Shown here: piece by piece, positions 1-64,000 of the stretch | Layout of the letters: every line of letters begins with the position of its first letter | How positions within the stretch are numbered: the stretch's first letter is position 1 | Assembly: GCA_021108075.1 (NCBI GenBank) | Contig: JAIORP010000135.1 | Span: 87,938-151,937 of the forward strand | DNA length: 64,000 bases | Reading direction: 5' to 3' | Source of the DNA: Candidatus Omnitrophota bacterium | Lineage (GTDB): Bacteria > Omnitrophota > Gorgyraeia > Zapsychrales > Zapsychraceae | Notes under the pieces: model-generated | The model's database searches: none | What the model was told of the DNA's origin: nothing | The model's input: only the letters and a program-made list of their open reading frames with translations | Program-made: the position numbers and the translations under genes

Positions 1-26
1 ATTCACAAAACAGTCATTTCAACCAA

Positions 27-1979
27 TTGACCCTTCAAAAAAAGCAAATCTCTGAACTCAATAAAGAAAATGTCAACTTAGAATCTGAAAATAGCGACAT
101 GCAACGACAGATCAAATCCATACAACAGAGCAATAAAAACATCCTCCAGTCGGTAAAATCCAAAATGCTTGAAGATATCCGTTTTTTACAATCTGAGAAC
201 GACTCCTTACAGGAATCGCAGGACAAAAAATCGAACCAGGTCGCGAGGGATTCAGAAAAGACAATCAGCCAGTTAACGCAAAAACTGAAAAGTGCAAACA
301 TGTCGTTCGCGACGCAAAAAAAAGAAATGCAATCCATTCAAGAAAAAAATAAAAACATCCTCCAGTCGGTAAAATCCAAAATGCTTGAAGATATCCGTCT
401 TTTACAATCTGAGAACGACTCCTTACAGGAATCGCAGGACAAAAAATCGAACCAGGTCGCGAGGGATTCAGAAAAGACAATCAGCCAGTTAACGCAAAAA
501 CTGAAAAGTGCAAACATGTCGTTCGCGACGCAAAAAAAAGAAATGCAATCCATTCAAGAAAAAAATAAAAACATCCTCCAGTCGGTAAAATCCAAAATGC
601 TTGAAGATATCCGTCTTTTACAATCTGAGAACGACTCCTTACAGGAATCGCAGGACAAAAAATCGAACCAGGTCGCGAGGGATTCAGAAAAGACAATCAG
701 CCAGTTAACGCAAAAACTGAGCAAAGCCAACATATTCATATCGGAACAAAAAGAAAAAATACTGTCCATTCAACAAAAAAAAGATACCCTAAACAATGAT
801 ATCCGGCGATATGCAGAAAAAGAGCAACAATTACGCAAAAAAATTGCCCGGGTTCGAAAATCTATGGAGAATCAAAGCCAAGCTGTAAAAACTGAAATCG
901 ATAAAGCGAACAAACCCTTGCTTGAAAAAATCAACAACTACGAAACCAGGATAAAAAAGACTAAATCGATGGCAAACCTAAAATTGAAAGACATACAAGA
1001 AGATCTCCAGGCTCAAATATCAAACCTGAACAACAATCTCGATCAAGCCCGACACGTTGTTATCCAGAAAAATCATAAAATTGACGAATTGCACCAAAAT
1101 TTTACTGATATAAAAAATAAATTCGACCAGGGAGAAAACGATAAAAATCAAATCAATCAAAAGCTCCAATCGGCATTGAAGAAATTAAAATTAGACAAGT
1201 CCTCTTACCGTGAGCAGATAGACACCGAAAAAAAACCCCTTTTGGAAGAAATTGAACGGCTACGCGCGTCTTTCTCAAGCAAAGAGGCCCAGTGGCAAAA
1301 CAAAATTAAGGTAGAAATCAACCCATTACTGGAACAAATAAAAAAATTAGACAATGAACTCAATAGCAGCTCCCAAAAATTTCATGTTAAGGAACAAGAA
1401 ATACGTCAATTAAACGTGAAAAGCTCTGAAATGAAAAAAAATTTAACGGATCAGCGTTCCCTTCAAAACAAATTAGAGAATGAAATCAGTTCACTGCAGG
1501 ATAAATTTCTCCGGCAAAAAGACCGCACAAATCAATTGGTCCGCGAACGCGAATCGCCTTTACTTGAAAAAATTCAATCACTTCAAAATCAGTTAGAAAA
1601 ACAAAAAATAAACCCTCTGAAAAAAAATAAAAAGACATTAAAAGAGTACCAATCAAAAATCAACAAACTCCAAGCTCACCTGGATCAGACCAAAAAAATC
1701 TTAAACCAAAAATCAGACCAAAACAATTCTTTGGAATCTAAAATGAAAAAATTAAGCAATGAATTAAGTCTGATCTCCAAAGACAAAAAATCATTGCAAG
1801 ACACCTTACGCTCACTCGAAAATCAAATTTCTTCCCTACACACAGAGCACGCAATGAATATAAGGAAACAGAAAGAAAAAAGTATTCAGCTTGAACGCAA
1901 CTTATCACGGCAGCAAATTGACTATAAAGAAATATCTGAAGAAGTTACGAACGCCCTTGAACTCTTACAAGTACCATAA
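27..1979 (+). CDS. Coiled-coil protein with internal 72-aa tandem repeats. Probably 5'-partial: the frame is open to the window edge and 27 is a TTG.
   Basis: 650-aa ORF rich in Q/K/E/L heptad-like sequence (myosin/SMC-like). No stop upstream in frame back to nt 3. Three near-identical 72-aa units. Confidence 0.5.
   Translation: MTLQKKQISELNKENVNLESENSDMQRQIKSIQQSNKNILQSVKSKMLEDIRFLQSENDSLQESQDKKSNQVARDSEKTISQLTQKLKSANMSFATQKKEMQSIQEKNKNILQSVKSKMLEDIRLLQSENDSLQESQDKKSNQVARDSEKTISQLTQKLKSANMSFATQKKEMQSIQEKNKNILQSVKSKMLEDIRLLQSENDSLQESQDKKSNQVARDSEKTISQLTQKLSKANIFISEQKEKILSIQQKKDTLNNDIRRYAEKEQQLRKKIARVRKSMENQSQAVKTEIDKANKPLLEKINNYETRIKKTKSMANLKLKDIQEDLQAQISNLNNNLDQARHVVIQKNHKIDELHQNFTDIKNKFDQGENDKNQINQKLQSALKKLKLDKSSYREQIDTEKKPLLEEIERLRASFSSKEAQWQNKIKVEINPLLEQIKKLDNELNSSSQKFHVKEQEIRQLNVKSSEMKKNLTDQRSLQNKLENEISSLQDKFLRQKDRTNQLVRERESPLLEKIQSLQNQLEKQKINPLKKNKKTLKEYQSKINKLQAHLDQTKKILNQKSDQNNSLESKMKKLSNELSLISKDKKSLQDTLRSLENQISSLHTEHAMNIRKQKEKSIQLERNLSRQQIDYKEISEEVTNALELLQVP
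117..719 (+). repeat. Intragenic tandem repeat, 216-bp unit x about 2.8 copies. Copies 2 and 3 look identical; copy 1 differs at a few positions.
   Basis: Unit starts at 117, 333 and 549. Protein repeat SIQEKNKNILQSVKSKMLEDIRLLQSENDSLQESQDKKSNQVARDSEKTISQLTQKLKSANMSFATQKKEMQ. The mirror-image 71-aa ORFs on the - strand are a repeat artefact. Confidence 0.9.
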
Positions 1980-2260
1980 ATTATTAAACAACAAAAGCTT
2001 ACCAAAACAAACGCAAACAGCATCTAAACTGCTTCCGCCATCAGTTTAATAATTATCATTGTAACCGATACCATTCAAATGTTGCCATTATTTAACATTT
2101 CATAACATCCTCTCAGCCAAATAGGCCACAAATCCGTTCCGGCGACAAGCCCGGCATGACCAAATTATTGAAACGAGTTGTTCGCCCATTAGACCCCCTC
2201 AGCGTGCTGTATAATGGCCGACAAAAAATTTCTTCCTTCGATAAATTTTCTTGAATTGGC

Positions 2261-2289
2261 TTGACTAGCCATTTCCTTTAATATATTTT
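2261..2289 (+). promoter_or_regulatory. Candidate sigma70-type promoter for the downstream glycan operon
   Basis: TTGACT at 2261-2266, 17-nt spacer, TATTTT at 2284-2289. About 36 nt upstream of the 2325 start. An upstream TG+TATAAT element sits at 2208-2215. AT-rich region, so weak. Confidence 0.25.
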
Positions 2290-2324
2290 AAGTATAGTAT
2301 TATTACTATTAATAAAGGTTTACC

Positions 2325-3503
2325 ATGAATTTCATTTTATTGATCACAACGAAAATACGTGACCTGCTCCATATAAGAAACTTTAATATTATCATTACGA
2401 TCATCCCCATATTAACTTTTCTCCTGTTGCTGTATCTATATATCCTGACCCGTTATGAACATCTTATTAGCGCCATCGTATTTTGTCTGATTCCAGCCAT
2501 TTTCGCGTTTTTTTACGTCCTCATATTAACGCCTCTCGTTATCTTTATCGCTCAAAAAACAAAAATCATGGATCAAACCACTTGCCACGATCTTGACAAA
2601 AAACCGACACCCTTATTAGGCGGTGTGAGCCTGTATTTATCTTTTGTCCTTGTCGGATTGCTGTATTTACCTTTTACACCTCAATGGAAAAGCATTTTAA
2701 TCGCATCCTCAATTATTTTTGTTATCGGAACCATTGATGACATTCGGCCATTATCATCGACCATCAGACTTTTCGGACAAATTTCCGCATCTTTTATTAT
2801 TATGTCCAGTGGATTGATGGTTTCCTTTATGCCCGATAATTTCTGGGGATCAGTCGCTTCGGTCCTCATCACGCTTATTTGGATCCTGGGAATCATCAAT
2901 GCGACAAATTTTTCTGATGGAGTGGACGGATTAGCGGCCGGCATCATTGTCATCGCGGCCTTGTTCTTTTTCTTCATCACGTTGCACCTGGGGCAATATC
3001 ATGTTTCTTTAATTTGTACGATACTCATAGGTTGCGGAATGGGTTTTCTTGTTTTCAATTTTAAACCAGCAAAAATATATCTCGGTGATGGCGGAAGCAC
3101 ATTTTTGGGATTCCTCATTGCGTCAATCGCCCTCTATGGCGAATGGTCAAGCCGTGGCCCAATCATCGCGTTAGGGATACCTGTTCTTATCCTCGGCGTT
3201 CTCATTTTTGACATGATCTACATAACGTTTAGCCGTATTCGCAATGGTCACGTTAACAATTTTAAAGAGTGGCTTGACTATACAGGCCGCGATCATTTTC
3301 ATCATCGGCTTATAAACTTAGGATTCTCTGAAAAAAATTCTGTCATTTTCATCTACATCGTTTGCATTGTTTTAGGAATTAGCGCCTTACAAATAGAGAA
3401 CGCTCGCTTAAGTTATCCGGTCGTCATTCAATTAATTCAATCAACCTTAATTTTTCTCCTTATTATCATGCTTATGCTCATGGGGCGTAAATTATCAAAT
3501 TAA
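2325..3503 (+). CDS. Polyprenol-phosphate:HexNAc-1-phosphate transferase, glycosyltransferase family 4 (WecA/MraY/WbpL family). Initiating enzyme.
   Basis: Polytopic membrane protein with the MraY/WecA signature NATNFSDGVDGLAAG, a DDIRPLS motif and a C-terminal basic/His region. Confidence 0.85.
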   Translation: MNFILLITTKIRDLLHIRNFNIIITIIPILTFLLLLYLYILTRYEHLISAIVFCLIPAIFAFFYVLILTPLVIFIAQKTKIMDQTTCHDLDKKPTPLLGGVSLYLSFVLVGLLYLPFTPQWKSILIASSIIFVIGTIDDIRPLSSTIRLFGQISASFIIMSSGLMVSFMPDNFWGSVASVLITLIWILGIINATNFSDGVDGLAAGIIVIAALFFFFITLHLGQYHVSLICTILIGCGMGFLVFNFKPAKIYLGDGGSTFLGFLIASIALYGEWSSRGPIIALGIPVLILGVLIFDMIYITFSRIRNGHVNNFKEWLDYTGRDHFHHRLINLGFSEKNSVIFIYIVCIVLGISALQIENARLSYPVVIQLIQSTLIFLLIIMLMLMGRKLSN

Positions 3504-3507
3504 AGAC

Positions 3508-4566
3508 ATGGCTAAAACAATAAACACGCATAAAAAGGGATTCATTCTTTTTTTAGTTCTGATCGTTTTGATCAGCAATTTGCTAACTTTTTTCGTTTCT
3601 TTATACCAAACCGCATTGCTCGAACATAAAAACATACTTCAAAATATGCGCCACACCTTGGGTGAACTGCGGCGCATTGGTAGCGATTCCGATAACATTC
3701 CGACATCGATCAATCCTCCCTTTATCACGTATGTCATCGATCAAAAAGAAGGCACCTTCTTAGTCCCCAGAGCCGTTCCTTTTGTTCGAAAAAAAAAGGA
3801 TCTCTGGGACTATCATATGACAAAGCTCATCTACCAAATGCAAAAGCAAAAAGAAGGTGAGATCCATTACCCCAAGGAATCCGGTTTACGTGACTGGATA
3901 AAAGGCAATAATACCATCCTATTTACGACCCTGTCTGAGAAGGGATGGATCATCGCCATCGAGGTTTATATGGAAAGCCCCATACAAATTTTTAAATCAC
4001 GGATCAACAAAACACTCATTCTCAATGTTTTATCCATTTTATTTTTTTCCGCTCTCTTAATGGTGCTCTTTGTAAACCGTAAATTAATTGTTTTAAGTAA
4101 ACTCATCTCTGACAATCTAGAAAGCGGATTAGTTCAGATGAATACCGCATCTGAATGGTCTGAGTCCATGATCAAACAGGACCCGACGCCTGAGATTGAG
4201 CCCGGGTCATCAGAAATAAACATCGTCCCGACTGATCACGTTCTTAACATTGAATTATCACAAAACATCGAAAAACCTGATGACACGACAGCACCACTGG
4301 GGTTGACGCTGAATTCTCCTCAGGCAAGCTCACCGCTATCAGATGCAGAGACAGAAAATTCTTTTGAACCGCAACTTCAAATAAAAACAAAACCGACTCA
4401 AAGGATTGCTCATCCGGCTAAACCTAAACCAAAGAAAAAATTACGTAAAAATATTTCTCAAAGAACCAAATCAGGACCGGACTATAATGATTTGACACTC
4501 AACTTGCAGGAGATCAAATCCCCCGTTCTAAAAAAAATGATCAACAAAATTCGAAATAATAAATAA
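3508..4566 (+). CDS. Hypothetical bitopic/double-TM protein with a disordered S/P/E-rich and basic C-terminal tail
   Basis: Predicted TM helices near aa 10-35 and 170-195. About 130 aa lie between them (possible periplasmic domain). No recognisable catalytic motif. Confidence 0.4.
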   Translation: MAKTINTHKKGFILFLVLIVLISNLLTFFVSLYQTALLEHKNILQNMRHTLGELRRIGSDSDNIPTSINPPFITYVIDQKEGTFLVPRAVPFVRKKKDLWDYHMTKLIYQMQKQKEGEIHYPKESGLRDWIKGNNTILFTTLSEKGWIIAIEVYMESPIQIFKSRINKTLILNVLSILFFSALLMVLFVNRKLIVLSKLISDNLESGLVQMNTASEWSESMIKQDPTPEIEPGSSEINIVPTDHVLNIELSQNIEKPDDTTAPLGLTLNSPQASSPLSDAETENSFEPQLQIKTKPTQRIAHPAKPKPKKKLRKNISQRTKSGPDYNDLTLNLQEIKSPVLKKMINKIRNNK

Positions 4567-4575
4567 AGGCTAAAT

Positions 4576-5397
4576 ATGTATACAGAATATTGGGGATTGC
4601 GGGAAAAGCCGTTTGAATTAACGCCTGATCCGCGCTATGTGTACTATTCCAGAGAACATGAAGAGGCGCTAACAGGACTTTTTTATACGGTACAGGAGCT
4701 TAAAGGCGCTATGCTGTTAACAGGATTATATGGATGCGGGAAGACGATCCTTAGCCGCGTCTTTCTGAATGAACTCATTGGATCAAAATACGAAGTTGCC
4801 TTAATCACGAATCCTCGCTTAACGGCCAATGAGTTATTAACAGAAATGATTTACCAACTAGGCGGTGGTCTTCACGAAACAGCCTCAAAAGGTGAATTGC
4901 TCCGCATATTCAATGAATTAATTTATTCGAACATCAATATCGGTAAAGAAACAATCATCGTCATTGATGAAGCCCAGTCCATTGAAGACATCGAAACATT
5001 TGAAGAATTACGATTACTACTAAACTTTCAGCAAAATGACCGTTTTCTGCTAACCATGATCCTGATTGGACAATCGGATCTCCGCAAACGTTTGAAACAA
5101 CTGCCCCAATTGAAACAACGGCTCATGATTGACTATCACCTAAACCCGTTAGATGAGCAAGACGCTATCCGATATATCGAACACCGCTTAAATATCGCTG
5201 GCGCGCAAAACAAAATATTTGACTTGAAAGCGAAAAAAATGATGTACCGTCAATCGAGTGGAATCCCGCGCGTCATTAACGGCATAGCCGACATGGCTTT
5301 GTTTGAAGGGGCGAATCAGGAGACGAAATTGATTGATGACCAATTGATCTTGAAAATTTCAAAAAATTTACAGTTTGAAAAACCGCAAAGAATATAA
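4576..5397 (+). CDS. ExeA/GspA-like AAA+ ATPase (the putative secretion ATPase type found in PEP-CTERM EPS loci)
   Basis: Walker A GLYGCGKT and Walker B IVIDEAQ. Size and N-terminal YWGLREKPF motif are typical of ExeA-like ATPases. Confidence 0.75.
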   Translation: MYTEYWGLREKPFELTPDPRYVYYSREHEEALTGLFYTVQELKGAMLLTGLYGCGKTILSRVFLNELIGSKYEVALITNPRLTANELLTEMIYQLGGGLHETASKGELLRIFNELIYSNINIGKETIIVIDEAQSIEDIETFEELRLLLNFQQNDRFLLTMILIGQSDLRKRLKQLPQLKQRLMIDYHLNPLDEQDAIRYIEHRLNIAGAQNKIFDLKAKKMMYRQSSGIPRVINGIADMALFEGANQETKLIDDQLILKISKNLQFEKPQRI

Positions 5398-5404
5398 AAA
5401 TATT

Positions 5405-6352
5405 ATGCCGGCAAAAAAACCTGAAAATCAAAAAAACAAATCCTCCTCACCAGCAGCGTTGTACATTGAGTTATTTGAGACTGTCCGCGACACATTAACG
5501 AAATCTATTAATAAGACGCAAATTGAGGACATCATTTCCAGAATCACCGGCCATTTCATGAAGTGGCCGTATAATGACCTGCTGCTATATACGTATACTT
5601 ACTCAAAATCAAACTACATTATGGCACACATTTCCAACAATGTTATCTTGAGCATCGGATTTGGTCATAACATCGGTTTATCGCAGGATGATCTTATTGA
5701 ATTAGGAACATGCGCTTTTTGTCATGATTTCGGAATGGCTGAATACATTCACCTTTTTCAAAAAGGCCACCAGCTAACAGAAGAAGAAAATAAAATGATT
5801 AAGAATCACCCCCGAAAATCAGCGGACTTTTTTAAAGACCTGTATTCAGACAGAATCATTAAAGTCATGCTCGACGTCCATGAAAATGTAAACGGTTTGG
5901 GTTATCCCAGCGGGAAATCAGGCATAGAAATTTCTTTTTTTGCGAAAATCATTTCGATCTGTGATGTCTTTGAAGCCTTAACGCATCCCCGCAATTTTCG
6001 CAAAGAATTCAACCCCTATGAAGCTATTAAAATTATCATCAAGAAAAAAAATATCATCTTTGACGACAAAGTCTTAAAAAAATTTGTGGAATTTATGTCC
6101 ATCTATCCCATTGGTTCCATCGTCTACCTGAATACCGGAGAGATCGCCATTGTCACAGCCAGCAACAAAGGCTACCCAACACGGTCCATCGTTCAAATAT
6201 TGTTAAACCCAAAAAAAGAAATTGATAAAAACCACCGCACGATTGACCTCCTGAAAGACGATATGGTTTATATCATCGCACCGGTTGAACCAAAAATTGA
6301 AAAAGAAATCATTCAAGTCCTTAAACCGAGAGGGAACTTTAACCTTCAATAA
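5405..6352 (+). CDS. HD-GYP domain protein (putative c-di-GMP phosphodiesterase or sensor)
   Basis: HD motif CHDFGM and HENVNGLGYPSG (HHExxDGxGYP-like). The track start 5375 is a TTG overlapping the upstream gene; ATG at 5405 preferred. Confidence 0.6.
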   Translation: MPAKKPENQKNKSSSPAALYIELFETVRDTLTKSINKTQIEDIISRITGHFMKWPYNDLLLYTYTYSKSNYIMAHISNNVILSIGFGHNIGLSQDDLIELGTCAFCHDFGMAEYIHLFQKGHQLTEEENKMIKNHPRKSADFFKDLYSDRIIKVMLDVHENVNGLGYPSGKSGIEISFFAKIISICDVFEALTHPRNFRKEFNPYEAIKIIIKKKNIIFDDKVLKKFVEFMSIYPIGSIVYLNTGEIAIVTASNKGYPTRSIVQILLNPKKEIDKNHRTIDLLKDDMVYIIAPVEPKIEKEIIQVLKPRGNFNLQ

Positions 6353-6358
6353 AACCTC

Positions 6359-7168
6359 ATGAAAAAGACCATATTTCTAATTCTAATCATACTGCTTTCA
6401 AGCATTCTGCCTCCTTCCGGATGGGGGCAGTCGTCCCGCGACTTTTATATTGAAGAACATCAAAAATCCATTATGAACGAGACCCCGGCGGGACAGGATC
6501 AAAGGACATCGTCAAACAACGCTAAATACAAAAGTGAAGAAGATTTAATCATTCGACAACTCGAAATTATAACAGGCGATGAAGAAACTCGTTATATCAT
6601 CGTGCCTGGAGACACATTGTCCATCTATTACAATGACCGTAACAAACGGCCAGGAGCAGCTTATGTCGTCAACAGCAAAGGTGAAATTCAAATGCCGCTC
6701 ATTGGAGCTGTAAAAATTTCAGGACTGAACAGAAAGGACTCCCGCGAGAAGACAAATGAACTCCTCAGCCAATATATCCGCAAACCGGACGTCGACCTAC
6801 GCATCAATGTTGCTGGTCGATTCATGGTGATCGGGGCGGTACACACCCCGGGTGTGTACCGCATCGAACAAAACCTGACCATTTTAGAAGCGATATACAA
6901 TGCGAGAGGGCCTGTTGAAAATAAAGCAAAAATGAATAGTGTCCTGCTCATCAGAGGAGGGAAGGACAACCCGGTTATCACCCGGCTGGATTTAAAAAAA
7001 GTGCTAAAAAAAGGCGATCAAACTGACAACGTCTTACTTAAGCCAGGTGACATGGTTTTTGTTCCGACATCATTTATTTTTCACTTAGATCAATTCCAGA
7101 AAACCATGTACCGGCACATTCTAACCTATTATGGATTAGGTGGCACGGTACCGCTAAAAAATCCTTAG
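6359..7168 (+). CDS. Polysaccharide export protein, OPX family (Wza/GumB-like: Poly_export + SLBB)
   Basis: Signal peptide, then IVPGDTLSIYY...GEIQMPLIGAVKISGL Poly_export motif, followed by an SLBB-like region. Confidence 0.75.
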   Translation: MKKTIFLILIILLSSILPPSGWGQSSRDFYIEEHQKSIMNETPAGQDQRTSSNNAKYKSEEDLIIRQLEIITGDEETRYIIVPGDTLSIYYNDRNKRPGAAYVVNSKGEIQMPLIGAVKISGLNRKDSREKTNELLSQYIRKPDVDLRINVAGRFMVIGAVHTPGVYRIEQNLTILEAIYNARGPVENKAKMNSVLLIRGGKDNPVITRLDLKKVLKKGDQTDNVLLKPGDMVFVPTSFIFHLDQFQKTMYRHILTYYGLGGTVPLKNP

Positions 7169-7192
7169 TGATTATGTCGTTCTTATAATATT

Positions 7193-9460
7193 ATGGAAAA
7201 TCCCGAAATCACCTTATCAGAATATTGGCGAATCATACGGAAACGAAAATGGACCATCATTTCAGTCTTCATTACTGTCTTCCTTTCGACCGTTATCTTC
7301 ACAAAATTGCAAACACCGGTCTATCATTCCGCGATTGAAATCAAAATAGAAAAACAGCAACCGTTGTTAGCAGATAGCACGACAGGGGCCCTGACGGTCC
7401 AGACAGGTGCGGCTTTAAACTTAGCGACAGAAATCCGATTAATTAAGAGTTTACCCGTATTGCGCAAAGTTGTTGAGAAAATTGAAGTCCTGCCTCCAAC
7501 GGGCGAAGAGAGAGAAAATGCCATCCATTCAATCGCGTTACAGTACCAAAAAAACGTTCAAGCTGATCAGATTGCCGATACCAATATCATCAATATTCAA
7601 GTCTTTTCCAACGACCCCCAAACAGCAACGCTCATGGCCTCAGCTATAGCGGATGTCTATATTGTGGAAAACATCGAAGGCCGCAAAAAACAACTCAAAG
7701 CCATGATTGAATTTATTGACAAACAACTGACAGCCTACAAAAAATCCCTCGCCGATCAAGAATCCGATTTACAAAAATTCAAACAGAATGAAAAGGTTTT
7801 TGAAGTCACACCGGATATCAAAGCTACGCTTGATCGGTCAACAATTGAAGGAACATTTGAATTTGAGACAGAAATGCTTAAGATCGACTCCGACCTCAAA
7901 AAGTTAAAAAAAGTTTTGCAAAATAAATCTGAAACAAATATGGGACAAATCATTTCAGAAAAAAACCTATCAGAAAACTATATTTTTGTCGGGCTGAAGA
8001 GACGTCTGTTAGAACTTGAATTCGAACGGTTCTTGCTATTGATTGACTATACGGAACGTCACCCTGACGTTGTTATTAAAAATCAAATCATCGGAAATAT
8101 CAAAGAAAAAATTGTTATTATGTTAAAAAACTTTTCATCTATACCCATTACCCTTGAGGTAGAAACAGATTTGGCGCTCTACATAAAAAAACTGTTCCTC
8201 GAAACGAGAAGAGAAGTCCTCTACCGCATTGTTAACCGTTTCTATGGTGACTCCGGGTCCCTGTCATCCAACCAATTGCAGTACGTCCGTTTAAAACGAA
8301 ATGTCGACCGGTTGCTCAATTCTTACGATAATTTTCTAAACAAAAGGACCGAAGCCCGGCTTGACTTATCCAAGGTTATTGATGACGTTGTGACCGTCGT
8401 CTCTCCCGCCACTAAACCCGAGACCCCCATTAAACCGAATGCAAGGGTCAATTATCTCGTAGCAACCGCTGTGGGCATTCTTTTAGGAATATTGATCGCG
8501 TTCTTGAAGGAAAGTGTCGATACATCCGTATCCACGATCTCTGACGTTGAACAGGATTTAAAACTGAATATCCTCGGTATTGTTCCACACATGAAAAAAG
8601 AAGAGGTCCTCACTGGTAAGGAGGATCTGCCTGAAGGGCATATCACAAAAAAAATGATCTTACAACGGGCCCGTCTGGTAACGATAACATCCCCTAAATC
8701 CTGGCACTCTGAAAGCATCAAGATGATCCGCACAAATTTGATGCAACTGAATAAAAACAAAAACATCAAATGCGTCCTGTTCACTAGCTCGGATAAACAG
8801 GAAGGGAAGTCAACGATGGTGACAAATCTGGCCTTATCCATTGCTCAGCTAGGCAAAAAAATTATTCTGGTTGGCGGGAACATGCGCCGGCCGACCGTAT
8901 ATAAAATTTTTGGGCTCAATCGCGAACCAGGGCTGTCGGACGTGCTGATGGGTAATACCAAATGGAAAAATGTTGTCAACACCTCAACGGACATACTGAC
9001 TGGCGGACTGAATGTTGATCAATTATTGCATATGCCCGGCATCGATAACTTGAGTGTCTTAACATGTGGGCGCCCGGTCGATAATGTCTCTGAACTCCTC
9101 AACTCAAAAGATCTGGACCTCTTGTTAAAAGAATTACGATCAGAATTTGATATCATTATCATGGATTGCTCTCCTGTTATGGCCGTTCCGGATGCCATCA
9201 CGCTTTCAGACAAAGTCGATGGAATGGTCTTAATATATAAGGTTGGCCATACCCCGAAAGATGTTCTCAAAATGGCCAAAAACAACCTGACACACGCCAA
9301 TGCCAATATATTGGGTGTTGTGCTCAACGACATTAAAACAGAAGCCCAGGTCGGGTATTCGGCTTATTACTACCGCTACTATAGCGAAACCGGCAGCAAA
9401 CCGCAAAAAAAACCAACACCTCCATCAAAAAGTGGCAATAAAAATATTTTTAATATTTAG
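7193..9460 (+). CDS. Polysaccharide co-polymerase / chain-length determinant fused to a BY-kinase domain (Wzc-like tyrosine autokinase)
   Basis: N-terminal TM + Wzz-like coiled region, second TM near aa 420. C-terminal P-loop SSDKQEGKSTMVTNLA (Walker A'), DxD Walker B. Tyrosine cluster SAYYYRYY near the C-terminus. Confidence 0.8.
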   Translation: MENPEITLSEYWRIIRKRKWTIISVFITVFLSTVIFTKLQTPVYHSAIEIKIEKQQPLLADSTTGALTVQTGAALNLATEIRLIKSLPVLRKVVEKIEVLPPTGEERENAIHSIALQYQKNVQADQIADTNIINIQVFSNDPQTATLMASAIADVYIVENIEGRKKQLKAMIEFIDKQLTAYKKSLADQESDLQKFKQNEKVFEVTPDIKATLDRSTIEGTFEFETEMLKIDSDLKKLKKVLQNKSETNMGQIISEKNLSENYIFVGLKRRLLELEFERFLLLIDYTERHPDVVIKNQIIGNIKEKIVIMLKNFSSIPITLEVETDLALYIKKLFLETRREVLYRIVNRFYGDSGSLSSNQLQYVRLKRNVDRLLNSYDNFLNKRTEARLDLSKVIDDVVTVVSPATKPETPIKPNARVNYLVATAVGILLGILIAFLKESVDTSVSTISDVEQDLKLNILGIVPHMKKEEVLTGKEDLPEGHITKKMILQRARLVTITSPKSWHSESIKMIRTNLMQLNKNKNIKCVLFTSSDKQEGKSTMVTNLALSIAQLGKKIILVGGNMRRPTVYKIFGLNREPGLSDVLMGNTKWKNVVNTSTDILTGGLNVDQLLHMPGIDNLSVLTCGRPVDNVSELLNSKDLDLLLKELRSEFDIIIMDCSPVMAVPDAITLSDKVDGMVLIYKVGHTPKDVLKMAKNNLTHANANILGVVLNDIKTEAQVGYSAYYYRYYSETGSKPQKKPTPPSKSGNKNIFNI

Positions 9461-9471
9461 AGAGTCTTAGC

Positions 9472-10962
9472 ATGAGTTATGCCGGCCGTGAAAAAATTTT
9501 AATCCTTTCGATATTTCTCTTCTGCATCATACTGGCTAAAATTATCACGGAGACGTCTTATCTTGTTCCCTTAATGATCATCATCAGCATCACGGGTTTT
9601 TTGATCGCCTTCACACATACGCACATGGCCATGATCTTTCTTATTTTCTCCATGTTATTATCCCCGGAGTTAATCGTCGGAAGTGTGACGAAAAGAGACA
9701 TCGTTATCCGAATAGACGACTTATTGATCCTTGTCTTTAGTCTCGCATGGATCGCCCGGTCCGCTATCAATAAAAATTTAACGATCATAACCAAGACCCC
9801 GATCAACCGCTTTATTGCCTTTTACTGCTTTATGTTTTCTTTAAGCACGATTAACGGGATTCTCTTTGAAACAGTCAGCCCCTTCAAGGGGATATTCTAT
9901 ATACTTAAATATATTGAATATTATTTTATTTTTTATCTCGCCGCAGGGATCTTAAAAAATAAGCCCCAGATGAAAACCTATATCAAAGCCATTATCATCA
10001 CCTATGCGATCGTTAATATTTACGCTTTCCTGCAAATCGGCACGCACGGCCGTGTTTCCGCACCCTTCGAGGGGAAGGTAGGGGAGCCGAACACATTAGG
10101 CGGCTATCAGGTCTTAATATTGGGGATCATTATTGGCTTATTAACTCATACAACCTTTTCGCCGAAATGGAAATGGACACTAATCCTCGTCGCCCTGTTT
10201 TCTCTCATCCCTTTCGCCTATACGTTATCACGTTCCGCTTACATGTCCATAATTCCGATGTATTTCACCCTGATTTTTTTCAACAAATCAAAAAAAAGGA
10301 ATATTCTGATTGGAATTTTGATCATTTGTGTCATTGTGTCGATTTTCTTTTTCCCTCAGAACATCAAAGACCGTATCAAGTACACGTTTATCCCGCATCC
10401 CCAGGAGCATATTGAACCTGTAAAATTTCTCGGAGTCAGCCTCGGCCCTTCAGCGTCAGCACGTATTCAGGACTGGATAAGGGTCTATAAAAAATGGCAA
10501 AACAAACCCTTCCTAGGGTATGGCGTGACCGGTATGGGTTTTCTGGATAGTCAATTTATTAGAACTTTTGTCGAGTTAGGACTCCTGGGGTTCTTCGCGT
10601 TCTGCGCCCTGTTATTGAGCATCGGATATCACACGTTAAAAATTTACAAAACAACCAAAGATCCTTTCTACAAAGGATTATCCCTTGGCTTCTTTGCGGC
10701 GCACTTAGGCATGATTGCGCATGCCATCACAGCGAACACCTATATCATCATCCGCATCATGGAACCTTACTGGTTCTTGGCCGCCATGGTCATGTGCATT
10801 CCCCGTCTGGAGGCCCGGCATCAACAGGCTTTGATCATGAATCAGGAACAGGCTCAACTGGAAGATGACGAAGAGGGGGTTCCTTTACTGAAAAAGCCCA
10901 ATTACAACATCGCGCATTTACTGAACTACAGCAATGTCAAACATAAGGACCATCATTATTAA
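9472..10962 (+). CDS. O-antigen ligase / Wzy_C-domain polytopic membrane protein (putative O-glycosylation ligase or polymerase)
   Basis: At least 10 TM helices. Wzy_C-type motifs YTLSRSAYMSI and KPFLGYGVTGMGF. Confidence 0.65.
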   Translation: MSYAGREKILILSIFLFCIILAKIITETSYLVPLMIIISITGFLIAFTHTHMAMIFLIFSMLLSPELIVGSVTKRDIVIRIDDLLILVFSLAWIARSAINKNLTIITKTPINRFIAFYCFMFSLSTINGILFETVSPFKGIFYILKYIEYYFIFYLAAGILKNKPQMKTYIKAIIITYAIVNIYAFLQIGTHGRVSAPFEGKVGEPNTLGGYQVLILGIIIGLLTHTTFSPKWKWTLILVALFSLIPFAYTLSRSAYMSIIPMYFTLIFFNKSKKRNILIGILIICVIVSIFFFPQNIKDRIKYTFIPHPQEHIEPVKFLGVSLGPSASARIQDWIRVYKKWQNKPFLGYGVTGMGFLDSQFIRTFVELGLLGFFAFCALLLSIGYHTLKIYKTTKDPFYKGLSLGFFAAHLGMIAHAITANTYIIIRIMEPYWFLAAMVMCIPRLEARHQQALIMNQEQAQLEDDEEGVPLLKKPNYNIAHLLNYSNVKHKDHHY

Positions 10963-10974
10963 AGGCTTAAAAAC

Positions 10975-11853
10975 ATGAATCCGATCAATCAAGAAACAAC
11001 ATCCTCATACCAAATCCACATCCGTCCGAATAAAAGCTGGCATCACATGAATTGGCATGCGATATGGGAATACCGTGACCTGCTTTTTTTGCTGGTACGG
11101 CGTGATTTCGTATCCAAATATAAACAGACTATTCTCGGGCCGTTATGGTTTATCCTCCAGCCATTGGCAACGACCATTGTTTTCACGGTTGTCTTTAGCC
11201 GTGTCGCCCGCATCCCAACGGATTCCATTCCGCCCATGTTATTTTATCTTTGCGGGTTAATCGGCTGGATGTATTTTGCGAACTGTCTTAATTACACATC
11301 GACGACATTTGTTACGAACGCCGGAATCTTCAACAAAGTTTATTTCCCGCGCTTGATCATCCCGTTTTCTGTTATCATTTCCCGTTTTCTTGCCTTTATC
11401 ATCCAATTTGTCATGTTCATCGGATTTTATATTTTTTATAAATTTTTTACCCCCGCGTCTGATACGTTTCATTTAAACCCCGCGGCACTGATATTCTTTC
11501 CCTTGCTGATTATGCTCACAGCTTTATTAGGATTGGGCATGGGACTCTGGTTATCCGCTTTAACAGCAAAATACCGTGATTTAACACAATTAACGACCTT
11601 CTTAACCTCTTTGTGGATGTACGCGACACCCGTTATTTATCCCTTGTCGCTCATACCGGCCAAATGGCATAAAGTGATGGCCCTTAATCCCATGGCGGGT
11701 ATCGTCGAAGCTTATCGTTACTGTTTCTTCAGCGTCACTGTTGGGAATTTATTTTTTTACATGCTCAGTTCCATCATAATGACGCTGATCATCCTTATTT
11801 CCGGTATATTAATTTTCAATAAAACTGAACGTAATTTTATCGATACAATATAA
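10975..11853 (+). CDS. wzm: ABC-2 type polysaccharide exporter permease (Wzm/KpsM/TagG family)
   Basis: 6-TM ABC-2 permease. N-terminal ILGPLWFILQPLATTIVFTVVFSRVA is typical of Wzm. Confidence 0.85.
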   Translation: MNPINQETTSSYQIHIRPNKSWHHMNWHAIWEYRDLLFLLVRRDFVSKYKQTILGPLWFILQPLATTIVFTVVFSRVARIPTDSIPPMLFYLCGLIGWMYFANCLNYTSTTFVTNAGIFNKVYFPRLIIPFSVIISRFLAFIIQFVMFIGFYIFYKFFTPASDTFHLNPAALIFFPLLIMLTALLGLGMGLWLSALTAKYRDLTQLTTFLTSLWMYATPVIYPLSLIPAKWHKVMALNPMAGIVEAYRYCFFSVTVGNLFFYMLSSIIMTLIILISGILIFNKTERNFIDTI

Positions 11854-11857
11854 AAAC

Positions 11858-13186
11858 ATGAAACCCATCATTGAAATAGAAAAATTATCAAAACTGTACC
11901 GCCTGGGGAGTATCAGCGCGAACACATTCCAGGATTCACTGAAAAACTGGTTTCACCGTATTAAAAATAGCCCTCCTGCGACCGCCGATAAATCCTCTTC
12001 GCGTTTGATGATTGATCCTAACGACCCTCAGGCCGGGCCAGAACCCAATACCCTGTGGGCGCTCAGAGACATTTCTTATGAACTCCAGGAAGGGGAAATC
12101 CTCGGGATTATCGGACGCAATGGTGCCGGTAAATCGACGCTGCTCAAAATCCTGACCCAGATTACCGAACCAACCTCTGGCCAGGCTGTCCTGCGCGGCC
12201 GAACAGCGTCTTTATTAGAAATTGGCACGGGATTTCACCCTGAACTAACGGGCCGCGAAAACATCTATTTAAACGGGGCTATACTTGGAATGAAAAAAAA
12301 AGAAATTGATTCCAAATTCGAAGAAATTGTCGACTTTTCAGGCATTCCCAAATTCATCGATACACCTGTCAAACGATACTCCAGCGGCATGTATGTTCGC
12401 CTGGCTTTTGCGGTCGCGGCCCATCTCGAACCGGAGATACTGTTAGTTGATGAAGTATTGGCCGTGGGAGATGTCGAATTCCAGAAAAAATGTTTGGGCA
12501 AGATGAAAAATGTTTCAAAGAGCGGCCGGACAATCCTGTTTGTCAGTCACAATATGCAAGCGATCAAGCAATTATGTACCCAAACGATCATCCTTGACAA
12601 AGGACGAATGATATTCAGCGGCAGCGCGGAGTCCGCGGTGGATAAATATTTAGGTGACGGGTTGTCACTAAAAGGCGAACAAATCTGGGATCATACTCAG
12701 ACCGCGCCAGGCGATGATATCGTTCGTGTCCATTCTGTGCGCGTCATGAACACCGATAACCGTTCGCGCACGCAATTCGATGTTCGTGATCCGATGACAA
12801 TTGAGTTAAAATATACTGTTTATGAAGATGGACATCAACTTGCCACTCAGATCTACTTGTTTAATGATGCCGGCCAGGTTATTTTAAACACGAAAGACAA
12901 CAAAGACTCCCCCTGGGGAGATCGTTGCATCCCAAAAGGCTCCTATTGCGCGCGCTGTACGGTTCCAGCAGACCTGATCAATGAAGGACAGATATCTATC
13001 GGCATCGGTATCGGAACGGTCGGGCCGTCTTATTTCATCGGGCACGTCACAATATATGATGCTGTTATATTCGCCGTGACAGATGCTTTTGATCCAGAGG
13101 GAGTGAGGGGTAACTATCCCTTCGAATGGAAAGTGGGCGACATCCGCACGCACATCCCATGGAAGGTGGAGCGCCTTGAAAACTAA
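11858..13186 (+). CDS. wzt: ABC transporter ATP-binding protein Wzt with a C-terminal glycan-binding (Wzt_C-like) extension
   Basis: Walker A GRNGAGKST, signature YSSGMYVRLAFA, Walker B LLVDEVLAVGD. About 190-aa beta-rich C-terminal extension beyond the NBD. Confidence 0.85.
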   Translation: MKPIIEIEKLSKLYRLGSISANTFQDSLKNWFHRIKNSPPATADKSSSRLMIDPNDPQAGPEPNTLWALRDISYELQEGEILGIIGRNGAGKSTLLKILTQITEPTSGQAVLRGRTASLLEIGTGFHPELTGRENIYLNGAILGMKKKEIDSKFEEIVDFSGIPKFIDTPVKRYSSGMYVRLAFAVAAHLEPEILLVDEVLAVGDVEFQKKCLGKMKNVSKSGRTILFVSHNMQAIKQLCTQTIILDKGRMIFSGSAESAVDKYLGDGLSLKGEQIWDHTQTAPGDDIVRVHSVRVMNTDNRSRTQFDVRDPMTIELKYTVYEDGHQLATQIYLFNDAGQVILNTKDNKDSPWGDRCIPKGSYCARCTVPADLINEGQISIGIGIGTVGPSYFIGHVTIYDAVIFAVTDAFDPEGVRGNYPFEWKVGDIRTHIPWKVERLEN

Positions 13187-14012
13187 TTCTATCAAACAAG
13201 CCGTCAAACGCTATCCGTGGATGCATAAACCTTTAAAAGCAGGATACTCCTGTTACAACGGCTTAAAAAATTTTCTGTTGCGCCGATTTCCATATTTAGA
13301 TTACCAATGCACTCTTTGGGGCAACAAACCCTATTACGGAACCTTCTTGATGGCCGGACAAATTTTACCAGCACGTAAATATGTCATGCGGGATATGATC
13401 CGGCGAGAATTGATGCAAACCGTTCGTTCTGACTTTACCCTGCTCGAGATCGGATCATGGGCTGGCTTATCCACATCCATTTGGGCGCAAGAATGTCAAC
13501 ATCAATCAAAAGGCACGGTCTTCTGTATCGATACATGGGAAGCATCTTTGAATGTTCCCGAAATCATGCAAAAAGCCGCGAAAAGGAATCGGATTTACAA
13601 GCTGTTTCAGCACAACATGAGATGCTCAGGTTATGAGAACATTGTTTTTCCCATTAAGGCTTCAAGCGATGTCATGCATAATATCCTCAAGCCGCAATCC
13701 TTTGACCTTATTTTCATCGACGGGGATCATGCCCACACGCAGTTCAAGAAAGATTTGATCAACTATATGCCGTTGATCAAAGACAAGGGCATTATTTGCG
13801 GTGATGACCTTGAGCATTTGCCCCAGGACATTGATTTGGGCTTCGCGCGTAATCACCTGGAAGAAGATTACATCGAAGACGCCTCAAACAATCAAAAATA
13901 TCATCCGGGGATAGCTGTGGCCATCCAGGAAGTCTTTGGTTCTGTCAGCATGAAAGAGGGGTTCTGGGCCATGCGGAAAATCGGACCGGAGTGGCATAAA
14001 GTAGCGTTCTAG
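13176..14012 (+). CDS. Class I SAM-dependent methyltransferase (Methyltransf_24/CmcI-like). Candidate chain-terminating O-methyltransferase.
   Basis: LLEIGSWAGLS glycine-rich motif and FIDGDHAH motif. Start uncertain: TTG at 13176 or ATG at 13221. Confidence 0.55.
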   Translation: MKTNSIKQAVKRYPWMHKPLKAGYSCYNGLKNFLLRRFPYLDYQCTLWGNKPYYGTFLMAGQILPARKYVMRDMIRRELMQTVRSDFTLLEIGSWAGLSTSIWAQECQHQSKGTVFCIDTWEASLNVPEIMQKAAKRNRIYKLFQHNMRCSGYENIVFPIKASSDVMHNILKPQSFDLIFIDGDHAHTQFKKDLINYMPLIKDKGIICGDDLEHLPQDIDLGFARNHLEEDYIEDASNNQKYHPGIAVAIQEVFGSVSMKEGFWAMRKIGPEWHKVAF

Positions 14013-14037
14013 CGTAAATTTAACACAGGGATATCAC

Positions 14038-15219
14038 ATGAAGACATTTTCAAAACTGACCGGTCGCTTACTTGGACAACCGATGTTCCATCTTTTAGAA
14101 AAAATTGAACGATTTAAAAAAGCCGGCCGGGATATCATCCATCTGGAAATCGGTGATGCCGACTTCCGCGCGCACCAACACATCATTGATGCAACAAAAA
14201 ACGCGCTTGATGCCGACAAGACGCATTACGTCAATTCCATGGGGCTGAATGAACTCCGGGACGCTATTTGTGAATATACGCTGCAAACCCTGGATTTTCG
14301 GCCCCGGAGGGAACAGGTTCTTGTTATGCCGGCACATGCCATCATCGACACGCTTATCCGGTGTGTTGCTAATCCAGGAGATGAAATTATATGCCCTGAG
14401 CCGGGATTTTCAAGTTATCATGCCGTGCTGACATATTTGAATCTAAAAAAAACTTCCATCCCTTTAAAAGAAGAAAATAAATTCTGCCTGCAAGCCGCTG
14501 ATATCGAGCCTAAAATCCATGATCACACACGATTGCTCATCATCACATCACCGAATAATCCAACCGGTTCCGTTTTATCAAAAAAACAAGTCCGGGATAT
14601 CGCTTTACTGTGTCAACAAAAAGACATCTACCTTTTAAGTGATGAAATATATTCCCGCGTGATTTATGAAGGGCAACACTATTCCTGTAGTTTTCTGGAT
14701 CAATGCCGTGAAAGAACAATTATTTTAAACGGTTTCGGGAAATCATTTTCCATGCCGGGATGGAGACTTGGTTATGCCATCGGACCGGTAGACTTAATCC
14801 AGAAAATGGGACTGTTATTTCAAACGATTTATTCCTGCTGTTCGCCGTTCAATCAATACGGGGCCATTGAAGCTTTGACAGGAAACCAGGAGGTTGTTGA
14901 GGCCAGAATAAAAACATATAAATCCCTGCGGGATTTCATCCTCTCAGAAATCAATGATATCCCCGGGATAACATGCACCGCCCCTAAAGGCGCCTTTTAT
15001 ATTTTTCCGAATATCAAAGAAACCGGCCTAACAAGTGCGGCGTTTGCCGATTATATGCTGAAAAAAGCTGATGTGGCCTTATTACCCGGAACACATTTTG
15101 GGCAAACAGGCGAGGGCTATGTCCGCATTTGTTTCACAAAAAAACAAGACGAACTTCACAGAGCGTGTGAACGGATCAGAAACGCCTTAAAGGAGAGGGT
15201 GCAATGCGACCAATTCTAA
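14038..15219 (+). CDS. PLP-dependent aminotransferase, class I/II (AspAT fold)
   Basis: NGFGKSFSMPGWRLGY (SxxK lysine motif) and an overall class-I aminotransferase layout. Confidence 0.8.
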   Translation: MKTFSKLTGRLLGQPMFHLLEKIERFKKAGRDIIHLEIGDADFRAHQHIIDATKNALDADKTHYVNSMGLNELRDAICEYTLQTLDFRPRREQVLVMPAHAIIDTLIRCVANPGDEIICPEPGFSSYHAVLTYLNLKKTSIPLKEENKFCLQAADIEPKIHDHTRLLIITSPNNPTGSVLSKKQVRDIALLCQQKDIYLLSDEIYSRVIYEGQHYSCSFLDQCRERTIILNGFGKSFSMPGWRLGYAIGPVDLIQKMGLLFQTIYSCCSPFNQYGAIEALTGNQEVVEARIKTYKSLRDFILSEINDIPGITCTAPKGAFYIFPNIKETGLTSAAFADYMLKKADVALLPGTHFGQTGEGYVRICFTKKQDELHRACERIRNALKERVQCDQF

Positions 15220-16370
15220 TCAATGATATTACCCTGCGTGATGGTGAACAGGCGCCCGGAGTCAATTTTTATCCGGAGGAAAAATGCCGCATAGCCGAAC
15301 AGCTGCTAAAAATGAACATTCCTATTATTGAAGCCGGTTTTGCGATTGCTTCGGACAACGACTTTGATGCGATTCAAATGATCAGCAAAAGATTCGGACA
15401 CAAATCCGGTCCGGTCATCTGTTCCATGGCACGCGCGACCCTCAGAGATATTGAACGCGCAGCAGAATCCGTCCGCCCCGCGGCCAGAGGCCGGGTCCAG
15501 GTCGTTTTGGGCACGTCGGACATCCATCTCAAATACAAATTCAAAAAAACACGCAATGAAATCAAAGATATCGCGCATAAAACGGTCCGTTACGCCAAAA
15601 CACTTTGTGCTGATATCGAATTCGCCGCGGAAGACGCGACAAGAAGCGATATTGATTTTTTAACGGAAGTCACGCAAATCGCGGTTGCGGCCGGGGCAAC
15701 GACCATTGAGTTACCGGACACAGTTGGATATGCCACTCCGCACGAATATGCGCATCTCGTTCAACATATCGTTGATCATATGGATCCGGGCATCACCGTT
15801 GCCACACACTGTCACAATGATTTAGGCCTGGCGGTCGCCAACACCCTTTTTGGTATTATGGCCGGCGCTTCCCAGGCGGAAGTAACGATAAACGGCATCG
15901 GTGAACGGGTGGGCAATGCCTCAGCCGAAGAAGTCATTATGGCGTTAAAAACACGACAGGATTACTTTCAAATCCAATTGGATATCAATACCAAAGAAAT
16001 CATGAAGACATCAGAATTAGTGGAAGAACTATCGGCCATCAAGGTTGCAAACAATAAAGCCATCGTCGGCTGCAATGCCTTTCGCCATGAATCAGGCATC
16101 CACCAGGACGGTTTGATCAAAAACAAAAGCACCTATCAAATCATGGAACCGGAAGACATCGGTGTTAAAGGGTATGGTCTTGTCTTAGGAAAGCTTTCCG
16201 GCCGGCATGCCTTGCAGGATAAGATCCAATCATTCGGGCTCACAATGAATGATCAGGAGTTTGACCGATTCTACATGGCATTCAAAGATGTGGCCTCTAA
16301 AAAAAAGTTTCTGTTAGAAGAAGATCTTCTCAAACTCATAAAGAAGCATGGCTATGAAACGATCAAGTGA
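15204..16370 (+). CDS. LeuA/NifV/CimA-family (HMGL-like, DRE-TIM metallolyase) acyl-CoA:2-oxoacid condensing enzyme. Short form without the LeuA regulatory domain.
   Basis: ITLRDGEQAPG and HCHNDLGLAVANTL motifs. 388 aa. Confidence 0.75.
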   Translation: MRPILINDITLRDGEQAPGVNFYPEEKCRIAEQLLKMNIPIIEAGFAIASDNDFDAIQMISKRFGHKSGPVICSMARATLRDIERAAESVRPAARGRVQVVLGTSDIHLKYKFKKTRNEIKDIAHKTVRYAKTLCADIEFAAEDATRSDIDFLTEVTQIAVAAGATTIELPDTVGYATPHEYAHLVQHIVDHMDPGITVATHCHNDLGLAVANTLFGIMAGASQAEVTINGIGERVGNASAEEVIMALKTRQDYFQIQLDINTKEIMKTSELVEELSAIKVANNKAIVGCNAFRHESGIHQDGLIKNKSTYQIMEPEDIGVKGYGLVLGKLSGRHALQDKIQSFGLTMNDQEFDRFYMAFKDVASKKKFLLEEDLLKLIKKHGYETIK

Positions 16371-17247
16371 TTACCATTCAATTCCAGACCTCGCGCAATT
16401 GTTTTCAAAAGAACAATCGATCGGTATATTTGAAAAAATGTGCCTGTGCCGTTATTTCGAACTGGAGGTGGCCAATGCCTATGAAAAAAGTCTTATCGCC
16501 AGTCCGATCTACTTATCCATCGGGCAGGAATCCATTTCAGCAGCTTTGTCGACGGTGATTTCTAATTTTACCATTTTTGCTCAACACCGCTGCCACTCGG
16601 CCTATTTAGCCTTCGGGGGAGACCAGCATAAAATTGTCGACGAACTCCTCGGGCGTCCAACAGGCTGCGCTTTTGGGCAAGGCGGTTCACCCATGCTACA
16701 GGACCCGGATATCCCCATGATCGGACATCATGGATTAATCGGTGAAAATATTCCTCTGGCGGTCGGTTATGCCTTAGGCAGTACTCAGCCAACTTTATGT
16801 CTTTTCGGAGATGCGGCAGCAGAAGAAGATTATGCCCTGACCGCTATGGGATTTGCGTCAAAACATCAACTGCCCGTTTTATTTGTTTGTGAAGACAATG
16901 ATTTGTCCATTTTAACGCCGACAGAGGTCCGCCGAAACTGGGAAATCTGCGATGTTGCGCAGGCCCTGAACATGCCAGCTGTTGATATCACGGATGACCC
17001 CTGGTTAATCGCTCATCACGCGCAAGAACTCATCCAGTCATTGCCAGCGTTCATCAACTGCCGCACCTGCCGGCATTACTGGCACGCAGGGGTCGGCATT
17101 GATCATGAACCGGAATGGGACCGTCTTCAACTCGTTAAAGATCAATTAAAGACGTTAAGCATTAACGCCCAGGACATCGAAGAACAGACAAAACAAGACA
17201 TAAAAGGATTATGGGAAAAACTGTTGCCGAAACAATTAAAGATCTAA
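16348..17247 (+). CDS. TPP-binding subunit of a split TPP-dependent enzyme (2-oxoacid dehydrogenase E1-alpha-like or transketolase N-terminal-like)
   Basis: GDAAAEEDYALTAMGFASKHQLPVLFVCEDNDLSI matches the TPP-binding GDG...E...N motif region. Confidence 0.65.
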   Translation: MAMKRSSDYHSIPDLAQLFSKEQSIGIFEKMCLCRYFELEVANAYEKSLIASPIYLSIGQESISAALSTVISNFTIFAQHRCHSAYLAFGGDQHKIVDELLGRPTGCAFGQGGSPMLQDPDIPMIGHHGLIGENIPLAVGYALGSTQPTLCLFGDAAAEEDYALTAMGFASKHQLPVLFVCEDNDLSILTPTEVRRNWEICDVAQALNMPAVDITDDPWLIAHHAQELIQSLPAFINCRTCRHYWHAGVGIDHEPEWDRLQLVKDQLKTLSINAQDIEEQTKQDIKGLWEKLLPKQLKI

Positions 17248-18140
17248 CCTTTGATCACTTAAAAAATAATAACGGACTGCTCTTAGGCCAGGCCATTACG
17301 GCCGTGGGCTATGTGAACCATACTGTTCCGAAAAATTGTCCGGGCATCATTGAACTCTCCATGGCTGACGTCGCGGGTTCAGGCATCGCAGTTGGAACAG
17401 CTCTTGCGGGTCGAAGACCTATTTTAGTTATCCGCTTCCAGGACTTTTTGATCTTAAACGGCAGTATGTTGATCAACTATGCCGCCAAATCAAAAGATAT
17501 GTTTCAACAGCCCTCACCGATCTTCGTGCGCGCATTAGCCATTGAAGGACACGGTGCCGGACCGGTTCACTCAGCAAAACTTCATAATATCTTCATGCAT
17601 TTTCCCGGATTCCGTGTTTGGGCGCCGATAACACCGAATGAATATAAACAAACATGGACAGACTTTTTGGAGCATGATGATCCGGTCATCTCCTGCGAAC
17701 ATCGCAGCAGCTTTTCTTCTCGTGATGAATATGCGAATGAAATAGAACCGGCTGCGGATATCACCCTATTCGGCATATCTGTTGGACGGACGAACATCAT
17801 AAAAGCAGCGCGGACATTACGGGCTGAGGGGATCACGGTCAACCTTGTTCATATCGTCCAACTCAAACCACTTGTACTGCAACAATCATGGCTTGAGGCT
17901 TTAAGCCGCAGCCATTGCGGACTGGTGGTCGACACGGGCTTTGAAACTTGCGGGGCCGGCCAAAACATTGCCTATGAATTGATGTTAAAGACGAATAAAC
18001 CTGTTCAGGCATTGGGACTCAAGGACGTCTCTGTAGGCGTTTCCGGGGATAAAGAAAATTTAACACCCCGTCCGGAGCAAATTGTTACAGCGGTTAAAAA
18101 TAGGCTAAGAAACCGGTCAGGTCCGATGCGGTCAGCTTAA
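17211..18140 (+). CDS. Pyrimidine-binding/C-terminal subunit of the split TPP enzyme (E1-beta-like or transketolase C-terminal-like)
   Basis: Transketolase_pyr-like region (SMADVAGSGIAVGTALAGRRP...FQDFLILNGSMLINYAAK) plus a C-terminal domain. Overlaps the upstream subunit gene in another frame. Confidence 0.65.
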   Translation: MGKTVAETIKDLTFDHLKNNNGLLLGQAITAVGYVNHTVPKNCPGIIELSMADVAGSGIAVGTALAGRRPILVIRFQDFLILNGSMLINYAAKSKDMFQQPSPIFVRALAIEGHGAGPVHSAKLHNIFMHFPGFRVWAPITPNEYKQTWTDFLEHDDPVISCEHRSSFSSRDEYANEIEPAADITLFGISVGRTNIIKAARTLRAEGITVNLVHIVQLKPLVLQQSWLEALSRSHCGLVVDTGFETCGAGQNIAYELMLKTNKPVQALGLKDVSVGVSGDKENLTPRPEQIVTAVKNRLRNRSGPMRSA

Positions 18141-18158
18141 CACTATCAGGAGGCTATT

Positions 18159-18893
18159 ATGTCAGTATTTAATTTTCAAAATAAAACCGCGGTCGTAACA
18201 GGGGGAACACGCGGTATCGGCCGAGCGGTCGCGAAAGGTCTCCTCGAATCAGGAGCAAAAGTGATCGTAACGGGCACAAAGGAATCACCCGCCTGGTTAA
18301 ACAACTATCCCCGGGCACAGCATATGACATTAGACTTTCTTAAAGAAAACAGCCTGTCATCATTTATGGCGTCGTTTCCACCGGAACAGGCGGTCGACAT
18401 TCTCATTAATAATGCCGGTATCCACATACCAAAACCTTTTACAGAACTAACACAACAGGACTGGGAAGATATCATGAGAATCAATATTATCGGCCCGGCA
18501 GATCTCATCAATAAAATGATCCCCTTTATGCGAAAAAATGTGTCCGGAAACATCCTCAATATGAGTTCGATCGCTGGATTCATCGCCCGTCCGGGATCAA
18601 CGGCTTACTCGGCGAGCAAATCCGCCTTAAATGCTTTCACCCGGTCACTCGCTTTAGAACTGGCAAAGGATAACATCAAGGTTAACGCTCTTTGCCCTGG
18701 AACAACAGAAACAGATATGGTTAAAGAACAAATGGATGAAGACCGGCGCAAACATTTTCTATCACTTATTCCGATGCAGCGTTTTGCCCTTCCTGAAGAA
18801 ATCGCCCAATGGGCTTTGTTCCTTTGTTCAGACTTGAATACTTATATGACCGGGCAAACGGTCATTGTGGACGGCGGGGCAACCATACAATAA
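18159..18893 (+). CDS. Short-chain dehydrogenase/reductase (FabG-like SDR)
   Basis: TGGTRGIGRAVA Rossmann motif and YSASK catalytic motif. Strong AGGAGG-like RBS. Confidence 0.85.
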   Translation: MSVFNFQNKTAVVTGGTRGIGRAVAKGLLESGAKVIVTGTKESPAWLNNYPRAQHMTLDFLKENSLSSFMASFPPEQAVDILINNAGIHIPKPFTELTQQDWEDIMRINIIGPADLINKMIPFMRKNVSGNILNMSSIAGFIARPGSTAYSASKSALNAFTRSLALELAKDNIKVNALCPGTTETDMVKEQMDEDRRKHFLSLIPMQRFALPEEIAQWALFLCSDLNTYMTGQTVIVDGGATIQ

Positions 18894-18926
18894 AAAAAGA
18901 TTACAAGAATAAAAAAGAGGTATCAA

Positions 18927-20081
18927 ATGAAAAAAATCGCCATGATACCTGTTCGACTGAACAGTCAACGGGTTCCAAATAAAAATTTAAGGCTGCTCAA
19001 TGGCAAACCGATGGTCGCCTATATCATCGAAACGGCATTGGCAACAAATACTTTTGATGAGGTTTACCTGAATTCCGAAGCGGAAATATTTAAGGAAATA
19101 GCCGACCAATATGGCATTAAATTTTACCACCGTCCGGCAGAACTGGCCTCAGACCGGTCAACGAGTGAGGACTTTGTCTATGACTTCATCAAAAATGTTG
19201 AAGGGGATGTGCTCTACCAGCTGCTGGCGACATCACCATTAATCACTCCCATGGAAATCACACATTTTGTGCATGATATGTCCCTGAATGCATTAGACAC
19301 GCTGGTTTCAATCGTGAATCATCGCATCGCGAGCCTCTACAAAAAGCAACCGGTTAATTACGGATTAACAGAAAAATTGAAGAGCTCTCAGACGATGGTC
19401 CCTGTCCAAACATACGCGACGGTTCTTATGGCCTGGCGATATGAAAACTTCAAGGCCAATATGGAAACGCATGGATGCGCTTATTATGGTGGTGACGGTC
19501 GGATTGGATATTATGAATTGAAGGGATTATCCGCCATTGACGTGGACCAGGAAGAAGATTTTATTTTAGCTGAAATCGCGATGCAATATCGAAATGAATC
19601 CCGTCAGGATCAACCGCGGTATTACACATCCAAAAAACAAAAAAACGAACATAGTGAAGTGGATGTTCCGGAAATCCTACGCAAAGACGGCGTCAGCCTT
19701 CGCGATTTTGAACACGAAAATCAACCCTTATTTCACGTGCAGCAGATCATTGATAAGATGGGAACCAACCAATCCTGGTCATACCGGGTGGTTAACACGG
19801 AAAGTAACAGCGCAACCTTAATATCACAAATGCCCGGAGGAGGGAATCGACGGCATTATCATCCAGACTGGAATGAATGGTGGTACATCATCAAAGGTCA
19901 ATGGAAATGGGAAATTGAAGGCAAAAAAATCATTGTCAAAAAAGGTGATATCGTTTTTATCGAAAAGAATAAATGGCACCAAATTACGGCGATGGGAGAA
20001 GAATCTGCTATCCGTCTGGCTGTCAGCCGTGGTGATGTGCCGCACATTTACACAGAGGACATTGAAAACCCATGCCAATAA
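18927..20081 (+). CDS. Acylneuraminate/Kdo-type cytidylyltransferase-family domain (CTP_transf_3) fused to a C-terminal cupin domain
   Basis: N-terminal MKKIAMIPVRLNSQRVPNKNL...GKP (CMP-sugar synthetase family). C-terminal HYHPDWNEWWYIIKG...KWHQI cupin-like motifs. Confidence 0.7.
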   Translation: MKKIAMIPVRLNSQRVPNKNLRLLNGKPMVAYIIETALATNTFDEVYLNSEAEIFKEIADQYGIKFYHRPAELASDRSTSEDFVYDFIKNVEGDVLYQLLATSPLITPMEITHFVHDMSLNALDTLVSIVNHRIASLYKKQPVNYGLTEKLKSSQTMVPVQTYATVLMAWRYENFKANMETHGCAYYGGDGRIGYYELKGLSAIDVDQEEDFILAEIAMQYRNESRQDQPRYYTSKKQKNEHSEVDVPEILRKDGVSLRDFEHENQPLFHVQQIIDKMGTNQSWSYRVVNTESNSATLISQMPGGGNRRHYHPDWNEWWYIIKGQWKWEIEGKKIIVKKGDIVFIEKNKWHQITAMGEESAIRLAVSRGDVPHIYTEDIENPCQ

Positions 20082-20848
20082 AAAATAATCAAGAAATCAC
20101 ACAATTATTTCAACCGTTATTACAAGAAGCCCGAGAACTGATACAGAAAAAACCTCTTAAAATTTATGAATCACAACAAAAAGATATTTCCATAAACTTG
20201 GATCTGATGCTGCATGACCTGATAAAAAATTTCTTATCCCAACACTTTTCCTTTGATGTCCTATCCGAAGAAGATAAGGACCAGTGCGACTTTCTGAAGC
20301 AAACACAACCCGTCTGGATCATTGATCCGCTGGATGGATCTTTCAATGTCAGCCGTCAGATCCCGATGTCTTGCCTATCGTTGGGGTTGTGGTATGATGA
20401 TACGCCCCGGTGGGGGCTTATTTACGATTTCAATCGGGATGAATTGTTTATCGGCTCACTGCCGGAGAATGAAATTTGTGCCCGGTCCGGTGCCTGGTGC
20501 AATCAGCAACCGATACAGCCGGCGCGTACCCCGGTCGCTGAAGGCGTTTTATCCACGGGCTACCCTTCATGGCGGGATTTCTCCGATGACGCCTTAAAAC
20601 GCTCCATTCAGCAGGTTCAATCCTGGAAGAAAATTCGCATGATTGGTTCAGCCGCGCTTTCCCTGGCCTGGGTTGGATGTGGACGGGTCGATGCGTATAT
20701 GGAAGAGGATATCCGGATTTGGGATGTCGCAGCAGGGTTGGCCATCGTGCAGGCGGCCGGGGGCCAGTTTGTCATGCAAAAAAACCAAAAAACAAATTTT
20801 GTCACGGTAAAAGCCGCCAATGGAACGATACCCGTAAATGAAATTTAA
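20072..20848 (+). CDS. Inositol-monophosphatase-family sugar phosphatase (IMPase/CysQ-like)
   Basis: WIIDPLDGSFN and WDVAAGLAIVQAAGG motifs. Confidence 0.75.
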   Translation: MPIKNNQEITQLFQPLLQEARELIQKKPLKIYESQQKDISINLDLMLHDLIKNFLSQHFSFDVLSEEDKDQCDFLKQTQPVWIIDPLDGSFNVSRQIPMSCLSLGLWYDDTPRWGLIYDFNRDELFIGSLPENEICARSGAWCNQQPIQPARTPVAEGVLSTGYPSWRDFSDDALKRSIQQVQSWKKIRMIGSAALSLAWVGCGRVDAYMEEDIRIWDVAAGLAIVQAAGGQFVMQKNQKTNFVTVKAANGTIPVNEI

Positions 20849-20880
20849 TCCCCGGCGATTTTAAAGGAGACAATGAATAT

Positions 20881-21870
20881 ATGATTAAAGTCGGAATCAT
20901 TGGTTTCGGAAAAATGGGAAAAATAAGGGCGCATGCGATAAAAGCGAACGCTCTCGGACAGATTGTGTCAATTTTTGAAGTTGATAAAAATCTCATTTCT
21001 GATGAATATCCTTTTGTTGAAAGCGTAGACGACATATTCAATAATGAGGACATCAATACCCTTTTCATTTGCACACCCAATTATTTAAACAAAGATCTCA
21101 CGATAAGAAGCCTTCAGGCCGGCAAACATGTCTTTTGTGAAAAACCGCCGGCATTTAATGAGCAAGATATGCAGGCCGTCATTGCCGTTGAAAAAAAAAC
21201 GGACACGAAGTTGATGTACGGGTTTAATCATCGGCACCATACCAGCATCAAGCACATTAAACACCTGATTGATTCAGGAGAATACGGGAACATCTTATGG
21301 ATGCGCGGACGTTATGGTAAAAGCACGGACACGTCTTTTTTTGATACCTGGCGGGCCAAAAAAAAACTTGCGGGCGGGGGCATTTTATTAGATCAGGGCA
21401 TTCACATGTTAGATCTTTTCCTGTGTTTTGCCAAGGACTTTCATGAGACACATTCTTTTGTGTCCAATTTATATTGGAAGTTGGAGATCGAAGACAATGT
21501 CTTTGCCATCCTCAGAAACAATAACAATGGCATTGTTGCCTCATTGCATTCAACGATGACACAATGGCGCCATCTTTTTTCTCTGGAAATCTTCCTGGAA
21601 AAAGGATATTTTGTTTTAAATGGACTAAAAACTTCAAGTGGTACTTACGGCGATGAAATATTAACGATAGCTAAGAATCGCTCGACCGCTCCGGCGGCAA
21701 CATGGGAAGATGAAGAAAAAATCGTCTATCAAACCGACCGGTCCTGGCGCTCAGAAATCGATTATTTCTTTGATGCCATCTTAAAAGACACGCCCATTGA
21801 AGTCGGCAATTCTTTAGACGCCCTTAAATTGATGGCGATCACAGATAAGCTATACCAGGAAAGGACCTAA
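20881..21870 (+). CDS. Gfo/Idh/MocA-family NAD(P)-dependent oxidoreductase
   Basis: N-terminal IKVGIIGFGKMGK Rossmann region, EKP motif, typical length. Confidence 0.75.
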   Translation: MIKVGIIGFGKMGKIRAHAIKANALGQIVSIFEVDKNLISDEYPFVESVDDIFNNEDINTLFICTPNYLNKDLTIRSLQAGKHVFCEKPPAFNEQDMQAVIAVEKKTDTKLMYGFNHRHHTSIKHIKHLIDSGEYGNILWMRGRYGKSTDTSFFDTWRAKKKLAGGGILLDQGIHMLDLFLCFAKDFHETHSFVSNLYWKLEIEDNVFAILRNNNNGIVASLHSTMTQWRHLFSLEIFLEKGYFVLNGLKTSSGTYGDEILTIAKNRSTAPAATWEDEEKIVYQTDRSWRSEIDYFFDAILKDTPIEVGNSLDALKLMAITDKLYQERT

Positions 21871-21871
21871 G

Positions 21872-22435
21872 ATGGAGGATAAACAATTCATTGAGACCTA
21901 TTTTCAAACGTTTCAACAATGTATTCAGCCCGGCGGGATCGAAGAAGACATGCTGAAAATGCGGGATATCATGCTTGCGGCTAACCGCGCGAGAAAAAAA
22001 ATTATCTTCGCCGGCAACGGAGCAAGCGCGACAATTGCCAGTCATTGCGCCTTAGATTACACAAAACAAGCGGGTATCCGTTCAACATGTTTTAACGAAG
22101 CCGCATTATTAACGGCTTTTGGAAACGATTTTGGTTATGAAATGTGGCTGCAAAAAGCCCTGGAATTTTATGCCGATAAAGAAGATTTGATCGTCTTAAT
22201 CAGTTCTAGTGGCAAATCGCCGAATATCATCAACGCCGCACAATATGCTAAAGACAAAAAATTTACAATCGTAACATTGACAGGTTTTGATCCCAATAAT
22301 CCTTTAAAAAAAATGGGTGATATCAACTTCTGGGTAGAAAGCAAGTCCTATAATATGATTGAATGCACACATATGTTCTGGCTTGTTCTTGTTTGTGACC
22401 TTATTATCGGCAAATCAGAGTACAAAACATCGTAA
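21872..22435 (+). CDS. SIS-domain sugar-phosphate isomerase (GmhA-like sedoheptulose-7-phosphate isomerase type)
   Basis: 187 aa, single SIS domain, GNGASATIASHCALD and ISSSGKSPNII motifs. Confidence 0.7.
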   Translation: MEDKQFIETYFQTFQQCIQPGGIEEDMLKMRDIMLAANRARKKIIFAGNGASATIASHCALDYTKQAGIRSTCFNEAALLTAFGNDFGYEMWLQKALEFYADKEDLIVLISSSGKSPNIINAAQYAKDKKFTIVTLTGFDPNNPLKKMGDINFWVESKSYNMIECTHMFWLVLVCDLIIGKSEYKTS

Positions 22436-22515
22436 CCCCCGATGAACATCCGGCCTGCGGCAGACACAGAGACCAGAATTGAAACTCGGCCGTCGATGCG
22501 ATTTTTGGATTAATT

Positions 22516-23976
22516 ATGTTAGACCTCCTTATTATAAAACCAGGCGCACAGCGCTTTCTATACCAAAAACTTAGCTCGTCTATTAGCGCGATCGAACCGC
22601 CACTGTGGGGACTATTGCTCGCAAACTTTATCCGTCAAAATGGATTTCAGGTTCAAATCAAAGATGCTGAAATTGACACGATTCAATCGATCCAAGAGAC
22701 GATAACAACCCGTAACCCCAAATTAATCGCCATCGTCGTATCAGGGACCAATCCTTCGGCCTCAACCATGAACATGGTCGGCGCAACGGCCATGATTCGT
22801 CATCTTCGACAATATTTTCCCGGGCTGAAAATCATCCTAATCGGATTACACCCTTCGGCGTTACCAGAACAGACGTTACGGGATGAAAATGTGGATTATG
22901 TCTGCGAGGGAGAAGGGTTTGAGACCACCCTGCTCTGGCTGCAGGGATCAAAATTAGAAGGAATCCCAGGTTTATGGTATAAAGAAGGGCTTCAAATAAA
23001 GCATCAAGAACGGGCGTGCTTAGTTGATCCCAACAGGATGCCCATGCCTGCCTGGGATCTCGTCGACTTAAACCGCTACCGCGCGCATAATTGGCACTGT
23101 TTTGGAAGCCTTGATCAACGCCAGCCATACGCGGTCATATATACGAGCCTCGGTTGTCCGTATCATTGTGACTTCTGCTGTATTCACGCGATATTCGGGC
23201 AGCCCAATATTCGTTACCGGTCCATCAACCTCATCATGGAAGAAGTGGATCTATTGGTCAATGATTATCATGTTAAAAACATAAAAATTCTTGATGAATG
23301 TTTTGTACTTGATCAGCAACATGTGTTAGAATTTTGTGAAGCGATGATCCGCCGCAAGTATTCGGTCAATATGTGGGCTTACGCCCGGATTAACACCATC
23401 AACGAAAAAATTCTTTTAAAAATGAAAGCGGCCGGCTTTCGTTGGATCGGCTATGGGATCGAATCAGGAACACCCGCGGTTTTAAGTGGTGTCCATAAAG
23501 CGCAATACGATAACCAAAAAATTTTTGACGTCGTCAAATTAACAAAAAAATCAGGGCTAAATGTCGGGGGGAATTTTATCTTTGGACTCCCGAATGACAA
23601 TATCGCGGGGATGCGGCGCACATTAGCCTTAGCCGTTCAACTCAATTGTGAATACGCGAACTTTTATACGGCGATGGCTTATCCGGGGTCAAAACTCTAT
23701 GATAAAGTCAGACATAAAGCCGGGCTATTACCCCGGACATGGGAAGGATATTCACAATTTGGAACAGAATGTTTTCCATTGCGCAATGATTTCTTAACAC
23801 AAACGGACATACTGGCTTTCCGCGATCAAGCTTTTATCGACTATTTTTCCCGGGCTGAATACCTTGATATGATTGAGCGAAAATTTGGAAGTCAGACAAT
23901 GCTTCATATCAATAAGATGACACAATACAAATTAAAGAGGACACTGCTAGAAGTCGACCAACAACAGCTGGCTTAA
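22516..23976 (+). CDS. B12-binding domain radical SAM protein (class B radical SAM, methyltransferase-like)
   Basis: N-terminal cobalamin-binding-like Rossmann region. CPYHCDFC (CxxxCxxC) radical SAM cluster motif. Confidence 0.8.
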   Translation: MLDLLIIKPGAQRFLYQKLSSSISAIEPPLWGLLLANFIRQNGFQVQIKDAEIDTIQSIQETITTRNPKLIAIVVSGTNPSASTMNMVGATAMIRHLRQYFPGLKIILIGLHPSALPEQTLRDENVDYVCEGEGFETTLLWLQGSKLEGIPGLWYKEGLQIKHQERACLVDPNRMPMPAWDLVDLNRYRAHNWHCFGSLDQRQPYAVIYTSLGCPYHCDFCCIHAIFGQPNIRYRSINLIMEEVDLLVNDYHVKNIKILDECFVLDQQHVLEFCEAMIRRKYSVNMWAYARINTINEKILLKMKAAGFRWIGYGIESGTPAVLSGVHKAQYDNQKIFDVVKLTKKSGLNVGGNFIFGLPNDNIAGMRRTLALAVQLNCEYANFYTAMAYPGSKLYDKVRHKAGLLPRTWEGYSQFGTECFPLRNDFLTQTDILAFRDQAFIDYFSRAEYLDMIERKFGSQTMLHINKMTQYKLKRTLLEVDQQQLA

Positions 23977-23986
23977 AGGAGAAATT

Positions 23987-24982
23987 ATGATCATCAGTCG
24001 TACACCGTTTAGAATTTCATTTTTTGGTGGAGGAACAGATTACCCCGCATGGTATGAAAAAAACGGAGGAGCGGTCTTATCAACGACTATCGATAAATAT
24101 TGTTATTTAACCTGCCGCTCTCTGCCCCCTTTCTTTGACCATCGCTACCGCATTGTTTATTCAAAGATTGAATTAGTCAAAGACGTCCACAAAATTCAAC
24201 ACCCGGTTGTCCGCGTATGCCTGGAAAACATGGATGTCCCGCAAGGGATTGAACTGCATCACGATGGGGATTTACCTGCCCGGACAGGCTTAGGTTCAAG
24301 CTCTGCTTTTACGGTTGGGCTGCTACACTCCCTCTACGCGCTCAAAGGGATCATGCCGACCAAAAAACGTCTTGCGGATGAAGCCATACATTTTGAAAGG
24401 GAAGTATTGAGTGAAGCTGTCGGCTCACAGGACCAGGTCGCTGTCGCTCATGGCGGGTTTAATAAAATTTCTTTCAGTCAAACCGGGGACTATCAAATAG
24501 ATCCCGTGATCTTAGACCGTGACCGCCTGGATAATTTGCAAAATCATATCATGCTTTACTTCACGGGTTTTTCCAGAATCGCCTCCAAGGTCGCACGGAA
24601 GCAAATTGAAAACACCCCTAAAAAGCAAAAAGAACTGGCCACCATGCAATCTATGGTCGACACGGCCATTGACATCTTATGCAATCGCAGGGACCTCACT
24701 GAATTCGGCCGGTTGCTGCATGAAACATGGATGCTGAAAAGATCGCTGACAGATAAAGTGTCAACAAACGATATCGATCAAATATATGCTGACGCCCGTT
24801 CTTCCGGCGCTATCGGAGGTAAACTCATTGGAGCTGGCGGGGGCGGATTCATGATTCTCTTTGTTCCGCCAAAGCTCCAGAATAAAGTTCGCGTGAAGTT
24901 AAACAATTTGTTGGAAGTAAAATTCAATTTTGAAACTTCTGGCACGCAAATTATTTTTCATAAAGAAGATCCTATCATATAA
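23987..24982 (+). CDS. GHMP-family sugar kinase (D-glycero-D-manno-heptose-7-phosphate kinase HddA-like)
   Basis: GHMP motif LPARTGLGSSSAFTVG. C-terminal GAGGGGF motif. Confidence 0.75.
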   Translation: MIISRTPFRISFFGGGTDYPAWYEKNGGAVLSTTIDKYCYLTCRSLPPFFDHRYRIVYSKIELVKDVHKIQHPVVRVCLENMDVPQGIELHHDGDLPARTGLGSSSAFTVGLLHSLYALKGIMPTKKRLADEAIHFEREVLSEAVGSQDQVAVAHGGFNKISFSQTGDYQIDPVILDRDRLDNLQNHIMLYFTGFSRIASKVARKQIENTPKKQKELATMQSMVDTAIDILCNRRDLTEFGRLLHETWMLKRSLTDKVSTNDIDQIYADARSSGAIGGKLIGAGGGGFMILFVPPKLQNKVRVKLNNLLEVKFNFETSGTQIIFHKEDPII

Positions 24983-24987
24983 CAAAC

Positions 24988-25923
24988 ATGTTGCAATTTG
25001 ATCAAACTGATTATTTGCCAAAATCGTCCCAACGAATTGAGCGGTTATACCGGATCGTCAACAATAGACCGGCCGCAATATTATGTCCGGGTCCGTCCAT
25101 CAACACGCTGGAGCAACGCATCCATGACCTGAAAAAAGAAAATATTTGTTGGGTTTCACTGAATCATTACACGGTCATTGAAAAAAATATTCTCAATCAA
25201 ATCAATAAGAACCTGTCGGTCTTATTTTGCAGCGCCCGGGAATTCTTACCGACATTATACGGTGATATTCAAAATTTCTTAAACCGTGATGATCAGAATA
25301 TCTTTATCTCTTCTTTTTGGCGTGAAGCATATGGACTCATGGATTCCTCATTCCAGCTCAAAGAGTTTATTAAAGAGTACGATGAGAAAATGTTATTTTT
25401 TTCAATCCAACAAAATGACAAAGTGCCCAATGAACACTTCCCGTTACATCTCATGCACAGCAACAGTTTGTTAGGGCTCATCCAGATGATATTACTCGGC
25501 CAACCTCAAGCGGTCTATCTGTTTGGGGCGGATGGGTATTGTCCGGATGATCAACCGCATTATTATCGGGCAGAGGATGACGGGCATAGGGGGGATGTCC
25601 ACAAAACAATCAAGGTCGGAAAACTTGAAGACTTAAAATACGACACGAATAAACTGTTTAACCCGGTTGCCCGCAAAGCGATAAGAAACGTCACGCAAAC
25701 ATTCAAACTACAAGAAACCAGCATATACAACTGCTCCCCTGAAAGTTATTATCTGCCATTTCCAAAGATTGCCTATGATGATGCCCTAAAACTTTTAACC
25801 CGGAAACAGGTGTTTAATCCAAAGATGGATCTGCGAACCCCGGAAGAAAAAAAACTCGTTCAATCCTATCAGCGAAGCGGATTTGTCAGCAAATTAAAAT
25901 CACTATTTCTTAGGAACGCATAA
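24988..25923 (+). CDS. Hypothetical protein, possibly a DUF115/MptE-like domain. Function unknown.
   Basis: LCPGPSI and LFGADGY motifs are reminiscent of DUF115. No firm motif. Confidence 0.35.
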   Translation: MLQFDQTDYLPKSSQRIERLYRIVNNRPAAILCPGPSINTLEQRIHDLKKENICWVSLNHYTVIEKNILNQINKNLSVLFCSAREFLPTLYGDIQNFLNRDDQNIFISSFWREAYGLMDSSFQLKEFIKEYDEKMLFFSIQQNDKVPNEHFPLHLMHSNSLLGLIQMILLGQPQAVYLFGADGYCPDDQPHYYRAEDDGHRGDVHKTIKVGKLEDLKYDTNKLFNPVARKAIRNVTQTFKLQETSIYNCSPESYYLPFPKIAYDDALKLLTRKQVFNPKMDLRTPEEKKLVQSYQRSGFVSKLKSLFLRNA

Positions 25924-26876
25924 TGCCTGATAAAAAACCTGAACTATCTATCATTAGTCCATCCTGGAACACCGGCAGATTTGCTGAGACGACCATTCAG
26001 TCCATCCAGCAGCAAACGTTTAAAGGTTGGGAACATATTATCATCGACAATGAGTCGGACGATGGCTCGCTCGATATCTTCAAGAAACACAAACACATTA
26101 AACTTGTCTGTGAAAAAGACCGCTCTCCTGACGAGGGCTTTCGAAAGGGTTTGGCCCTGGCCCAGGGCGACTATATCACTTTCTGCGGTATTTCGGACGG
26201 ATACATCAATCATAAATGGTATGAATTATGCCTGGATATCCTGGAAAGACAACCACAATATTCACTCGTATGGGGTATTGATCAGATTATGCTGGAGGAT
26301 GGCACCTTGAACTGGATCCCTTTTAATCACCTGTTTAAGGACCCGGCTCCAACCGGGCCGGAATTCCTATCCTACTGGCTGGATAATTTTATCATGTTTC
26401 ATGAACGAAACCTTATTGTCCGAAAAAATGTCATGGAAAAATGCTATCCTCATTTTCATCCCAATATGATCGGTAACGAGAGCGCTTATTGCACATTCTT
26501 CCACAATTTTAATGCTAACGGTTATTTGCCCTATTTTCTGCCCATCCTTGCCGCCTATGGACGCCAACATGAGAATGCCGCGAGCTGCCGTCAAAAAAAA
26601 ACAGGGGAGCTGGATAACGCCTTAAAAAAATATTATACCGACTGTGAAAATTTCAAAAGATCGTTATTAAAAGAGCCGCAACCATTTTATTTCAAAGACG
26701 GGGCAGGGAATAATCTTTCTGAAACATTTGATCGAGACCGCTACCTCCGGAATCATAAACAAAAATTCTTAAAAAATCTGGCCATCAATCTTTTGCCCCC
26801 GTTTCTGACGTACGGACTGCGTGCGACCAAACGCGAAATAACGCGTTTACAACTCAAATTGAAAGGGGAACGGTAA
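25923..26876 (+). CDS. Glycosyltransferase family 2
   Basis: LSIISPSWNTGRF...IIIDNESDDGS (GT-A, DxD region). Confidence 0.75.
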   Translation: MPDKKPELSIISPSWNTGRFAETTIQSIQQQTFKGWEHIIIDNESDDGSLDIFKKHKHIKLVCEKDRSPDEGFRKGLALAQGDYITFCGISDGYINHKWYELCLDILERQPQYSLVWGIDQIMLEDGTLNWIPFNHLFKDPAPTGPEFLSYWLDNFIMFHERNLIVRKNVMEKCYPHFHPNMIGNESAYCTFFHNFNANGYLPYFLPILAAYGRQHENAASCRQKKTGELDNALKKYYTDCENFKRSLLKEPQPFYFKDGAGNNLSETFDRDRYLRNHKQKFLKNLAINLLPPFLTYGLRATKREITRLQLKLKGER

Positions 26877-28964
26877 ATGTTTTTCTCCTTCAAAATCAAA
26901 AGCATTCGAAAAACGGACAGAGTGCTCGAAATTGGGCCGGGAGGGTCAGCCCATCCACGGGCTAATGTCCTGCTCGAAAAAATTTATAACTCAAGTGATG
27001 AAGCCAAAGCACAGAGGGGTTATTTGCCCCCGCTTCAAACCGACAAACAAATTGTGTACTATGCAGGCGGCGCCTTTCCGTTTAAAAATAAAGAATTTGA
27101 TTATGTCATTTGCTCACACGTTCTCGAACATGTCGTCAACCCTGACCATTTCATTAAAGAAATAAACCGTGTCGCCCGTAAAGGATACATCGAATATCCG
27201 CTGATTTATTATGATTTTCTTTATGATATCCCTGAACATATTACTTTTCTAAAATATCAGAAAGGCAAAATATATTGGCAATCGAAAAAAGACATCATTC
27301 AAGAAAACATCAAACCGATCCAGCTTTTCTTTAACAAGAGCCTGGAAGCTGGATATCATGACTTAGTCAATGATCTAAAAGAATATCTGATTGAGGGTTT
27401 TGAATGGTTCGACCACATTGAAATTGTTCAAACCCATCATCTTGAGGATCTCCTGTATAAGGACATCTTGCTGCCGCAGAAACAACAACAAAAATTGATC
27501 TTCGGAATGGATGAAAATATCAGCCCTTATGATTCCCAAAAAACACAATCAACGTATACGGTCAATTTAGAACAAAGGGAAAAATGGCTGGGGCACATCC
27601 TCAAACATTTACCATCAGGGTGGCGCATCCTTGATGCCGGCGCTGGAGAAAGACAATATAAAAAATTCTGTCAGCATCTACACTATGTCGCTCAAGACGC
27701 TTGTAAATATGATGGTCAGGGCAACGAAGAAGGTTGGCAGACGGACCAATGGGAAACAGGAAGAATTGATATTAAGTCAGATATCATCCGTATCCCCGTT
27801 GACAATGAATCGTTTGATGCCGTGATGTGTATCGAAGTATTTGAGCACATCCCGGAACCCATAAAAGCCCTCGAAGAGTTTTACCGTATCTTAAAGGATG
27901 ACGGCATTCTTATTCTGACCGCTCCTTTCTGGAGCCTATCCCATCTGGCGCCTTATCACTTTTACTCTGGGTTTAATCAATATTTTTTTGAATACGCGCT
28001 CCATCAACAGGGCTTTGATATTATTTTGCTTGAAGCAAATGGAAATTATTTTGATGTGATCGGGCAAGAACTACGCCGGGTTGAGGCGGTTGCCGAAGAG
28101 TATGCCCAGCGCAAACTATCTTATTTTGATAAGAAAGCCCTGCGGCGCTTATCACAAACCCTGAAGGAGTTAGCACAAAATGATCAAAAATCACATCAGC
28201 TCACTTGTTTCGGTTTCCATATCCTTGCTCGAAAAAAAACAAATAAGTCCATCCCGGGCAAAAACGATGACAAGACCGAAAAATATTCGGCAGAAGAAAA
28301 ATTTTGGATTGAAGAAATCAACAACTACATCAAGTGGTACCATGGTGAAATAAAAGAATTGTACGAAACGCCTGCGCCAGAAAGTCATCAAAAAGAAAAA
28401 CGCTTCAATGAAAGCCATAATGCTATTTTGACGTGGTTCCGGGGCCACCAACAGGTCAAATACCAAATCGATCTTGATTTGCCTGTTGATGCTTTTAAGG
28501 GAATGAAGGTGCTTGATATTGGGGCAGGCCCCATACCCAGCGCTGAAGTCTTTGAGAATTGTCATCTTTACTGCTTAGACCCATTATCCCTGCAATATTT
28601 TAAAGCCGGGTTCCCTTATCATTATTACCGTCCGACAACAAAATTCATTAACGCTCCGGCAGAACAGATGCCTTTTCCTGATCATTATTTTGATGCCGTT
28701 ATTTCAGCGAATGCCATTGATCACGTCGATGATATTCAAAAAACCGCAGAGGAAATAAAACGCGTACTGAAACCAGCTGGACGGTTGCGAATACACGCCC
28801 ACTATCATAAGAAAAAAGAAACCGAACCCGTTGAATTAAACGATCAAATCATGGAAAAACTTTTCAAATGGTGTTCAAATTTCAAAAAAATTCAATTCTC
28901 AAATTCAAAAACCGGTTGTGTTGCCCCGAAAGGGGAAATGTACGCGCTCTGGTCGAATTTTTAA
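26877..28964 (+). CDS. Multidomain protein with three class I SAM-dependent methyltransferase domains
   Basis: Three glycine-rich motif I regions: VLEIGPGGS (aa about 15), ILDAGAGER (aa about 250), VLDIGAGPIP (aa about 545). Each is followed by acidic motif II/III-like segments (DYVICSHVLEH, FDAVMCIEVFEH, FDAVISANAIDH). Confidence 0.7.
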   Translation: MFFSFKIKSIRKTDRVLEIGPGGSAHPRANVLLEKIYNSSDEAKAQRGYLPPLQTDKQIVYYAGGAFPFKNKEFDYVICSHVLEHVVNPDHFIKEINRVARKGYIEYPLIYYDFLYDIPEHITFLKYQKGKIYWQSKKDIIQENIKPIQLFFNKSLEAGYHDLVNDLKEYLIEGFEWFDHIEIVQTHHLEDLLYKDILLPQKQQQKLIFGMDENISPYDSQKTQSTYTVNLEQREKWLGHILKHLPSGWRILDAGAGERQYKKFCQHLHYVAQDACKYDGQGNEEGWQTDQWETGRIDIKSDIIRIPVDNESFDAVMCIEVFEHIPEPIKALEEFYRILKDDGILILTAPFWSLSHLAPYHFYSGFNQYFFEYALHQQGFDIILLEANGNYFDVIGQELRRVEAVAEEYAQRKLSYFDKKALRRLSQTLKELAQNDQKSHQLTCFGFHILARKKTNKSIPGKNDDKTEKYSAEEKFWIEEINNYIKWYHGEIKELYETPAPESHQKEKRFNESHNAILTWFRGHQQVKYQIDLDLPVDAFKGMKVLDIGAGPIPSAEVFENCHLYCLDPLSLQYFKAGFPYHYYRPTTKFINAPAEQMPFPDHYFDAVISANAIDHVDDIQKTAEEIKRVLKPAGRLRIHAHYHKKKETEPVELNDQIMEKLFKWCSNFKKIQFSNSKTGCVAPKGEMYALWSNF

Positions 28965-29097
28965 TTTTTAAAACTTCAATATTAAGTTCTGATTAAATAT
29001 TATTTTTTTATGCGCGAATTATCATCCAAACAATACTGTTTGATTCATTCTTCCCGGCAAAATTTCTTCTCAATTATTTCTTGAACAGAGGATCAAT

Positions 29098-29979
29098 ATG
29101 ATTGTCGTAAGATTATGTGGAGGATTAGGAAACCAATTATTTCAATACGCCGCCGCTCGAAGCTTATCTGAAAGATTACAGACAGCGGTTAAACTTGACA
29201 CAACATGGTTTCACTTACAACAAGATCGAAACTTCATGATTGATGTTTTTCATATTAAGGCCGACATGGCCTCGGAACAAGAGATCTCCACTTTCCATAC
29301 ATCCGGGCGAACCGGTTTTTGGCCTAAACTGCACGGTATGCTAACAAACAAAAAAAGAACCGACCAAACCTATTTTCAAGAAGAACATTTCCATGTTAAT
29401 CCGGATTTCTTTCACCTGAATAATTCCGTCTATTTAGACGGGTACTGGCAAAGCGAAAAATATTTTGAAAACATCAAAGAACAACTTCGCAATGAATTAA
29501 CGTACAAGAAGCCGTCAACAGATGAAAACAAGGACATGCTGGCGGAAATATCTTCTACAAAAAATCCGACGGTGAGCCTTCATATTCGACGCGGCGACTA
29601 TGTCAAAGACCCGCGAATTACCAGGGTCTTATACTCCTGTCAATTGGATTACTACCACAAGGCGGTCGAAACCATCGCCCAAAAGGTTTCCAACCCGTTC
29701 TTCTACGTATTCAGCGATGATGTTCCCTGGTGCCATAAGCATCTCAGACTGCACCACGCCTATAAAGTCATCAGCCATAACCCGCCTGGACAGGAATGGG
29801 AAGATTTCCGGTTAATGACCGCTTGCCAGCATCATATTACGGCAAACAGTTCTTTTTCCTGGTGGGGAGCATGGTTAGACCATACCCCGCAGAAGATCAT
29901 CATTTCTCCTTTAAAATGGTTCAAAAATAAAAATTATAATGATAAAGACTTAATTCCATCAGGATGGATTCGCATATGA
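29098..29979 (+). CDS. Glycosyltransferase family 11, alpha-1,2-fucosyltransferase
   Basis: N-terminal LCGGLGNQLFQYAAARSL and HIRRGDY motifs, diagnostic of GT11 (FutC/WbsJ type). Confidence 0.85.
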   Translation: MIVVRLCGGLGNQLFQYAAARSLSERLQTAVKLDTTWFHLQQDRNFMIDVFHIKADMASEQEISTFHTSGRTGFWPKLHGMLTNKKRTDQTYFQEEHFHVNPDFFHLNNSVYLDGYWQSEKYFENIKEQLRNELTYKKPSTDENKDMLAEISSTKNPTVSLHIRRGDYVKDPRITRVLYSCQLDYYHKAVETIAQKVSNPFFYVFSDDVPWCHKHLRLHHAYKVISHNPPGQEWEDFRLMTACQHHITANSSFSWWGAWLDHTPQKIIISPLKWFKNKNYNDKDLIPSGWIRI

Positions 29980-30947
29980 GTGCTGTGCCAAAAATTTCTG
30001 TCCTCATGTCGGTCTATAACGGAGAGCAATACCTCGCCCAGGCCATCGAAAGTGTTCTGGGACAAACAATGCCTGATTTCGAATTCATCATTATTAATGA
30101 CGGATCGAACGATAACACACAGCACATCATTAATAAATTTTCCGATAAACGAATCATCACAGTGCAGAACAGGACCAATATCGGACTGACCCTATCGCTC
30201 AATAAGGGTATCCAGTCAGCCAAAGCACAATATATCGCCCGTCACGACGCGGATGACATCTCTTTACCCGAACGGTTCCAAAAGCTTTACGAGTATATGG
30301 AAAGAAATCCCCACATTGTTTTGCTGGGGTCGAGCTGCCTTCTCATCGACACACAAGGGAACGTCCTCAAAACAAAAAAATTATCAACTGGCAGCAAGAA
30401 CTTAAAACAACATCTAAGAAGGTGCAGCCAATTCTGTCATGGATCTGTCATTTATCGCAAACAAACCGTAAATAAACTGCATGGATATCGGCCCAAAGCG
30501 AAATATGTCGAGGATTATGACCTGTGGTGCCGGATGGCAAAGGCATACGATATTGAAAACTTAGCTGAACCACTCTATCAATTGCGCCTGCATGCGGATT
30601 CCATCTCCATCAAGAACTTATTCACGCAAAAGCGATATGAGCGGCTCATCTCCAATCTTTACGCGAAAGAGTCAAAAGACACGATGGAAGAATTGGATGA
30701 TTTAACCGACCAGGAAATCGAATCGCGACTGACTCAGCTTTTACCGGTCAACCAAAATACCATCAATCGCATTCATCGTGACAAATACTATGAATGGTCA
30801 GAAATTATGTATAATGCCAAGAAATATAAAAGCACGATGAAGCAGTTGAAAGAGGCCATGCACTATGATGCCCGGGATGCGGCCGCGTGGTTGTTATTGA
30901 CGAAATGCGTCATTAAATTAATGTTTGCAAAAAACTCATCGTCTTAG
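29976..30947 (+). CDS. Glycosyltransferase family 2
   Basis: ISVLMSVYNGEQYLAQAIESVLGQT...FIIINDGSND. ATGA start/stop overlap with the upstream gene. Confidence 0.8.
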   Translation: MSAVPKISVLMSVYNGEQYLAQAIESVLGQTMPDFEFIIINDGSNDNTQHIINKFSDKRIITVQNRTNIGLTLSLNKGIQSAKAQYIARHDADDISLPERFQKLYEYMERNPHIVLLGSSCLLIDTQGNVLKTKKLSTGSKNLKQHLRRCSQFCHGSVIYRKQTVNKLHGYRPKAKYVEDYDLWCRMAKAYDIENLAEPLYQLRLHADSISIKNLFTQKRYERLISNLYAKESKDTMEELDDLTDQEIESRLTQLLPVNQNTINRIHRDKYYEWSEIMYNAKKYKSTMKQLKEAMHYDARDAAAWLLLTKCVIKLMFAKNSSS

Positions 30948-30954
30948 GAGCAAT

Positions 30955-31917
30955 ATGCCTGATTCACGTTTAAAAGCCAGCGTTATCATTTCAACACATA
31001 ATGGTGCAACACGAATATTAAAAACTCTTTTTAGTCTCACAAAGCAAACAATGAAAGACTTCGAGATTATTGTTGTTGATAATGCTTCTACGGATAACAC
31101 AAAAGAGGTTGTCCAAGGCGCAAAAAAAGATATCGCTTGTCTCCAATACGTGTTCGAGCCGAATTTGGGTATTTCCGCCGCACGCAATAAGGGCTTTCAG
31201 ATATCCAAAGGGGAGGTTATCCTTTTCATGGATGATGATGAAATTGCTTCTCCCGGATGGGTTCATGAACACGTGAAGGTCTATGGATCAAACAAAAACA
31301 TTGACGCCATAGGTGGCAGGATCATTCTGAAATGGACATCCCTGCGCCCCGGGTGGTTACCGAGGAAAATAAACCGCCGCATGGGATGCTTAAATTTGGG
31401 TGTTCACGCCAGACCCATGATTTTCCCCGAGTATCCGTTCGGAGGAAATATGTCCTTTCGTCGCAACATCTTCAAACAACTAAAGGGTTTCTCCCTGACA
31501 TTCGGCATTAAAGGTTGTGGCCTGATGGGCAATGAAGAAAAAGAAATCTTCTTCCGTTTAAATCAATTGAACCCGCGGCATATCGTGCAATATTCCCCTG
31601 AAGCCTATGTGCACCACACCATCAACGCGAAAAGATTATCTCAGAAAAACATCATCATGAGAAACTTCTACCAGGGCGTCTCAGATGTCTTATTTACAGA
31701 ATTAACAGAATCACCCCGACGCTCAAGGATCCGTTGGTTAAAGAGAAGCCTCCGTGGATACGTTTCCGTTTTTCAAACATTTTTTCCCATTTTCAAATTC
31801 CGGATCAAAAAAAAAGAAACGAAACTTTTTATGATGCAAATCAGCTGCGCATACTGGCTGGGTTACGCCCGGGAATGCCTTAAATTTTGTTTGATAAACA
31901 AAAACAATAAAAAATAA
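30955..31917 (+). CDS. Glycosyltransferase family 2
   Basis: ASVIISTHNGA...IIVVDNASTDNT and a DDDE region. ATG at 30955 is preceded by AGGAG; the track start 30925 overlaps the upstream gene. Confidence 0.8.
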   Translation: MPDSRLKASVIISTHNGATRILKTLFSLTKQTMKDFEIIVVDNASTDNTKEVVQGAKKDIACLQYVFEPNLGISAARNKGFQISKGEVILFMDDDEIASPGWVHEHVKVYGSNKNIDAIGGRIILKWTSLRPGWLPRKINRRMGCLNLGVHARPMIFPEYPFGGNMSFRRNIFKQLKGFSLTFGIKGCGLMGNEEKEIFFRLNQLNPRHIVQYSPEAYVHHTINAKRLSQKNIIMRNFYQGVSDVLFTELTESPRRSRIRWLKRSLRGYVSVFQTFFPIFKFRIKKKETKLFMMQISCAYWLGYARECLKFCLINKNNKK

Positions 31918-32984
31918 TGAAATCTATTTTTATACCAGACTACTCTGACGGAAATCCATACCAGGAATTATTAGCCCGTGCGCTGAAAAAATATGGGGTA
32001 ACGGTTACGTATTCCAATCCCACGGGTATTTTCTGCCTTTTAAAAATTGTGAAAAAAGCCCGTCAGTCACCGGATACCATTATTCATCTGCATTGGATTA
32101 ACACACTTATCCCACTCGGTCGGAGCAACCTCAGGACAGCCGCCCGGATTCTATTCTTTGATATAGGATTATTGCTGCTCCGCATGCACCGCATAAAACT
32201 CGTGTGGACCATTCATAATAAATTTTGCCATGACAGTCAGCACCGCAAAATCGAACGGATGGCACGGCGCGCGCTCGCGCAGACAGCCCAAACTCTTTTT
32301 GTCCATAGCCCGTCGGTAATCCCGGAACTCGCGGAATTATACAATGTTACCCCCGATAAATTTCAAGTGATTGATCACGGGCACTATATTGATGTTTGTC
32401 CAAATAATATCACCGAACAAGAAGCACGGGCGAAAAATAATATCCCTCAGGACCATTTGGTCTATCTCAGTATTGGTTCACTGAAGAAGTATAAGGGCGT
32501 TATGGATATTATTGAAGCCTATCAACAACTGCACATTCCCAATAGCACCCTGCTGATCGTCGGCCAACCGTCCGACCAAACTCTCGCAAATGAACTTCAA
32601 AAACGTTGCCGGGACGATTTGAACCTCAAACTCATCTTCAAATTTGTCAACGATCAAGAGATGCAGTTCTATCTTAACTGTGCCGATGTCGTTGTCTACT
32701 CGTTTAAAGAAATCCTGACTTCAGGATCTCTTATTCTTGCCCTTTCATTTAAAAAAGCCGTCATTGCGCCGGCATTAGGCTGCATTCCGGATATTGTTAA
32801 TCCATCGGGTTCCTTTTTGTATGATCCGAATGACCCTCAAGGGCTCTTACAGGCCATGTCGTCAGCCAGCAAAGCCGACTTGAAAAAAATGGGAGAACAC
32901 AATTTCAAAACAGCCCGAAGTTTCGATTGGGACCGTATCGCAACAACTACCTTTGATGTTTATTCAAAAACAGGTCAACAATAG
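31917..32984 (+). CDS. Putative glycosyltransferase (GT-B/GT4-like). Assignment uncertain.
   Basis: Size and position in the GT array. No clear E-x7-E motif. Weak. Confidence 0.4.
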   Translation: MKSIFIPDYSDGNPYQELLARALKKYGVTVTYSNPTGIFCLLKIVKKARQSPDTIIHLHWINTLIPLGRSNLRTAARILFFDIGLLLLRMHRIKLVWTIHNKFCHDSQHRKIERMARRALAQTAQTLFVHSPSVIPELAELYNVTPDKFQVIDHGHYIDVCPNNITEQEARAKNNIPQDHLVYLSIGSLKKYKGVMDIIEAYQQLHIPNSTLLIVGQPSDQTLANELQKRCRDDLNLKLIFKFVNDQEMQFYLNCADVVVYSFKEILTSGSLILALSFKKAVIAPALGCIPDIVNPSGSFLYDPNDPQGLLQAMSSASKADLKKMGEHNFKTARSFDWDRIATTTFDVYSKTGQQ

Positions 32985-33295
32985 AATGAATATGAATTTG
33001 AAAACTGCCTGGATTACATTTTATAATCACACAAAATATGGTGTTTTTGGTGATTTTGGAAATGTTTTCACGCAAGGCCTGCGGGCTTGTATTCAGAATA
33101 AACGCTATCAATGTACAAAAAAAATGCTGCAGGGCCTTTCAGCCACGCGAAAAGATATTCCTTGTTGCCGTTGCGGGACCTACCAAAAAATGTTAAAACA
33201 GAATATCTTTCCGGACCTGACAGAAAACAAATCTTCTGTTAAAAAAATCATATTAAAGCAGCTTTTTAAACCATACTAAACATTAAAACACACAC

Positions 33296-35155
33296 ATGAC
33301 CGATCCCAATTGCGAGAGACTAATCAGTGTCATTATTCCCACATTTAACCGGGCTAATTTCTTAAGCCGCGCGGTCAAGAGTGTGCTTCTGCAGACGCAA
33401 ACGCATTTTGAACTCATCATCGTGGATGACGCGTCCATTGATCACACAAAAAAAATTATAAGAGAATTCAAAGACCCCCGCATTAAATTTATTTCATTCC
33501 TGGTGCATAAAGGTGGTCAGTCTGCGCGTAATGCGGGGATCAAAAAGGCCAGGGGGGAATTTATCGCCTTCTTAGATGACGACGATGAATGGAAAAAAGA
33601 AAAGCTTGAAAAAGAATTAGGCCACTTCCTGCAATGTCCTGAAAAAGTTGGTGTTGTTTATTCAGGGTCGGAAGTCATCGATAAGAGAAAAAATGCTATC
33701 CTTCGAACAAATATACCATCCCGCACACCCGACATGAAATATCAACTGCTGTTCGGGCCTGTTATCGGCAGTGTCAGCTACGCGCTTATCCGAAAAAACT
33801 GTTTTGATGATATTGGGTTATTTGATGAATCTTTAAAAAGCTGTCAGGATTGGGATATTTGGAGACGTATCGCCAACCGGTATGAAATCACGTTTATCCC
33901 CGAAGTTCTGACGACCACGTATCAGCATGATAATCAGATCTCAAACGATATTGATGCGGTCATCCAGGGCCGGAAACAAATCCTCAATAAATACTGGCAG
34001 GAGTTGCGCCAATATCCCCATATCAAAATTATTCATTTAAAAACCATTGGAAAATTGTACTGTTTAAGAGGCCTGCGGAAAGAGGCCTGGGGCTATTTTA
34101 AAGAAACACTCAAAATCAATCCTGTTGAAATTTTTAAGATTATAATGTGGTGCTTGTTTGACTTCCCGGGGGTAAAACGCGCATCTCGTTTCATCATAAG
34201 AAAAAAGCCCTTGAAAAAAATTATAACAAAGACAAGGATCAGAATTCCTTTTATTCATGACCAACCCCTGGTCAGTGTCATTATTCCAACCCGCAACCGC
34301 GCGAATATGCTGAAAAAATCCATACAAAGCGCGCTGGACCAAACTTATACCCACATTGAAATTATCATCGTCGATGATGCCTCAACCGATCGAACACACG
34401 ATATCATCTGCGAAATTAAAGATCCGCGGATCAAATATATCAAACATCAAAAAACGAAAGGCGGGTCTGCCGCTCGGAACACGGGAATAAAAATGTCACA
34501 AGGGGATTACATTGCCCTCATCGATGATGATGATGAGTGGAACCCCAATAAAATAGCGCTCTGCTTGAAAAAATTCAATGATGTCGCCCCAAACGTCGGT
34601 ATCATTTATTCCGGATCAGAAACCTATGAACGAAGAGGGGACAAACTCCTTAAACGGTCCTTACCCGCTTATAAAGGAGACTTAACCAAACCGCTACGGC
34701 TAGGTCCAACAGTATGCGGTTTAAATTCCACACTGATTAAGAAAGAGTGTTTTGAAAAAATCGGGTTATTTGATGAGTCACTGAAAAGCTGCCAGGATTG
34801 GGATATGTGGAAACGGATTTCCCAGGAATACGCGTTTGATTATGTCAATGACATCCTCGCGAGAATCAATTTCCATAAATCTCAAATTTCTAAAGATCTG
34901 GATGCCGTTATTACCGGGCGGGAACAAATTCTTAAAAAATATTCTGAGGAATATAAATATAATCCGCAAGACCTGATCATTCATTACAAATCCCTGGGCA
35001 AACTGTATTCCATAAAAAATGACCGGTCGAACGCGTTCCGCTACTTTTATAAGGTTGTTCAAATGAACTTTATTGAGATTTTTAAAATATTGGCATGGTA
35101 TATGTTAGAATATCGTAACGTGAAAAAAATCGAATACCATAAAATGTACGACTAA
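33296..35155 (+). CDS. Bifunctional tandem GT2-GT2 glycosyltransferase (polymerising type)
   Basis: Two GT2 modules. ISVIIPTFNRANFL...LIIVDDASIDHT at aa about 10. VSVIIPTRNRANML...IIIVDDASTDRT at aa about 325. Each is followed by DDDDEW and CQDWD motifs. The halves show patchy high nucleotide identity. Confidence 0.8.
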   Translation: MTDPNCERLISVIIPTFNRANFLSRAVKSVLLQTQTHFELIIVDDASIDHTKKIIREFKDPRIKFISFLVHKGGQSARNAGIKKARGEFIAFLDDDDEWKKEKLEKELGHFLQCPEKVGVVYSGSEVIDKRKNAILRTNIPSRTPDMKYQLLFGPVIGSVSYALIRKNCFDDIGLFDESLKSCQDWDIWRRIANRYEITFIPEVLTTTYQHDNQISNDIDAVIQGRKQILNKYWQELRQYPHIKIIHLKTIGKLYCLRGLRKEAWGYFKETLKINPVEIFKIIMWCLFDFPGVKRASRFIIRKKPLKKIITKTRIRIPFIHDQPLVSVIIPTRNRANMLKKSIQSALDQTYTHIEIIIVDDASTDRTHDIICEIKDPRIKYIKHQKTKGGSAARNTGIKMSQGDYIALIDDDDEWNPNKIALCLKKFNDVAPNVGIIYSGSETYERRGDKLLKRSLPAYKGDLTKPLRLGPTVCGLNSTLIKKECFEKIGLFDESLKSCQDWDMWKRISQEYAFDYVNDILARINFHKSQISKDLDAVITGREQILKKYSEEYKYNPQDLIIHYKSLGKLYSIKNDRSNAFRYFYKVVQMNFIEIFKILAWYMLEYRNVKKIEYHKMYD

Positions 35156-35157
35156 GC

Positions 35158-36183
35158 ATGAAAATATTATTTTCCAGTTATCACAACCCGCACTTTCTGA
35201 CTGTAACCGAATACGTTGAAAATGCCATCCTGGAATCAGGTCATGAACTCATTCGTTTTGACGCCAGACAATTTATCATCCCCGGGCGCTTAAGAGAATC
35301 CATTCCCGTTTTGGAATGGGCCGACCTGATACGAATCAATTTAAATTTTATCGACACGGTCCGCAAGGAAAAGCCTGATCTTTGCATCATCATGTGCGGA
35401 CACCGCATTTTTCCTGGCAGCGTCCGGAAAGTTAAGAAACAGGGCATTCCTATTGTCTTGTGGACCACAGACGTGCCCCTAGTTTTTGATACGATAAAAA
35501 AAAACGCGACTCAATACGATTATGTGTTCTGCGCAGGTTCGGAGGCCGTTGACATCCTCTCGGGAGATAACCTTCAAAATCTGCAATTGCTACCGTTTGC
35601 CTGTGACGAACATCTGCATCACCGCACAGTATTATCCCCCCGGGATGAAGAGCAATACCAAAAAGAACTCGCCTTTGTCGGCTCTTATTATCCCAACCGG
35701 GCAGCCATACTTGAAAAACTGTGTGATTACCGGCTCGGAATTTGGGGACCAGGGTGGCAAAACCTGCCAGACACTTCGCCGTTGAAAAAAATCGCGATAA
35801 CAAAACAGGTCTCACACAATGAGTGGATCAAAATTTTCTCGTCGGCAAAGCTAGCGCTCGTGATCCACTATCAGGACGGACAAACACCGTCTTATCAGGC
35901 CAGCCCCAAATTATTTGAAGCCCTGGCTTGCCAGTGTTTTGTCCTCGTTGACAAACAAAAAGACGCCCTGGATATGTTTACGGCAGGCAAACATGTCGTT
36001 TTCTGGAATGATATCGATGACTTAAAGGAAAAGGTCGACTTTTACCTCAAGCACTCAGACCTGCGCAACGCCATCGCCAGAGAAGGGGAACAATGCAACA
36101 AACAGCACCACACCTATAAAAACCGGCTCAACCTGTTACTGGATACGTTGCGGAACAAAAGCGTCTTAAAGGGATCGCGATGA
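35158..36183 (+). CDS. CgeB-like/GT-B glycosyltransferase
   Basis: ELAFVGSYYPNRAAILEKL...GPGW resembles the CgeB-family (Glyco_trans_1_2) C-terminal domain. Confidence 0.45.
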   Translation: MKILFSSYHNPHFLTVTEYVENAILESGHELIRFDARQFIIPGRLRESIPVLEWADLIRINLNFIDTVRKEKPDLCIIMCGHRIFPGSVRKVKKQGIPIVLWTTDVPLVFDTIKKNATQYDYVFCAGSEAVDILSGDNLQNLQLLPFACDEHLHHRTVLSPRDEEQYQKELAFVGSYYPNRAAILEKLCDYRLGIWGPGWQNLPDTSPLKKIAITKQVSHNEWIKIFSSAKLALVIHYQDGQTPSYQASPKLFEALACQCFVLVDKQKDALDMFTAGKHVVFWNDIDDLKEKVDFYLKHSDLRNAIAREGEQCNKQHHTYKNRLNLLLDTLRNKSVLKGSR

Positions 36184-36920
36184 ATGTCAAAGACATAAAA
36201 GAAAAAGAACGGAATTTCAGAGAAAAAGACCGCCCTTTCGAGGAATTTACTGTCGCGACAAAAACAAAGTGGTGGAGCTTGATCGAACTCAACCAGGTTT
36301 GTGCTTCTATTCAATCCGCAAACGGGATCAATCTCCTGGATATCGGTTGCAGCGACGGCCGGCTGCTGGAATACCTCTATAAAAAAAATCCTCAAAACAA
36401 TCTCTACGGCATTGACTTTGCGCATAATCCCTTAAAAGCTCTTCAACAGAAAACCATGGAAAGTTATCCTGTTTGCGGGGATATCAGCTCATTACCATAC
36501 AAGGATCAATCTTTTCAATATGCTGTCGCTATTCAAGTCATTCAGCAAATTCCAACCCGGAACGAACGTCAAAAGGTGCTGCGCGATATCCACAGGGTCC
36601 TGGCCATGAATGGACGTTTTATATTAACGGTCTTAAATCAAAAAATTTGGGCGCATCTGGTAGAGAACGGAAAGGAGGGGCCGTTAAAGACAGCCAGAGA
36701 TCTGCACGTCTATTTATATAATCCCGAAGATCTACGGTCTGAAATGAATGCCGCCGGTTTTTCCGTGGAGCGAATTGTCGGGATCAACCATTTACCTGTC
36801 CGTCACATAAAGAAGCTTAAAGGTTTGAGCCTGTTTGCCGACCGTCTCATCAACATTATATGGCCCACATTCAGTTTAAAAAAAGGATGTTATTTATTAG
36901 CGGTATGCCAAAAAAAATAA
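36180..36920 (+). CDS. Class I SAM-dependent methyltransferase
   Basis: LLDIGCSDGRLLEYL motif I and a VIQQIP region. Confidence 0.75.
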   Translation: MNVKDIKEKERNFREKDRPFEEFTVATKTKWWSLIELNQVCASIQSANGINLLDIGCSDGRLLEYLYKKNPQNNLYGIDFAHNPLKALQQKTMESYPVCGDISSLPYKDQSFQYAVAIQVIQQIPTRNERQKVLRDIHRVLAMNGRFILTVLNQKIWAHLVENGKEGPLKTARDLHVYLYNPEDLRSEMNAAGFSVERIVGINHLPVRHIKKLKGLSLFADRLINIIWPTFSLKKGCYLLAVCQKK

Positions 36921-38020
36921 ACATCATACACCTGATCCCCGCGTTGAATATCGGAGGAGCGGAAAAAGTTGTCCTCAATTTATGCCGGCACTTTGACCCC
37001 GCGCGCTTCAAGTTAACGCTGGTTTATTGGCAAGGCAATGATGACTTATTACCAGAATTTAAAAAAAGTCCGGTTCAAATTATTAAACTGCAGCTAAAGA
37101 CGGTTATCAGCCTAAATTCAGTCTTGAAAATCCGCCGATTGATTAAAACGACCCAGGCCGATATCATTCATACCCATTTTATCGACGCCGATCTCTTAGG
37201 ATTCTTATCCAGCCGTTTTCTGCGGACAGCCATGATCGTCGATATTCACAGTTACCCGTTTCCGGACAAAACAACACATTGTTTGCGATATTATTTAATG
37301 TCTTTCGGCATTAAAAAATTCCTCTGTGTTTCCAATACTGTTAAGGCCGTCATTCAACAAAAGACTAAAATTCCAGACAAAAAAATCAAGGTCGTCTATA
37401 ATGGGATTACCCTGGACAGCCGCTATGATCCACGCAGCCGGAAGGAAAGAGGCCGCATCAAGCAATCACTCAACATACCTGAAGGCCATATTATCGTTGG
37501 TAACATTTCCAGGCTGATATTAGACAAAGGGCAAGAATACCTGATCCGTGCGATGCCGGACATTATACAGTCGCATAAAAACGTTATCGCCCTTATCATC
37601 GGCGACGGCGAATTGCGGGACCAGCTCAAACAGCTCGCCAGCGATCTAAATATTGAGTCCCACATCATTTTTACCGGCACACGGACTGATATCCCCGAAT
37701 TATTAAGCATTATGGATGTCTTTGTTTTTCCGACTTTCCGCGAGGCTATGGGAATCACGGTGTTGGAGGCCATGGCCGCAGAAAAACCGATTATCGCAAC
37801 AGATGACGCCGCTATCCCGGAACTGATCCGGCACAGGAAAGAAGGGCTGCTGATTCACCCCGGCAATGAACAATTGATCACGCAAGCGGTACAGGCTTTA
37901 CTGGACGATAAAGAATCCGCGCGCCAGTATGCCAAAAACGCCAGGCAAAGAGTCAGCCAATTCAGTCTCGATCAAATGATGATAAACACGGCGCATTTAT
38001 ATGAGGACGTTCCGGGATGA
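36905..38020 (+). CDS. Glycosyltransferase family 4 (GT-B)
   Basis: N-terminal HLIPALNIGGAEKVV. C-terminal EAMGITVLEAMAAEKPIIATD (E-x7-E). The track start 36860 overlaps the upstream gene; ATG at 36905 preferred. Confidence 0.8.
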   Translation: MPKKINIIHLIPALNIGGAEKVVLNLCRHFDPARFKLTLVYWQGNDDLLPEFKKSPVQIIKLQLKTVISLNSVLKIRRLIKTTQADIIHTHFIDADLLGFLSSRFLRTAMIVDIHSYPFPDKTTHCLRYYLMSFGIKKFLCVSNTVKAVIQQKTKIPDKKIKVVYNGITLDSRYDPRSRKERGRIKQSLNIPEGHIIVGNISRLILDKGQEYLIRAMPDIIQSHKNVIALIIGDGELRDQLKQLASDLNIESHIIFTGTRTDIPELLSIMDVFVFPTFREAMGITVLEAMAAEKPIIATDDAAIPELIRHRKEGLLIHPGNEQLITQAVQALLDDKESARQYAKNARQRVSQFSLDQMMINTAHLYEDVPG

Positions 38021-39135
38021 TAAAAATCGTCTATTTTCATGAAGGTCATCAGTTTGGCGGGGCGGAAAGAAGTCTTTTAAACTTGATACGGCATCTTGAC
38101 CGCCATAAATTTTCACCATACTTCATCTGTTCCTCAGACCAAATTTTCACCGGCAAACTGTCACAAATGGATACGGGGTATGACATCTTAAGTTTCCCGT
38201 CGTTAAAACGTAACACCCCCCTCAAAGTGTTTGCGGATTACAAACAACTCGTTCAAACAATGCAGGAACTGAAACCTGATATTCTCCATTCAAACAGTCC
38301 CAGAACCAATTTCTATTCCGGCATCATCGGTCATCATCTACACATTCCCGCCGTGTGGCATGCCCGTAATCTATTAAGCCCCGGCCAAAAGTGGGACCCG
38401 GACTGTTTTTTTGCTTTCTTATCCAGGGTCATCATCTGCAACTCTGATGCCATCCGGAAAAGATTCAAAAAAAAAGCCATCACTATTCTCAATGGCGTGG
38501 ACACCAACAAGTTTCATCCGGAGATCCCTGTTAAAGTGTTCCGCAAAAAATACAATTTAAATCCCAACGCAACCATTTTGATGATGACCAGCCGTATCTG
38601 TCCAAATAAAGGGCATGAAACATTCCTGCAAGCGGGGAAGTTGCTCCACGAAACCAATCCAGACATCCAATTGGTCATCGTGGGCGACGCGCCTGTGCAA
38701 GAAAAATGGCGGATTGAGAAACTGAAACAATTGACCGAACAGTCTGAGATAACCAATCGCGTTATTTTCACGGGGTTTGTGGACAACGTGCCTGAAGCCC
38801 TGAGCGCTTGTGACATTTTTATTCATGCCGCGGACGCGGAACCATGCGGACGGGTCTTATTTGAAGCCATGGCCATGGCCAAACCCGTGATCGCAACAAA
38901 CACCGGAGGGAATCCGGAGATCATTAAAGACAATGTGACGGGTATCCTCATGTCACCGCGCAACCCATTGATCCTGGCTGACAATATTCTCCATCTGATA
39001 CAGCATCCGGACACAGCCAAGAAAATGGGGCAACAAGGCCGCAAACGGGTTCTGGAACAATTCTCGATCCAGAAACATGTCCAGGCCACCCAGAAGATAT
39101 ATGAACAAATCATGGACGGTACCTTATGCGTCTAG
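38017..39135 (+). CDS. Glycosyltransferase family 4 (GT-B)
   Basis: FGGAERS N-terminal motif. EPCGRVLFEAMAMAKPVIATNTGGNPEII. Confidence 0.8.
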   Translation: MIKIVYFHEGHQFGGAERSLLNLIRHLDRHKFSPYFICSSDQIFTGKLSQMDTGYDILSFPSLKRNTPLKVFADYKQLVQTMQELKPDILHSNSPRTNFYSGIIGHHLHIPAVWHARNLLSPGQKWDPDCFFAFLSRVIICNSDAIRKRFKKKAITILNGVDTNKFHPEIPVKVFRKKYNLNPNATILMMTSRICPNKGHETFLQAGKLLHETNPDIQLVIVGDAPVQEKWRIEKLKQLTEQSEITNRVIFTGFVDNVPEALSACDIFIHAADAEPCGRVLFEAMAMAKPVIATNTGGNPEIIKDNVTGILMSPRNPLILADNILHLIQHPDTAKKMGQQGRKRVLEQFSIQKHVQATQKIYEQIMDGTLCV

Positions 39136-40247
39136 GGATTGATGCACGCGAAATTCAATCAGGAGTCTGCACGGGAATAGGCAGGCCTCTGCTGAATTTT
39201 TTAAAATTTTTTCCGACACTGATGCCGCGCGACCAATGTCTATTATTCTCAAACCAACCCATTCCTTTAAAATTTCCTGAACCTATCCGTAATATTGTTA
39301 TCCCCGAAAACAATACATGGCTGTGGGATCAATGGATACTGCCGCAGGCCATACACACAAAAAAAGTCACAATTTTTTATTCACCGTATTACAAAATCCC
39401 TGTCATAGCAAAGTGCCCGACCATTGCCGCGATCTTAGATCTCATGTATCTTGTTTATCCTGCCTATAAAAAAGAAATGTCCGTCCTTAAAAAACATTAT
39501 TATTACTCATTCGGCAAACACATGGCCCACAAAGCAACCAGAATATTAACGTGTTCCCATCATTCTAAAAAGGATATCGTTCAGCTTTACCATATCGACC
39601 CCAAAAAAATCGTCACCATCCCTTTAAGCATCAGCTCAATTTATCGACCGGAAAAAGATCACAATAAGATCCGGGCCTTCAGAAAAAAAAATGGTCTGGA
39701 ACGTCCATACCTTTTATATCTCGGGAATTTTAAAATCCATAAAAATGTCCGGACATTGATTCAGGCCTTCAACGACATCCATGACCGACATCCAGACCTG
39801 ACCCTTGTCCTCGCAGGACCAAAGACGCATGAATATTCAGACTTGAAAAAGAAAATATCTGAGTTAAAATTGAATGATCATGTGCGCTTTATCGGTAAAA
39901 TAATGGAAGACGATCAACCGCATCTTCTATATTCAGCCGCGGACATCTTCATAATGCCTTCGCTGTACGAGGGTTTTGGATTGCCCCCCGCTGAAGCAAT
40001 CGCCTGTGGAACGCCTGTTATTGCCGCAAAGACGGCATCGCTACCGGAAGTCGTAGGGGAGGCGGGGTTCCTCGTGAACGCTCAAGACTCAAACGAATTA
40101 GCCCGGGCCATGATAGCGGTACTCAAAGATCAAAACCTGAAGGATCGTATGGTCCAAAAGGGTTTCAAACATATTCAATCATTTGAAGAAGAACGCGTTG
40201 CTCAACAAATGGCAAACCTTTTTATATCCGTAAAAAATGCCGCCTAA
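39126..40247 (+). CDS. Glycosyltransferase family 4 (GT-B)
   Basis: [30 protein letters not shown] (E-x7-E). Confidence 0.8.
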
Positions 40248-41277
40248 ACAAATTGACTTAAAAAAAATCAAAAAAATATTATTTGTCGTGATGGGTGGCC
40301 TTGGAAACTTGATTCTAACCATTCCGGCGTTAAAAACATTGCGTATCAACATCCCCCGGGCAAAAATTACATTGCTGTTAGGCGAACCTTATATAGAAAA
40401 TATTATCAAAGATGAAAACCTTTATGACGATATTTTGTTATTAGACCGCCGGGGGAAAACGAAAATGACCCATGTCCTGGACATGGTTAAACAGGCCCGG
40501 AACCATCAATTTGATCTTGCCATCGTCGCCAGTCACACGAACGCGTTCAAATCAAGCTTCCTGTTGTTCTGCATGCGTATTCCTCTTCGGCTCGGACAAG
40601 ATATTAACGGACAAAGTTTTTTTTATACCCATAAAATCCCTTTAGAACAAGACACACATGAAACAGATGGCACATGCCAGGTTGTCGGACAATTAGGTCT
40701 TCAACGGGTCATGGACTCGCCTCAGTTAACCCCGACACCCCGGAGCGCTGAATTGGCCCAACAGTTCTTACACGACCGCGGGATAAATTCTAAAGAGAAT
40801 CTGATCGGAATTCATCCGGGATCCGGCTTCAAACAAAAATATAAACGCTGGTCACACCATAAATTCGCTTCTCTCTGCGATCAATTGATCGATCAATACC
40901 AGGCCCAAATTGTTATCACGGGCGGTCCATCAGAAGTGAGCCTTGCCAACGATATTTCTAAAATCATGAAAGGATATCCGGTCAATGCCGCCGGAAAATT
41001 GTCGCTCAACCATACAGCCGCGCTGATCCAACATTGCAACTTATTTATCAGTAATGATAGCGGGCTGGCCCATATCGCCGCAGCCGTCCAGACACCATTG
41101 ATTGTTTTATTCGGTTCGACCAATGAAAAAAGAATCGCGCCGCGGGGAAAAAATATCCATATCCTGCGAAGAAAGAAGACGTCCAGAAAAACACCGCCCA
41201 GCATGCTCATTAACGCGATAACAGAAACCGATGTTTTAAATCAAGTGAAATCCATAATAAAAACAAAACAATCATGA
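40237..41277 (+). CDS. Glycosyltransferase family 9 (heptosyltransferase-type)
   Basis: ILFVVMGGLGNLILTIPALKTL N-terminal motif. GNDSGLAHIAAAVQTPLIVLFGSTN C-terminal motif. Both typical of GT9. Confidence 0.8.
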   Translation: MPPKQIDLKKIKKILFVVMGGLGNLILTIPALKTLRINIPRAKITLLLGEPYIENIIKDENLYDDILLLDRRGKTKMTHVLDMVKQARNHQFDLAIVASHTNAFKSSFLLFCMRIPLRLGQDINGQSFFYTHKIPLEQDTHETDGTCQVVGQLGLQRVMDSPQLTPTPRSAELAQQFLHDRGINSKENLIGIHPGSGFKQKYKRWSHHKFASLCDQLIDQYQAQIVITGGPSEVSLANDISKIMKGYPVNAAGKLSLNHTAALIQHCNLFISNDSGLAHIAAAVQTPLIVLFGSTNEKRIAPRGKNIHILRRKKTSRKTPPSMLINAITETDVLNQVKSIIKTKQS

Positions 41278-42443
41278 AAATCAAAGTCTTACACATCATC
41301 ACACGGCTTGATCTCGGAGGATCCGCGACAAACACCCTGGAAACAGTCAAACGTTTAGACAAACAAAAATATGACACACATCTGATCAGCGGGAACACGT
41401 CTGATCCGAACCACGACATCGCGCGGTATATTAAGGACAATGACATCGACTGCACCTTCATGCCCGCATTACAAAGACCGGTTCATCCCCTTAAAGACCT
41501 GTTAGCCCTATACAAAATTTACCGCTACCTGAAAAAAAATTCTTACGATATCGTGCACACCCATTCCTCAAAGGGAGGGATCATCGGCCGTTGGGCCGCA
41601 AAACTGGCCGGGGTGCCTGTGATCATTCACACCCCGCATGGACATATTTATTACGGTTACTTTAACGCGTTCCTAACAAGAATTTTTATCTTTATCGAAC
41701 AGTTAACAGCCGGACTGACCGACAAAATCATCACACTTACAAACCTCGGAACAAAAGAGCACCTCGACTTTAAGATTGCCCCGGCTGATAAATTCGTCAC
41801 CATTTACAGCGGCATCCATATTCCGGATTATCAAGCATCCAAGCAAGGAAAACAAAAAGTCCGGGAAAAATTTCAACTCAAACCCGGTCATATGATCATT
41901 GGATCGGTCGCACGTCTTGATCCGATCAAAGGCAATGACATTCTTCTTGAAGCGTTCTTTCGTTTGCAACAAGAGTTTCCCGACTGCTATCTGCTTTTAG
42001 TGGGTTCAGGGTCCCAGCAACCAATGTTAGAAGAACGCTGCAAAGAATGGCGCATTCAGGACCGGGTTATTTTTTGCGGTTATCAAAAAAACGTCGCGGA
42101 CTTGATCAATGCCATGGACATTTTTGTCCTGGCGTCCAGGAACGAAGGCATGGGACGCGTGTTATTAGAAGCAATGGCCTGCCAGAAACCCATCGTCGCC
42201 AGCCGGACAGGGGGGATACCCGAACTCATTGATGACAACAAAAACGGCATCCTCGTAACGCCCCAACAACCTGAAGAACTCTATTCAGCCCTGAGTCAAC
42301 TCCTTCGACAACCGGACCTCAGACGTCAATTGGGCCGAACCGGGTTTCAGCGCGTCAATGAAAAATTCAGTATTGAAAAAATGGTTTCTGATATTGACGG
42401 CTTATATAAAAAACTGTTAAATAGTACTAATGACATTAAATAG
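41274..42443 (+). CDS. Glycosyltransferase family 4 (GT-B)
   Basis: LGGSATN N-terminal motif. EGMGRVLLEAMACQKPIVASRTGGIPELI. Confidence 0.8.
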   Translation: MKIKVLHIITRLDLGGSATNTLETVKRLDKQKYDTHLISGNTSDPNHDIARYIKDNDIDCTFMPALQRPVHPLKDLLALYKIYRYLKKNSYDIVHTHSSKGGIIGRWAAKLAGVPVIIHTPHGHIYYGYFNAFLTRIFIFIEQLTAGLTDKIITLTNLGTKEHLDFKIAPADKFVTIYSGIHIPDYQASKQGKQKVREKFQLKPGHMIIGSVARLDPIKGNDILLEAFFRLQQEFPDCYLLLVGSGSQQPMLEERCKEWRIQDRVIFCGYQKNVADLINAMDIFVLASRNEGMGRVLLEAMACQKPIVASRTGGIPELIDDNKNGILVTPQQPEELYSALSQLLRQPDLRRQLGRTGFQRVNEKFSIEKMVSDIDGLYKKLLNSTNDIK

Positions 42444-42445
42444 AT

Positions 42446-43138
42446 ATGATTGTTAGCATTCACCAACCCCAATATCTGCCCTGGTTAGGCTATTTTGATA
42501 AAATCGCCCAATCGGATCTTTTTATCCTGTTGGATGATGTCCAATTTAAAAAGAATGAATGGCAGAACCGCAATCGCATACGGACAAACGGTGATTGGCA
42601 ATGGTTAACCGTTCCGGTTATCCACCATTTCGGACAAAACATAAAGCAGACCGCAATCAATAATAAAGTCAACTGGCGCGATAAGCAATTGAAATCCCTG
42701 CAACTCAATTACGGTAAAACACCATACTTTGAGACCTATTTTCCACGCTTTCGCTCCATTATCCAACAAGATCGGCCATTTTTATCGGATTTGAATATTG
42801 CCGTCATTCAAGCATGCCTATCCATCCTGAAAATAGAAACACAAATTCTGATATCCTCGGCATTCAAATTGCAGACCGATAAAACGCAACGCCTGATTGA
42901 CTTGTGCCAACACGTTAAAGCCGACACCTATCTTTCCGGAACGGATGGGCCGAATTATATGGATATGGATTTGTTCGCTCAACATCAGATCAACGTGATG
43001 GTCCAAAAATACACACATCCCCGATACCCGCAAGGGGGAAACATAAAAGATTCAAATTTTATATCGCATTTATCTATAATTGATCTATTATTTAACTGTG
43101 GAGCGAACAGCCTGAATATTCTTCGAAATCAATCCTAA
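42446..43138 (+). CDS. WbqC-like family protein (function unknown, typical of O-antigen loci)
   Basis: N-terminal MIVSIHQPQYLPWLGYFDKI matches the WbqC-family start. Confidence 0.75.
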   Translation: MIVSIHQPQYLPWLGYFDKIAQSDLFILLDDVQFKKNEWQNRNRIRTNGDWQWLTVPVIHHFGQNIKQTAINNKVNWRDKQLKSLQLNYGKTPYFETYFPRFRSIIQQDRPFLSDLNIAVIQACLSILKIETQILISSAFKLQTDKTQRLIDLCQHVKADTYLSGTDGPNYMDMDLFAQHQINVMVQKYTHPRYPQGGNIKDSNFISHLSIIDLLFNCGANSLNILRNQS

Positions 43139-43153
43139 AGACAGGGGTCAAAC

Positions 43154-44206
43154 ATGAAATTGATTGTTACTGGTGGAGCGGGATTAGTGGGATCTCATTG
43201 CGCGGAATACTTTGCCAATAAAGAACATCACGTCACTGTCATCGACAACCTCATGCGCTCACAAATTTTCGGAGCGGGAAATAAAACCGTCGAATACAAT
43301 TGGCAATATCTTAAAAAATATAAAAACATTTCATTGATCAAACAAGATGTGCGTGACTTGCCGGCTATGCTGCGGATCTTTAAACGCATTAAACCCCATG
43401 TTGTCATTCATACCGCAGGGCAACCCGGGGTCAAATTTTCATTGAACAATCCGATTGAAGACTATTCTATTAACGCGACCGGAACCCTGAACACGCTGGA
43501 AGCCCTCAAACAATCCAATAAAAAAGGCACATTCATTTATTGCTCGACAAATAAAGTTTTCGGTGACAATGTGAATAAAGTCACCCTGAAGGAAAAGAAA
43601 AAAAGATATGAATTCCGCAACATCTCCGGCATAAAAGAAAATTTCTCCATTGATTTAACCGGACACACCCCATACGGCGTCTCCAAGTTAACCGGGGATT
43701 TGTACACACAAGATTACGCGAAGACACATGGGCTCAAATGCGGCGTCTTTCGCATGAGCTGCATCTACGGCACCCGTCAGTTTGGTTTTGAAGACCAGGG
43801 ATGGCTCGCCTGGTTTGCCAACCGGTATTTTCTCAAAAAACCGGTCACAATCTTCGGCGATGGGAAACAAACCCGCGATGTCTTATGGGTGGAGGACCTG
43901 GTGAGGGCCTTTGAAGCTTTTATCCAATCCGATTACCAGGGGGAAGTCTTTAATATGGGAGGGGGGCCAAAAAACACATTGTCATTGCTCGAACTAACCG
44001 ACATTCTCGAAACGGTTTCTGACCGCGATATCAAAATCAAGTTCGGCGCATGGCGTAAATTTGATCAAAAGGTTTATATTTCTGACATTACAAAAGCGAA
44101 AAGAATGCTCAAATGGAAACCAACTGTGCGCCCCCAACAAGGCATCGAGCGGTTGTACCGTTGGATCGAAGAGAATGAAAAAATATTTCATTCATTTCTA
44201 AAATAA
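43154..44206 (+). CDS. NAD-dependent sugar epimerase/dehydratase (extended SDR)
   Basis: VTGGAGLVGSH Rossmann motif and YGVSK catalytic YxxxK. Confidence 0.8.
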   Translation: MKLIVTGGAGLVGSHCAEYFANKEHHVTVIDNLMRSQIFGAGNKTVEYNWQYLKKYKNISLIKQDVRDLPAMLRIFKRIKPHVVIHTAGQPGVKFSLNNPIEDYSINATGTLNTLEALKQSNKKGTFIYCSTNKVFGDNVNKVTLKEKKKRYEFRNISGIKENFSIDLTGHTPYGVSKLTGDLYTQDYAKTHGLKCGVFRMSCIYGTRQFGFEDQGWLAWFANRYFLKKPVTIFGDGKQTRDVLWVEDLVRAFEAFIQSDYQGEVFNMGGGPKNTLSLLELTDILETVSDRDIKIKFGAWRKFDQKVYISDITKAKRMLKWKPTVRPQQGIERLYRWIEENEKIFHSFLK

Positions 44207-44223
44207 TAGAAGGAAGGTGTCTC

Positions 44224-44841
44224 ATGAATATTCTGGCCTTTGGTGCTCATCCGGATGATATTGAACTGGGTTGTGCGGGCACGCTATTGAAGTATGCCAA
44301 ACAGGGCAGCAATGTCTATCTGTGTGTTTTAAGTTCGGGATCTGAAGCGGGCGATGCGGTAACACGCGAGCATGAACAGGAAGAAGCGGCAAAAAAACTC
44401 GGGGTCAAAGAATTAATCTGGGGCCATTGTGAGGACACCAAAATATCGGTGAATAAAAACAATATTTCTTTTATCGAATCTGTCCTCCAGAAAATCAAAC
44501 CCGATGAAGTTTATGTGAATTATTACGATGACACTCATCAGGATCACCGGGCCTTAGCCCAGTGTGTTATTTCCGCGACCCGCTATACGCAAAGAGTGAT
44601 TTATTATGAAGATTACACGTCCAATAATTTCATTCCGGACATCTTTGTGGATATTGGTGAAATCATCGAGGAAAAAATTCGTATTATTGAATCTTTCAAG
44701 TCCCAGATCTCACGGTCATTTCCCTCTGAATTAAACATGATCGAAAGTATCCGGGCCGTTGCCCATTTTCGCGGTTTTCAAGGTCGCACTAAATATGCCG
44801 AGGGGTTCAAGGCCCTCCGTTATTTGAAACATCTGGAATGA
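44224..44841 (+). CDS. PIG-L/LmbE-family N-acetylglucosaminyl deacetylase
   Basis: ILAFGAHPDDIELGCAGTL N-terminal motif. HQDH motif. Confidence 0.8.
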   Translation: MNILAFGAHPDDIELGCAGTLLKYAKQGSNVYLCVLSSGSEAGDAVTREHEQEEAAKKLGVKELIWGHCEDTKISVNKNNISFIESVLQKIKPDEVYVNYYDDTHQDHRALAQCVISATRYTQRVIYYEDYTSNNFIPDIFVDIGEIIEEKIRIIESFKSQISRSFPSELNMIESIRAVAHFRGFQGRTKYAEGFKALRYLKHLE

Positions 44842-46862
44842 ATGTAAGCATGACAATTTCTGAACAGAAAAAACCCCAGGGATATCAACGACAACACACA
44901 TTGGAACGTGTTCTCATCACTCTTTTGTTCTTAACCTTCCTGCTGATTTCTTTTCTGCATGCTCCCGGCATTCACAGCGTATTGACCGAACGCTATAAGT
45001 TGGTCCGTCTCGAAGGCTTTGGCCTCATGGATGTTCTTTTTCTGCTCTTCAATTATACCGGCATCAGTCTGTTCGGTTTTTGCTTGATCAAACCTTTCTA
45101 CGTGAAGCAGGAACGCGAATCATTTTTTATCAAGCTGACAGGGTCATTCTTCATCGGCTACCTTTGCGCCATTGCGCTTATTCGATTGCTATCCTTTATC
45201 GTTCCCTATCCCCACATTTATTTCCCTGTTTGTGTTGCCATGGGGCTCATCTGTCTTTCCCTGCACGGCAACCGGTCAAAAACCCGTCTGAACAGGGAAC
45301 ACGGGGCCCCTAATCATTCTTCTTTACATCGCACCCTTGAGATTCTGCTTTGTCTGTCTGCTTTCATCCTTGTTCTTTTGATCCAGGTCCGCAATGACAT
45401 GGGTGATTTTGCCTGGGTGGGCCATGGCCCGGATCAATACGCGTATCTGTTGCGGGAATGGGGCACTGGCAGTGAAAAACATTTTCCGATCATCCGCCTG
45501 CATTGCGATGAGTTAATTTTTCATTATTTTCTTAACCCGCACCATCACCCGCGCTTTAATCCGATCATCCCGTGGTGGATAACATTAGGGGTTATCAAAA
45601 TATCTTCACTGGCATTTTTTTACTTATTATTCAAACGTCTCAAACTATCGACCTTATTCGCCTGGACATGTTCGCTCTTTGTCCATGCCGGGACGACCGC
45701 CCTTAATCCTTCAAAGTATTACTTGTTATTTGACTCGTCCAATCCTTTATTTTTTACAGCCCATTCCGGACGGATCGTCGGTATTCCTTTATTTATGCTC
45801 CTGTTAATCTTGATTGTTGAAAACATCAAAGGGGCAAAAGAAGGAGAGGCGCACATCCCGTTAATATTCTTTGGACTCACCGGCATCGGGATCAGCGCGA
45901 CATCGTTCTCCAATGCGGCCTGGATACTCGGATTAATCAGCTTCGCGCTCATGTATATCAACTTTTTCCCATCTCAGCTTTGTCACCCCAGGCAAACGCG
46001 GACATTTGATCGTCAAAATAATATCTTCATTTTTTTAACGGTATTGACCTGTCTCACCCTATACTCTCTACCTTATAGCGAAAACCGCTTTTTGAACGAC
46101 CGCACCATCCTGGTGCTGTTTCTGGCCATGCTTTACATATACCGGCTGACAAACCTGTTCTATTTTCCGAATGAATGGCATCAATACTGGATGATCCTTA
46201 AAGATAATAAAATGAACCTGCAACTGCTGACCGCATTGTTCGGGATCATAATCAGTTTCCTCTTATTTTTTAACATAACCGTCGATAATCCTGTTTCGAA
46301 AAAGGTCTACGCGCGACTTTATGCCCGGCAACAACTCTCGCTGAAATCTTTACCCGGGTATAAAGATCAACCGGAGCAATCCATTGACAAAGCGTTCTAC
46401 CTCGGAGACTACCGGAGCCCCAGCCGCAACAATCTCTATGCTTATAACCAGGGGCCCTGGGACTTTATCGCGTACTACGGCGGAATCCTTTCCATGATGC
46501 TTTTCACGAATTTCGCCTTCAAACTTGGCCCTGCCACAAAAGAAAAATCGCAATTTTTCTTCCGGGAAATATTTCTTATGGCCACGATCGGAATCCCTTT
46601 GTGTTTCTTTCTCATGGATTTCGTAAGTTTTGGTCCGCGCGCCTGGATTAAAAGCCGTTTTTTAGAAATACCGGTTTATATTGTACTTTTCTGCTTTTTA
46701 TATAAAATATATACAAGTGTTCCAAAAAAATGGCAGTGGGGGTTTTCTGCTCTATTCATTTTTTATTGTGTAATGCCCTTTTGGATGACCCAAAGGGTGC
46801 ATCGGGTTATTCGTAATTATCGAATAATAAAAAAATTAAATCAAATAAGCAGAGCAAAATAA
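44838..46862 (+). CDS. Large polytopic membrane protein of unknown function (possible GT-C-like glycosyltransferase or polymerase)
   Basis: 674 aa, at least 12 predicted TM helices. No catalytic motif recognised. Confidence 0.4.
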   Translation: MNVSMTISEQKKPQGYQRQHTLERVLITLLFLTFLLISFLHAPGIHSVLTERYKLVRLEGFGLMDVLFLLFNYTGISLFGFCLIKPFYVKQERESFFIKLTGSFFIGYLCAIALIRLLSFIVPYPHIYFPVCVAMGLICLSLHGNRSKTRLNREHGAPNHSSLHRTLEILLCLSAFILVLLIQVRNDMGDFAWVGHGPDQYAYLLREWGTGSEKHFPIIRLHCDELIFHYFLNPHHHPRFNPIIPWWITLGVIKISSLAFFYLLFKRLKLSTLFAWTCSLFVHAGTTALNPSKYYLLFDSSNPLFFTAHSGRIVGIPLFMLLLILIVENIKGAKEGEAHIPLIFFGLTGIGISATSFSNAAWILGLISFALMYINFFPSQLCHPRQTRTFDRQNNIFIFLTVLTCLTLYSLPYSENRFLNDRTILVLFLAMLYIYRLTNLFYFPNEWHQYWMILKDNKMNLQLLTALFGIIISFLLFFNITVDNPVSKKVYARLYARQQLSLKSLPGYKDQPEQSIDKAFYLGDYRSPSRNNLYAYNQGPWDFIAYYGGILSMMLFTNFAFKLGPATKEKSQFFFREIFLMATIGIPLCFFLMDFVSFGPRAWIKSRFLEIPVYIVLFCFLYKIYTSVPKKWQWGFSALFIFYCVMPFWMTQRVHRVIRNYRIIKKLNQISRAK

Positions 46863-47004
46863 TCGATAGGAACAGGTCAAACGCCCTGGATCAAAACCCG
46901 GAAAGGGCGCGGTTATGGCTGCCTGCTTAAAAATTATTAGAAGATTTCTTCCCGCGAAAAAATCCACAATGGAAGAAATAACAATTATTTAGGAAGTTGA
47001 TATT

Positions 47005-48816
47005 ATGAATACTTACAAAGTATGTATCCTGGCGGCCGGAACAGGACGCCGATTAGGACGACTATCGGATAAAATGAATAAAGCCCTGTTACCGATCAAA
47101 TCAAAGGCGATCATCTCACACATCATTGAAAAATTTGACAAAAAGATCGAAATTATCATTGCGGTGGGGCACCAAAAAGAGACCCTGATCCAATACGTCC
47201 GTTGCGCCCATCCTGACCGTAGAATTAAATTCACTCCGGTCAAGCGTTTTAAAGGTGACGGCACCGGGCCGGGTTTTTCTCTCTTGCAATGCCGCCAGCA
47301 ATTAAAGTGCCCCTTTATTTTATTCACGGCTGACACGCTCGTAACAGAAGATATCCCGCCGCCGACCAATAACTGGTACGGTGTCGCGCCCATCAAGAAG
47401 CCTGAGTTGTATTGCACAGCCCGGGTCATTAACCATGTCGTCTGCCATATCGATGACAGGACAAAAACAAGGAACAAATTCGCGTTTATCGGAGTGGCCG
47501 GCGTTCTGGATCATGATTTCTTTTTTGAGAAGTTACAGGAAGATAAGACCCTGATCATGAATGAGATCCCACTATCCAATGGTTTTAAAGCCCTGCTTAC
47601 GAAAAGATTAAAAGCAAAATATTTCACCTGGTATGACACGGGCACGCTTGAAGAATACGCGCAAGCCATTCAAGCCTTAGCTCCTGAGGATCAATACATC
47701 AATGTCACAAACATGGATCAGTTCACGTACAAGGTGGAAGACCGGCATATTTTCCTGCTGACGGACCGCAAGGATTCGCAAAGCATCCTGCACCGCCAGA
47801 GGCTTTTAACAAATTTAATCCCTGAGATGCAGAGTGTGTCAGATAATGTCTTTACCATCCAAAAACAAACGGCTGAACCATTCTATGAAAACCTCAGACC
47901 GCAATTGTTTCTTAAACTTTACCAGTGGTTACAGACGCAGCTTTGGGACCGGTATGAGCTGTCGGATGAATTCCAAAAAACGTTCCAGCAAAAATGTAAA
48001 AATTTGTACCAGCACAGGACAAACAAAATTATCCAGGACTTTCAAAACGAACAGAAACAGAAAGACGGCTTTCACTATATCAACGACGCGCGTGTTCCTC
48101 CCCTCGCGGCCCTTTTAAATAGAGTGAATTGGAAAAAAATATTGAACGGAACGCCCGCCCGCGTGCATGGAAAACTATCCTTAATGAACGTCGACGTGAA
48201 GACCGTTAATCAAAGAAAACACTTTTCACTCAACAACAGTTTTACTGATTTTGACGGTTTAATCGAGTATGGTGATCTGTATTGGGACCTTGCCGCGCTT
48301 TATACGAGCATTCGTTTAAACTTCCTATTATTGCGCAAAGGGGCTTTCAGCCTATACCGGCAGCAAAGAAAGATTGAATTGGACTACCAGATCAATCAAA
48401 AACTGTTAGATATTCAAAAAATTTTCCTGAATTGCGTGGCTGAAGATGGTTACGATGTCCAAAAAATATCCATTTTATCATCGATTTACTGTTTTCATCT
48501 GATACCGGAATATGTCAGCCCCTTGAACGAATTCTTATTTTACTTTGCCAAAAAGGCCTTGTTTGAAAGCCTCGGGAAGAAGCAAAATGAAGAAAATCCC
48601 GAGAAGAGGCCGAATGCAGAAAGTCCCGAAAAAAAACAGAATGAAGAAAGTCCCGAGAAGAGACAGAATGCAAAAAGGCCCGGGAAGAGACAGAATACAA
48701 GAAGGCCCGGAAAAAGGCCGAATACAAGAAGGCCCGGGAAGAGGCCGAATGAAGAAAATCCCGGGAAGAGACAGAATGAAGAAAATCCCGGGAAGAGGCC
48801 GAATGAAGAAACGTAA
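47005..48816 (+). CDS. Fusion protein: sugar-phosphate nucleotidyltransferase domain + kinase-like (APH/ChoK-fold-like) region + C-terminal 9-aa tandem-repeat tail
   Basis: N-terminal CILAAGTGRRLGRLSDKMNKALLPI (NTP_transferase G-x-G-x-R-L signature). Central TDFDGLIEYGDLYWDLAAL resembles the DxE/Brenner region of choline/aminoglycoside kinases. Tail of KRQNEENPG-type repeats. Confidence 0.6.
   Translation: MNTYKVCILAAGTGRRLGRLSDKMNKALLPIKSKAIISHIIEKFDKKIEIIIAVGHQKETLIQYVRCAHPDRRIKFTPVKRFKGDGTGPGFSLLQCRQQLKCPFILFTADTLVTEDIPPPTNNWYGVAPIKKPELYCTARVINHVVCHIDDRTKTRNKFAFIGVAGVLDHDFFFEKLQEDKTLIMNEIPLSNGFKALLTKRLKAKYFTWYDTGTLEEYAQAIQALAPEDQYINVTNMDQFTYKVEDRHIFLLTDRKDSQSILHRQRLLTNLIPEMQSVSDNVFTIQKQTAEPFYENLRPQLFLKLYQWLQTQLWDRYELSDEFQKTFQQKCKNLYQHRTNKIIQDFQNEQKQKDGFHYINDARVPPLAALLNRVNWKKILNGTPARVHGKLSLMNVDVKTVNQRKHFSLNNSFTDFDGLIEYGDLYWDLAALYTSIRLNFLLLRKGAFSLYRQQRKIELDYQINQKLLDIQKIFLNCVAEDGYDVQKISILSSIYCFHLIPEYVSPLNEFLFYFAKKALFESLGKKQNEENPEKRPNAESPEKKQNEESPEKRQNAKRPGKRQNTRRPGKRPNTRRPGKRPNEENPGKRQNEENPGKRPNEET
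48577..48813 (+). repeat. Imperfect 27-bp tandem repeat (about 8.8 copies) encoding 9-aa K/R/Q/N/E/P-rich units at the 3' end of the 47005 gene
   Basis: Units KKQNEENPE, KRPNAESPE, KKQNEESPE, KRQNAKRPG, KRQNTRRPG, KRPNTRRPG, KRPNEENPG, KRQNEENPG. Causes the artefactual overlapping ORFs at 48545-48934 (+) and 48515-48823 (-). Confidence 0.85.
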
Positions 48817-48924
48817 TGGCCAAGATCGGATTATTTATTCCGGCTACACGGTGGAGAAGTCCATCCGCGCTATGCCCCGGGATTTCCGGGCAGATGATGA
48901 CCTCATTGAGAAGGGAGTAGCCGC

Positions 48925-49980
48925 ATGCCCATGATCATCCCGCATTCCAAACCGTCCTTGACGCTCAAAGACCATCGCTGTTTGCATGACATTTTTCAAA
49001 CAAAAATGATCGCGCAACATCAATTTGTGCGGCAATTTGAAAAAAACTTTTCAACATACCATTCTTTGAAAGATGCCGTTGCCCTGAACTCCGGAACAGC
49101 GGCCTTGCACCTGGCCTTATTAGCCCTCGACGTTCAGCAAGGGGATGAGGTGATCATCCCGTCTTATGTCTGCACGGCTTTATTAAACGCGGTGCATTAC
49201 ACGCAGGCGAAACCGGTGATCGTGGATGTGCTAAGGACGGACGGGAACATTTGTCCCGCGGCGGTTAAACAGGCGCTTACAAGTAAAACAAAAGCGGTCA
49301 TCGTGCCGCACATGTTCGGGATCCCGGCGGATATCCGCCCGATCAAAAATATGGGTGTGCCCATTATTGAAGATTGCGCTCAAGCCCTTGGATCCGAATA
49401 CCGTGACAAAAAAATCGGACAGTTCGGCACAATCAGCATTTTTTCTTTTTACGCCACCAAAGTCATCACCACCGGGGAAGGGGGTATGCTGGCGGCTAAT
49501 AATACCAAACTGATCAACCGCGTCCGTGATTTGCGCGATTATGACAATAAACCAACGTACCGCGTCCGGTTTAATTATAAGCTGACCGACCTGCAGGCCA
49601 AACTCGGGCTGAACCAGTTTAGCCGCTTAGACACATTCTTAAAAAAACGCCGCGCGGTCGCGAAAAAATATGACAAGGCCTTTTTGACCCTGCCCGTCGA
49701 GCGGCCGCAGATTGATTCCGCCAAAAAGCATATCGACTATCGCTATATCATCCGCGTAGAAAAGAAAAGTGCGCTTTTAAAATTTTTACAAGGCAAGGGC
49801 ATCCAGGCCTGTTCACCGGTCTTCAGGCCTCTGCACGCGTGCGCGCAATCATCGGCATGTCCGCAGACAACACAGTTGATGCGGACCGAAATATCGCTGC
49901 CGATTTATCCGGACCTCACGGCAAAGGAAACGCGGCACATCATTCAACAAGTGGTTCAATTTTATACAAAGGAACGATGA
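48925..49980 (+). CDS. DegT/DnrJ/EryC1/StrS-family PLP-dependent sugar aminotransferase
   Basis: N-terminal IPHSKPSL. FSFYATKVITTGEGGML lysine motif. Confidence 0.85.
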   Translation: MPMIIPHSKPSLTLKDHRCLHDIFQTKMIAQHQFVRQFEKNFSTYHSLKDAVALNSGTAALHLALLALDVQQGDEVIIPSYVCTALLNAVHYTQAKPVIVDVLRTDGNICPAAVKQALTSKTKAVIVPHMFGIPADIRPIKNMGVPIIEDCAQALGSEYRDKKIGQFGTISIFSFYATKVITTGEGGMLAANNTKLINRVRDLRDYDNKPTYRVRFNYKLTDLQAKLGLNQFSRLDTFLKKRRAVAKKYDKAFLTLPVERPQIDSAKKHIDYRYIIRVEKKSALLKFLQGKGIQACSPVFRPLHACAQSSACPQTTQLMRTEISLPIYPDLTAKETRHIIQQVVQFYTKER

Positions 49981-50909
49981 AAAAACGTTCGATCAAACAG
50001 TTTATCCGCAGCCTGACGCACATATCCAAAGCGCGCGAACACTATGATATCTTCACGCAGGAATACCCGCCCGGACATTTCTTCAGCCCGATCCCGTCCA
50101 GGGAAGAAATCCTGCAAAGGGCCGATCAAATTTTCCAGAACAATGTTAAAAAAATTCCGGGGATCAAACTAAATCTCACAAAACAAAAGCAATTGCTGGG
50201 CCTGCTGAAACGCTACTATCAGGATATGCCCTTCGCGAAATACCAGAGCGACCGGCTGCGGTATTATTTCAATAATAATTTCTTCAGTTACGCCGACGCG
50301 GTGATTTACTATTGCCTCCTGCGCCATTACAAACCAAAAAACATCATTGAGATCGGTTCAGGCTTTTCTTCGGCGGTTACACTGGACACGAACGACCTTT
50401 TTTTCAAAGGAAAGATTGAATGCGCTTTTATTGAGCCCTATTGCGACCGTCTAAGGTCTTTGATGAATGAAAACGACCGAAAAAAATACACCATCCTGAA
50501 ACAACCTGTTCAGGATGTGCCTTTGTCCTTTTTTGAAAAACTGTCCGGGCGCGACGTGCTGTTCATTGACTCCTCACACGTGCTCAAGGCCGGCAGCGAT
50601 GTCAACTATATCCTGTTTGAGGTTCTGCCGCGGTTGAAAAAAGGGGTGCTGATCCATTTTCATGATATCTTTTATCCATTCGAGTACCCGCGCCGATGGA
50701 TTGAAGGGGGCCGCGCCTGGAACGAAGCCTATGCCCTGCGGGCCTTTCTGCAATACAATTCCGCCTATGACATTCTGCTTTTTAATACATACCTTCAGCA
50801 AACCCAAAACGAATGGTTTCACAAACACATGCCGCTCTTCCTGAATAAGACCAACCTGGATTGGAGCCTGATCGAAGAATGCAGCAGCTTGTGGCTGATG
50901 AAAAATTAA
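49977..50909 (+). CDS. Putative SAM-dependent methyltransferase (TylF/CmcI-like fold)
   Basis: NIIEIGSGFSSAV glycine-rich motif and FIDSSH motif. ATG at 49977 overlaps the DegT stop (ATGA); the track start 49839 lies inside DegT. Confidence 0.4.
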   Translation: MKKRSIKQFIRSLTHISKAREHYDIFTQEYPPGHFFSPIPSREEILQRADQIFQNNVKKIPGIKLNLTKQKQLLGLLKRYYQDMPFAKYQSDRLRYYFNNNFFSYADAVIYYCLLRHYKPKNIIEIGSGFSSAVTLDTNDLFFKGKIECAFIEPYCDRLRSLMNENDRKKYTILKQPVQDVPLSFFEKLSGRDVLFIDSSHVLKAGSDVNYILFEVLPRLKKGVLIHFHDIFYPFEYPRRWIEGGRAWNEAYALRAFLQYNSAYDILLFNTYLQQTQNEWFHKHMPLFLNKTNLDWSLIEECSSLWLMKN

Positions 50910-50913
50910 AAAA

Positions 50914-50962
50914 CGTGAGGACGGTTGGTACTTTTTTTAATAAAGTACCAACCGTCCCTACG
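50914..50962. terminator. Palindromic hairpin element (copy 1) immediately after the 50909 stop. Probable bidirectional terminator.
   Basis: GGACGGTTGGTAC-TTTTTTTAATAAA-GTACCAACCGTCC. Same core as the copy at 53303-53358. Confidence 0.5.
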
Positions 50963-51005
50963 TTTCAGGGGGAGAGTATGTCCCGGTTTGTCCATTAGTG
51001 TCATA

Positions 51006-51035
51006 TTGACAAAATACCAATTTAATAGTAATAAT
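51006..51035 (+). promoter_or_regulatory. Candidate sigma70 promoter for the PEP-CTERM protein gene
   Basis: Perfect TTGACA at 51006-51011, 17-nt spacer, TAATAAT -10-like region. About 60 nt upstream of ATG 51093, which has a GGGGA RBS. Confidence 0.4.
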
Positions 51036-51092
51036 GAATGTCAAACCATACTACTCGAAAAATCATTATTACTTTGTCAAAGGGGAAAAACG

Positions 51093-53252
51093 ATGAAAAC
51101 AAAAGTACTGCTTAGCCTTGGTGTCTTTATCTTTATTTTAACGTCCGCCTTACCGGCCTTTGCCGAAACGGTTTATTGGGATGGAGAAGGAACCAGTGAC
51201 CTCTGGAGTGATCATCTAAACTGGAATTCAGACATTAATCCGGTGGACGGTGATGATGTTCTCCTCGACGGCGATTTGTTTGGAAGTTATTTTAGTGTAA
51301 TATACGATGAACCCGCGCTTTCCTTAAATTCATTAACAATAGATTGGGACGCCTGGCTTGATCATTCCCTCTGTTATTCACTTTCAGTCGGCCAGGAGAC
51401 GATCGGGAATTTTAGTTACGGTTTTTTATATCAATCCGGCGGGTCACATAGTGTAACCGGTGATCTATATCAGGGGTACAACTCAGAGGCCTTCGGTGAT
51501 TATTTGCTGACTGACGGCGGCAGTTTGTCGGTTGGAGGAAACCACCTGATCGCCGGGGACGGTGGCGCTTATTTTGAGTTAGACGGTTCCGGTGTTCATA
51601 CCGTCAACAATGACTTAAACCTGGGACAGGGATCTGCCAGTAATGGTCAATATGATTTGATTCAGGGCGATTTAATCGTCTATGGAAATTTAAACAACGG
51701 ACACGAGGGTACGGGCGCATTCAGTCAATCCCTGGGATCGAATACCATCCACGGAGACCTCGCGCTCGGTACCGGCTCCGGTGTAGGTTACTATGATTTA
51801 TACGACGGCTCGCTTTCGGTTACCGGTGGGGAATTCATCGGCAGTGTCGGCAACGGGTGGTTTGAGCAATACAATGGTACCCATGAGAACTTTGGTCACA
51901 CCGTCATCGGCCAATACACAGGCAGTGAAGGATATTATACGCAGGAAGGCGGCGACTATTTCATCGATGGAAATTTCACAATCGCGGCTTATAACGGTAG
52001 CTTCGGCGAATACACCCTGAATGACGGGACCCTCGCCGTTAATCTGTATAATAACAGAAAAGAAGTGTTTATCGGTAATGGCGGAACAGGTTATTTCTAC
52101 CAAAACGGCGGTTTCTTTGATGCCCACGATTCCGGAGTCTATCTCGGTAACCAGTCGACCAGTTCAGGAACCTATATTATGACCGGTGGCCAGTTTGATG
52201 CCAGCGGTATGGCTCTTGGCGAATGGGGCGGGACCGCCTATTTTCTGCAAGACGGCGGAACGGTCAACATGCTAAATGACCATTTAACCCTTGCTCGTCA
52301 GGGTTCCAGCACGGGGACTTATGATATATGGAACGGAGACTTGAACATTCAGAACGGCGATCTTGTTGTTGGTAAACTGGGTTTTGGGACATTCAATCAG
52401 ACCGGCGGCACAGTGAACGTGAGTGGTAACGTTATCATTTCTGCCACACCCAATTCCAGTTGGGGGATCTATAACCTTACATACGGCACATTGAACGCCG
52501 GCACAATCAACAATAACGGTAAATTTTATTATTCCGGCGGACAACTGAACGCCAGTATTTCCAATTCAGCCGGAGCAACGGTTGACGTCAGCGGGGCAGG
52601 AACGACTATCAACGGAGATTTTCATAACCACGGCACGTTTAAAGTGACAAACACAACGACAAACATTACCGGCAGCTTTCATAATTTCAACGCGTTTATT
52701 AGCGATCCCGCGACCACACATGTCCAGGACCTGATTGTTGAAGGCTCCGGATATATCAGCGCGGGCGTGGGTGATGAGATCCACATCACAGGCAACTTCA
52801 AAGATAAAAGCACCCGGAATCAGGACTTTCAAACCCGCAACGCGCAGTTATTTTTTGATGGTAGCGCCCATGAAGTGATGTTTAATAGCCTGGACCTCGG
52901 CCCGCAGGAGACAGCCTATGACAATAATTTTGGATGGGGCCATGTCGACTTTGGGTTAGGCACGTTCACTCTTATTACGCAGGATGATGGCCGACTCGGG
53001 GCTTTATATACAGGGACCATTGGCGGAATAGATGTGTCCGGGGATATCTTAAATAATTTTAGCGGGGATAACAATATTTATTATCTGGCACAGGCTAACT
53101 CATGGTTAAATGGAAAGACATATGATTTTGCTACAGGCCATGGGCAGCTGATCGCTGCCGGCGTCGTGCCGGAACCGATCAGCTCGGTCTTGTTTACGCT
53201 TGGCAGTGCTGTTCTTGCCGCTTCCGGAATTCGAAAAAAACGTAGCCGGTAA
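51093..53252 (+). CDS. Secreted PEP-CTERM-anchored protein with about 22-aa glycine-rich beta-strand repeats (autotransporter-associated/beta-helix-like)
   Basis: Signal peptide MKTKVLLSLGVFIFILTSALPAFA. Repeats of the form GxYxLxxGxLxVxGN. C-terminal VPEP + hydrophobic TM + RKKRSR is the canonical PEP-CTERM sorting signal. The track ORF start 50925 is upstream read-through. Confidence 0.8.
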   Translation: MKTKVLLSLGVFIFILTSALPAFAETVYWDGEGTSDLWSDHLNWNSDINPVDGDDVLLDGDLFGSYFSVIYDEPALSLNSLTIDWDAWLDHSLCYSLSVGQETIGNFSYGFLYQSGGSHSVTGDLYQGYNSEAFGDYLLTDGGSLSVGGNHLIAGDGGAYFELDGSGVHTVNNDLNLGQGSASNGQYDLIQGDLIVYGNLNNGHEGTGAFSQSLGSNTIHGDLALGTGSGVGYYDLYDGSLSVTGGEFIGSVGNGWFEQYNGTHENFGHTVIGQYTGSEGYYTQEGGDYFIDGNFTIAAYNGSFGEYTLNDGTLAVNLYNNRKEVFIGNGGTGYFYQNGGFFDAHDSGVYLGNQSTSSGTYIMTGGQFDASGMALGEWGGTAYFLQDGGTVNMLNDHLTLARQGSSTGTYDIWNGDLNIQNGDLVVGKLGFGTFNQTGGTVNVSGNVIISATPNSSWGIYNLTYGTLNAGTINNNGKFYYSGGQLNASISNSAGATVDVSGAGTTINGDFHNHGTFKVTNTTTNITGSFHNFNAFISDPATTHVQDLIVEGSGYISAGVGDEIHITGNFKDKSTRNQDFQTRNAQLFFDGSAHEVMFNSLDLGPQETAYDNNFGWGHVDFGLGTFTLITQDDGRLGALYTGTIGGIDVSGDILNNFSGDNNIYYLAQANSWLNGKTYDFATGHGQLIAAGVVPEPISSVLFTLGSAVLAASGIRKKRSR

Positions 53253-53302
53253 TAATCTTTCGGCATTTCTTTTTTAATATCAGGTCATACGTTAGAATCT
53301 TT

Positions 53303-53358
53303 ATAAAAGTAGGGACGGTTGGTACTTTTTTAAAAAGTACCAACCGTCCCTACTTTTT
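53303..53358. terminator. Palindromic hairpin element (copy 2) with flanking A- and T-runs. Rho-independent bidirectional terminator after the PEP-CTERM gene.
   Basis: AAAAGTAGGGACGGTTGGTACTTTTTT / AAAAAGTACCAACCGTCCCTACTTTTT, about 21-bp perfect stem followed by TTTTTCT. Confidence 0.65.
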
Positions 53359-53389
53359 CTTACTTTTTAGTTTAACGTATTGGTATTAC

Positions 53390-53418
53390 TTGCATATTAC
53401 AATCATCCATACTATAAT
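53390..53418 (+). promoter_or_regulatory. Candidate sigma70 promoter for gltA
   Basis: TTGCAT at 53390-53395, 17-nt spacer, consensus TATAAT at 53413-53418. About 105 nt upstream of the gltA start. Confidence 0.35.
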
Positions 53419-53523
53419 AGACGCTCATTTCCACCAAAGACTCACATTTGACTAACCGCAATAATATATTAAGAAGTCAATATTAAAGAAAAAGACATCA
53501 AAAGAACCGGGGAGGTTTATACG

Positions 53524-54813
53524 ATGAGCGACACAGCTAAATTAATATTAGGTGACAAAACCTACAATTTGCCGATTATTACAGGAACAGAAAATGAAAA
53601 AGCGATTGATATCACAAAACTCAGGACAGAAACATCTTTTATCACTTTAGACAACGGATTCGCCAATACCGGCGCGACAGAAAGCAGCATCACCTTCATT
53701 GACGGAGAAAAAAGCATTTTGCGTTATAGAGGGATACCCATTGAACAAGTCGCTGAACACTCCACTTTTGTTGAAACAGCCTATTTACTTATTTATAATC
53801 ACTTACCAAACAAATGTGAATTAGAAGTTTTTTCAAAGTCATTCACAGAACAAGCCATGATTCACGAAGACATGAAAAACTTCTTTAACGGTTATCCCTC
53901 CGGAGGGCATCCGATGAGTATCCTGGCGTCCATGGTCTGCTCCTTATCCGCCTATTACCCGGAGCTCGTCAAACCCAATCCATCCAAGGAAGAAATTGAC
54001 CTGTGTGTTGTTGAACTGCTGTCCAAGGTCAGGACCATTTGCGCGTTCTCTTACAAGAAATCCATTGGCGAACCCTTTATTTACCCCCGCCATGATTTGC
54101 GTTACGTGTCAAACTTCCTGAATATGCTGTTCTCATCCAGCAACCGTTATTATGACATCAACCCTATCATCGTTGACACCTTAGAAGTGCTCTTTATTCT
54201 CCACGCTGACCACGAACAAAATTGCAGCACGTCCACCTGCCGCCTGGTAGGAAGTTCCTGGGCCAATTTGTTCGCGAGCGTGTCTGCCGCGATTTGTGCC
54301 TTATGGGGCCCATTGCACGGCGGGGCCAATCAAAGTGTTATTGAAATGTTGCAATCGATCATTGCGGATGGCGGCGACCTGAAAAAATACATTAACAAGG
54401 CCAAAGACCGGAATGACCCGTTCCGGCTGATGGGCTTCGGCCACCGTGTTTATAAAAACTACGACCCGCGCGCCCGTATTATTAAAAAGAAGGCCTATGA
54501 GGTCTTCAACAAACTCGGCATCAATGACCCGCTGCTCGACCTGGCTGTTAAGTTAGAAGAGCAGGTCTTAAAAGATGAATACTTCATTGAACGCAAACTT
54601 TATCCGAATGTTGATTTCTATAGCGGGCTTATTTACCAGGCCATTGGCATTCCAACAAAAATGTTCCCGGTCATGTTCGCCATCGGCCGTCTTCCTGGCT
54701 GGATCGCGCATTGGGTTGAAATGCGTGAAAATCCAAAATCACGCATCGGCCGGCCAAGACAAATTTACATCGGTAATAATGAAACAAATTATACGCCGAT
54801 CGGCAATCGATAA
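53524..54813 (+). CDS. gltA: Citrate synthase
   Basis: GFGHRVYKNYDPRA signature. Size 429 aa. HGGANQ motif. Confidence 0.9.
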   Translation: MSDTAKLILGDKTYNLPIITGTENEKAIDITKLRTETSFITLDNGFANTGATESSITFIDGEKSILRYRGIPIEQVAEHSTFVETAYLLIYNHLPNKCELEVFSKSFTEQAMIHEDMKNFFNGYPSGGHPMSILASMVCSLSAYYPELVKPNPSKEEIDLCVVELLSKVRTICAFSYKKSIGEPFIYPRHDLRYVSNFLNMLFSSSNRYYDINPIIVDTLEVLFILHADHEQNCSTSTCRLVGSSWANLFASVSAAICALWGPLHGGANQSVIEMLQSIIADGGDLKKYINKAKDRNDPFRLMGFGHRVYKNYDPRARIIKKKAYEVFNKLGINDPLLDLAVKLEEQVLKDEYFIERKLYPNVDFYSGLIYQAIGIPTKMFPVMFAIGRLPGWIAHWVEMRENPKSRIGRPRQIYIGNNETNYTPIGNR

Positions 54814-55115
54814 TTATAAAGTCGTATCTCGTGGTCCGCATATTGCAACCAGGAATATGAGCAAAACAGATCCTTATAATTTCACGGAATCAGTATATTT
54901 GATTCAGGAATATAACCGTTAAAAAGCTGTTTTCTTTAAAACCGTTACTTCCTTTTTTTATTAATTTTTTCATTGTAAAATAAATACAAAATCTAAAAAA
55001 ATTAAACAGCAAAACATACATTCGCGCTGGAATATCGAGATACGAAATACCAGCAGCAGATAAATTTTGACCTTAATTTTTTTATATAAATCATATCTGA
55101 GAAAGGGGTATCAGC

Positions 55116-56567
55116 GTGATCACCTTCCAAGCTAAAACACAAGGCCATCAAACGGCAACGCTTATCTTACTTTATAAAGACACGACCGGAAAGGCGCAAC
55201 ATCCTTTGATCCCAAAAGATGTGACTGAACCGATCAAGGACCTGGCCGAAAAAAAACAATTTGACGGAGATAAAGGCGTGCTTTTTCCTCTGATGATCAA
55301 CGACCAACTCTATTTACTGGTTGGTCTGGGGAAACAAAAAGACGCAACCCCGACTTCCATAAGGATTGTTGTCCGGCAGGCGTGTTTAAGTGCATATCTA
55401 AAAAACACACCATCTGCTGAAATCATTCCCGCGGATCATGAGACAGAAACAATTATCGCGGTTATTGAAGGGATCCTGCTGGGCACCTACACGTGGGATA
55501 AATACATAACCCCGCCAAAGGAAAACGCGCCCATCAAAGACAAAGACTATGTGATCATCACAAAGAAGAAAAAAACTTATGAAGACAGCATCGTCATTTG
55601 CGCGGGCACGAATTTCACCCGCGATTTAGTGAACGACAACGCGGACACGGTCCATTCGGAATTTTTGGAAAAAACGGTCCGGGATGTGATCAAGGGGCAC
55701 AAGAACACAAAGCTAACCGTCTTCGGCCGCAAAGAACTCAAAGCCAGGGGAATGAACCTGCATCTGGCTGTTAACCAGGGCAGCCGCTACGAGCCGAAAC
55801 TGATCATCGTCGAATATAACGGCGACAAACCAAATAACAAATACAGCGCGATCGTCGGCAAAGGGATCACCTATGACACCGGCGGGCTCAACCTGAAACC
55901 TTCGGGTTATATGGAAACCATGCGCATGGATATGGGCGGCACAGCCTCAGTTATTGGTACGATGCAAAATATCCTGGCATTAGCGCCAAAGAAAAACATT
56001 CTCTTTGCCTGCGGCATCGCTGAGAACGCGATTGGACCGGGCGCCTACAAGCCGGGCGATATCATTAAAAGTTTTTCCGGAAAAACAGTTGAGGTGGCCA
56101 ATACCGATGCCGAAGGCCGCTTAGTGCTGGCTGATGCCTTATCCTATCTGACCGAGACCTATAAAATTAAACGCGTTATCGATATCGCGACGCTAACAGG
56201 CGCATGTGTGGTCGCTCTCGGGCATGATTACACGGGCCTGATGTCTTCCCAGGATGACTTTGCTCAAAAGATGCTCACGTCCGCGCAGGCGACCGATGAC
56301 CGGGCCTGGCAATTGCCGATTTACCCGGAATTGAAAAACGCCGTGAAATCAAAGATCGCAGACATCCGTAATTTAGGATTCGCAAAAGGTGCTGCCGGCA
56401 CAATCACGGCAGGGGAATTCCTGCGTCAGTTCACTAATGATGTGCCCTGGGCGCATCTCGATATCGCCGGATCAGCCTGGGTCGATGGGGCTGACCGTAT
56501 GTATTTTGGACATGGCGCGACAGGAGCGAGCGTCCGTTTACTGACACACTTTTTAAGGAATCATTAG
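55116..56567 (+). CDS. pepA: Leucyl aminopeptidase (M17 family)
   Basis: NTDAEGRLVLADAL signature. GTG start preceded by an AAAGGGG RBS. Confidence 0.85.
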   Translation: MITFQAKTQGHQTATLILLYKDTTGKAQHPLIPKDVTEPIKDLAEKKQFDGDKGVLFPLMINDQLYLLVGLGKQKDATPTSIRIVVRQACLSAYLKNTPSAEIIPADHETETIIAVIEGILLGTYTWDKYITPPKENAPIKDKDYVIITKKKKTYEDSIVICAGTNFTRDLVNDNADTVHSEFLEKTVRDVIKGHKNTKLTVFGRKELKARGMNLHLAVNQGSRYEPKLIIVEYNGDKPNNKYSAIVGKGITYDTGGLNLKPSGYMETMRMDMGGTASVIGTMQNILALAPKKNILFACGIAENAIGPGAYKPGDIIKSFSGKTVEVANTDAEGRLVLADALSYLTETYKIKRVIDIATLTGACVVALGHDYTGLMSSQDDFAQKMLTSAQATDDRAWQLPIYPELKNAVKSKIADIRNLGFAKGAAGTITAGEFLRQFTNDVPWAHLDIAGSAWVDGADRMYFGHGATGASVRLLTHFLRNH

Positions 56568-56857
56568 GGTACGATCTCACGCATCCAGTGTTATGCCCGA
56601 CTATAAATAAATATTCCGTATCTCATATCTCGAATAAGGAAGACCTATCTCACAGAGCCAGAATACGAAAACATACGACGGTCATATGTCTTCATGGAAC
56701 ACAAATATTTCAATCATTGTATGTCTATGACAGGGATCACGTCCTTCAGATTCCGTATCTAAACACATTGAAAAAAACACAGGGAAACACACTGAATTGA
56801 AATATCCAGTGCGAGGATAAATTAATTTCTGCACTAAAAGATTGAGGGTAAGATTGT

Positions 56858-56883
56858 CCCCCCACTCTTTTTTTGGGGGGGGG
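56858..56883. repeat. Homopolymer hairpin C6-ACTC-T7-G9 in the pepA/nfeD intergenic region
   Basis: CCCCCCACTCTTTTTTTGGGGGGGGG. Potential stem-loop and/or slippage-prone G9 tract. Confidence 0.6.
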
Positions 56884-57166
56884 AAGCACCTCCGGAGGAG
56901 GGACGCCAAATGGAGATGAATTTCCCTGGCGGAAGTGGCTCGCTTATAAAAAAATTAATTTGGCAAGACACTAATTATTTATATTTAAATATCATTTTGG
57001 ATTCTTCGATTCATCCATTATAATTTTAATACGAATCCAAACAAAAGGCATAAGTACCGATATACTTTTTTGCTCTGGATATCCGACAGAGCAAACGTGC
57101 GATATTGATCCATACAGAGGTTGTGCGATACGAAATATTTATCCACTGAGATGCTAGGAGATTGTC

Positions 57167-58783
57167 ATGAACAAAAGAAGATATGTTTTCCATTTCTCCA
57201 TTATTGCCGGCATGGTTGGCCTGGGCCTTTTATTTTCACCTCTTCAAGCCAGCGGGCGCGCCAATAAAGTTTATTCCATCCAGCTGGATGGCGATTCGAT
57301 CAACCCCGTTACATCCGAATACATCATCGGGGCGATCCATAAAGCGACTTTAGATGACGCCGAATGCCTGATCATCAAACTCGACACCCCCGGAGGATTG
57401 CTCAGTTCCACGCGTTCCATTGTGAAAGGAATGCTAACCTCAAAGGTGCCTTTGGTGGTTTACATTTCACCCAGCGGTTCCCGCGCGGGATCAGCCGGCG
57501 TTTTTATCACGTATGCCAGCCACGTTGCGGCCATGGCACCCTCAACACATATCGGAGCCGCCCATCCTGTGTCCTACGGACAAGCCCCGAAGAACAACAA
57601 AGAATGGGAAGACCTGAAGAAAATCATCAAAGAAATCCGCGAACAAACAGAAAAATTATCGGATAAACCGGAAAAATCAACGGACAGAGCTCAAACCCCT
57701 GAAAAAAAACCTGACGCCGAAAAAACAGCGGACGAACCCGGCACCGCGCCAAAAGAATCGACGGGTGTGGATCAAGAGAAAAAAACAGAAAAAAATATAA
57801 CAGATGAAGTAAAAGACAAACCAACAGAAAAAGAAACCGATAACGCGCAAGAAAATGAGGAAAATAATTACGAAGACCTCGTTCCGGACAAAGACGCGAT
57901 GGGCAGCAAAGTGCTGCAAGATACCGTCGCCTTTATCCGCGCGATCGCGCAGGCCCGCAACCGCAATGTAAAATGGGCGGTAAAAAGTGTCACAAAGAGC
58001 ATTTCCATCACGAATGAAGAGGCCATTAAAAAGGGCGTGGTTGAAATCATCGCGAAAAATGACGCGGATTTGCTCAAGCAACTTGATGGCCGTGTTGTGG
58101 TCGTTAACGGGGAAGAACGAAAATTGCACACGGCTTCGGCCACCATTGTCGATCTGTCCATGACGATGCGTCAAGAAATATTCAATGTCCTGGCTGATCC
58201 GAACATTGCTTACATTTTGTTGATCCTTGGATTCTTTGGATTATTGTTCGAAGTGACCCATCCTGGCTTCGGATTGCCGGGAATATTAGGAACGATTTTC
58301 CTCATTTTAGCGTTTTACAGCCTGCAGACATTGCCGACCAATTATGCCGGATTAGCATTAATCCTGGTGGGGATCATCTTCCTGATTGCCGAGGTCTATG
58401 TGCCGGGATTCGGGTTGTTCACCATCAGCGGTATCATCAGTCTGGTGATCGGTTCCCTCCTGCTGTTTGATGCCGGAGACCCGACCATGCGCGTTTCAAA
58501 ATCCATCATTTTTACTATTACGCTGGCATTCTCGGGGATCGCGATCTTCATCCTGCACGCCCTGGTCAAAACCTGCCGGGCAAAAAAAACGACGGGTCAG
58601 GAAGGCATGGTTGGAGCGGAGGGCACCGCGCAAACAACATTGGAACCAGGCAAAAAAGGCAAAGTTTTTGTTCATGGTGAATATTGGAACGCGATCAGCG
58701 ATGAAAAAATCAATAAAGATGAAGATATCGTCGTTGAAAACGTAAAAGGGTTAACCGTTAAAGTTAAGAAAAAAAGCAACTAA
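57167..58783 (+). CDS. NfeD-family membrane-bound ClpP-class serine protease with a C-terminal OB-fold domain. Carries a K/E-rich low-complexity insertion.
   Basis: SPSGSRAGSAGVFITYASHVAAMAPSTHIGAAHP protease motif. Multi-TM central region. C-terminal beta-rich domain. Confidence 0.8.
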   Translation: MNKRRYVFHFSIIAGMVGLGLLFSPLQASGRANKVYSIQLDGDSINPVTSEYIIGAIHKATLDDAECLIIKLDTPGGLLSSTRSIVKGMLTSKVPLVVYISPSGSRAGSAGVFITYASHVAAMAPSTHIGAAHPVSYGQAPKNNKEWEDLKKIIKEIREQTEKLSDKPEKSTDRAQTPEKKPDAEKTADEPGTAPKESTGVDQEKKTEKNITDEVKDKPTEKETDNAQENEENNYEDLVPDKDAMGSKVLQDTVAFIRAIAQARNRNVKWAVKSVTKSISITNEEAIKKGVVEIIAKNDADLLKQLDGRVVVVNGEERKLHTASATIVDLSMTMRQEIFNVLADPNIAYILLILGFFGLLFEVTHPGFGLPGILGTIFLILAFYSLQTLPTNYAGLALILVGIIFLIAEVYVPGFGLFTISGIISLVIGSLLLFDAGDPTMRVSKSIIFTITLAFSGIAIFILHALVKTCRAKKTTGQEGMVGAEGTAQTTLEPGKKGKVFVHGEYWNAISDEKINKDEDIVVENVKGLTVKVKKKSN

Positions 58784-58795
58784 AAGGAGATAATC

Positions 58796-59539
58796 ATGCC
58801 CGTATTTATTGTTATCGTTGTCATCTTGCTCATCCTGGCCTTTAATTGGGTGAAGTTCCCGCGCGAATATGAAAGACTGGTTGTCTTTCGCTTAGGACGT
58901 GTTGACGCTGCTCCTCGAGGGCCGGGAACAACCATTATCGCCTGGCCATTGGAACAATCCATTACCGTCAGCACCCGTACCATCACCCTGGACGTTCCAT
59001 CCCAGGATATTATTACCAAGGATAATATTTCCGCAAAAGTGAACGCGGTTGTTTATTTCCGCGTCATGGAGCCTATTAAAGCCATCTGTGAGGTACAAAA
59101 CTACCAATACGCCACGTCCCAGATGGCGCAAACAACATTGCGCAGTATTTTAGGGGAGATGGATCTCGATGATCTGCTCCAGGAAAGGGAACAGATCAAT
59201 GAACGTCTGCAAACGATCCTGGACAAACAAACAGATCCCTGGGGCATAAAAGTTTCGGCGGTCGAAGTCAAACACGTTGATATTACCGAAGACCTCCGCA
59301 GGGCCATGGCCCGCCAGGCTGAGGCTGAACGGGAAAGGCGCGCGAAAATTATCGCCGCAGAAGGGGAGTTCCAGGCCGCGGCAAAAATATGCGAGGCCGC
59401 TGATATGATGCAAAAATCACCGATGTCTCTGCAATTGCGTTATCTGCAGACATTGGTTGAGATCGGCAGTGAAAATAATACGACAACATTATTCCCCATT
59501 CCGATTGATCTTATGCAGGCCTTTGTGAATAAAAAATAA
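58796..59539 (+). CDS. SPFH/band-7 (stomatin-like) protein, partner of NfeD
   Basis: N-terminal TM, then an SPFH domain ([17 protein letters not shown]...). Coiled-coil [24 protein letters not shown]. Confidence 0.85.
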
Positions 59540-59566
59540 ACGCCTATCCGTTTGGTTCACGATAAG

Positions 59567-59643
59567 AAAAACCCGAAGTTAACGTTGAAAAAACCTTATT
59601 CTCCCATATAATAAGATGGTTAACGGTATCTTCGGGTTTTTTA
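59567..59643 (+). terminator. Probable rho-independent terminator after the stomatin gene
   Basis: AAAAACCCGAAG ... CTTCGGGTTTTTT stem with a long (about 50 nt) interior, followed by a T-run. Confidence 0.4.
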
Positions 59644-59696
59644 TATCCGGGAACGATGAAGGATCGAAAAAAATTTATACGGTTGAGGAGTGAGTC

Positions 59697-61094
59697 ATGA
59701 CAGAATTTCGCCAGGAGACAGATAGTATGGGCGCGATGAATGTGCCTGCAGACAAATATTGGGGGGCCCAGACAGCACGCTCACTGAAAAATTTCGATAT
59801 CGGCACAGAAGTATTCTGTCCTGAATTCATCCGCGCCCTTGCCATCGTCAAAAAAGCCTCGGCAAAGGCCAACAAATGCTTTAACAAACTTCCTAAGGAA
59901 AAATTTCAACTGATCACGCAGGCGGCAGAAGAAGTCATGGACGGCCGCTTCAACGACCAGTTCCCCTTGAGCATCTGGCAAACCGGCAGCGGCACACAAA
60001 CAAACATGAACATGAACGAAGTGATTGCCAACCGGGCGATTGAGATCGCCGGGGGTAGGAAGGGCAGCAAGGAGCCCATCCATCCGAATGATGATGTCAA
60101 TATGTCGCAATCCTCCAATGATGTGATCCCCACAGCCATGCATATTTCCTGTAGCACCATGATTCACAAGTCGTTGGTCCCAGGTTTGGACGCTCTGAAG
60201 CGGACATTGGAAAAAAAATCGGCAGAATTTTATCAGATCAATAAAATCGGCCGGACCCATCTAATGGACGCAACCCCAATTTCACTGAAACAAGTCTTCG
60301 ACTCTTTTTCCAAACAAATTGAAGATCAAATGCAAAATTTAAAACACGCGACACACGGCCTGGACCACTTGCCTGTCGGAGGAACAGCCGTCGGCACAGG
60401 GTTTAATACACCGTCCGGGGAATATGCCACAGAAGTGGTGAATGATATTTCAAAAATTTGCGGGTACACGTATCATCCCGCGCCAAATAAATCGATTGGC
60501 ATTGCCTCGCACGACGCCATTGTCGCGTTAAGCGGAGTCTGCAAAACCATCGCGGTCGCTTTGATGAAGATCGCCAATGATATCCGATGGATGGCCTCTG
60601 GCCCGCGTTGCGGCATCGCCGAATTGATTTTACCGGCCAATGAGCCCGGCAGCTCGATCATGCCGGGTAAGGTGAACCCCACCCAGTGTGAGGCCCTGAC
60701 CATGGTCTGCGCGCAGGTGATGGGCAATGATACAACGATCAATATCGCAGGGGCAAGCGGCAATTTTGAATTAAATGTCTACAAACCGGTCATGATATAT
60801 AATATCTTGCAGTCGATCCGATTGCTCAGTGACTCCATCAACCGTTTCAACAAAAACTGTGTGCTGGGGATTCAAGTCAACACCGCAGAAGTCGACGAAC
60901 ACCTGAAAAATTCCCTGATGCTGGTCACGGCACTGAACGCGCACCTGGGTTATGACCAGGCGGCCCGGATCGCAAAAAAAGCGTATGAAGAGAAGACGAC
61001 ATTAAAAGAAGCGGCGCTGGCCTTAGGATTGATCGATGCCCAGACGTTTGATCGCGTGGTTGATCCGTGCAAAATGCTAGGACCACAACAATAA
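59697..61094 (+). CDS. fumC: Fumarate hydratase class II
   Basis: GSSIMPGKVNPTQCEA signature. N-terminal ETDSMGAMNVPADKYWGAQT is typical of FumC. Confidence 0.85.
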   Translation: MTEFRQETDSMGAMNVPADKYWGAQTARSLKNFDIGTEVFCPEFIRALAIVKKASAKANKCFNKLPKEKFQLITQAAEEVMDGRFNDQFPLSIWQTGSGTQTNMNMNEVIANRAIEIAGGRKGSKEPIHPNDDVNMSQSSNDVIPTAMHISCSTMIHKSLVPGLDALKRTLEKKSAEFYQINKIGRTHLMDATPISLKQVFDSFSKQIEDQMQNLKHATHGLDHLPVGGTAVGTGFNTPSGEYATEVVNDISKICGYTYHPAPNKSIGIASHDAIVALSGVCKTIAVALMKIANDIRWMASGPRCGIAELILPANEPGSSIMPGKVNPTQCEALTMVCAQVMGNDTTINIAGASGNFELNVYKPVMIYNILQSIRLLSDSINRFNKNCVLGIQVNTAEVDEHLKNSLMLVTALNAHLGYDQAARIAKKAYEEKTTLKEAALALGLIDAQTFDRVVDPCKMLGPQQ

Positions 61095-61251
61095 TCTGCC
61101 CCTTTATCCTTCGACAGAAGATATCGATATGACACCCGGACAAAAAAATGAACTCAAAAAAAGTATCCGGGCGCGGATCGCTGAAATTTCAGCGAACATG
61201 AAAAGTTTGAAGAAAACATCCTATTCGACAGCATAAAACAAAGACCACACC

Positions 61252-61929
61252 ATGAAAGAAGTCGACATGTATAAACCCCTTAAAAATTTTCTGGAAAAGA
61301 AGGGGTATATTGTGCATTCGGAGGTGGAGAGCATCGACGTAATGGCGCGAAAAGACAATGAATTGTTGATTGTCGAGATGAAGACAACGTTTAACCTTCA
61401 ATTGGTTTATCAGCTGATCGAGCGCCTGAAAATCACCGATCAAGTCTATGCCTATGTTCCGCTGGGAAAAGGCGGGCGCTGGCCAAAACCTTACAAAAGG
61501 ATGTGCGCGCTGCTGAAGCGTCTGCATTGCGGACTGATCACATTGGATCAGCATACACAAAAAAAAGTCGTTGTGGAATATAAACCCGCGCCGTTTAATC
61601 CGCGTAAAAATTACGCAAAGAAAAAGCTGGCCGTCAACGAGTTTGCAGGGCGAAGCATTGACTTGAATCAAGGCGGAAGCACAAAAAAATTATTGTTTAC
61701 GGCGTATAAAGAAAAAACCATCCGCGTCGCGATGTATCTGTTTGAACGCGGGCCTTCATCGACGCAAGATATCAAAAAGGGTCTGGATGTCAAGAATACC
61801 GTGGACATTCTAAACAAAAATTATTTTCATTGGTTTGAACGCGTTTCCCGCGGGGTGTACAGCATCACCCCCGACTTTGAATTCTTCCGGCTAAAATATA
61901 AAAAACAAATTGATCAATTATGGCGGTAA
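61252..61929 (+). CDS. Hypothetical protein: N-terminal PD-(D/E)XK nuclease-like core plus a C-terminal winged-helix-like region
   Basis: IDVMARKDNELLIVEMK (D...ExK arrangement). C-terminal RGVYSITPD wHTH-like end. Confidence 0.4.
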   Translation: MKEVDMYKPLKNFLEKKGYIVHSEVESIDVMARKDNELLIVEMKTTFNLQLVYQLIERLKITDQVYAYVPLGKGGRWPKPYKRMCALLKRLHCGLITLDQHTQKKVVVEYKPAPFNPRKNYAKKKLAVNEFAGRSIDLNQGGSTKKLLFTAYKEKTIRVAMYLFERGPSSTQDIKKGLDVKNTVDILNKNYFHWFERVSRGVYSITPDFEFFRLKYKKQIDQLWR

Positions 61930-62011
61930 GAGATCAACTGCGGGATTAAATCTACACCTGGCCCCTAATTACAATGTTCATATCATTTTTTTATATTTCA
62001 CAAGGTGATAC

Positions 62012-62677
62012 ATGATAAGAACAGTCACTACTTTCTTGTCTATTCTCGTATTTTTTTCTATCATTGCAAATAACGTTTGTGCTGCCGACTACATCGTCAA
62101 CCCGGGCGATACCCTGATCAAAATATCAGAACAGCATCTCGGCGATAATGGGCGTTGGAGGGAGATTGCTGAACAGAATCAATTAAAACCACCCTATGCG
62201 ATTCATGCGGGGCAAAAGCTTGTTTTACCTTCTGAAAACTCAAACAATTTCTTTGCCAATCCCATCAAAATATCAGACACGAAATTAATTTCGAGGATAT
62301 TATTAATTTATTGTCTTGTTTCGATCATCTTTTCCACCTTCAGTTTAAAAATAACATGCTGGTTTTTTTGTATCAAATGCACGCTGAAACAATGCCTTGG
62401 TATTTCATTGATATTTTTATTAATGACATCACCCGCGCTTTTGAGTTATCCTTTTTTCGAAACTCATCTTCAAATATTAAGCGTTCTTTTATTTGTCTTT
62501 GGCCTTGCTGCCACTATCCTGAGTGTTGCGATCATTAAAAAAATCCTCAAATGTAAATGGCGCCAAGCAATGGGTCTGTATTTAGTAGCAGGATTTGTAT
62601 CGCACATCCTTTATTTCTTGTTTAATTTTTTCGGAATGGTGGGCATTGCGGTCTCATTATTTAGTAAAGCGAACTAA
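62012..62677 (+). CDS. LysM-domain membrane protein
   Basis: Signal/TM N-terminus. DYIVNPGDTLIKISEQHLGDNGRWREIAEQNQL...GQKLVLP LysM. Several C-terminal TM helices. Confidence 0.6.
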   Translation: MIRTVTTFLSILVFFSIIANNVCAADYIVNPGDTLIKISEQHLGDNGRWREIAEQNQLKPPYAIHAGQKLVLPSENSNNFFANPIKISDTKLISRILLIYCLVSIIFSTFSLKITCWFFCIKCTLKQCLGISLIFLLMTSPALLSYPFFETHLQILSVLLFVFGLAATILSVAIIKKILKCKWRQAMGLYLVAGFVSHILYFLFNFFGMVGIAVSLFSKAN

Positions 62678-62737
62678 TACAACCGATTTCAGGCAATGCA
62701 ATGAGACTTCCGAAAGGCAATAAGTCCTGACCACTAT

Positions 62738-63994
62738 TTATTCTTCCAAAGAAAAAGGGCGGTCGAAGACCAAACGGTATTTGTCGAGGAAGCGTTGGTA
62801 GGCCTGGACATAGCCCGCATGTCCGTCTTTTGACATCTCATCATAAATCTTCATAATATCCCGCTGAACCTTCTTATTGTCTAAATTCACGCGCAAGGCC
62901 TGGTCATAAAAATCAATCGCCTGCTCATGCCGATCATGTTTCCGGTACAATTGCCCCAGATAAAACATCGCGTTAAAATGCGAGGGTTCATTGCGCAGGC
63001 TTTGCATCAAATATTTTTCAGCTAACTCGTCCAGTCCCAGGTCAAAATACATTTCACCCAGATGAAACTGGGCGTAAGCAAAGTCGGGCTTGATGTCTAA
63101 AGCCCCTGAAAAGAGCGACTGCAAAAAAACCAAACTGATCGCTTCCCGATGATAGCATGTTTGACGTCCGAGCTTAACGGAACGCCTGGCCATGCATAGC
63201 CGGGGAGAACGGTTTTCCTGGCGTAAACAGGTTTGGTATGCCTTGATCAACGAGTCATAAACAACATCCTCTTTATACGCCGCGCCCAGTTTCTCAAAAA
63301 CCAGGGCTGTGGCCCCCTGCTGATGTTTCTCCAACTGATGCGTCCAAAGCTTCACGCTATTTTGCCAAACACAAGCCTGATAAAAGGTTTTAACCCCCAG
63401 GAAAACAAATAACCCGGATAAGGCCAGAAAACACAATGCCCGCGTTGTCGGCGATCGCCATTTCCTCCAGAATTGTTCGATATAATGGCTACAAAACATA
63501 ATAATACCCACACTCGGCAAATACATAAACCGGTCGGCAACCACATTCGCGTCCGCCTGGTTATCAAAGCGCCACAAAAAAAATATTGAACACACATAAA
63601 ACATCAGGCCAAAAATAAATAGGCGGTTCTTGCGGAACCGCACGACCAGCAAAAGCGTTAAAACAAACCCGATCAAAGACGCCAGGTAAACGGGATTGGA
63701 CAGGCTCACCGGTTGCGGCAGATTATAGAGATGGACAAAATAATCCGGGAAAAAAAACTTGCGCAGATAAAACATAGCCGACCAGGTCCAGATCAAGGCG
63801 GATTGCGGCCAGATAACCATAGGTTCACGGGCCTGTGTTCCGTATGAGATCAAAACAACCGGGACCAACATAAAGCCGATCACCAGTTTCTCCATTAGTG
63901 TCACGGCATTGATCGGCCGCTTTTTAAACCAGTCACATAAAAGCAAAATAAATGGGAGACTCAGGGCCATGGGCTTAGATAACACGCTCAACAA
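62738..63994 (-). CDS. TMTC-like polytopic membrane protein with C-terminal TPR repeats (PMT/DUF1736-type, putative GT-C protein O-glycosyltransferase). Probably N-terminally truncated by the window edge.
   Basis: Multiple TM helices with a DRFMYLPSVG motif. TPR-like repeats follow (YAQFHLGEMYFDLG..., FNAMFYLGQLYRK...). The ORF runs to within 6 nt of the window end. Confidence 0.6.
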   Translation of the reverse strand: MLSVLSKPMALSLPFILLLCDWFKKRPINAVTLMEKLVIGFMLVPVVLISYGTQAREPMVIWPQSALIWTWSAMFYLRKFFFPDYFVHLYNLPQPVSLSNPVYLASLIGFVLTLLLVVRFRKNRLFIFGLMFYVCSIFFLWRFDNQADANVVADRFMYLPSVGIIMFCSHYIEQFWRKWRSPTTRALCFLALSGLFVFLGVKTFYQACVWQNSVKLWTHQLEKHQQGATALVFEKLGAAYKEDVVYDSLIKAYQTCLRQENRSPRLCMARRSVKLGRQTCYHREAISLVFLQSLFSGALDIKPDFAYAQFHLGEMYFDLGLDELAEKYLMQSLRNEPSHFNAMFYLGQLYRKHDRHEQAIDFYDQALRVNLDNKKVQRDIMKIYDEMSKDGHAGYVQAYQRFLDKYRLVFDRPFSLEE

Positions 63995-64000
63995 GGCGCA

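Follow-up and report, generated by a model that had tools for sequence, protein, structure and literature searches.

In ABC-dependent O-polysaccharide systems with a cap-reading Wzt (E. coli O8/O9a; Aquifex aeolicus, PDB 7k2t/8dku), a WecA-type start is combined with Wzm, a Wzt that carries a Wzt_C domain, methyltransferases as possible chain cappers and a WaaL-fold enzyme. Canonical members have neither an OPX protein nor a BY-kinase PCP, and they deliver their product to lipid A-core and the Lpt system. In Wzx/Wzy group 1/4 capsule and EPS systems (Wza-Wzc/Etk-Wzy-Wzx), an OPX protein with PES and SLBB domains accompanies a PCP-2a that has Walker motifs and a C-terminal Tyr cluster, and a Wzy_C-family membrane enzyme adjoins the PCP. 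[quoted passage not shown] As the original prediction for this locus pointed out, BY-kinase PCPs and Wzt-type exporters usually belong to different routes, and this textbook point holds. Finally, XrtA/PEP-CTERM EPS loci and the Sphingomonas promonan cluster (porin-Wza-AAA+ ATPase-Wzz-kinase-Wzy; PMC11340318) have an AAA-type ATPase gene located between those for OPX and PCP and a Wzy_C-family gene after the PCP.

We analysed a 64-kb stretch of DNA (the window) from a Candidatus Omnitrophota MAG. The ORFs of the block at 2325-13186 were found on the + strand where they had been predicted, and HMM searches placed every ORF named in the prediction in its proposed family (Table 1). The gene order is WecA-X-AAA-HD-OPX-PCP(BY-kinase)-Wzy_C-Wzm-Wzt(Wzt_C). 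Two of these genes were absent from the prediction: one for a two-TM, clade-specific protein (X352) and one for an HD-GYP-like protein.

Table 1. Features of the glycan locus, with positions in the window.
Feature	Position	Strand	Family match or remark
WecA/MraY-type polyprenyl-phosphate HexNAc-1-phosphate transferase	2325..3503	+	Glycos_transf_4, PF00953, 129 bits
Membrane protein X352, 352 aa	3508..4566	+	no family match
AAA_22 ATPase (ExeA/GspA-like), cytoplasmic	4576..5397	+	PF13401, 71.5 bits
HD-GYP-like protein (HD_5)	5405..6352	+	PF13487, 77.3 bits
OPX, short, 269 aa	6359..7168	+	Poly_export PF02563 + SLBB PF22461
PCP-2a co-polymerase fused to BY-kinase	7193..9460	+	Wzz + GNVR + P-loop/AAA_31
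Wzy_C-family polytopic enzyme	9472..10962	+	PF04932, 42 bits (cutoff 31.7)
Wzm, ABC-2 permease for glycan export	10975..11853	+	ABC2_membrane PF01061, 83.9 bits
Wzt, ABC ATPase with C-terminal Wzt_C	11858..13186	+	ABC_tran PF00005, 81.5; PF14524, 36.3 (cutoff 30.4)
Upstream intergenic gap	1980..2324	+	345 nt; sole sizeable gap of the block
Variable glycan-specific region	13176..42443	+	methyltransferases, sugar-nucleotide pathway, glycosyltransferases
WbqC-like protein, NAD-epimerase/dehydratase, PIG-L deacetylase	42446..44841	+	conserved accessory set with DegT
Membrane protein, 674 aa, ~13 TM segments	44838..46862	+	no family match
DegT-family aminotransferase	48925..49980	+	PF01041, 291.8 bits
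Secreted Gly/Asn-rich protein, PEP-CTERM-like tail	50925..53252	+	VVPEP, TM stretch, RKKRSR

The first gene encodes the only initiating transferase in the window, a protein with ~9-10 TM segments and 50-65% identity to Omnitrophota relatives. Since its TIGR02380 score (105.6) is under the cutoff of 326, we regard it as a family-level match rather than a WecA equivalog. X352 has TM segments at 12-30 and 171-189 around a ~140-aa loop, followed by a disordered Pro/Lys-rich tail; against Pfam and NCBIfam it gave only a sub-threshold match to Cache_3-Cache_2 (E 0.025). It keeps its position in relatives at only 20-27% identity. The AAA_22 ATPase is the most conserved protein of the block (65-77% identity in relatives and 37-42% in other phyla). 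The HD-GYP-like protein has a partly degenerate motif (CHD, then VHENVNGLGYP compared to HHExxDGxGYP) and is likely a regulator linked to c-di-GMP. Its longest ORF starts with TTG at 5375; gene callers on identical contigs take an ATG, giving 315 aa.

The predicted OPX and PCP assignments were borne out by HMM searches. The OPX protein has a signal peptide, a PES/D1 domain, a single SLBB/D2 domain and a C-terminal helix (residues 243-259) whose motif is kept in alignment A3; in the PDB it is related to 9n9a and to Wza (2j58), and its AF2 model has a pLDDT of 79.6. It is uncertain that this helix, at only 17 residues, spans the outer membrane. The PCP scored 146.3 with the BY-autokinase model TIGR01007, over the cutoff of 108. 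Its TM segments (21-39 and 419-437) enclose a ~380-aa periplasmic domain, with a Walker A motif (GKST) at residue 538 and, as predicted, a C-terminal Tyr cluster (YSAYYYRYY, residues 722-730, nt 9356-9382). The AF2 model of the Wzy_C protein (pLDDT 82.6) is closest in the PDB to WaaL (7tpg; E 3e-6, TM 0.51/0.60), followed by FtsW and RodA. Across phyla, Wzy_C identity (34-44%) exceeds that of PCP (29-34%) and OPX (27-33%). This conservation, together with the similarity of the model to WaaL, suggests that a ligase-like enzyme fits better than a serotype-specific polymerase.

Wzm was matched by galactan Wzm and KpsM models under their cutoffs (KpsM, 56.5 compared to 300). The top solved relative of Wzt is the full-length A. 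aeolicus Wzt (8dku/7k2t), and its carbohydrate-binding-type Wzt_C domain covers residues ~283-408. No MOP flippase was detected in the window, even in unfiltered searches at E<=10.

Downstream of Wzt, the variable region encodes an unusual sugar-nucleotide pathway (14038-24982), a 695-aa triple methyltransferase (26877-28964) and ~13 glycosyltransferase domains (GT2, GT4, GT9 and GT11). DegT orthologues (277-346 bits) adjoin WecA in other phyla, and the WbqC/PIG-L/DegT set lies directly upstream of WecA in Desulfobacterales-type loci. In the window the same set lies at the opposite end, which leaves the variable region, starting at Wzm/Wzt, flanked by conserved genes on both sides. The 674-aa membrane protein had no match in Pfam, NCBIfam or the PDB, and hhalign against the Wzy_C alignment was negative; possible roles are that of a glycosyltransferase facing the periplasm or another membrane step.

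The locus differs from each of the described systems. Unlike in ABC-dependent O-polysaccharide systems, OPX and PCP-2a share one conserved operon with the exporter, and Wzy_C is linked to the PCP gene. Compared to group 1/4 systems, the window has neither Wzx nor a match to a Wzb-type phosphatase, the OPX is short with a single SLBB domain, AAA_22 and HD-GYP-like proteins are added, and Wzy_C shows much higher conservation than is typical of Wzy polymerases; related cassettes elsewhere do have a MOP flippase. Group 2/3 capsules resemble the locus in their proposed principle, with an ABC exporter leading to PCP and OPX. However, in this locus the PCP is of the PCP-2a type and carries a kinase domain, KpsC/KpsS (Capsule_synth) genes are absent, Wzt has Wzt_C and the start is of the WecA/Und-P type. 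Unlike XrtA loci and the promonan cluster, the locus has PCP and kinase fused, a WecA-type initiator, an ABC exporter where Wzx stands, and no exosortase, EpsI or beta-barrel porin gene.

Consecutive genes within the block overlap or are separated by 4-24 nt, and the same packing continues beyond 13186. No terminator or promoter signal within the block was above chance level. The 345-nt gap contains a weak sigma-70-like site (TTGACT-17-TATTTT, 2261-2289), but promoter-like sites around the block are no commoner than in shuffled sequence; judged by position only, the operon likely starts in this gap. Separate transcription of the two halves, which would have spoken against the original prediction, is not what the data indicate: Wzy_C and Wzm are 12 nt apart (10962 to 10975), signals are not above chance, and the junction is kept across relatives with PCP identity of only 50-65%. 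We think it about evenly balanced, taken with the pathway proposed below, that one surface-glycan operon of ~48 kb has the block as its conserved 5' core.

The block recurs in 13 of the 14 assessable related loci, which rules out chance juxtaposition. Wzm/Wzt follow Wzy_C in the window and in L009, L010-L012, L014, L015, L018, L093, L094, L115 and L173-L175, in L010 after a 5-kb insert. In the close relative L016/L090, no Wzm/Wzt was found within 8.5 kb. Core proteins are 42-77% identical in related loci; Wzm keeps its position at only 23-40% identity, and the Wzt C-terminal domain is mostly unalignable, yet Wzt_C is retained (over threshold in L009-L012, L014 and L018). A divergent exporter beside a more constant core is what would be expected if a glycan-specific exporter were coupled to machinery that stays constant. 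That relatives keep the mixed layout suggests that two textbook sugar-export routes can be combined.

The OPX-PCP-Wzy_C core is also present in several phyla outside the clade, and many of these loci add WecA, HD and AAA genes. Among 88 assessable non-clade loci, the exporter within 6 kb of Wzy_C was a MOP flippase in 36, Wzm in 8, both in 1 and neither in 43. A MOP (Wzx-like) flippase is thus commoner after Wzy_C than Wzm/Wzt outside the clade, and replacement by Wzm/Wzt is sporadic. The nearest neighbours of the non-Omnitrophota Wzm-type loci are Wzx-type (Wzy_C identity 46-77%). In one case, that of L162, Wzm and a 429-aa Wzt occupy exactly the place that a 500-aa flippase has in L135, L150 and L166, and PCP, Wzy_C (66-67% identical) and a small following gene are orthologous between these loci. 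In L076 (Neomarinimicrobiota), both Wzm/Wzt and a flippase are present, and the ABC exporter is an addition rather than a replacement.

These data give comparative support to the non-canonical route raised in the original prediction, since a MOP flippase or Wzm/Wzt occupies one position in orthologous PCP-Wzy_C cassettes and the window has no MOP flippase. The predicted domain calls and the linkage of the two halves also stood; membership of the XrtA system did not. With the chances roughly equal for and against, we propose that there is a single pathway, with the ABC exporter standing where related cassettes have a Wzx-type flippase and passing its product to the PCP/OPX/Wzy_C core. The WecA-type transferase would prime undecaprenyl phosphate, and cytoplasmic glycosyltransferases of the variable region would build the whole chain, with a cap from one of the methyltransferases. 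The Wzt_C domain would read the cap, and Wzm/Wzt would bring the polymer, still linked to Und-PP, to the periplasmic side of the membrane. The WaaL-fold Wzy_C enzyme would then take the glycan off Und-PP, more probably by ligase-type transfer to a conserved acceptor than by repeat-unit polymerisation. The PCP-2a/BY-kinase and short OPX could then carry the glycan over the periplasm and outer membrane, with the AAA_22 ATPase and HD-GYP-like protein as putative conserved accessory or regulatory parts.

Several points weigh against a single pathway. Co-transcription and conserved adjacency are no proof, as it is common for two or more systems to share a glycan island, and the literature searched gave no experimental precedent for a BY-kinase PCP-2a acting with a Wzt exporter. 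Wzm/Wzt are missing near the core in L016/L090 and additional in L076. Furthermore, one ABC-type polymer usually needs less than the ~13 glycosyltransferase domains and the GT9 heptosyltransferase-like gene present here, and the 674-aa protein could be a missing membrane step. The absences reported here hold for the 64-kb window; genes for Wzx, another WaaL or an exosortase may lie elsewhere in the genome.

It is possible, but we consider it unlikely, that the locus serves two glycans. WecA, the cytoplasmic glycosyltransferases and methyltransferases, Wzm/Wzt and Wzy_C as a WaaL would then make an ABC-dependent LPS O-antigen, while OPX, PCP-2a, the AAA ATPase and HD-GYP would export a different exopolysaccharide of the Wzx/Wzy type, with its flippase, and perhaps also its polymerase and glycosyltransferases, encoded elsewhere. 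WecA, Wzm/Wzt(Wzt_C), a WaaL-fold enzyme, methyltransferases and the GT9 gene do form a complete textbook O-polysaccharide set, glycosyltransferases are numerous, L076 has both exporter types, and the 43 non-clade loci with no exporter near Wzy_C show that distant encoding is possible. However, the PCP gene is immediately upstream of Wzy_C in 96 of 99 loci, so across phyla Wzy_C is tied to PCP and not to Wzm/Wzt, whichever exporter is present. A single initiating transferase, the lack of a MOP flippase in the window, the exchange of exporters at one position and the Wzy_C-Wzm junction kept in 13 of 14 clade loci also argue against two glycans.

XrtA loci have a Bac_transf-type initiator (TIGR03013) rather than a WecA type, which counts against the predicted affiliation with exosortase (XrtA/EpsH) PEP-CTERM EPS systems, where Wzy_C would be an O-glycosylation ligase linking the glycan to PEP-CTERM proteins. 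The top NCBIfam matches of the ATPase, OPX and PCP are indeed PEP-CTERM models (TIGR03015, TIGR03027, TIGR03007 and TIGR03018), but their scores (216.5, 81.6, 116 and 114.9) are well under the cutoffs (324.5, 180, 278.9 and 230.7), as they are for the cassette in other phyla. Wzy_C of L031 matches the fifth relevant model, TIGR03097, weakly; that of the window does not match it at all. Asn-synthase genes follow the core in L009, L090 and L173, but fail the EpsI model (283 compared to 817), and neither exosortase nor EpsI was found in the window. Scanned alone, the sole PEP-CTERM-like tail of the window, on the Gly/Asn-rich protein, scored 19.3 bits with PF07589 (cutoff 20.7); the ORFs of all fetched loci together yielded just one other. 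While clusters of AAA+ ATPase, OPX and PCP genes have been tied to PEP-CTERM systems (PMC11340318; bioRxiv 10.64898/2025.12.21.693542), we consider membership improbable.

Equally improbable is dual-chain assembly, for which the Gram-positive rhamnan-plus-side-chain cell-wall polysaccharides (Lactococcus) are a precedent and in which Wzy_C and/or the 13-TM protein would extend or decorate an ABC-exported backbone with separately delivered lipid-linked sugars before passage through PCP/OPX: Wzy_C and the 674-aa protein as polytopic enzymes in addition to Wzm, a PMT_2 (GT-C) gene in the L173 variable region, Wzm/Wzt plus flippase in L076 and the large glycosyltransferase content are consistent with it, but it is speculation from gene content, neither another exporter nor a flippase that could bring side-chain units was found in the window, and the 674-aa protein matches no GT-C family.

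It should also be noted that the core has a GC content of 0.39-0.43, which is lower than the 0.46-0.47 seen from ~12 kb on. Identical contigs stop within a repeat gene upstream of the block.

Textbooks divide the export of Gram-negative surface glycans into Wzx/Wzy-dependent, ABC-dependent and synthase-dependent routes that each rely on dedicated partner proteins. The original prediction read the block at 2325-13186 of the window as a hybrid, in which a PEP-CTERM-type OPX/PCP-kinase core is joined to a Wzm/Wzt ABC transporter. The block consists of nine co-directional ORFs that overlap or are spaced 4-24 nt apart, and Pfam and NCBIfam profile searches bore out the family calls made for it. The products of the genes starting at 6359 and 7193 fall inside the OPX and PCP families (PF02563 and PF22461; TIGR01007 above cutoff). 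All of the ORFs named in the prediction are present, and two genes of the block had been left out, encoding the HD-GYP-like protein and X352, a protein without a family assignment. The PCP-2a carries a Walker A motif (GKST) at residue 538 and a Tyr cluster (YSAYYYRYY) at residues 722-730. The nearest solved structures for Wzm/Wzt are the Aquifex aeolicus exporter and other O-antigen/teichoic-acid exporters; for Wzt, the nearest relative is the full-length A. aeolicus O-antigen exporter Wzt. A promoter and terminator scan found sites no more often than in shuffled sequence and was uninformative either way.

Features of the glycan locus, with window coordinates and supporting profile matches (scores in bits)
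Feature	Coordinates	Strand	Evidence
Coiled-coil protein of near-identical ~70-aa repeats	27-1979	+	
WecA/MraY-family polyprenyl-phosphate HexNAc-1-P transferase	2325-3503	+	Pfam/NCBIfam
X352, 352 aa, two TM segments	3508-4566	+	
AAA_22 ATPase	4576-5397	+	best model TIGR03015, 216.5 (cutoff 324.5)
HD_5 (HD-GYP-like) protein	5375/5405-6352	+	
OPX protein, 269 aa, Poly_export + SLBB	6359-7168	+	PF02563 52.6 (cutoff 28); PF22461 56.6 (cutoff 27)
PCP-2a with fused BY-kinase	7193-9460	+	Wzz + GNVR domains; TIGR01007 146.3 (cutoff 108)
Wzy_C-family protein	9472-10962	+	Pfam
ABC-2 permease Wzm	10975-11853	+	PF01061 83.9
Wzt, ABC ATPase + Wzt_C domain	11858-13186	+	PF00005 81.5; Wzt_C 36.3 (cutoff 30.4)
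Sugar-modification gene run	14038-24982	+	
WbqC-like/PIG-L/DegT	42446-44841 and 48925-49980		
674-aa 13-TM protein	44838-46862	+	
Secreted Gly/Asn/Thr-rich repeat protein, 775 aa	50925-53252	+	PF07589 19.3 (cutoff 20.7), tail scanned alone

To follow the block across genomes, we turned the window proteins into HMMs and used them to locate genes in 80 genome loci whose PCP aligned, at least 80 metagenome loci whose Wzy_C aligned and several Pfam-annotated contexts. The metagenome search was anchored on Wzy_C, and the matches listed came mostly from other phyla, with few Omnitrophota loci. Among the Omnitrophota relatives of the window locus (hereafter the clade), gene order is kept: coiled-coil gene, WecA, X352, AAA ATPase, HD-GYP-like protein, OPX, PCP, Wzy_C, Wzm, Wzt. 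Wzm/Wzt lie directly after Wzy_C in L009, L011, L012, L014, L015, L018, L093, L094, L115, L173, L174 and L175, and a 5-kb insert separates them in L010. L016/L090 is the sole clade locus without Wzm/Wzt within 8.5 kb; with that exception, the ABC version is fixed in the clade. Because this synteny is conserved, chance juxtaposition of the core and Wzm/Wzt can be rejected.

Sequence conservation within the clade falls sharply at one point. Identity to the window is 65-77% for the AAA ATPase, 50-65% for WecA, 47-65% for PCP and 42-62% for Wzy_C, compared with 23-40% for Wzm, and the C-terminal domain of Wzt is mostly not alignable. Nevertheless, Wzt_C scores above the Pfam threshold in the window Wzt and in the six further clade Wzt sequences seen at full length (by precomputed annotation in L009; by scan in L010, L011, L012, L014 and L018); in precomputed annotation it is weak in L174 and not listed for L173 and L175. 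The window Wzm/Wzt are closer to one Methylomirabilota and two Neomarinimicrobiota loci (36-39% and 43-46%) than to most close relatives. This pattern points to a constant machine with a glycan-specific, laterally exchanged exporter, with the junction between Wzy_C and Wzm. X352, which is specific to the clade, is placed between WecA and the AAA ATPase throughout it, with only 20-27% identity in relatives; it has a ~140-aa loop with a sub-threshold Cache-like match (E 0.025) and a Pro/Lys-rich tail.

An orthologous cassette also occurs in Desulfobacterales and other Thermodesulfobacteriota, Thermodesulfovibrionia, Latescibacterota, Methylomirabilota and Neomarinimicrobiota. Many of these loci, chiefly Desulfobacterales-type, have WecA, HD, AAA, OPX, PCP and Wzy_C, often with WbqC-PIG-L-DegT in front. 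The others, including all those from Neomarinimicrobiota, have just OPX-PCP-Wzy_C within the fetched flanks. Among the matches listed, the gene immediately before Wzy_C could be assessed in 99 loci, and in 96 of them it is PCP. We tallied exporter genes within 6 kb downstream of Wzy_C in loci outside the Omnitrophota genome set. Among the matches listed, 36 loci have a MOP flippase, 8 have Wzm, one has both and 43 have neither. Of the eight Wzm loci, L093, L094 and L115 (the last a partial match) are counted here with the Omnitrophota clade; their Wzy_C is 52-60% identical to that of the window. The nearest neighbours of the remaining five (L031, L077, L099, L102 and L162) are flippase-type, with Wzy_C identity of 46-77%. 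In L162, Wzm and a 429-aa Wzt occupy the exact site of a 500-aa flippase in L135, L150 and L166, and PCP, Wzy_C (66-67% identical) and the small next gene are orthologous in all four. Flippase and Wzm/Wzt thus interchange within one cassette family. In a separate case, the Neomarinimicrobiota locus L076 (10335-18376), Wzm/Wzt(Wzt_C) and a MOP flippase both lie downstream of a single PCP-Wzy_C pair. Here the ABC exporter is added rather than substituted, and the locus may be a dual-chain system.

The core block forms the 5' end of one co-directional glycan locus reaching ~50 kb. Downstream of Wzt are methyltransferases, among them a 695-aa triple-MTase, and a variable region with ~13 glycosyltransferase domains, including a GT9 heptosyltransferase-like gene. 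The locus also holds WbqC, an epimerase, PIG-L, the 674-aa protein, a nucleotidyltransferase, DegT, one more methyltransferase and a secreted protein with a PEP-CTERM-like tail, and is followed by the housekeeping genes citrate synthase, leucyl aminopeptidase, NfeD/SPFH and fumarase. In Desulfobacterales-type cassettes, WbqC-like, PIG-L and DegT genes are tightly clustered as a trio immediately upstream of WecA (complete in L022, L029, L030, L032, L035, L042, L049, L057, L071, L072, L085 and L092; cut at the contig end in L044 and L046). The window copies are instead ~30 kb downstream, where the variable region ends, so that conserved genes bracket the variable part. The trio's probable product is a conserved amino sugar for the core machinery. 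GC content rises from 0.39-0.43 in the core to 0.46-0.47 from ~12 kb onward; over wider spans, it goes from 0.36-0.43 at 1-12000 to 0.44-0.47 at 12000-22000, with the step beginning within or after Wzt. This fits a laterally exchanged variable region. That the variable region is the GC-richer part is an unusual direction.

The variable region also contains an unusual run of sugar-modification genes, encoding a class I/II aminotransferase, an HMGL-like (homocitrate-synthase-like) enzyme, split TPP-dependent E1 alpha/beta, an SDR, a cytidylyltransferase fused to a cupin, an inositol-monophosphatase-family protein, a GFO/IDH/MocA oxidoreductase, a GmhA-like isomerase, a B12-binding radical SAM enzyme and an HddA-like GHMP kinase. 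This gene content suggests a branched or C-methylated heptose/nonulosonate-type sugar. The 674-aa protein had no match in Pfam (E<=1), NCBIfam or PDB, and alignment with hhalign detected no similarity to Wzy_C. It may act as a periplasm-facing glycosyltransferase of a novel kind, or at some other membrane step that is missing. A PMT_2 (GT-C) gene was found in the variable region of the relative L173.

Membership of the exosortase (XrtA/EpsH)/PEP-CTERM system, as suggested in the original prediction, did not hold. XrtA/PEP-CTERM TIGRFAMs are the best-matching models for the ATPase, OPX and PCP, yet all score far under the curated cutoffs. The trusted cutoff was not reached by the ATPase, whose orthologues in other phyla score 186-220 against the same model, nor were those of the export protein (TIGR03027, 81.6/180), chain-length determinant (TIGR03007, 116/278.85) and tyrosine kinase (TIGR03018, 114.9/230.65) models. 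The window Wzy_C had no match to the exosortase-associated O-ligase TIGR03097 at E<=0.01, and its L031 orthologue scored 40.8 against 188.1. Cassette proteins of other phyla likewise score below the XrtA/PEP-CTERM cutoffs. We found no exosortase (EpsH/XrtA) and no EpsI among the window ORFs (64 kb). In relatives, Asn synthases are encoded after the core; they pass a general asparagine-synthase model and fall short of the EpsI model TIGR03108 (283 vs 817). On these profile scores, the cassette is best described as sister to the XrtA-associated export core, not as part of it. The secreted repeat protein at 50925-53252 ends in VVPEP, a TM stretch and RKKRSR. Its tail falls just below the PF07589 cutoff, TIGR02595 was not reported for it, and one other such tail was seen among all ORFs of the fetched loci. 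PF07589 detects just ~22% of known PEP-CTERM instances (PMC1569441). The tail may imply an exosortase elsewhere in the genome.

We next compared the block with known export pathways. Like Wzx/Wzy-dependent systems, it has an OPX protein and a PCP-2a with BY-kinase and C-terminal Tyr cluster, but it differs in lacking a Wzx (MOP-family) flippase in the window. No window ORF matched Polysacc_synt/MOP flippase models, and an HMM built from 19 flippases of related loci found nothing in the window at E<=10 with filters off. Like ABC-dependent O-polysaccharide systems, it has a Wzm permease and a Wzt ATPase; Wzt carries Wzt_C, and several methyltransferases are candidates for capping. A second initiating transferase and a Wzb-type phosphatase had no match among window ORFs. 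In contrast to group 2/3 capsule (KpsMTED) systems, in which KpsE is a PCP-3 without a kinase, the window PCP bears a BY-kinase, and no window ORF matched Capsule_synth (KpsC/KpsS). Since PCP-3 and KpsC/S are absent, we reject membership of the Kps-type capsules; by analogy, the proposed working would be like that of their ABC/PCP/OPX system.

The Wzy_C protein could fill the Wzy step of one pathway or the WaaL step of the other, and neither sequence nor fold separates ligase from polymerase. Sequence searches of PDB gave no match for Wzy_C or for the AAA ATPase. The AlphaFold2 model of Wzy_C (pLDDT 82.6) has a predicted WaaL/SEDS-like fold, its best match being the O-antigen ligase WaaL 7tpg (E 3e-6, TM 0.51/0.60), followed by FtsW and RodA; no Wzy structure was among the fold matches. 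Across phyla, Wzy_C is 34-44% identical, compared with 29-34% for PCP and 27-33% for OPX. Since Wzy polymerases rank with the most variable of glycan enzymes, this high conservation argues against a serotype-specific polymerase and favours a ligase-like enzyme using a conserved acceptor. The OPX model (pLDDT 79.6) has D1, a single SLBB domain (D2) and a 17-residue C-terminal helix that is conserved in alignment. No beta-barrel partner gene was found nearby in the locus; short OPX proteins that have a C-terminal helix but no coupled barrel have been described (535 of them), with a proposed Wza-like working (Schwabe et al., PMC9601211). Because the motif of the HD-GYP-like protein is partly degenerate (VHENVNGLGYP), it may bind c-di-GMP without cleaving it.

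Two readings of the block remain to be weighed. Under the first, it is one operon serving one pathway: Wzm/Wzt would supply an Und-PP-linked polymer, completed and capped in the cytoplasm, to the PCP-2a/OPX/Wzy_C core. We favour this reading, at about even odds, because the genes are tightly packed with a conserved junction, because the window has one initiator, one exporter and no flippase, because orthologous cassettes carry one or the other exporter at the same site, because conserved genes bracket the variable region, and because Wzy_C is linked to PCP under either exporter. The interpretation in the original prediction is partly supported: the non-canonical ABC-to-PCP/OPX/Wzy_C route gains comparative support, and the PEP-CTERM label does not. 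A more specific form, which we put forward tentatively, is that the inner-membrane exporter is an interchangeable module, and that a conserved, multi-phylum PCP-2a(BY-kinase)/OPX/WaaL-fold core receives its Und-PP-linked glycan through a MOP flippase in some cases and a cap-reading Wzm/Wzt in others. In that case, the tyrosine-kinase co-polymerase would gate export of a polymer of cytoplasmically preset length, Wzy_C would act as a ligase to a conserved acceptor, and the whole Omnitrophota clade would have fixed the ABC version.

The main rival is an ordinary ABC-dependent O-antigen (WecA, Wzm/Wzt, and Wzy_C as WaaL) on the same island as a PCP/OPX system that is unrelated to it and has its flippase elsewhere. 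It is consistent with a flippase search that covered the 64-kb window, with the presence of both exporter types in L076, with L016, which has no nearby Wzm/Wzt, with the high glycosyltransferase count and with a 13-TM protein that has no family assignment. We consider this rival less likely than the first reading. The comparative signal is clean, although all functions are predicted from uncultivated genomes.

In the literature searched, we found no description of a BY-kinase PCP (PCP-2a) working with a Wzt exporter, nor of this Omnitrophota cassette; the nearest were general reviews and cyanobacterial genome-wide co-occurrence studies. In this clade-conserved Omnitrophota operon, a BY-kinase PCP, an OPX and a WaaL-fold enzyme are joined to a cap-reading Wzt, with no Wzx in the window. 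Taken with the repeated replacement of a flippase by an ABC exporter in orthologous cassettes, this suggests that the export core is indifferent to how lipid-linked glycan reaches the periplasm, and the locus blurs the textbook dichotomy. If true, glycan gene clusters in metagenomes would have to be classified differently, the core would offer modular parts for glycoengineering, and one would have to ask what role a tyrosine-kinase co-polymerase has when the polymer is already made. Omnitrophota is a poorly known phylum, ultra-small and possibly host-dependent, in which the cell surface is likely central to lifestyle, and this appears to be its main surface-glycan locus.

The window PCP and Wzy_C are identical to proteins attributed to Candidatus Omnitrophica MAGs. 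The coiled-coil gene at the start of the window is rich in repeats, and contigs with identical PCP/Wzy_C proteins all break inside it. In the Omnitrophota relatives it likewise lies upstream of WecA and is very long (>2335 aa in L009, 1687 aa in L090 and >1394 aa in L173). A link to the very long proteins reported for the phylum is possible.

What the first reader, a model, noticed from the sequence alone, without database searches (positions are those of the whole stretch)
14038..18893. Amino-acid/2-oxoacid-type enzyme module (aminotransferase, LeuA/NifV-like synthase, split TPP E1/transketolase-like alpha+beta, SDR) embedded in a glycan locus
A class-I aminotransferase, a short LeuA/NifV/CimA-family DRE-TIM enzyme, a split TPP-dependent enzyme and an SDR form a translationally coupled run inside a polysaccharide cluster. 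No LeuCD/LeuB homologs and no E2/E3 partners are nearby. Two readings are possible. (a) The TPP enzyme is a split transketolase supplying an unusual ketose-phosphate, such as sedoheptulose-7-P or a higher ketose, to the downstream SIS/GHMP-kinase/phosphatase steps. (b) The set builds a non-sugar acyl or amino-acid-like substituent (a 2-oxoacid elongated by the LeuA-like enzyme, decarboxylated or ligated by the E1-like enzyme, then transaminated and reduced) that decorates the glycan. Neither matches a pathway I can name.
Basis: inference. Interest (0 to 1): 0.7.

Follow-up and report, generated by a model that had tools for sequence, protein, structure and literature searches.

The report
LeuA-like/E1 thiamine cassette for sugar tailoring
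Inside a 50-kb cell-surface sugar locus of an uncultured Omnitrophica bacterium sits a conserved, uncharacterised gene cassette (aminotransferase, a re-tooled short isopropylmalate-synthase relative and a two-subunit thiamine enzyme, here followed by a reductase) that most likely attaches a carbon side chain derived from a 2-oxo acid to a sugar.

Summary
The five ORFs exist as described and overlap or nearly abut. The window holds no LeuCD, LeuB, E2/E3 or PEP mutase.

They are neither housekeeping genes nor a chance neighbourhood. AT–LeuA-like–E1α–E1β recurs in the same order in six other loci (Omnitrophota, Paceibacterota, Planctomycetota, metagenomes). Two marine contigs with one shared gene map have LeuA-like–E1α–E1β without the AT. 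All lie among sugar-tailoring genes.

The LeuA-like protein belongs to a monophyletic clade of short forms (at least 120 sequence clusters). It keeps every catalytic residue, but residues of the 2-oxo-acid pocket that never vary in 69 canonical LeuA are replaced (H→Q, F→V, S→A, N→E, L→M).

The E1 pair is far from true PDH E1. Its family sits with NDP-sugar epimerase/dehydratases (25/31 loci), an HddA-like kinase (17/31) and B12-radical-SAM enzymes.

The closest known system is the E1-type "αKADH2" enzymes that add an acetyl branch from pyruvate to keto sugars in actinomycete antibiotics.

Best reading: an E2-independent thiamine carboligase makes a C-acyl sugar, AT and LeuA-like handle the 2-oxo-acid partner, and the SDR reduces the new ketone. 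The donor, the acceptor stage and the exact role of LeuA-like remain unresolved.

Verdict: a new variant of a known kind.

The parts
14038..15219 (+). Class I/II PLP aminotransferase of the Asp/aromatic alpha-amino-acid type. It is the first gene of the conserved cassette.
   Evidence: PF00155, 222 bits. The closest solved structures are the P. horikoshii aminotransferases 1DJU/1GD9 (271 bits), and the Arg of GEGYVRI aligns with theirs; from general knowledge of this fold I read it as the alpha-carboxylate-binding Arg. Homologues 55-60% identical sit directly upstream of the LeuA-like gene in L004, L085, L086 and L087; in L169 and L170 a class I/II aminotransferase occupies the same position (identity not computed). 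No class I/II aminotransferase is on record in L171/L172.
15204..16370 (+). Short LeuA-like DRE-TIM synthase with no regulatory domain and a remodelled 2-oxo-acid pocket.
   Evidence: HMGL-like plus HCS_D2; NF002086 520 bits against a cut-off of 532. The catalytic residues R12, D13, Q16, E143, T173, H202, H204, H296 and Y311 are kept. Pocket residues that are invariant (F7 nearly so, 65/69) in 69 canonical LeuA are changed: F7N, T9I, L75M, H99Q, F101V, S141A, N169E. The clade is monophyletic, 100/100. The top 120 database hits are all 346-404 aa.
16348..17247 (+). E1 alpha-like thiamine-diphosphate subunit (299 aa).
   Evidence: PF00676, 66 bits. TIGR03182 125 bits against a cut-off of 394. 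The GDA...EDN metal/ThDP motif and the TxRxxxH motif are invariant in 15 relatives. 2219 homologues were found.
17211..18140 (+). E1 beta-like subunit (309 aa).
   Evidence: PF02779 plus PF02780. It scores only 50 bits against solved E1 beta structures. Asp stands where canonical E1 beta has the cofactor-activating Glu.
18159..18893 (+). Classical SDR, the candidate ketoreductase for the new acyl branch.
   Evidence: adh_short / adh_short_C2. SDRs (28-30% id to this one) lie 0-1.9 kb downstream of E1 beta in L008, L015 and L016. The SDR is not part of the four-gene cassette in the other loci.
18927..20081 (+). CTP_transf_3 cytidylyltransferase fused to a C-terminal cupin (context gene).
   Evidence: PseF model 79 bits against a cut-off of 206. 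Weak homologues lie near the E1 pair in the Pelagibacteraceae (SAR11 family) loci L020 and L025.
20072..20848 (+). Inositol-monophosphatase-family phosphatase (context gene).
   Evidence: PF00459, 140 bits.
20881..21870 (+). GFO/IDH/MocA oxidoreductase, a candidate for making the keto group on the sugar (context gene).
21872..22435 (+). GmhA-like SIS isomerase, below the family threshold (context gene).
   Evidence: TIGR00441 74 bits against a cut-off of 209. An SIS gene lies near the E1 pair in 7/31 loci.
22516..23976 (+). B12-binding radical-SAM enzyme. This is a frequent neighbour of the E1 pair.
   Evidence: Homologues 35-51% identical occur in many related loci, where they are often the gene right after E1 beta.
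23987..24982 (+). HddA-like GHMP sugar kinase, the gene most strongly co-conserved with the E1 pair.
   Evidence: HddA model 143 bits against a cut-off of 600. Closest PDB entries are 3K85, 4USK and 4N3O. 17/31 family loci carry a homologue of this kinase within 10 kb, mostly 50-63% identical (32-48% in a few archaeal and SAR11 loci).

Best explanation
The E1alpha/E1beta pair is an E2-independent thiamine-diphosphate carboligase. It decarboxylates a 2-oxo acid and adds the resulting acyl-anion equivalent to a carbonyl of a carbohydrate, most likely a keto group on a nucleotide-activated heptose-like sugar. That sugar would be made by the downstream GmhA-like isomerase, HddA-like kinase, phosphatase and nucleotidyltransferase, and oxidised by the GFO/IDH/MocA enzyme. 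The product is a C-acyl (branched) sugar.

The aminotransferase and the short LeuA-like synthase are dedicated partners on the 2-oxo-acid side. The aminotransferase would turn an amino acid into a polar 2-oxo acid. The LeuA-like enzyme, whose pocket no longer fits 2-oxoisovalerate, would condense a polar 2-oxo acid with acetyl-CoA to modify or extend it. The SDR reduces the ketone of the new branch, and the B12-radical-SAM enzyme C-methylates the product. The finished sugar is then built into the exported glycan.

Shown: the gene families, the conserved cassette, the remodelled LeuA pocket, the divergence of the E1 pair from dehydrogenase-complex E1, and the sugar-tailoring neighbourhoods.

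Inferred: the carboligase activity (about 0.7), the acceptor being an NDP-keto sugar rather than a sugar phosphate, and AT/LeuA-like acting on the donor side (about 0.35-0.4).
For: 1. The cassette is conserved. AT-LeuA-like-E1a-E1b occurs in the same order in the window, L004, L085, L086, L087, L169 and L170. LeuA-like-E1a-E1b without the AT occurs in L171/L172. Identities for L004 and L085-L087 are 55-70%. In addition, 24 contig lengths are shared between the E1a and LeuA-like hit lists.

2. The E1 family sits in sugar-tailoring neighbourhoods. NAD epimerase/dehydratases occur in 25/31 loci, the HddA-like kinase in 17, DegT in 14, an SDR in 12, B12-rSAM enzymes in 9+9+6, and an AKR in 5.

3. 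The E1 pair is not a dehydrogenase-complex E1. Its scores are 125 against a cut-off of 394 and 82 against 321. It scores only 50-68 bits against solved E1 structures. No E2 or E3 is present in the window.

4. There is a precedent. E1-type 'alphaKADH2' enzymes (AviB1/B2, Pau11/12, the aldgamycin enzyme, and KbDH-a/b in vitro) add an acetyl branch from pyruvate to keto sugars, and the branch is then reduced, methylated or transaminated (PMC12247030, PMC4753412).

5. There is a precedent for the logic. In acyl-branched LPS sugars, an enzyme that makes a functionalised 2-oxo acid (a DRE-TIM aldolase or a transaminase) is encoded next to the ThDP enzyme and a reductase (PMC9306805).

6. Alternative modules that form 2-oxo acids exist in the family. 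A galactarate/altronate-type dehydratase lies within 10 kb of the E1 pair in L005, L008, L011 and L023. The DJ-1/cupin/dehydratase gene set and the AT/LeuA-like set never occur in the same locus (0/6 against 18/29).

7. The LeuA-like enzyme keeps all catalytic and 2-oxo-acid-carboxylate-binding residues but changes the pocket positions that set specificity in MAM synthase (BjMAM V182 and A253 correspond to Q99 and E169 here).
Against: The product of a LeuA-type reaction is a 2-alkylmalate, not a 2-oxo acid. Feeding the E1 pair would therefore need LeuCD/LeuB-like steps. None is encoded in the window or within 10 kb in the related cassette loci whose gene maps were read. Some hosts are CPR bacteria, which by general knowledge mostly lack amino-acid pathways.

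E1 pairs next to the cassette differ from other family members at almost no clade-specific positions: none in alpha and four in beta. A changed donor is therefore not visible in the E1 sequence.

Characterised alphaKADH2 enzymes use only pyruvate (PMC12247030).

Most members have Asp instead of the universal cofactor-activating Glu in the beta subunit.

No extended-SDR 4,6-dehydratase lies next to the module in this window; the nearest is at 43154.

No sequence of a characterised alphaKADH2 enzyme was available, so relatedness to that group is untested.
Confidence: 0.42

Rival explanations
1. Branch elaboration. The E1 pair first installs a C2 branch (acetyl or hydroxyacetyl) on a keto sugar, as known alphaKADH2 or split-transketolase enzymes do. 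After oxidation, the branch carries a 2-oxo-acid function. The LeuA-like enzyme (adding acetate) and/or the aminotransferase (making an amino-acid branch) then act on this sugar-borne 2-oxo acid.
For: This route needs no LeuCD or LeuB, which fits their absence from all cassette loci. The LeuA-like pocket gains polar residues (N7, Q99, E169) that could bind sugar hydroxyls. E1 sequences hardly differ between loci with and without the cassette, which fits a common donor such as pyruvate. The AT is dispensable in L171/L172. Known branches are transaminated in kibdelomycin (PMC12247030). In L171 the LeuA-like gene overlaps an upstream NDP-sugar epimerase gene.
Against: A nucleotide sugar is far larger than any known LeuA-family substrate. 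No LeuA or class I aminotransferase is known to act on a sugar-borne 2-oxo acid. The oxidation steps that this route needs are unassigned.
Confidence: 0.2
2. Modified reading (a). The E1 pair works at the sugar-phosphate stage. In a DXS- or transketolase-like reaction, a 2-oxo acid (for example hydroxypyruvate derived from serine by the AT) plus an aldose phosphate gives an unusual ketose phosphate. The SIS isomerase, GHMP kinase, phosphatase and nucleotidyltransferase then convert it into a nucleotide sugar.
For: The strongest co-conserved partner of the E1 pair is the anomeric GHMP kinase (17/31 loci). In many loci the pair directly abuts a PMI-type cupin, a HAD phosphatase and this kinase. 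The window encodes a complete route of isomerase, kinase, phosphatase and nucleotidyltransferase immediately downstream.
Against: The pair belongs to the E1 family, not the transketolase or DXS families. An SIS gene is present in only 7/31 loci. Sedoheptulose-7-phosphate from central metabolism already explains the isomerase and kinase genes. Loci such as L016, L024 and L027 have the pair with DegT or epimerases and without any kinase. The LeuA-like enzyme has no role in this scheme.
Confidence: 0.15
3. Reading (b). The module builds a non-sugar substituent by an Ehrlich-type route: amino acid to 2-oxo acid (AT), optional extension (LeuA-like), decarboxylation to an aldehyde (E1 pair), then reduction to an alcohol (SDR). 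The alcohol is activated by the kinase and cytidylyltransferase and attached to the glycan as a phospho-alcohol or ester.
For: The gene order in this window, AT-LeuA-E1-SDR-cytidylyltransferase, matches this sequence of reactions.
Against: The kinase is an HddA-type anomeric sugar kinase, and it is conserved next to the E1 pair in loci that lack AT, LeuA-like and SDR. The SDR and the CTP_transf_3 gene are not conserved with the cassette. The family is embedded among NDP-sugar epimerases, dehydratases and DegT.
Confidence: 0.08
4. Ordinary metabolism or a known pathway. The genes would be a leucine or branched-chain 2-oxo-acid operon, or a phosphonate pathway, lying in the locus by chance.
For: Public annotation calls the genes '2-isopropylmalate synthase' and 'pyruvate dehydrogenase E1'.
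Against: The synteny is conserved only inside sugar-tailoring loci. The regulatory domain is lost and the pocket changed. All curated thresholds are missed. The window has no LeuBCD, E2/E3 or PEP mutase. Canonical LeuA loci (80 from metagenomes) never carry the AT or E1 neighbours.
Confidence: 0.03

Closest known systems
alphaKADH2-type (E1 alpha/beta) ThDP sugar-branching enzymes of actinomycete antibiotic pathways: AviB1/AviB2 (avilamycin), Pau11/Pau12 (paulomycin), the aldgamycin enzyme and KbDH-alpha/beta (kibdelomycin). Sources: PMC12247030, PMC4753412.
   Same: Both are two-subunit E1-type ThDP enzymes without an E2/E3 partner, encoded among sugar-tailoring genes. Enzymes that could tailor the branch (a reductase, a methylating enzyme, an aminotransferase) are encoded next to them.
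   Different: The known enzymes come from secondary-metabolite clusters of actinomycetes and use only pyruvate, giving a C2 branch. The pair here lies in cell-surface glycan loci of Omnitrophota, CPR, Planctomycetota, Nitrospira, SAR11 and DPANN archaea. It is fused into a cassette with a LeuA-like synthase and a class I aminotransferase. It carries Asp at the cofactor-activating position. Sequence relatedness to the characterised enzymes could not be tested.
Acyl-branched LPS sugar pathways: yersiniose (YerE/YerF), erwiniose (ErwI/J/E/F), caryophyllose (MMAR_2331/2332). Source: PMC9306805.
   Same: The logic is the same: an enzyme that makes a functionalised 2-oxo acid (a DRE-TIM aldolase or a transaminase), a ThDP carboligase and an NAD(P)H reductase are encoded together inside a surface-glycan locus.
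   Different: In those pathways the ThDP enzyme is a single-chain acetolactate-synthase/decarboxylase-type protein, not an E1 alpha/beta pair. Their DRE-TIM partner is a BphI-type pyruvate aldolase, not an acetyl-CoA-dependent LeuA-type synthase.
2-Oxo-acid chain-elongation synthases without a regulatory domain: methylthioalkylmalate synthase (PDB 6E1J; PMC11532901, PMC8468904) and HphA.
   Same: The regulatory domain is lost. The closest solved structure is 6E1J (372 bits). All catalytic residues are kept, and specificity is changed at the same pocket positions (182, 225 and 253 in BjMAM numbering). An aminotransferase is the pathway partner.
   Different: MAM and HphA work with dedicated or housekeeping isomerase and dehydrogenase steps, and none is encoded in the cassette loci whose gene maps were read. 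The pocket here is polar (Gln, Glu, Asn), not enlarged and hydrophobic. The genomic partner is a ThDP E1 pair.
GDP-D-glycero-alpha-D-manno-heptose pathway (GmhA, HddA, GmhB, HddC).
   Same: An SIS isomerase, a GHMP anomeric kinase, a phosphatase and a nucleotidyltransferase are encoded directly downstream. The closest structures to the kinase are heptose-phosphate kinases.
   Different: All scores fall far below the curated thresholds (74 against 209; 143 against 600). The phosphatase belongs to the IMPase family, not the HAD family. The adjacent nucleotidyltransferase is of the CTP_transf_3 type and is fused to a cupin.

Membership tests
alphaKADH2-type ThDP sugar-branching carboligase | Two-subunit E1 architecture: an alpha subunit with E1_dh, and a beta subunit with a pyrimidine-binding domain plus a transketolase C-terminal domain. 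| tested here: met
   PF00676 on 16348-17247; PF02779 plus PF02780 on 17211-18140.
alphaKADH2-type ThDP sugar-branching carboligase | ThDP/Mg2+-binding motif retained. | tested here: met
   G154-D155 ... E182-D183-N184 are invariant in 15 relatives.
alphaKADH2-type ThDP sugar-branching carboligase | Cofactor-activating Glu in the beta subunit. | tested here: inconclusive
   The column holds Asp in the window and in 28 of 31 clade members, and Glu in L016, L024 and L027. All canonical E1 beta sequences examined have Glu. An acidic residue is kept, but not the canonical one.
alphaKADH2-type ThDP sugar-branching carboligase | No E2/E3 partner; encoded among sugar-tailoring genes. | tested here: met
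   No lipoyl/E2 or E3 protein in the window. Epimerase/dehydratases in 25/31 family loci.
alphaKADH2-type ThDP sugar-branching carboligase | Sequence clustering with characterised members (KbDH, AviB1/B2, Pau11/12). | not testable with these tools
   No sequences of these proteins could be obtained. Krug et al. 2024 is not held. The plasmid search gave only hits of 35% identity or less, and the one neighbourhood examined (L168) showed no deoxysugar genes.
alphaKADH2-type ThDP sugar-branching carboligase | Carboligation of a 2-oxo acid with a keto sugar. | not testable with these tools
   This needs an enzyme assay.
2-isopropylmalate synthase (LeuA) | DRE-TIM catalytic domain with Arg/Asp/His-x-His metal site and the Glu, His and Tyr catalytic residues. 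| tested here: met
   R12, D13, Q16, E143, T173, H202, H204, H296 and Y311 align with BjMAM R89, D90, Q93, E227, T257, H288, H290, H388 and Y399.
2-isopropylmalate synthase (LeuA) | C-terminal leucine-binding regulatory domain (protein about 500 aa). | tested here: not met
   The protein is 388 aa with no LeuA_dimer hit. Canonical relatives are about 500 aa.
2-isopropylmalate synthase (LeuA) | 2-Oxoisovalerate pocket residues. | tested here: not met
   H99Q, F101V, S141A, N169E, L75M, F7N and T9I replace residues found in 65-69 of 69 canonical LeuA. Positions 99 and 169 are published specificity positions in MAM synthase.
2-isopropylmalate synthase (LeuA) | Curated equivalog score, and leu-operon context. 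| tested here: not met
   520 bits against a cut-off of 532 for the best model; other LeuA models are missed by more than 100 bits. No LeuBCD in the window or in the related cassette loci whose gene maps were read.
Pyruvate / branched-chain 2-oxo-acid dehydrogenase E1 | Curated family score and an adjacent E2 (and E3). | tested here: not met
   125 against 393.85 (alpha) and 81.9 against 321 (beta). No E2 or E3 is present.
Split transketolase | Transketolase_N-type ThDP domain on the first subunit. | tested here: not met
   Only E1_dh is hit. A true Transketolase_N/DXP_synthase_N pair occurs separately in L087.
Phosphonate pathway (FrbC / Pms-type LeuA homologue) | PEP mutase and phosphonopyruvate decarboxylase in the cluster. 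| tested here: not met
   Neither was found among the Pfam-scanned ORFs of the window.
Acyl-branched sugar scheme (Steitz et al. 2022) | A 2-oxo-acid-forming enzyme, a ThDP carboligase and an NAD(P)H reductase co-encoded in a glycan locus. | tested here: met
   AT and LeuA-like, the E1 pair and the SDR are contiguous.
Acyl-branched sugar scheme (Steitz et al. 2022) | ThDP enzyme of the YerE (decarboxylase/ALS) type, and a BphI-type pyruvate aldolase. | tested here: not met
   Here the ThDP enzyme is an E1 alpha/beta pair and the DRE-TIM protein is LeuA-type.

The most novel reading that the evidence does not exclude
An E1-type thiamine enzyme, so far known only to add a two-carbon branch from pyruvate in antibiotic pathways, works here with a re-tooled LeuA and an aminotransferase. 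Together they would build a long, polar, amino-acid-derived carbon branch, or a branch carrying a carboxylate or amino-acid group, on a heptose-like sugar. The result would be a new class of heavily alkylated 'glyco-amino-acid' sugars on the surfaces of Omnitrophota, CPR bacteria, Planctomycetota and marine Alphaproteobacteria. It would also give a LeuA-family enzyme a role outside 2-oxo-acid chain elongation, one that needs no LeuCD or LeuB.
Probability: 0.25. Interest if true: 0.8.

Novelty: new variant of a known kind. Interest (0 to 1): 0.6.

Why it matters
The cassette is widespread: at least 120 sequence clusters of the short LeuA-like protein across several phyla, mostly uncultured. It is annotated everywhere as "2-isopropylmalate synthase" and "pyruvate dehydrogenase E1". 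Those labels mislead metabolic reconstructions of CPR and Omnitrophota genomes, because they suggest leucine synthesis or pyruvate oxidation that is probably not there.

If the model holds, three things follow. E1-type sugar-branching chemistry would extend from actinomycete antibiotics to cell-surface glycans. The current view that these enzymes make only C2 branches would be open to challenge. The cassette would also provide new C-C-bond-forming biocatalysts that make tertiary alcohols, together with a LeuA variant that accepts polar 2-oxo acids.

Tried and rejected
- An exact-sequence look-up of the E1alpha ORF failed because the deposited protein uses a different start codon.
- The metagenome scan with the LeuA-like protein returned only canonical LeuA of about 500 aa, 45-52% identical, with no cassette neighbours. 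I used these as the outgroup.
- I searched for E1 residues specific to cassette loci, which might reveal a changed donor pocket. There were none in alpha and four in beta, which is too few to interpret.
- HMMs of the DJ-1 and PMI-type cupin proteins that accompany the E1 pair elsewhere find nothing in the window.
- A plasmid tblastn search for an actinomycete alphaKADH2 to compare with gave only hits of 35% identity or less. The Streptomyces plasmid hit (L168) showed no similarity to the epimerase/dehydratase, DegT or nucleotidyltransferase reference proteins used here.
- Krug et al. 2024 (doi 10.1002/anie.202403535), the in-silico survey of alphaKADH2 clusters, is not held. I could not check whether it already lists such cassettes.
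- The promoter and terminator scans gave counts no higher than shuffled sequence, so operon boundaries are not defined.
- A full-text search combining LeuA, E1, radical SAM, GHMP and polysaccharide found no paper.
- Rejected: the phosphonate pathway (no PEP mutase in the window), a housekeeping leu or BCKDH operon, and a true split transketolase.

Full report
**Source and observation**

The window comes from a Candidatus Omnitrophica MAG. The E1alpha and LeuA-like products are 100% identical to NCBI proteins from a 163-kb contig of that MAG.

All five ORFs of the finding are present on the + strand at the stated coordinates. Pfam and NCBIfam confirm the assignments:
- 14038-15219: class I/II aminotransferase.
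- 15204-16370: a 388-aa LeuA-like protein (HMGL-like plus HCS_D2, no regulatory domain).
- 16348-17247: an E1_dh alpha subunit.
- 17211-18140: a Transket_pyr/Transketolase_C beta subunit.
- 18159-18893: a classical SDR.

The first four genes overlap by 16-37 nt.

The module lies in a glycan locus of about 50 kb. On one side are a WecA-like GT4, Wza, Wzz/tyrosine kinase, Wzy_C and Wzm/Wzt. On the other are many glycosyl- and methyltransferases. Housekeeping genes such as citrate synthase begin only at about 53.5 kb.

No LeuCD, LeuB, E2/E3 or PEP mutase was found in any Pfam-scanned ORF of the window.

**The cassette is conserved**

Neighbourhoods of E1alpha and LeuA-like homologues show AT–LeuA-like–E1alpha–E1beta in the same order. 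Gene maps with overlapping or closely spaced genes are available for:
- L004 (metagenome);
- L085 (metagenome);
- L086 (Omnitrophota);
- L087 (Paceibacterota, a CPR phylum);
- L169 (Planctomycetota genome CP070728.1);
- L170 (metagenome).

For L004 and L085-L087, identities to the window proteins are 55-70%.

Two marine contigs with the same gene map (L171/L172) have LeuA-like–E1alpha–E1beta, and no class I/II aminotransferase is on record in them. L022 has the LeuA-like gene 7.5 kb from the E1 pair. The tightest link is therefore LeuA-like with the E1 pair; the AT is frequent but optional.

The SDR is specific to this window. SDRs (28-30% id to this one) lie 0-1.9 kb downstream of E1beta in three other family loci.

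As an indirect check, 24 exact contig lengths are shared between the top-120 lists for E1alpha and for LeuA-like.

Eighty metagenome loci that encode canonical LeuA (45-52% identical, mostly about 500 aa) never carry the AT or E1 neighbours.

**The LeuA-like protein**

Its nearest curated models are bacterial LeuA: 520 bits against a cut-off of 532, and 479 bits for TIGR00973. NifV (309), homocitrate synthase (266) and CimA (180 and 156) score far lower.

The top 120 database hits are all short (346-404 aa) and 56-69% identical. They come from Omnitrophota, Paceibacterota, Harrisonbacteria, Chloroflexi, Planctomycetota and Alphaproteobacteria.

In a neighbour-joining tree, 26 members form a clade with 100/100 support. 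The comparison set was 69 canonical LeuA, eight other short LeuA, Neisseria LeuA and Brassica MAM synthase.

The clade keeps every catalytic and 2-oxo-acid-binding residue defined for MAM/IPMS. R12, D13, Q16, E143, T173, H202, H204, H296 and Y311 correspond to BjMAM R89, D90, Q93, E227, T257, H288, H290, H388 and Y399.

It replaces residues that are invariant in the 69 canonical LeuA (F7 nearly so, 65/69): F7N, T9I, L75M, H99Q, F101V, A103G, S141A, N169E and E312Q. All 20 further members sampled carry the same signature.

Positions 99 and 169 correspond to BjMAM1A Val182 and Ala253, which are published pocket positions that set substrate preference. From memory of the M. tuberculosis LeuA structure, L143, H167, Y169, S216, N250 and P252 line the isopropyl pocket, and five of these six are changed here. 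That mapping rests on my own knowledge, not on a tool.

The enzyme is therefore most likely still an acetyl-CoA-dependent synthase acting on a 2-oxo acid. Its substrate is not 2-oxoisovalerate and is probably more polar (Gln, Glu and Asn in the pocket).

**The E1 pair**

Both subunits fall far below the curated PDH-E1 thresholds: 125 against 394 and 82 against 321. They score only 50-68 bits against solved E1 structures. There is no Transketolase_N, DXS or phosphonopyruvate-decarboxylase-type hit.

The ThDP/Mg motif (GDA…EDN) and a TxRxxxH motif are invariant. In the beta subunit, the position of the cofactor-activating Glu holds Asp in the window and in 28 of 31 clade members.

A genome-wide scan found family members of at least 38% identity in Deltaproteobacteria, Saccharibacteria, other CPR phyla, DPANN archaea, Bdellovibrionota, Terriglobia, Magnetococcus, Geomonas and SAR11.

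Within 10 kb of the E1 pair these loci carry:
- NAD-dependent epimerase/dehydratases in 25/31 loci (59 genes);
- a homologue of the window's HddA-like GHMP kinase in 17/31, mostly 50-63% identical;
- DegT in 14;
- DJ-1/PfpI in 14;
- a PMI-type cupin in 13;
- an SDR in 12;
- B12-radical-SAM enzymes (three clusters, in 9, 9 and 6 loci);
- a HAD phosphatase in 8, an SIS isomerase in 7 and an aldo-keto reductase in 5.

A typical layout is DegT–Epim–Epim–GHMP–NTP-transferase–[SDR–AT]–E1a–E1b–rSAM–rSAM, as in Nitrospira.

A second, more distant E1 alpha/beta clade occupies the same position in other loci such as L054. It occurs together with the first clade in L002 and L171.

**What is known**

A 2025 review (PMC12247030) describes E1-type "alpha-keto acid dehydrogenase 2" ThDP enzymes that add an acetyl branch from pyruvate to keto sugars. 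The examples are aldgamycin (genetics and feeding), kibdelomycin (KbDH-alpha/beta, in vitro), and the proposed cases of avilamycin, paulomycin, kosinostatin and trioxacarcin (see also PMC4753412). The branch is then reduced, methylated, oxidised or transaminated.

The review states that this group "appears to be specialized for C2 branches". It mentions about 120 clusters found in silico, citing Krug et al. 2024, which I could not read.

For LPS sugars, Steitz et al. (PMC9306805) showed a common logic. An enzyme that makes a functionalised 2-oxo acid (a DRE-TIM pyruvate aldolase; transamination is named as an alternative) is encoded next to a YerE-type ThDP carboligase and a reductase. Together they make branches of four to seven carbons.

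**Interpretation**

The window's module has the same three-part logic, but built from different protein families:
- AT and LeuA-like handle the 2-oxo acid.
- The E1 alpha/beta pair makes the C-C bond.
- The SDR reduces the ketone.

Other 2-oxo-acid-forming modules in the family support the donor-supply view. A galactarate/altronate-type dehydratase, which makes 2-keto-3-deoxy acids, lies within 10 kb of the E1 pair in L005, L008, L011 and L023. The DJ-1/cupin/dehydratase gene set never co-occurs with AT/LeuA-like (0/6 against 18/29 loci).

The downstream genes could supply and prepare a heptose-like acceptor. They are a GmhA-like SIS isomerase, an HddA-like kinase, an IMPase-type phosphatase, a CTP_transf_3–cupin protein and a GFO/IDH/MocA oxidoreductase. 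All of them score well below the curated thresholds, so the sugar is uncertain.

**Weak points**

- A LeuA-type product is not a 2-oxo acid. No isomerase or dehydrogenase is encoded in the window or within 10 kb in the related cassette loci whose gene maps were read. CPR hosts generally lack amino-acid pathways (general knowledge).
- E1 pairs in cassette loci show almost no clade-specific substitutions.
- For these reasons I keep two serious rivals. In the first, LeuA-like and AT act after branching, on a 2-oxo-acid function carried by the sugar.
- A free-standing substituent made by an Ehrlich-type route is less likely.
- A housekeeping operon is contradicted. No support for a phosphonate route was found in the window.

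**Verdict**

This is a widespread, conserved and uncharacterised cassette. It is best filed as a new variant of ThDP-dependent sugar C-branching: E1-type chemistry in surface-glycan loci, coupled to a re-tooled LeuA.

My confidence is about 0.7 that the E1 pair is a carbohydrate C-C carboligase. It is about 0.4 for the full model as stated.

Noticed in passing
window 17211-18140 (E1 beta, residue D52); related loci L001-L033: The position that holds the ThDP-activating Glu in canonical E1 beta ('TPISE') is Asp ('ELSMADV') in the window and in 28 of 31 clade members. The three members with Glu (L016, L024, L027) are loci where no GHMP kinase, cupin or DJ-1 gene was found within the held flank.
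   Followed up: partly
L002 1869-3900, L171 5994-8002, L054, L046, L051, L038, L066, L076: A second, distant E1 alpha/beta clade (beta-subunit motifs 'TPLSEDAMTG' and 'GRGWGQ.QHSKS') occupies the same place in sugar loci, next to the same HddA-like kinase and B12-rSAM genes. Some loci carry both clades. L087 additionally has a true split-transketolase-like pair.
   Followed up: partly
L005, L006, L009, L011, L017, L023, L025 and others: In loci without AT/LeuA-like, the E1 pair is usually flanked by a DJ-1/PfpI protein and a PMI-type cupin of about 250 aa. A HAD phosphatase and a galactarate/altronate-type dehydratase are often present too. The two accessory sets never occur together.
   Followed up: partly
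L086, L087, L085, L169, L170: Cassette loci carry three to five B12-binding radical-SAM genes each, plus HemN-like ones. They also carry a small GT2 of about 235 aa, and sometimes a PMT_2/ArnT-like GT-C. This suggests repeated C-methylation and transfer through a polyprenyl-phosphate sugar.
   Followed up: no
window 6359-13186: The locus encodes both a Wza / Wzz-tyrosine-kinase / Wzy_C set and an ABC exporter (Wzm, and Wzt with a Wzt_C carbohydrate-binding domain). It therefore carries parts of two different export routes side by side.
   Followed up: no
window 18927-20081: A CTP_transf_3 (PseF/KdsB-like) cytidylyltransferase is fused to a C-terminal cupin. This family normally activates 2-keto-3-deoxy sugar acids, which are themselves 2-oxo acids. 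No NeuB/KdsA-type synthase was found in the window.
   Followed up: partly
window 24988-25923, 3508-4566, 44838-46862, 27-1979: Four sizeable ORFs (311, 352, 674 and 650 aa) in or at the edge of the locus have no Pfam match. The 311-aa ORF lies between the GHMP kinase and a GT2.
   Followed up: no
window 26877-28964: A single 695-aa protein carries three class I SAM-methyltransferase domains.
   Followed up: no
window 50925-53252: The 775-aa ORF that closes the locus has no domain hit apart from a weak C-terminal PEP-CTERM-like motif (E = 0.055).
   Followed up: no

Follow-up and report, generated by a model that had tools for sequence, protein, structure and literature searches.

The window, the 64,000-nucleotide stretch analysed here, derives from a Candidatus Omnitrophica MAG and contains a surface-glycan island of ~48 kb that holds every gene named in an earlier note on this DNA. 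Positions 20072–24982 form a 4.9-kb, densely packed run of genes on one strand, with intergenic gaps of −10 to 81 bp; all genes described below are on the forward strand. The gene order is an E1 alpha/beta pair and an SDR, then a CMP-transferase, an IMPase-family phosphatase, a Gfo/Idh/MocA oxidoreductase (Gfo) and a SIS isomerase, and finally a radical SAM protein and a kinase. Promoter-like and terminator-like sites showed no excess over shuffled sequence. ORF and Pfam checks placed the IMPase, Gfo, SIS, kinase and GT9 genes where the earlier note had put them, with the domains it had given; its genes and families thus stand, while its assembly of them into a single heptose pathway feeding the GT9 transferase is not supported.

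The first gene set, which we call cassette A (18159–22435), starts with a FabG/glucose-1-dehydrogenase-like SDR (18159..18893; adh_short_C2, 7e-57; NF005559, 218 bits), which reaches 272 bits with an HMM built from the SDRs found alongside Gfo and SIS in 37 other loci. Next comes a fusion (18927..20081) of a PF02348 CMP-transferase domain (residues ~1–220; CTP_transf_3, 5.8e-22) and a C-terminal cupin (~290–370; Cupin_2, 1.3e-15). Its best NCBIfam matches are PseF and KdsB, its closest solved structures are the CMP-Neu5Ac synthetases 1qwj and 1eyr, it reaches 286 bits against the HMM of the cassette's CMP-transferases, and the same fusion was seen in 11 other loci. The 258-aa IMPase-family phosphatase (20072..20848; Inositol_P, 1.6e-40) carries metal and catalytic motifs (E66/E67, D85-P-L-D88-G, W217-D218) that are invariant across 34 orthologues. 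Best conserved of the cassette is the 329-aa Gfo (20881..21870; N- and C-terminal domains, 5e-21 and 1e-22), with 58–70% identity to orthologues in 80 metagenome loci and orthologues of 493–515 bits in three phyla. The 187-aa SIS protein (21872..22435; SIS_2, 9e-12) is GmhA-like, as the earlier note had it, in that gmhA is its top NCBIfam match, though its 73.9 bits fall short of the cut-off (209); kpsF matched at E = 0.0027. It belongs to a distinct subfamily of sugar-phosphate isomerases: all 69 orthologues retain the phosphate loop S111-x-S113-G-x-S116 together with H58, D62, E164 and H167, and Val occupies the position of the GmhA catalytic His183.

How widespread is this arrangement? Gfo orthologues located cassette A in 83 other loci, with carriers including Aminicenantes, Marinimicrobia, a spirochaete and Sinorhizobium fredii. 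Across these loci, in which genes were called crudely as longest ORFs and the metagenome members are phylogenetically non-independent, Gfo and SIS occur together in 70/83, a 2-hydroxyacid dehydrogenase in 66/83, the CMP-transferase in 41/83 and the IMPase in 14/83; where at least 4 kb is available on both flanks (28 loci), the CMP-transferase is found in 28, the 2-hydroxyacid dehydrogenase in 26 and SIS in 24. Within otherwise identical cassettes of these 28, one slot is filled either by the IMPase (8/28) or by an SDR plus TIGR04425 (18/28), an AroB-like family annotated as ‘cyclizing sugar phosphate phospholyase’, and the two solutions never co-occur. IMPase orthologues (45–54% identity) lie without exception in cassettes with CMP-transferase, 2-hydroxyacid dehydrogenase, Gfo and SIS, and in Aminicenantes, the spirochaete and Marinimicrobia these cassettes have no kinase. 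Further partners are DUF386 (the YhcH/N-acetylneuraminate-anomerase family) or a cupin fused to the CMP-transferase, MptE-like transferases and, in some loci, a bona fide 6-phosphogluconolactonase-family gene. The cassette's 2-hydroxyacid dehydrogenase is closest to PGDH, PdxB and GhrB, enzymes that oxidise C2 of (phospho)aldonic acids. Cassette A is therefore a widespread, uncharacterised gene set on which we found no paper, and the window holds a reduced version that lacks the 2-hydroxyacid dehydrogenase, lactonase/cyclase and class-III aminotransferase of its closest relatives.

A second gene set, cassette B, comprises 22516–24982; the E1 pair at 16348–18140 and two genes lying further off, 43154 and 48925, probably belong to it as well. 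Between SIS and kinase lies a 486-aa B12-binding radical SAM protein absent from the earlier note (22516..23976; B12-binding, 1e-14; Radical_SAM, 4e-15), whose closest structure is AprD4. The 331-aa kinase (23987..24982; GHMP kinase N and C domains) had been called HddA-like, with clustering among galacto- or mevalonate-type kinases named as counter-evidence; it falls in the HddA/WcbL clade of anomeric sugar kinases and retains the WcbL residues R13, D22, S118–120, Q162 and D163. Its top NCBIfam match is HddA (142.8 bits, cut-off 600), and in the PDB it matches the heptokinases 3k85 (130 bits), WcbL (116) and C. jejuni HddA (113) ahead of fucokinase (52). At least 8000 homologues were scored, all passing E 1e-10, with 62–72% identity among the 120 matches listed. 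In nine contexts of kinase orthologues, we found a split transketolase or E1 pair in eight, DegT in seven, an orthologous B12 radical SAM gene (395–551 bits) beside or near the kinase in six and a small NTP_transferase adjacent or nearby in four; SDR epimerases are also among the travelling partners. The window's E1 alpha/beta ThDP enzyme pair (16348–17247 and 17211–18140; E1_dh, 3e-18; Transket_pyr and Transketolase_C), a probable member, has homologues (127 and 97 bits) adjoining the kinase–radical SAM pair in one context (L089), and a split transketolase occupies its place in seven others. Likewise, the NAD-dependent sugar 4,6-dehydratase/epimerase (43154..44206; GDP_Man_Dehyd/Epimerase, 3e-47; top NCBIfam match dTDP-glucose 4,6-dehydratase, under its cut-off) has a 578-bit orthologue directly adjoining the kinase orthologue in a syntenic relative (L087).

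Domain identities, orthology and gene-neighbourhood patterns were established directly, and they speak against the earlier proposal that isomerase, kinase, phosphatase and nucleotidyltransferase form one pathway: an orthologous kinase occurs in 0/83 Gfo loci (the sole GHMP match being a relative that scores 132 bits and lies 9 kb off in one of them), and SIS, IMPase or a HAD phosphatase in 0/9 kinase contexts. We read 20072–24982 as the junction of cassettes A and B, each conserved independently, inside one long glycan operon, with A leading to a CMP-ulosonic sugar, and put the probability of this reading at about 0.55. Cassette B would lead separately to an NDP-sugar: its HddA/WcbL-like kinase would yield a sugar-1-phosphate, and modification of the sugar would fall to the B12 radical SAM enzyme.

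What might cassette A make? The chemistry of each step, their sequence and the C7 chain length are all inferred from context. A ketose phosphate, most likely sedoheptulose-7-P, would become a 2-keto-acid (ulosonic) sugar activated with CMP, no aldolase or synthase being involved: SIS would convert the ketose phosphate to an aldose phosphate, Gfo would oxidise C1 to a phospho-aldonolactone or phospho-aldonate, and oxidation at C2 would give the 2-keto acid. Elsewhere a D-2-hydroxyacid dehydrogenase would perform this last step; because the window lacks one, it falls by default to the SDR at 18159, a possible stand-in and probably the enzyme used here. The IMPase would then remove the terminal phosphate, as KdsC does on Kdo-8-P, the cupin would handle the anomer, the PF02348 domain would make the CMP-sugar, and the MptE-like protein encoded at 24988 would transfer it. 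That an ulosonic acid is the product is suggested by the partner families, namely the PF02348 enzyme, DUF386 or cupin, MptE-like transferases, 6-phosphogluconolactonase and 2-hydroxyacid dehydrogenase. Since AroB's natural substrate is a heptulosonate 7-phosphate, the AroB-like alternative to the IMPase is independently consistent with an isomerase of GmhA type and with the IMPase acting on a C7 keto-acid phosphate. Non-3-deoxy or otherwise unusual 2-ulosonic acids occur in capsules, for example the 4-deoxy-2-hexulosonic acid of E. coli K3. Counting against this route, the structures closest to Gfo, like its family relatives, catalyse oxidation at C1 or C3 of a sugar, or of inositol. The earlier suggestion of an oxidised heptose derivative made by Gfo survives in part, an oxidised C7 product being plausible. 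Similarly, the IMPase had been proposed to replace GmhB, and no HAD (GmhB-type) phosphatase was indeed present among 50 scanned ORFs of ≥150 aa, up to 61094; its recurrence in CMP-transferase cassettes without a kinase, however, argues for a standing role in CMP-sugar synthesis that is KdsC-like rather than GmhB-like. By analogy, the best reading is a KdsC-type step on a sugar-acid phosphate, probably heptulosonate 7-phosphate, before CMP activation.

Which enzymes would activate and transfer these sugars? The earlier note sought a heptose-1-P nucleotidyltransferase at 18927 or 47005. The stretch 20072–24982 contains no nucleotidyltransferase, the 83 Gfo/SIS loci lack a sugar-1-P nucleotidyltransferase, and PF02348 enzymes such as 18927 act on free keto-acid sugars, not sugar-1-phosphates. 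The 603-aa protein at 47005..48816 has a weak N-terminal sugar-1-P nucleotidyltransferase domain (NTP_transferase, 7e-7; NTP_transf_3, 9e-8), matches RmlA in the PDB at 23.7 bits and is not orthologous to the 209–242-aa transferases next to kinase orthologues elsewhere; it is the window's only candidate for converting the kinase product into an NDP-sugar. The GT9-family glycosyltransferase (40237..41277; Glyco_transf_9, 2e-42), previously named as consumer, scores 122 bits as heptosyltransferase II (cut-off 134.6). ADP-beta-heptose is the known donor of GT9 enzymes, but HddA-type kinases give the alpha-1-phosphate, and the scan of window ORFs turned up no HldE/HldD-type (ADP-heptose) genes. 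A likelier consumer, and a candidate for transferring the CMP-sugar, is the probable MptE-like/sialyltransferase-like protein encoded directly downstream of the kinase (24988..25923). Its own Pfam search gave no match, an HMM of cassette-linked MptE-like proteins matched at 4.6e-6, and 4/52 of its homologues match PF01973. With its AF2 model (pLDDT 90), the only confident Foldseek matches were ST8SiaIII (prob 0.98) and MptE HPPK (prob 0.95), at low TM values of 0.34–0.46. MptE-like transferases are known to use CMP-Pse, CMP-Leg, CMP-Neu5Ac and CMP-Kdo (PMC5420450; bioRxiv 10.1101/2020.06.03.131540).

Two facts count against a clean separation of the cassettes: the kinase keeps its heptokinase residues, and its gene sits 1.5 kb from those of the GmhA-like protein and the IMPase, in an operon that lacks a HAD phosphatase. 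The two sets may engage in cross-talk in this organism. Taken further, cassettes of separate origin would be coupled here, with heptose-7-P from SIS feeding both a CMP-keto-acid and a kinase branch and the IMPase removing the 7-phosphate in both. The interleaving of the cassettes suits this unlikely scenario, as does the absence from the window of two genes seen with the kinase elsewhere, those for the small nucleotidyltransferase and a 310-aa epimerase. One contig, L177, also combines a CMP-transferase–Gfo–radical SAM group with a kinase cassette and four paralogues of 24988, but its Gfo and CMP-transferase are not orthologous to those of the window (43 and 45 bits). Moreover, kinase orthologues of 62–72% identity function elsewhere with no isomerase or phosphatase next to them, so their substrate needs neither.

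Somewhat less credit goes to the original model, in which SIS as GmhA would yield D-glycero-D-manno-heptose-7-P, the kinase as HddA the 1,7-bisphosphate, the IMPase in GmhB's stead heptose-1-P and a nucleotidyltransferase the NDP-heptose, Gfo then oxidising the product and GT9 consuming it. A GmhA-like isomerase and a kinase with conserved heptokinase residues in one densely packed operon, the missing HAD phosphatase and the presence of a GT9 gene all agree with it; the neighbourhood counts, the keto-acid class of the adjacent 18927, the weak domain and 22-kb distance of 47005, the lost catalytic His and sub-cut-off score of SIS and the anomer mismatch at GT9 do not. Least probable is a cyclitol-derived glycan unit, with the IMPase releasing myo-inositol from inositol phosphate, Gfo as inositol dehydrogenase and, in other loci, the AroB-like cyclase and SDR turning a sugar phosphate into a cyclitol: the mutually exclusive slot could signal such a supply route, TIGR04425 is annotated as cyclizing and Gfo's top NCBIfam match is IolG (111 bits, cut-off 355), but the invariant SIS with its phosphate-binding loop would have no role, the 6-phosphogluconolactonase-family gene, PGDH/PdxB-like dehydrogenase, YhcH-family protein and CMP-transferase would go unexplained, and inositol-phosphate synthase is absent from every locus examined.

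Returning to the CMP-ulosonic sugar, the proposed route is reminiscent of CMP-Kdo synthesis (KdsD/KpsF, KdsA, KdsC, KdsB/KpsU): a SIS-domain enzyme would isomerise the sugar phosphate, a keto-acid sugar would arise in phosphorylated form and be dephosphorylated by its own phosphatase, and a PF02348 CMP-transferase would act last. The window's genes also lie in an export locus of the capsule/O-antigen type, as kpsF and kpsU do. Unlike that system, the window has two dehydrogenases in place of a KdsA/NeuB-type or HpcH-type C–C bond-forming enzyme, an IMPase-family rather than HAD phosphatase, and a GmhA-like isomerase without CBS domains instead of a KdsD/KpsF-like one, and it probably makes a C7 acid that is not of the 3-deoxy type. 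With the GDP-D-glycero-alpha-D-manno-heptose pathway of capsules and S-layers (GmhA, HddA/WcbL, GmhB, HddC) the window has in common an isomerase resembling GmhA and a kinase of the HddA/WcbL clade in which the residues of catalysis and of the heptose pocket are conserved, and kinase orthologues elsewhere adjoin a small HddC-sized nucleotidyltransferase. Here, however, both proteins fall under their equivalog cut-offs, GmhB and the isomerase's catalytic His are missing, and the two genes belong to different conserved cassettes, that of the kinase with split transketolase, B12 radical SAM and DegT. The conversion of aldose-P via aldonate-P to 2-keto-aldonate-P has parallels in PLP and serine synthesis and 2-ketogluconate metabolism (Epd/PdxB, SerA, KguD/GhrB), where a member of the D-2-hydroxyacid dehydrogenase family performs the C2 step; those routes are central or catabolic, do not supply glycan precursors, and none ends in CMP activation. 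Also among the nearest known systems are the cassettes of TIGR04425, an AroB-related putative sugar phosphate phospholyase (‘hypothetical equivalog’) that is itself uncharacterised and has no gene in the window: they share Gfo, SIS, 2-hydroxyacid dehydrogenase, CMP-transferase–cupin, cyclase and class-III aminotransferase partners, and the IMPase takes the slot that SDR and TIGR04425 hold in these sister cassettes.

What do the genes at 20072-24982 make? All are on the plus strand: an IMPase-family gene (20072-20848), a Gfo/Idh/MocA gene (20881-21870), a SIS gene encoding a 187-aa protein (21872-22435), a gene for a B12-binding radical SAM enzyme (22516-23976) and a GHMP kinase gene (23987-24982). 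ORFs and domains confirm the genes named by the earlier note, a GmhA-like and an HddA-like one among them; the radical SAM gene was missing from that account. A PF02348 cytidylyltransferase (CT)-cupin fusion (18927-20081, +) lies directly upstream of the IMPase gene and is itself preceded by an SDR gene (18159-18893, +), and a gene whose 311-aa product matches no Pfam family (24988-25923, +) follows directly downstream of the kinase. Intergenic gaps in this region run from -10 to 81 bp, and promoter and terminator scans of it gave no excess over shuffled background. The genes belong to a single long plus-strand array of surface-glycan genes (2325-50909), flanked on one side by the 3′ end of a large gene and on the other by housekeeping genes (citrate synthase, PepA, NfeD, SPFH, fumarase).

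The earlier note had taken these genes for one NDP-heptose pathway of four enzymes, in which the IMPase replaces GmhB, 18927 is a possible activator of heptose-1-phosphate and a GT9-family transferase (40237-41277) is the likely consumer. In line with this, the phosphatase is indeed of the IMPase type, no HAD (GmhB-type) phosphatase being found among the window ORFs scanned with Pfam. The kinase, too, groups with heptokinases and not with galacto- or mevalonate kinases, since its nearest solved structures are 3k85 (130 bits), WcbL (116) and C. jejuni HddA (113), ahead of fucokinase (52) and the still lower mevalonate kinases and galactokinases, and since its alignment to 4usk retains all the WcbL residues R13, D22, S118-S120, Q162 and D163. 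These are important by mutagenesis, Q162 being linked to the fitting of the extra heptose carbon (PMC4691232). The kinase stays below the HddA equivalog cut-off (142.8 versus 600 bits, NF049969). The single pathway is nevertheless not supported by the company that the genes keep elsewhere: neither a kinase nor a radical SAM orthologue occurs in any of 83 Gfo/SIS loci, where the sole GHMP match is a relative (132 bits) lying at a distance of 9 kb in L113, and no SIS, IMPase or HAD gene lies within 10 kb of the kinase in any of nine kinase contexts. Compared with the GDP-heptose pathway, the window lacks not only GmhB among its scanned ORFs but also an adjacent HddC-like gene, the candidate at 47005 being weak and distant. 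Nor could 18927 activate heptose-1-phosphate, because it belongs to the CMP-keto-acid class. GT9 enzymes use ADP-beta-heptose, and there are no HldE/HldD genes in the window, which makes the GT9 transferase an unlikely consumer. What stands of the earlier proposal is the idea of a product that is probably C7-derived and further oxidised. Because the genes thus fall into two cassettes and not one pathway, we read the first of them—SDR, CT-cupin, IMPase, Gfo and SIS, 18159-22435, hereafter cassette A—as a putative variant of a CMP-ulosonic-acid-type pathway and not as an NDP-heptose one. In this organism, the two cassettes might nonetheless engage in cross-talk.

How constant is cassette A? A scan based on Gfo, a highly conserved protein, yielded 80 metagenome loci (58-70% identity), in which ORFs were called, clustered and named by Pfam and NCBIfam. 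The Gfo-SIS pair is complete in 70 of 83 loci, the exceptions being mostly short or truncated contigs; of the 83, 66 have a 2-hydroxyacid dehydrogenase (2HADH), 41 a CT and 14 an IMPase. Where at least 4 kb were available on each side (28 loci), the CT was present in all 28, 2HADH in 26, SIS in 24, an AroB-like enzyme in 18 and the IMPase in eight. The last two are alternatives: the IMPase (14 of 83 loci) and a pair of SDR and AroB-like enzyme (36) never occur together and take one and the same position in cassettes that are identical in other respects (L112, L113 and L116 versus L117, L134, L136, L141 and others), as is exemplified by the gene orders CT-cupin, AT3, cyclase, IMPase, 2HADH, Gfo, SIS (L112) and CT-cupin, AT3, cyclase, SDR, AroB-like, 2HADH, Gfo, SIS (L134). 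The AroB-like enzyme matches TIGR04425, 'putative sugar phosphate phospholyase (cyclizing)', above cut-off (424 bits). Other recurring partners are a PF04199 hydrolase (the 'cyclase'), an HpcH pyruvate aldolase, a member of the YhcH/N-acetylneuraminate-anomerase family, MptE-like transferases and, occasionally, NeuB. The window holds a reduced copy, in which family HMMs match the SDR, CT, IMPase and SIS genes and find no 2HADH, AroB-like enzyme, cyclase, HpcH, YhcH, class-III aminotransferase or NeuB. The CT-cupin fusion occurs in 11 loci and a free YhcH/DUF386 gene beside a short, unfused CT likewise in 11, both being present only in L150; this near mutual exclusion hints that the cupin of 18927 does a YhcH-like job.

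Automatic labels such as 'phosphoheptose isomerase' and 'inositol monophosphatase' are misleading in glycan loci. The SIS protein scores 73.9 bits against a GmhA equivalog cut-off of 209.45 (TIGR00441). Aligned to B. pseudomallei GmhA, it keeps His64, the phosphate loop S-x-S-G-x-S and the N-D motif, and it carries Glu68->Asp, Gln175->Glu and, at the catalytic histidine, His183->Val, so that the full catalytic and Zn set (which we take to be H64, E68, Q175 and H183 in that enzyme) is absent. Because H58, D62, E164, H167 and the phosphate loop are invariant in 69 SIS orthologues, it is, judged by its conserved residues, a distinct subfamily of GmhA-like sugar-phosphate isomerases. The IMPase reaches no NCBIfam equivalog cut-off among those tried (SuhB, CysQ, HisN, FBPase/IMPase) and has all the metal-binding motifs of its superfamily (E-E, D-P-x-D-G, W-D-x-A-A-G), with E66, E67, D85, P86, L87, D88, G89, W217, D218, A220, A221 and G222 invariant in 34 orthologues. 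Apart from a 100% identical protein in a 'Candidatus Omnitrophica bacterium' MAG, its orthologues (45-54% identity) are found in Aminicenantes, Marinimicrobia, Verrucomicrobiota and Sediminispirochaeta, and all three of the orthologue contexts fetched hold CTP_transf_3, IMPase, 2-Hacid_dh, Gfo and SIS within glycan loci, at orthologue-level scores against the window genes (Gfo 493-515 bits, SIS 197-236, IMPase 230-266, CT 141-154). A genome-collection scan with the IMPase alignment used generic IMPase motifs; nearly all of its 80 loci were housekeeping SuhB-like genes, L007 being the only informative one. A role as CysQ-type PAP phosphatase serving sulfotransferases, an idea raised by locus L005, was rejected on account of the enzyme's fixed slot in the cassette, the lack of a sulfotransferase in the window and CysQ models scoring below FBPase/IMPase.

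That the product would be a CMP-activated keto acid is suggested by the CT. The gene at 18927 encodes a PF02348 enzyme of the KdsB/NeuA/PseF kind (CTP_transf_3 5.8e-22; PseF 79 bits), whose nearest structures, 1qwj and 1eyr, are CMP-Neu5Ac synthetases, and next to it lies the IMPase with its intact metal motifs, the putative substrate of which is an omega-phosphate keto acid. As for a PEP/pyruvate-dependent synthase or aldolase (KdsA, NeuB or HpcH type), the NeuB and HpcH partner HMMs had no match in the window, and Pfam scans of the window showed neither a DAHP_synth_1 nor a NeuB domain. From established enzyme-family chemistry, we infer the following route. The SIS protein would isomerise a ketose phosphate to an aldose phosphate, which Gfo would oxidise at C1 to a phospho-lactone or phospho-aldonate; consistent with this, some loci contain a genuine 6-phosphogluconolactonase-family gene (173 bits versus a 124-bit cut-off). 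C2 would then be oxidised to give the 2-keto acid. Relatives of 2HADH that act at C2 are PdxB, SerA and 2-ketogluconate-6-P reductase, and the sole candidate for this step among the window genes is the SDR. The IMPase would take off the terminal phosphate and the PF02348 domain activate the free keto acid as a CMP-sugar; anomers may be dealt with by the cupin or by a YhcH-like protein. Compared with the Kdo pathway, the logic would be similar, with two dehydrogenases in place of the synthase, and the IMPase would be the analogue of KdsC and not of GmhB. A C7 skeleton is favoured by two hints that are independent of each other, namely the resemblance of the isomerase to GmhA and the fact that the IMPase is replaced in sister cassettes by a relative of AroB, whose natural substrate is a heptulosonate 7-phosphate.

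In its full form, the proposal is a tentative one, to which we assign a probability of roughly 0.3: cassette A would be an undescribed, widespread oxidative route, acting at C1 and C2 of a sedoheptulose-7-P-derived heptose without an aldolase or synthase, to a CMP-activated non-3-deoxy hept-2-ulosonic acid, with the IMPase as KdsC analogue, MptE-like transferases, and a deoxy or carbocyclic product in the AroB-like sister cassettes. The product would represent a new sialic-acid-like or Kdo-like class of surface sugars and would occur in Omnitrophota, Aminicenantes, Marinimicrobia, Sinorhizobium and spirochaetes (the 'sru' locus of Leptospira Hardjo probably among them). If cassette A works as proposed, keto-acid surface sugars could be made by a new, oxidative biosynthetic logic without an aldolase, and a new family of such sugars would exist in many uncultured phyla as well as in the tractable Sinorhizobium fredii SMH12 and, probably, Leptospira serovar Hardjo—bacteria whose surface glycans define symbiosis and serotype.

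The cultured strain SMH12 carries the order 2HADH-Gfo-SIS-x-IMPase-CT on a plasmid (L174; NZ_CP035038.1, ~1,544,400-1,549,300), the record of which holds a single annotated feature, and its glycan or K-antigen structure is absent from the S. fredii KPS review. For the Leptospira Hardjo 'sru' locus, the published description gives the same set of annotations as cassette A; the Leptospira nonulosonic acid paper does not mention the cassette genes. A distant DNA search of E. coli genomes gave no match and hence offered no link between the cassette and the K3 hexulosonic acid locus. In the literature searched for the gene combination and for AroB-like/HpcH genes in glycosylation islands, we found no characterisation of cassette A.

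Which enzyme might transfer the CMP-sugar? The 311-aa protein encoded at 24988 is a plausible candidate. An HMM of the cassette-linked MptE-like proteins matches it at 4.6e-6, and four of its 52 distant homologues match PF01973. Its AF2 model (pLDDT 90) has only two high-probability fold matches, ST8SiaIII (0.98) and MptE kinase (0.95), at low TM scores (0.34-0.46), and a BLASTP comparison with one cassette MptE-like protein fell short of significance by itself, aligning no more than the G-P-S and G-x-D motifs. The family, which is unannotated and counts 353 homologues, has an MptE/sialyltransferase-like predicted fold. One locus (L177, 4370-8411) holds four paralogues in two tandem pairs with a formyltransferase gene between them; next to these stand a CT-methyltransferase-Gfo-radical SAM group and a kinase cassette.

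The kinase belongs to a second cassette, scattered parts of which are the radical SAM-kinase pair, probably the E1 alpha/beta genes (16348-18140), 43154 and the DegT gene at 48925, and perhaps 47005. At least 8000 kinase homologue candidates were scored, all passing E 1e-10; for the 120 listed, identity is 62-72%. The nine distinct contexts read (L087, L089, L090, L171-173, L175-177) share NAD-dependent epimerases/dehydratases, together with a split transketolase or E1 alpha/beta (8/9), DegT (7/9), an orthologue of the window radical SAM enzyme (395-551 bits; L089, L090, L172, L173, L175 and L177) and, beside or near the kinase in four, a 209-242-aa sugar-1-P nucleotidyltransferase. In a syntenic Omnitrophota contig, the kinase adjoins the 43154 orthologue directly ahead of citrate synthase. 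The radical SAM enzyme carries a CxxxCxxC motif, has AprD4 (PDB) and HpnJ (NCBIfam) as its nearest matches and could methylate, deoxygenate or rearrange a sugar. A search of the literature for the GHMP, radical SAM and transketolase combination found no description of this cassette, which represents a second uncharacterised sugar pathway.

Several further features of the array deserve mention. In L087/L088, nothing but the kinase and the 43154 orthologue separates citrate synthase from a 3115-aa giant protein; between the corresponding flanks of the window (27-53524) lies a glycan island of ~48 kb, with the two genes 18 kb apart. At 6359-13186, export genes of the Wza/Wzz-kinase/Wzy_C type lie side by side with Wzm/Wzt ABC-type genes, the Wzt having a C-terminal carbohydrate-binding domain, an arrangement pointing to two polymers or to export machinery of a mixed type. 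The genes at 13176-16370, inside the glycan operon, encode a Methyltransf_24 protein, a class-I aminotransferase (best NCBIfam match GntC-like) and a truncated isopropylmalate-synthase-like protein (388 aa, without the regulatory domain; 520 bits versus a cut-off of 532), which could jointly supply an unusual substituent of acyl or amino-acid type. Finally, 26877-28964 encodes a 695-aa protein with three class-I methyltransferase domains.
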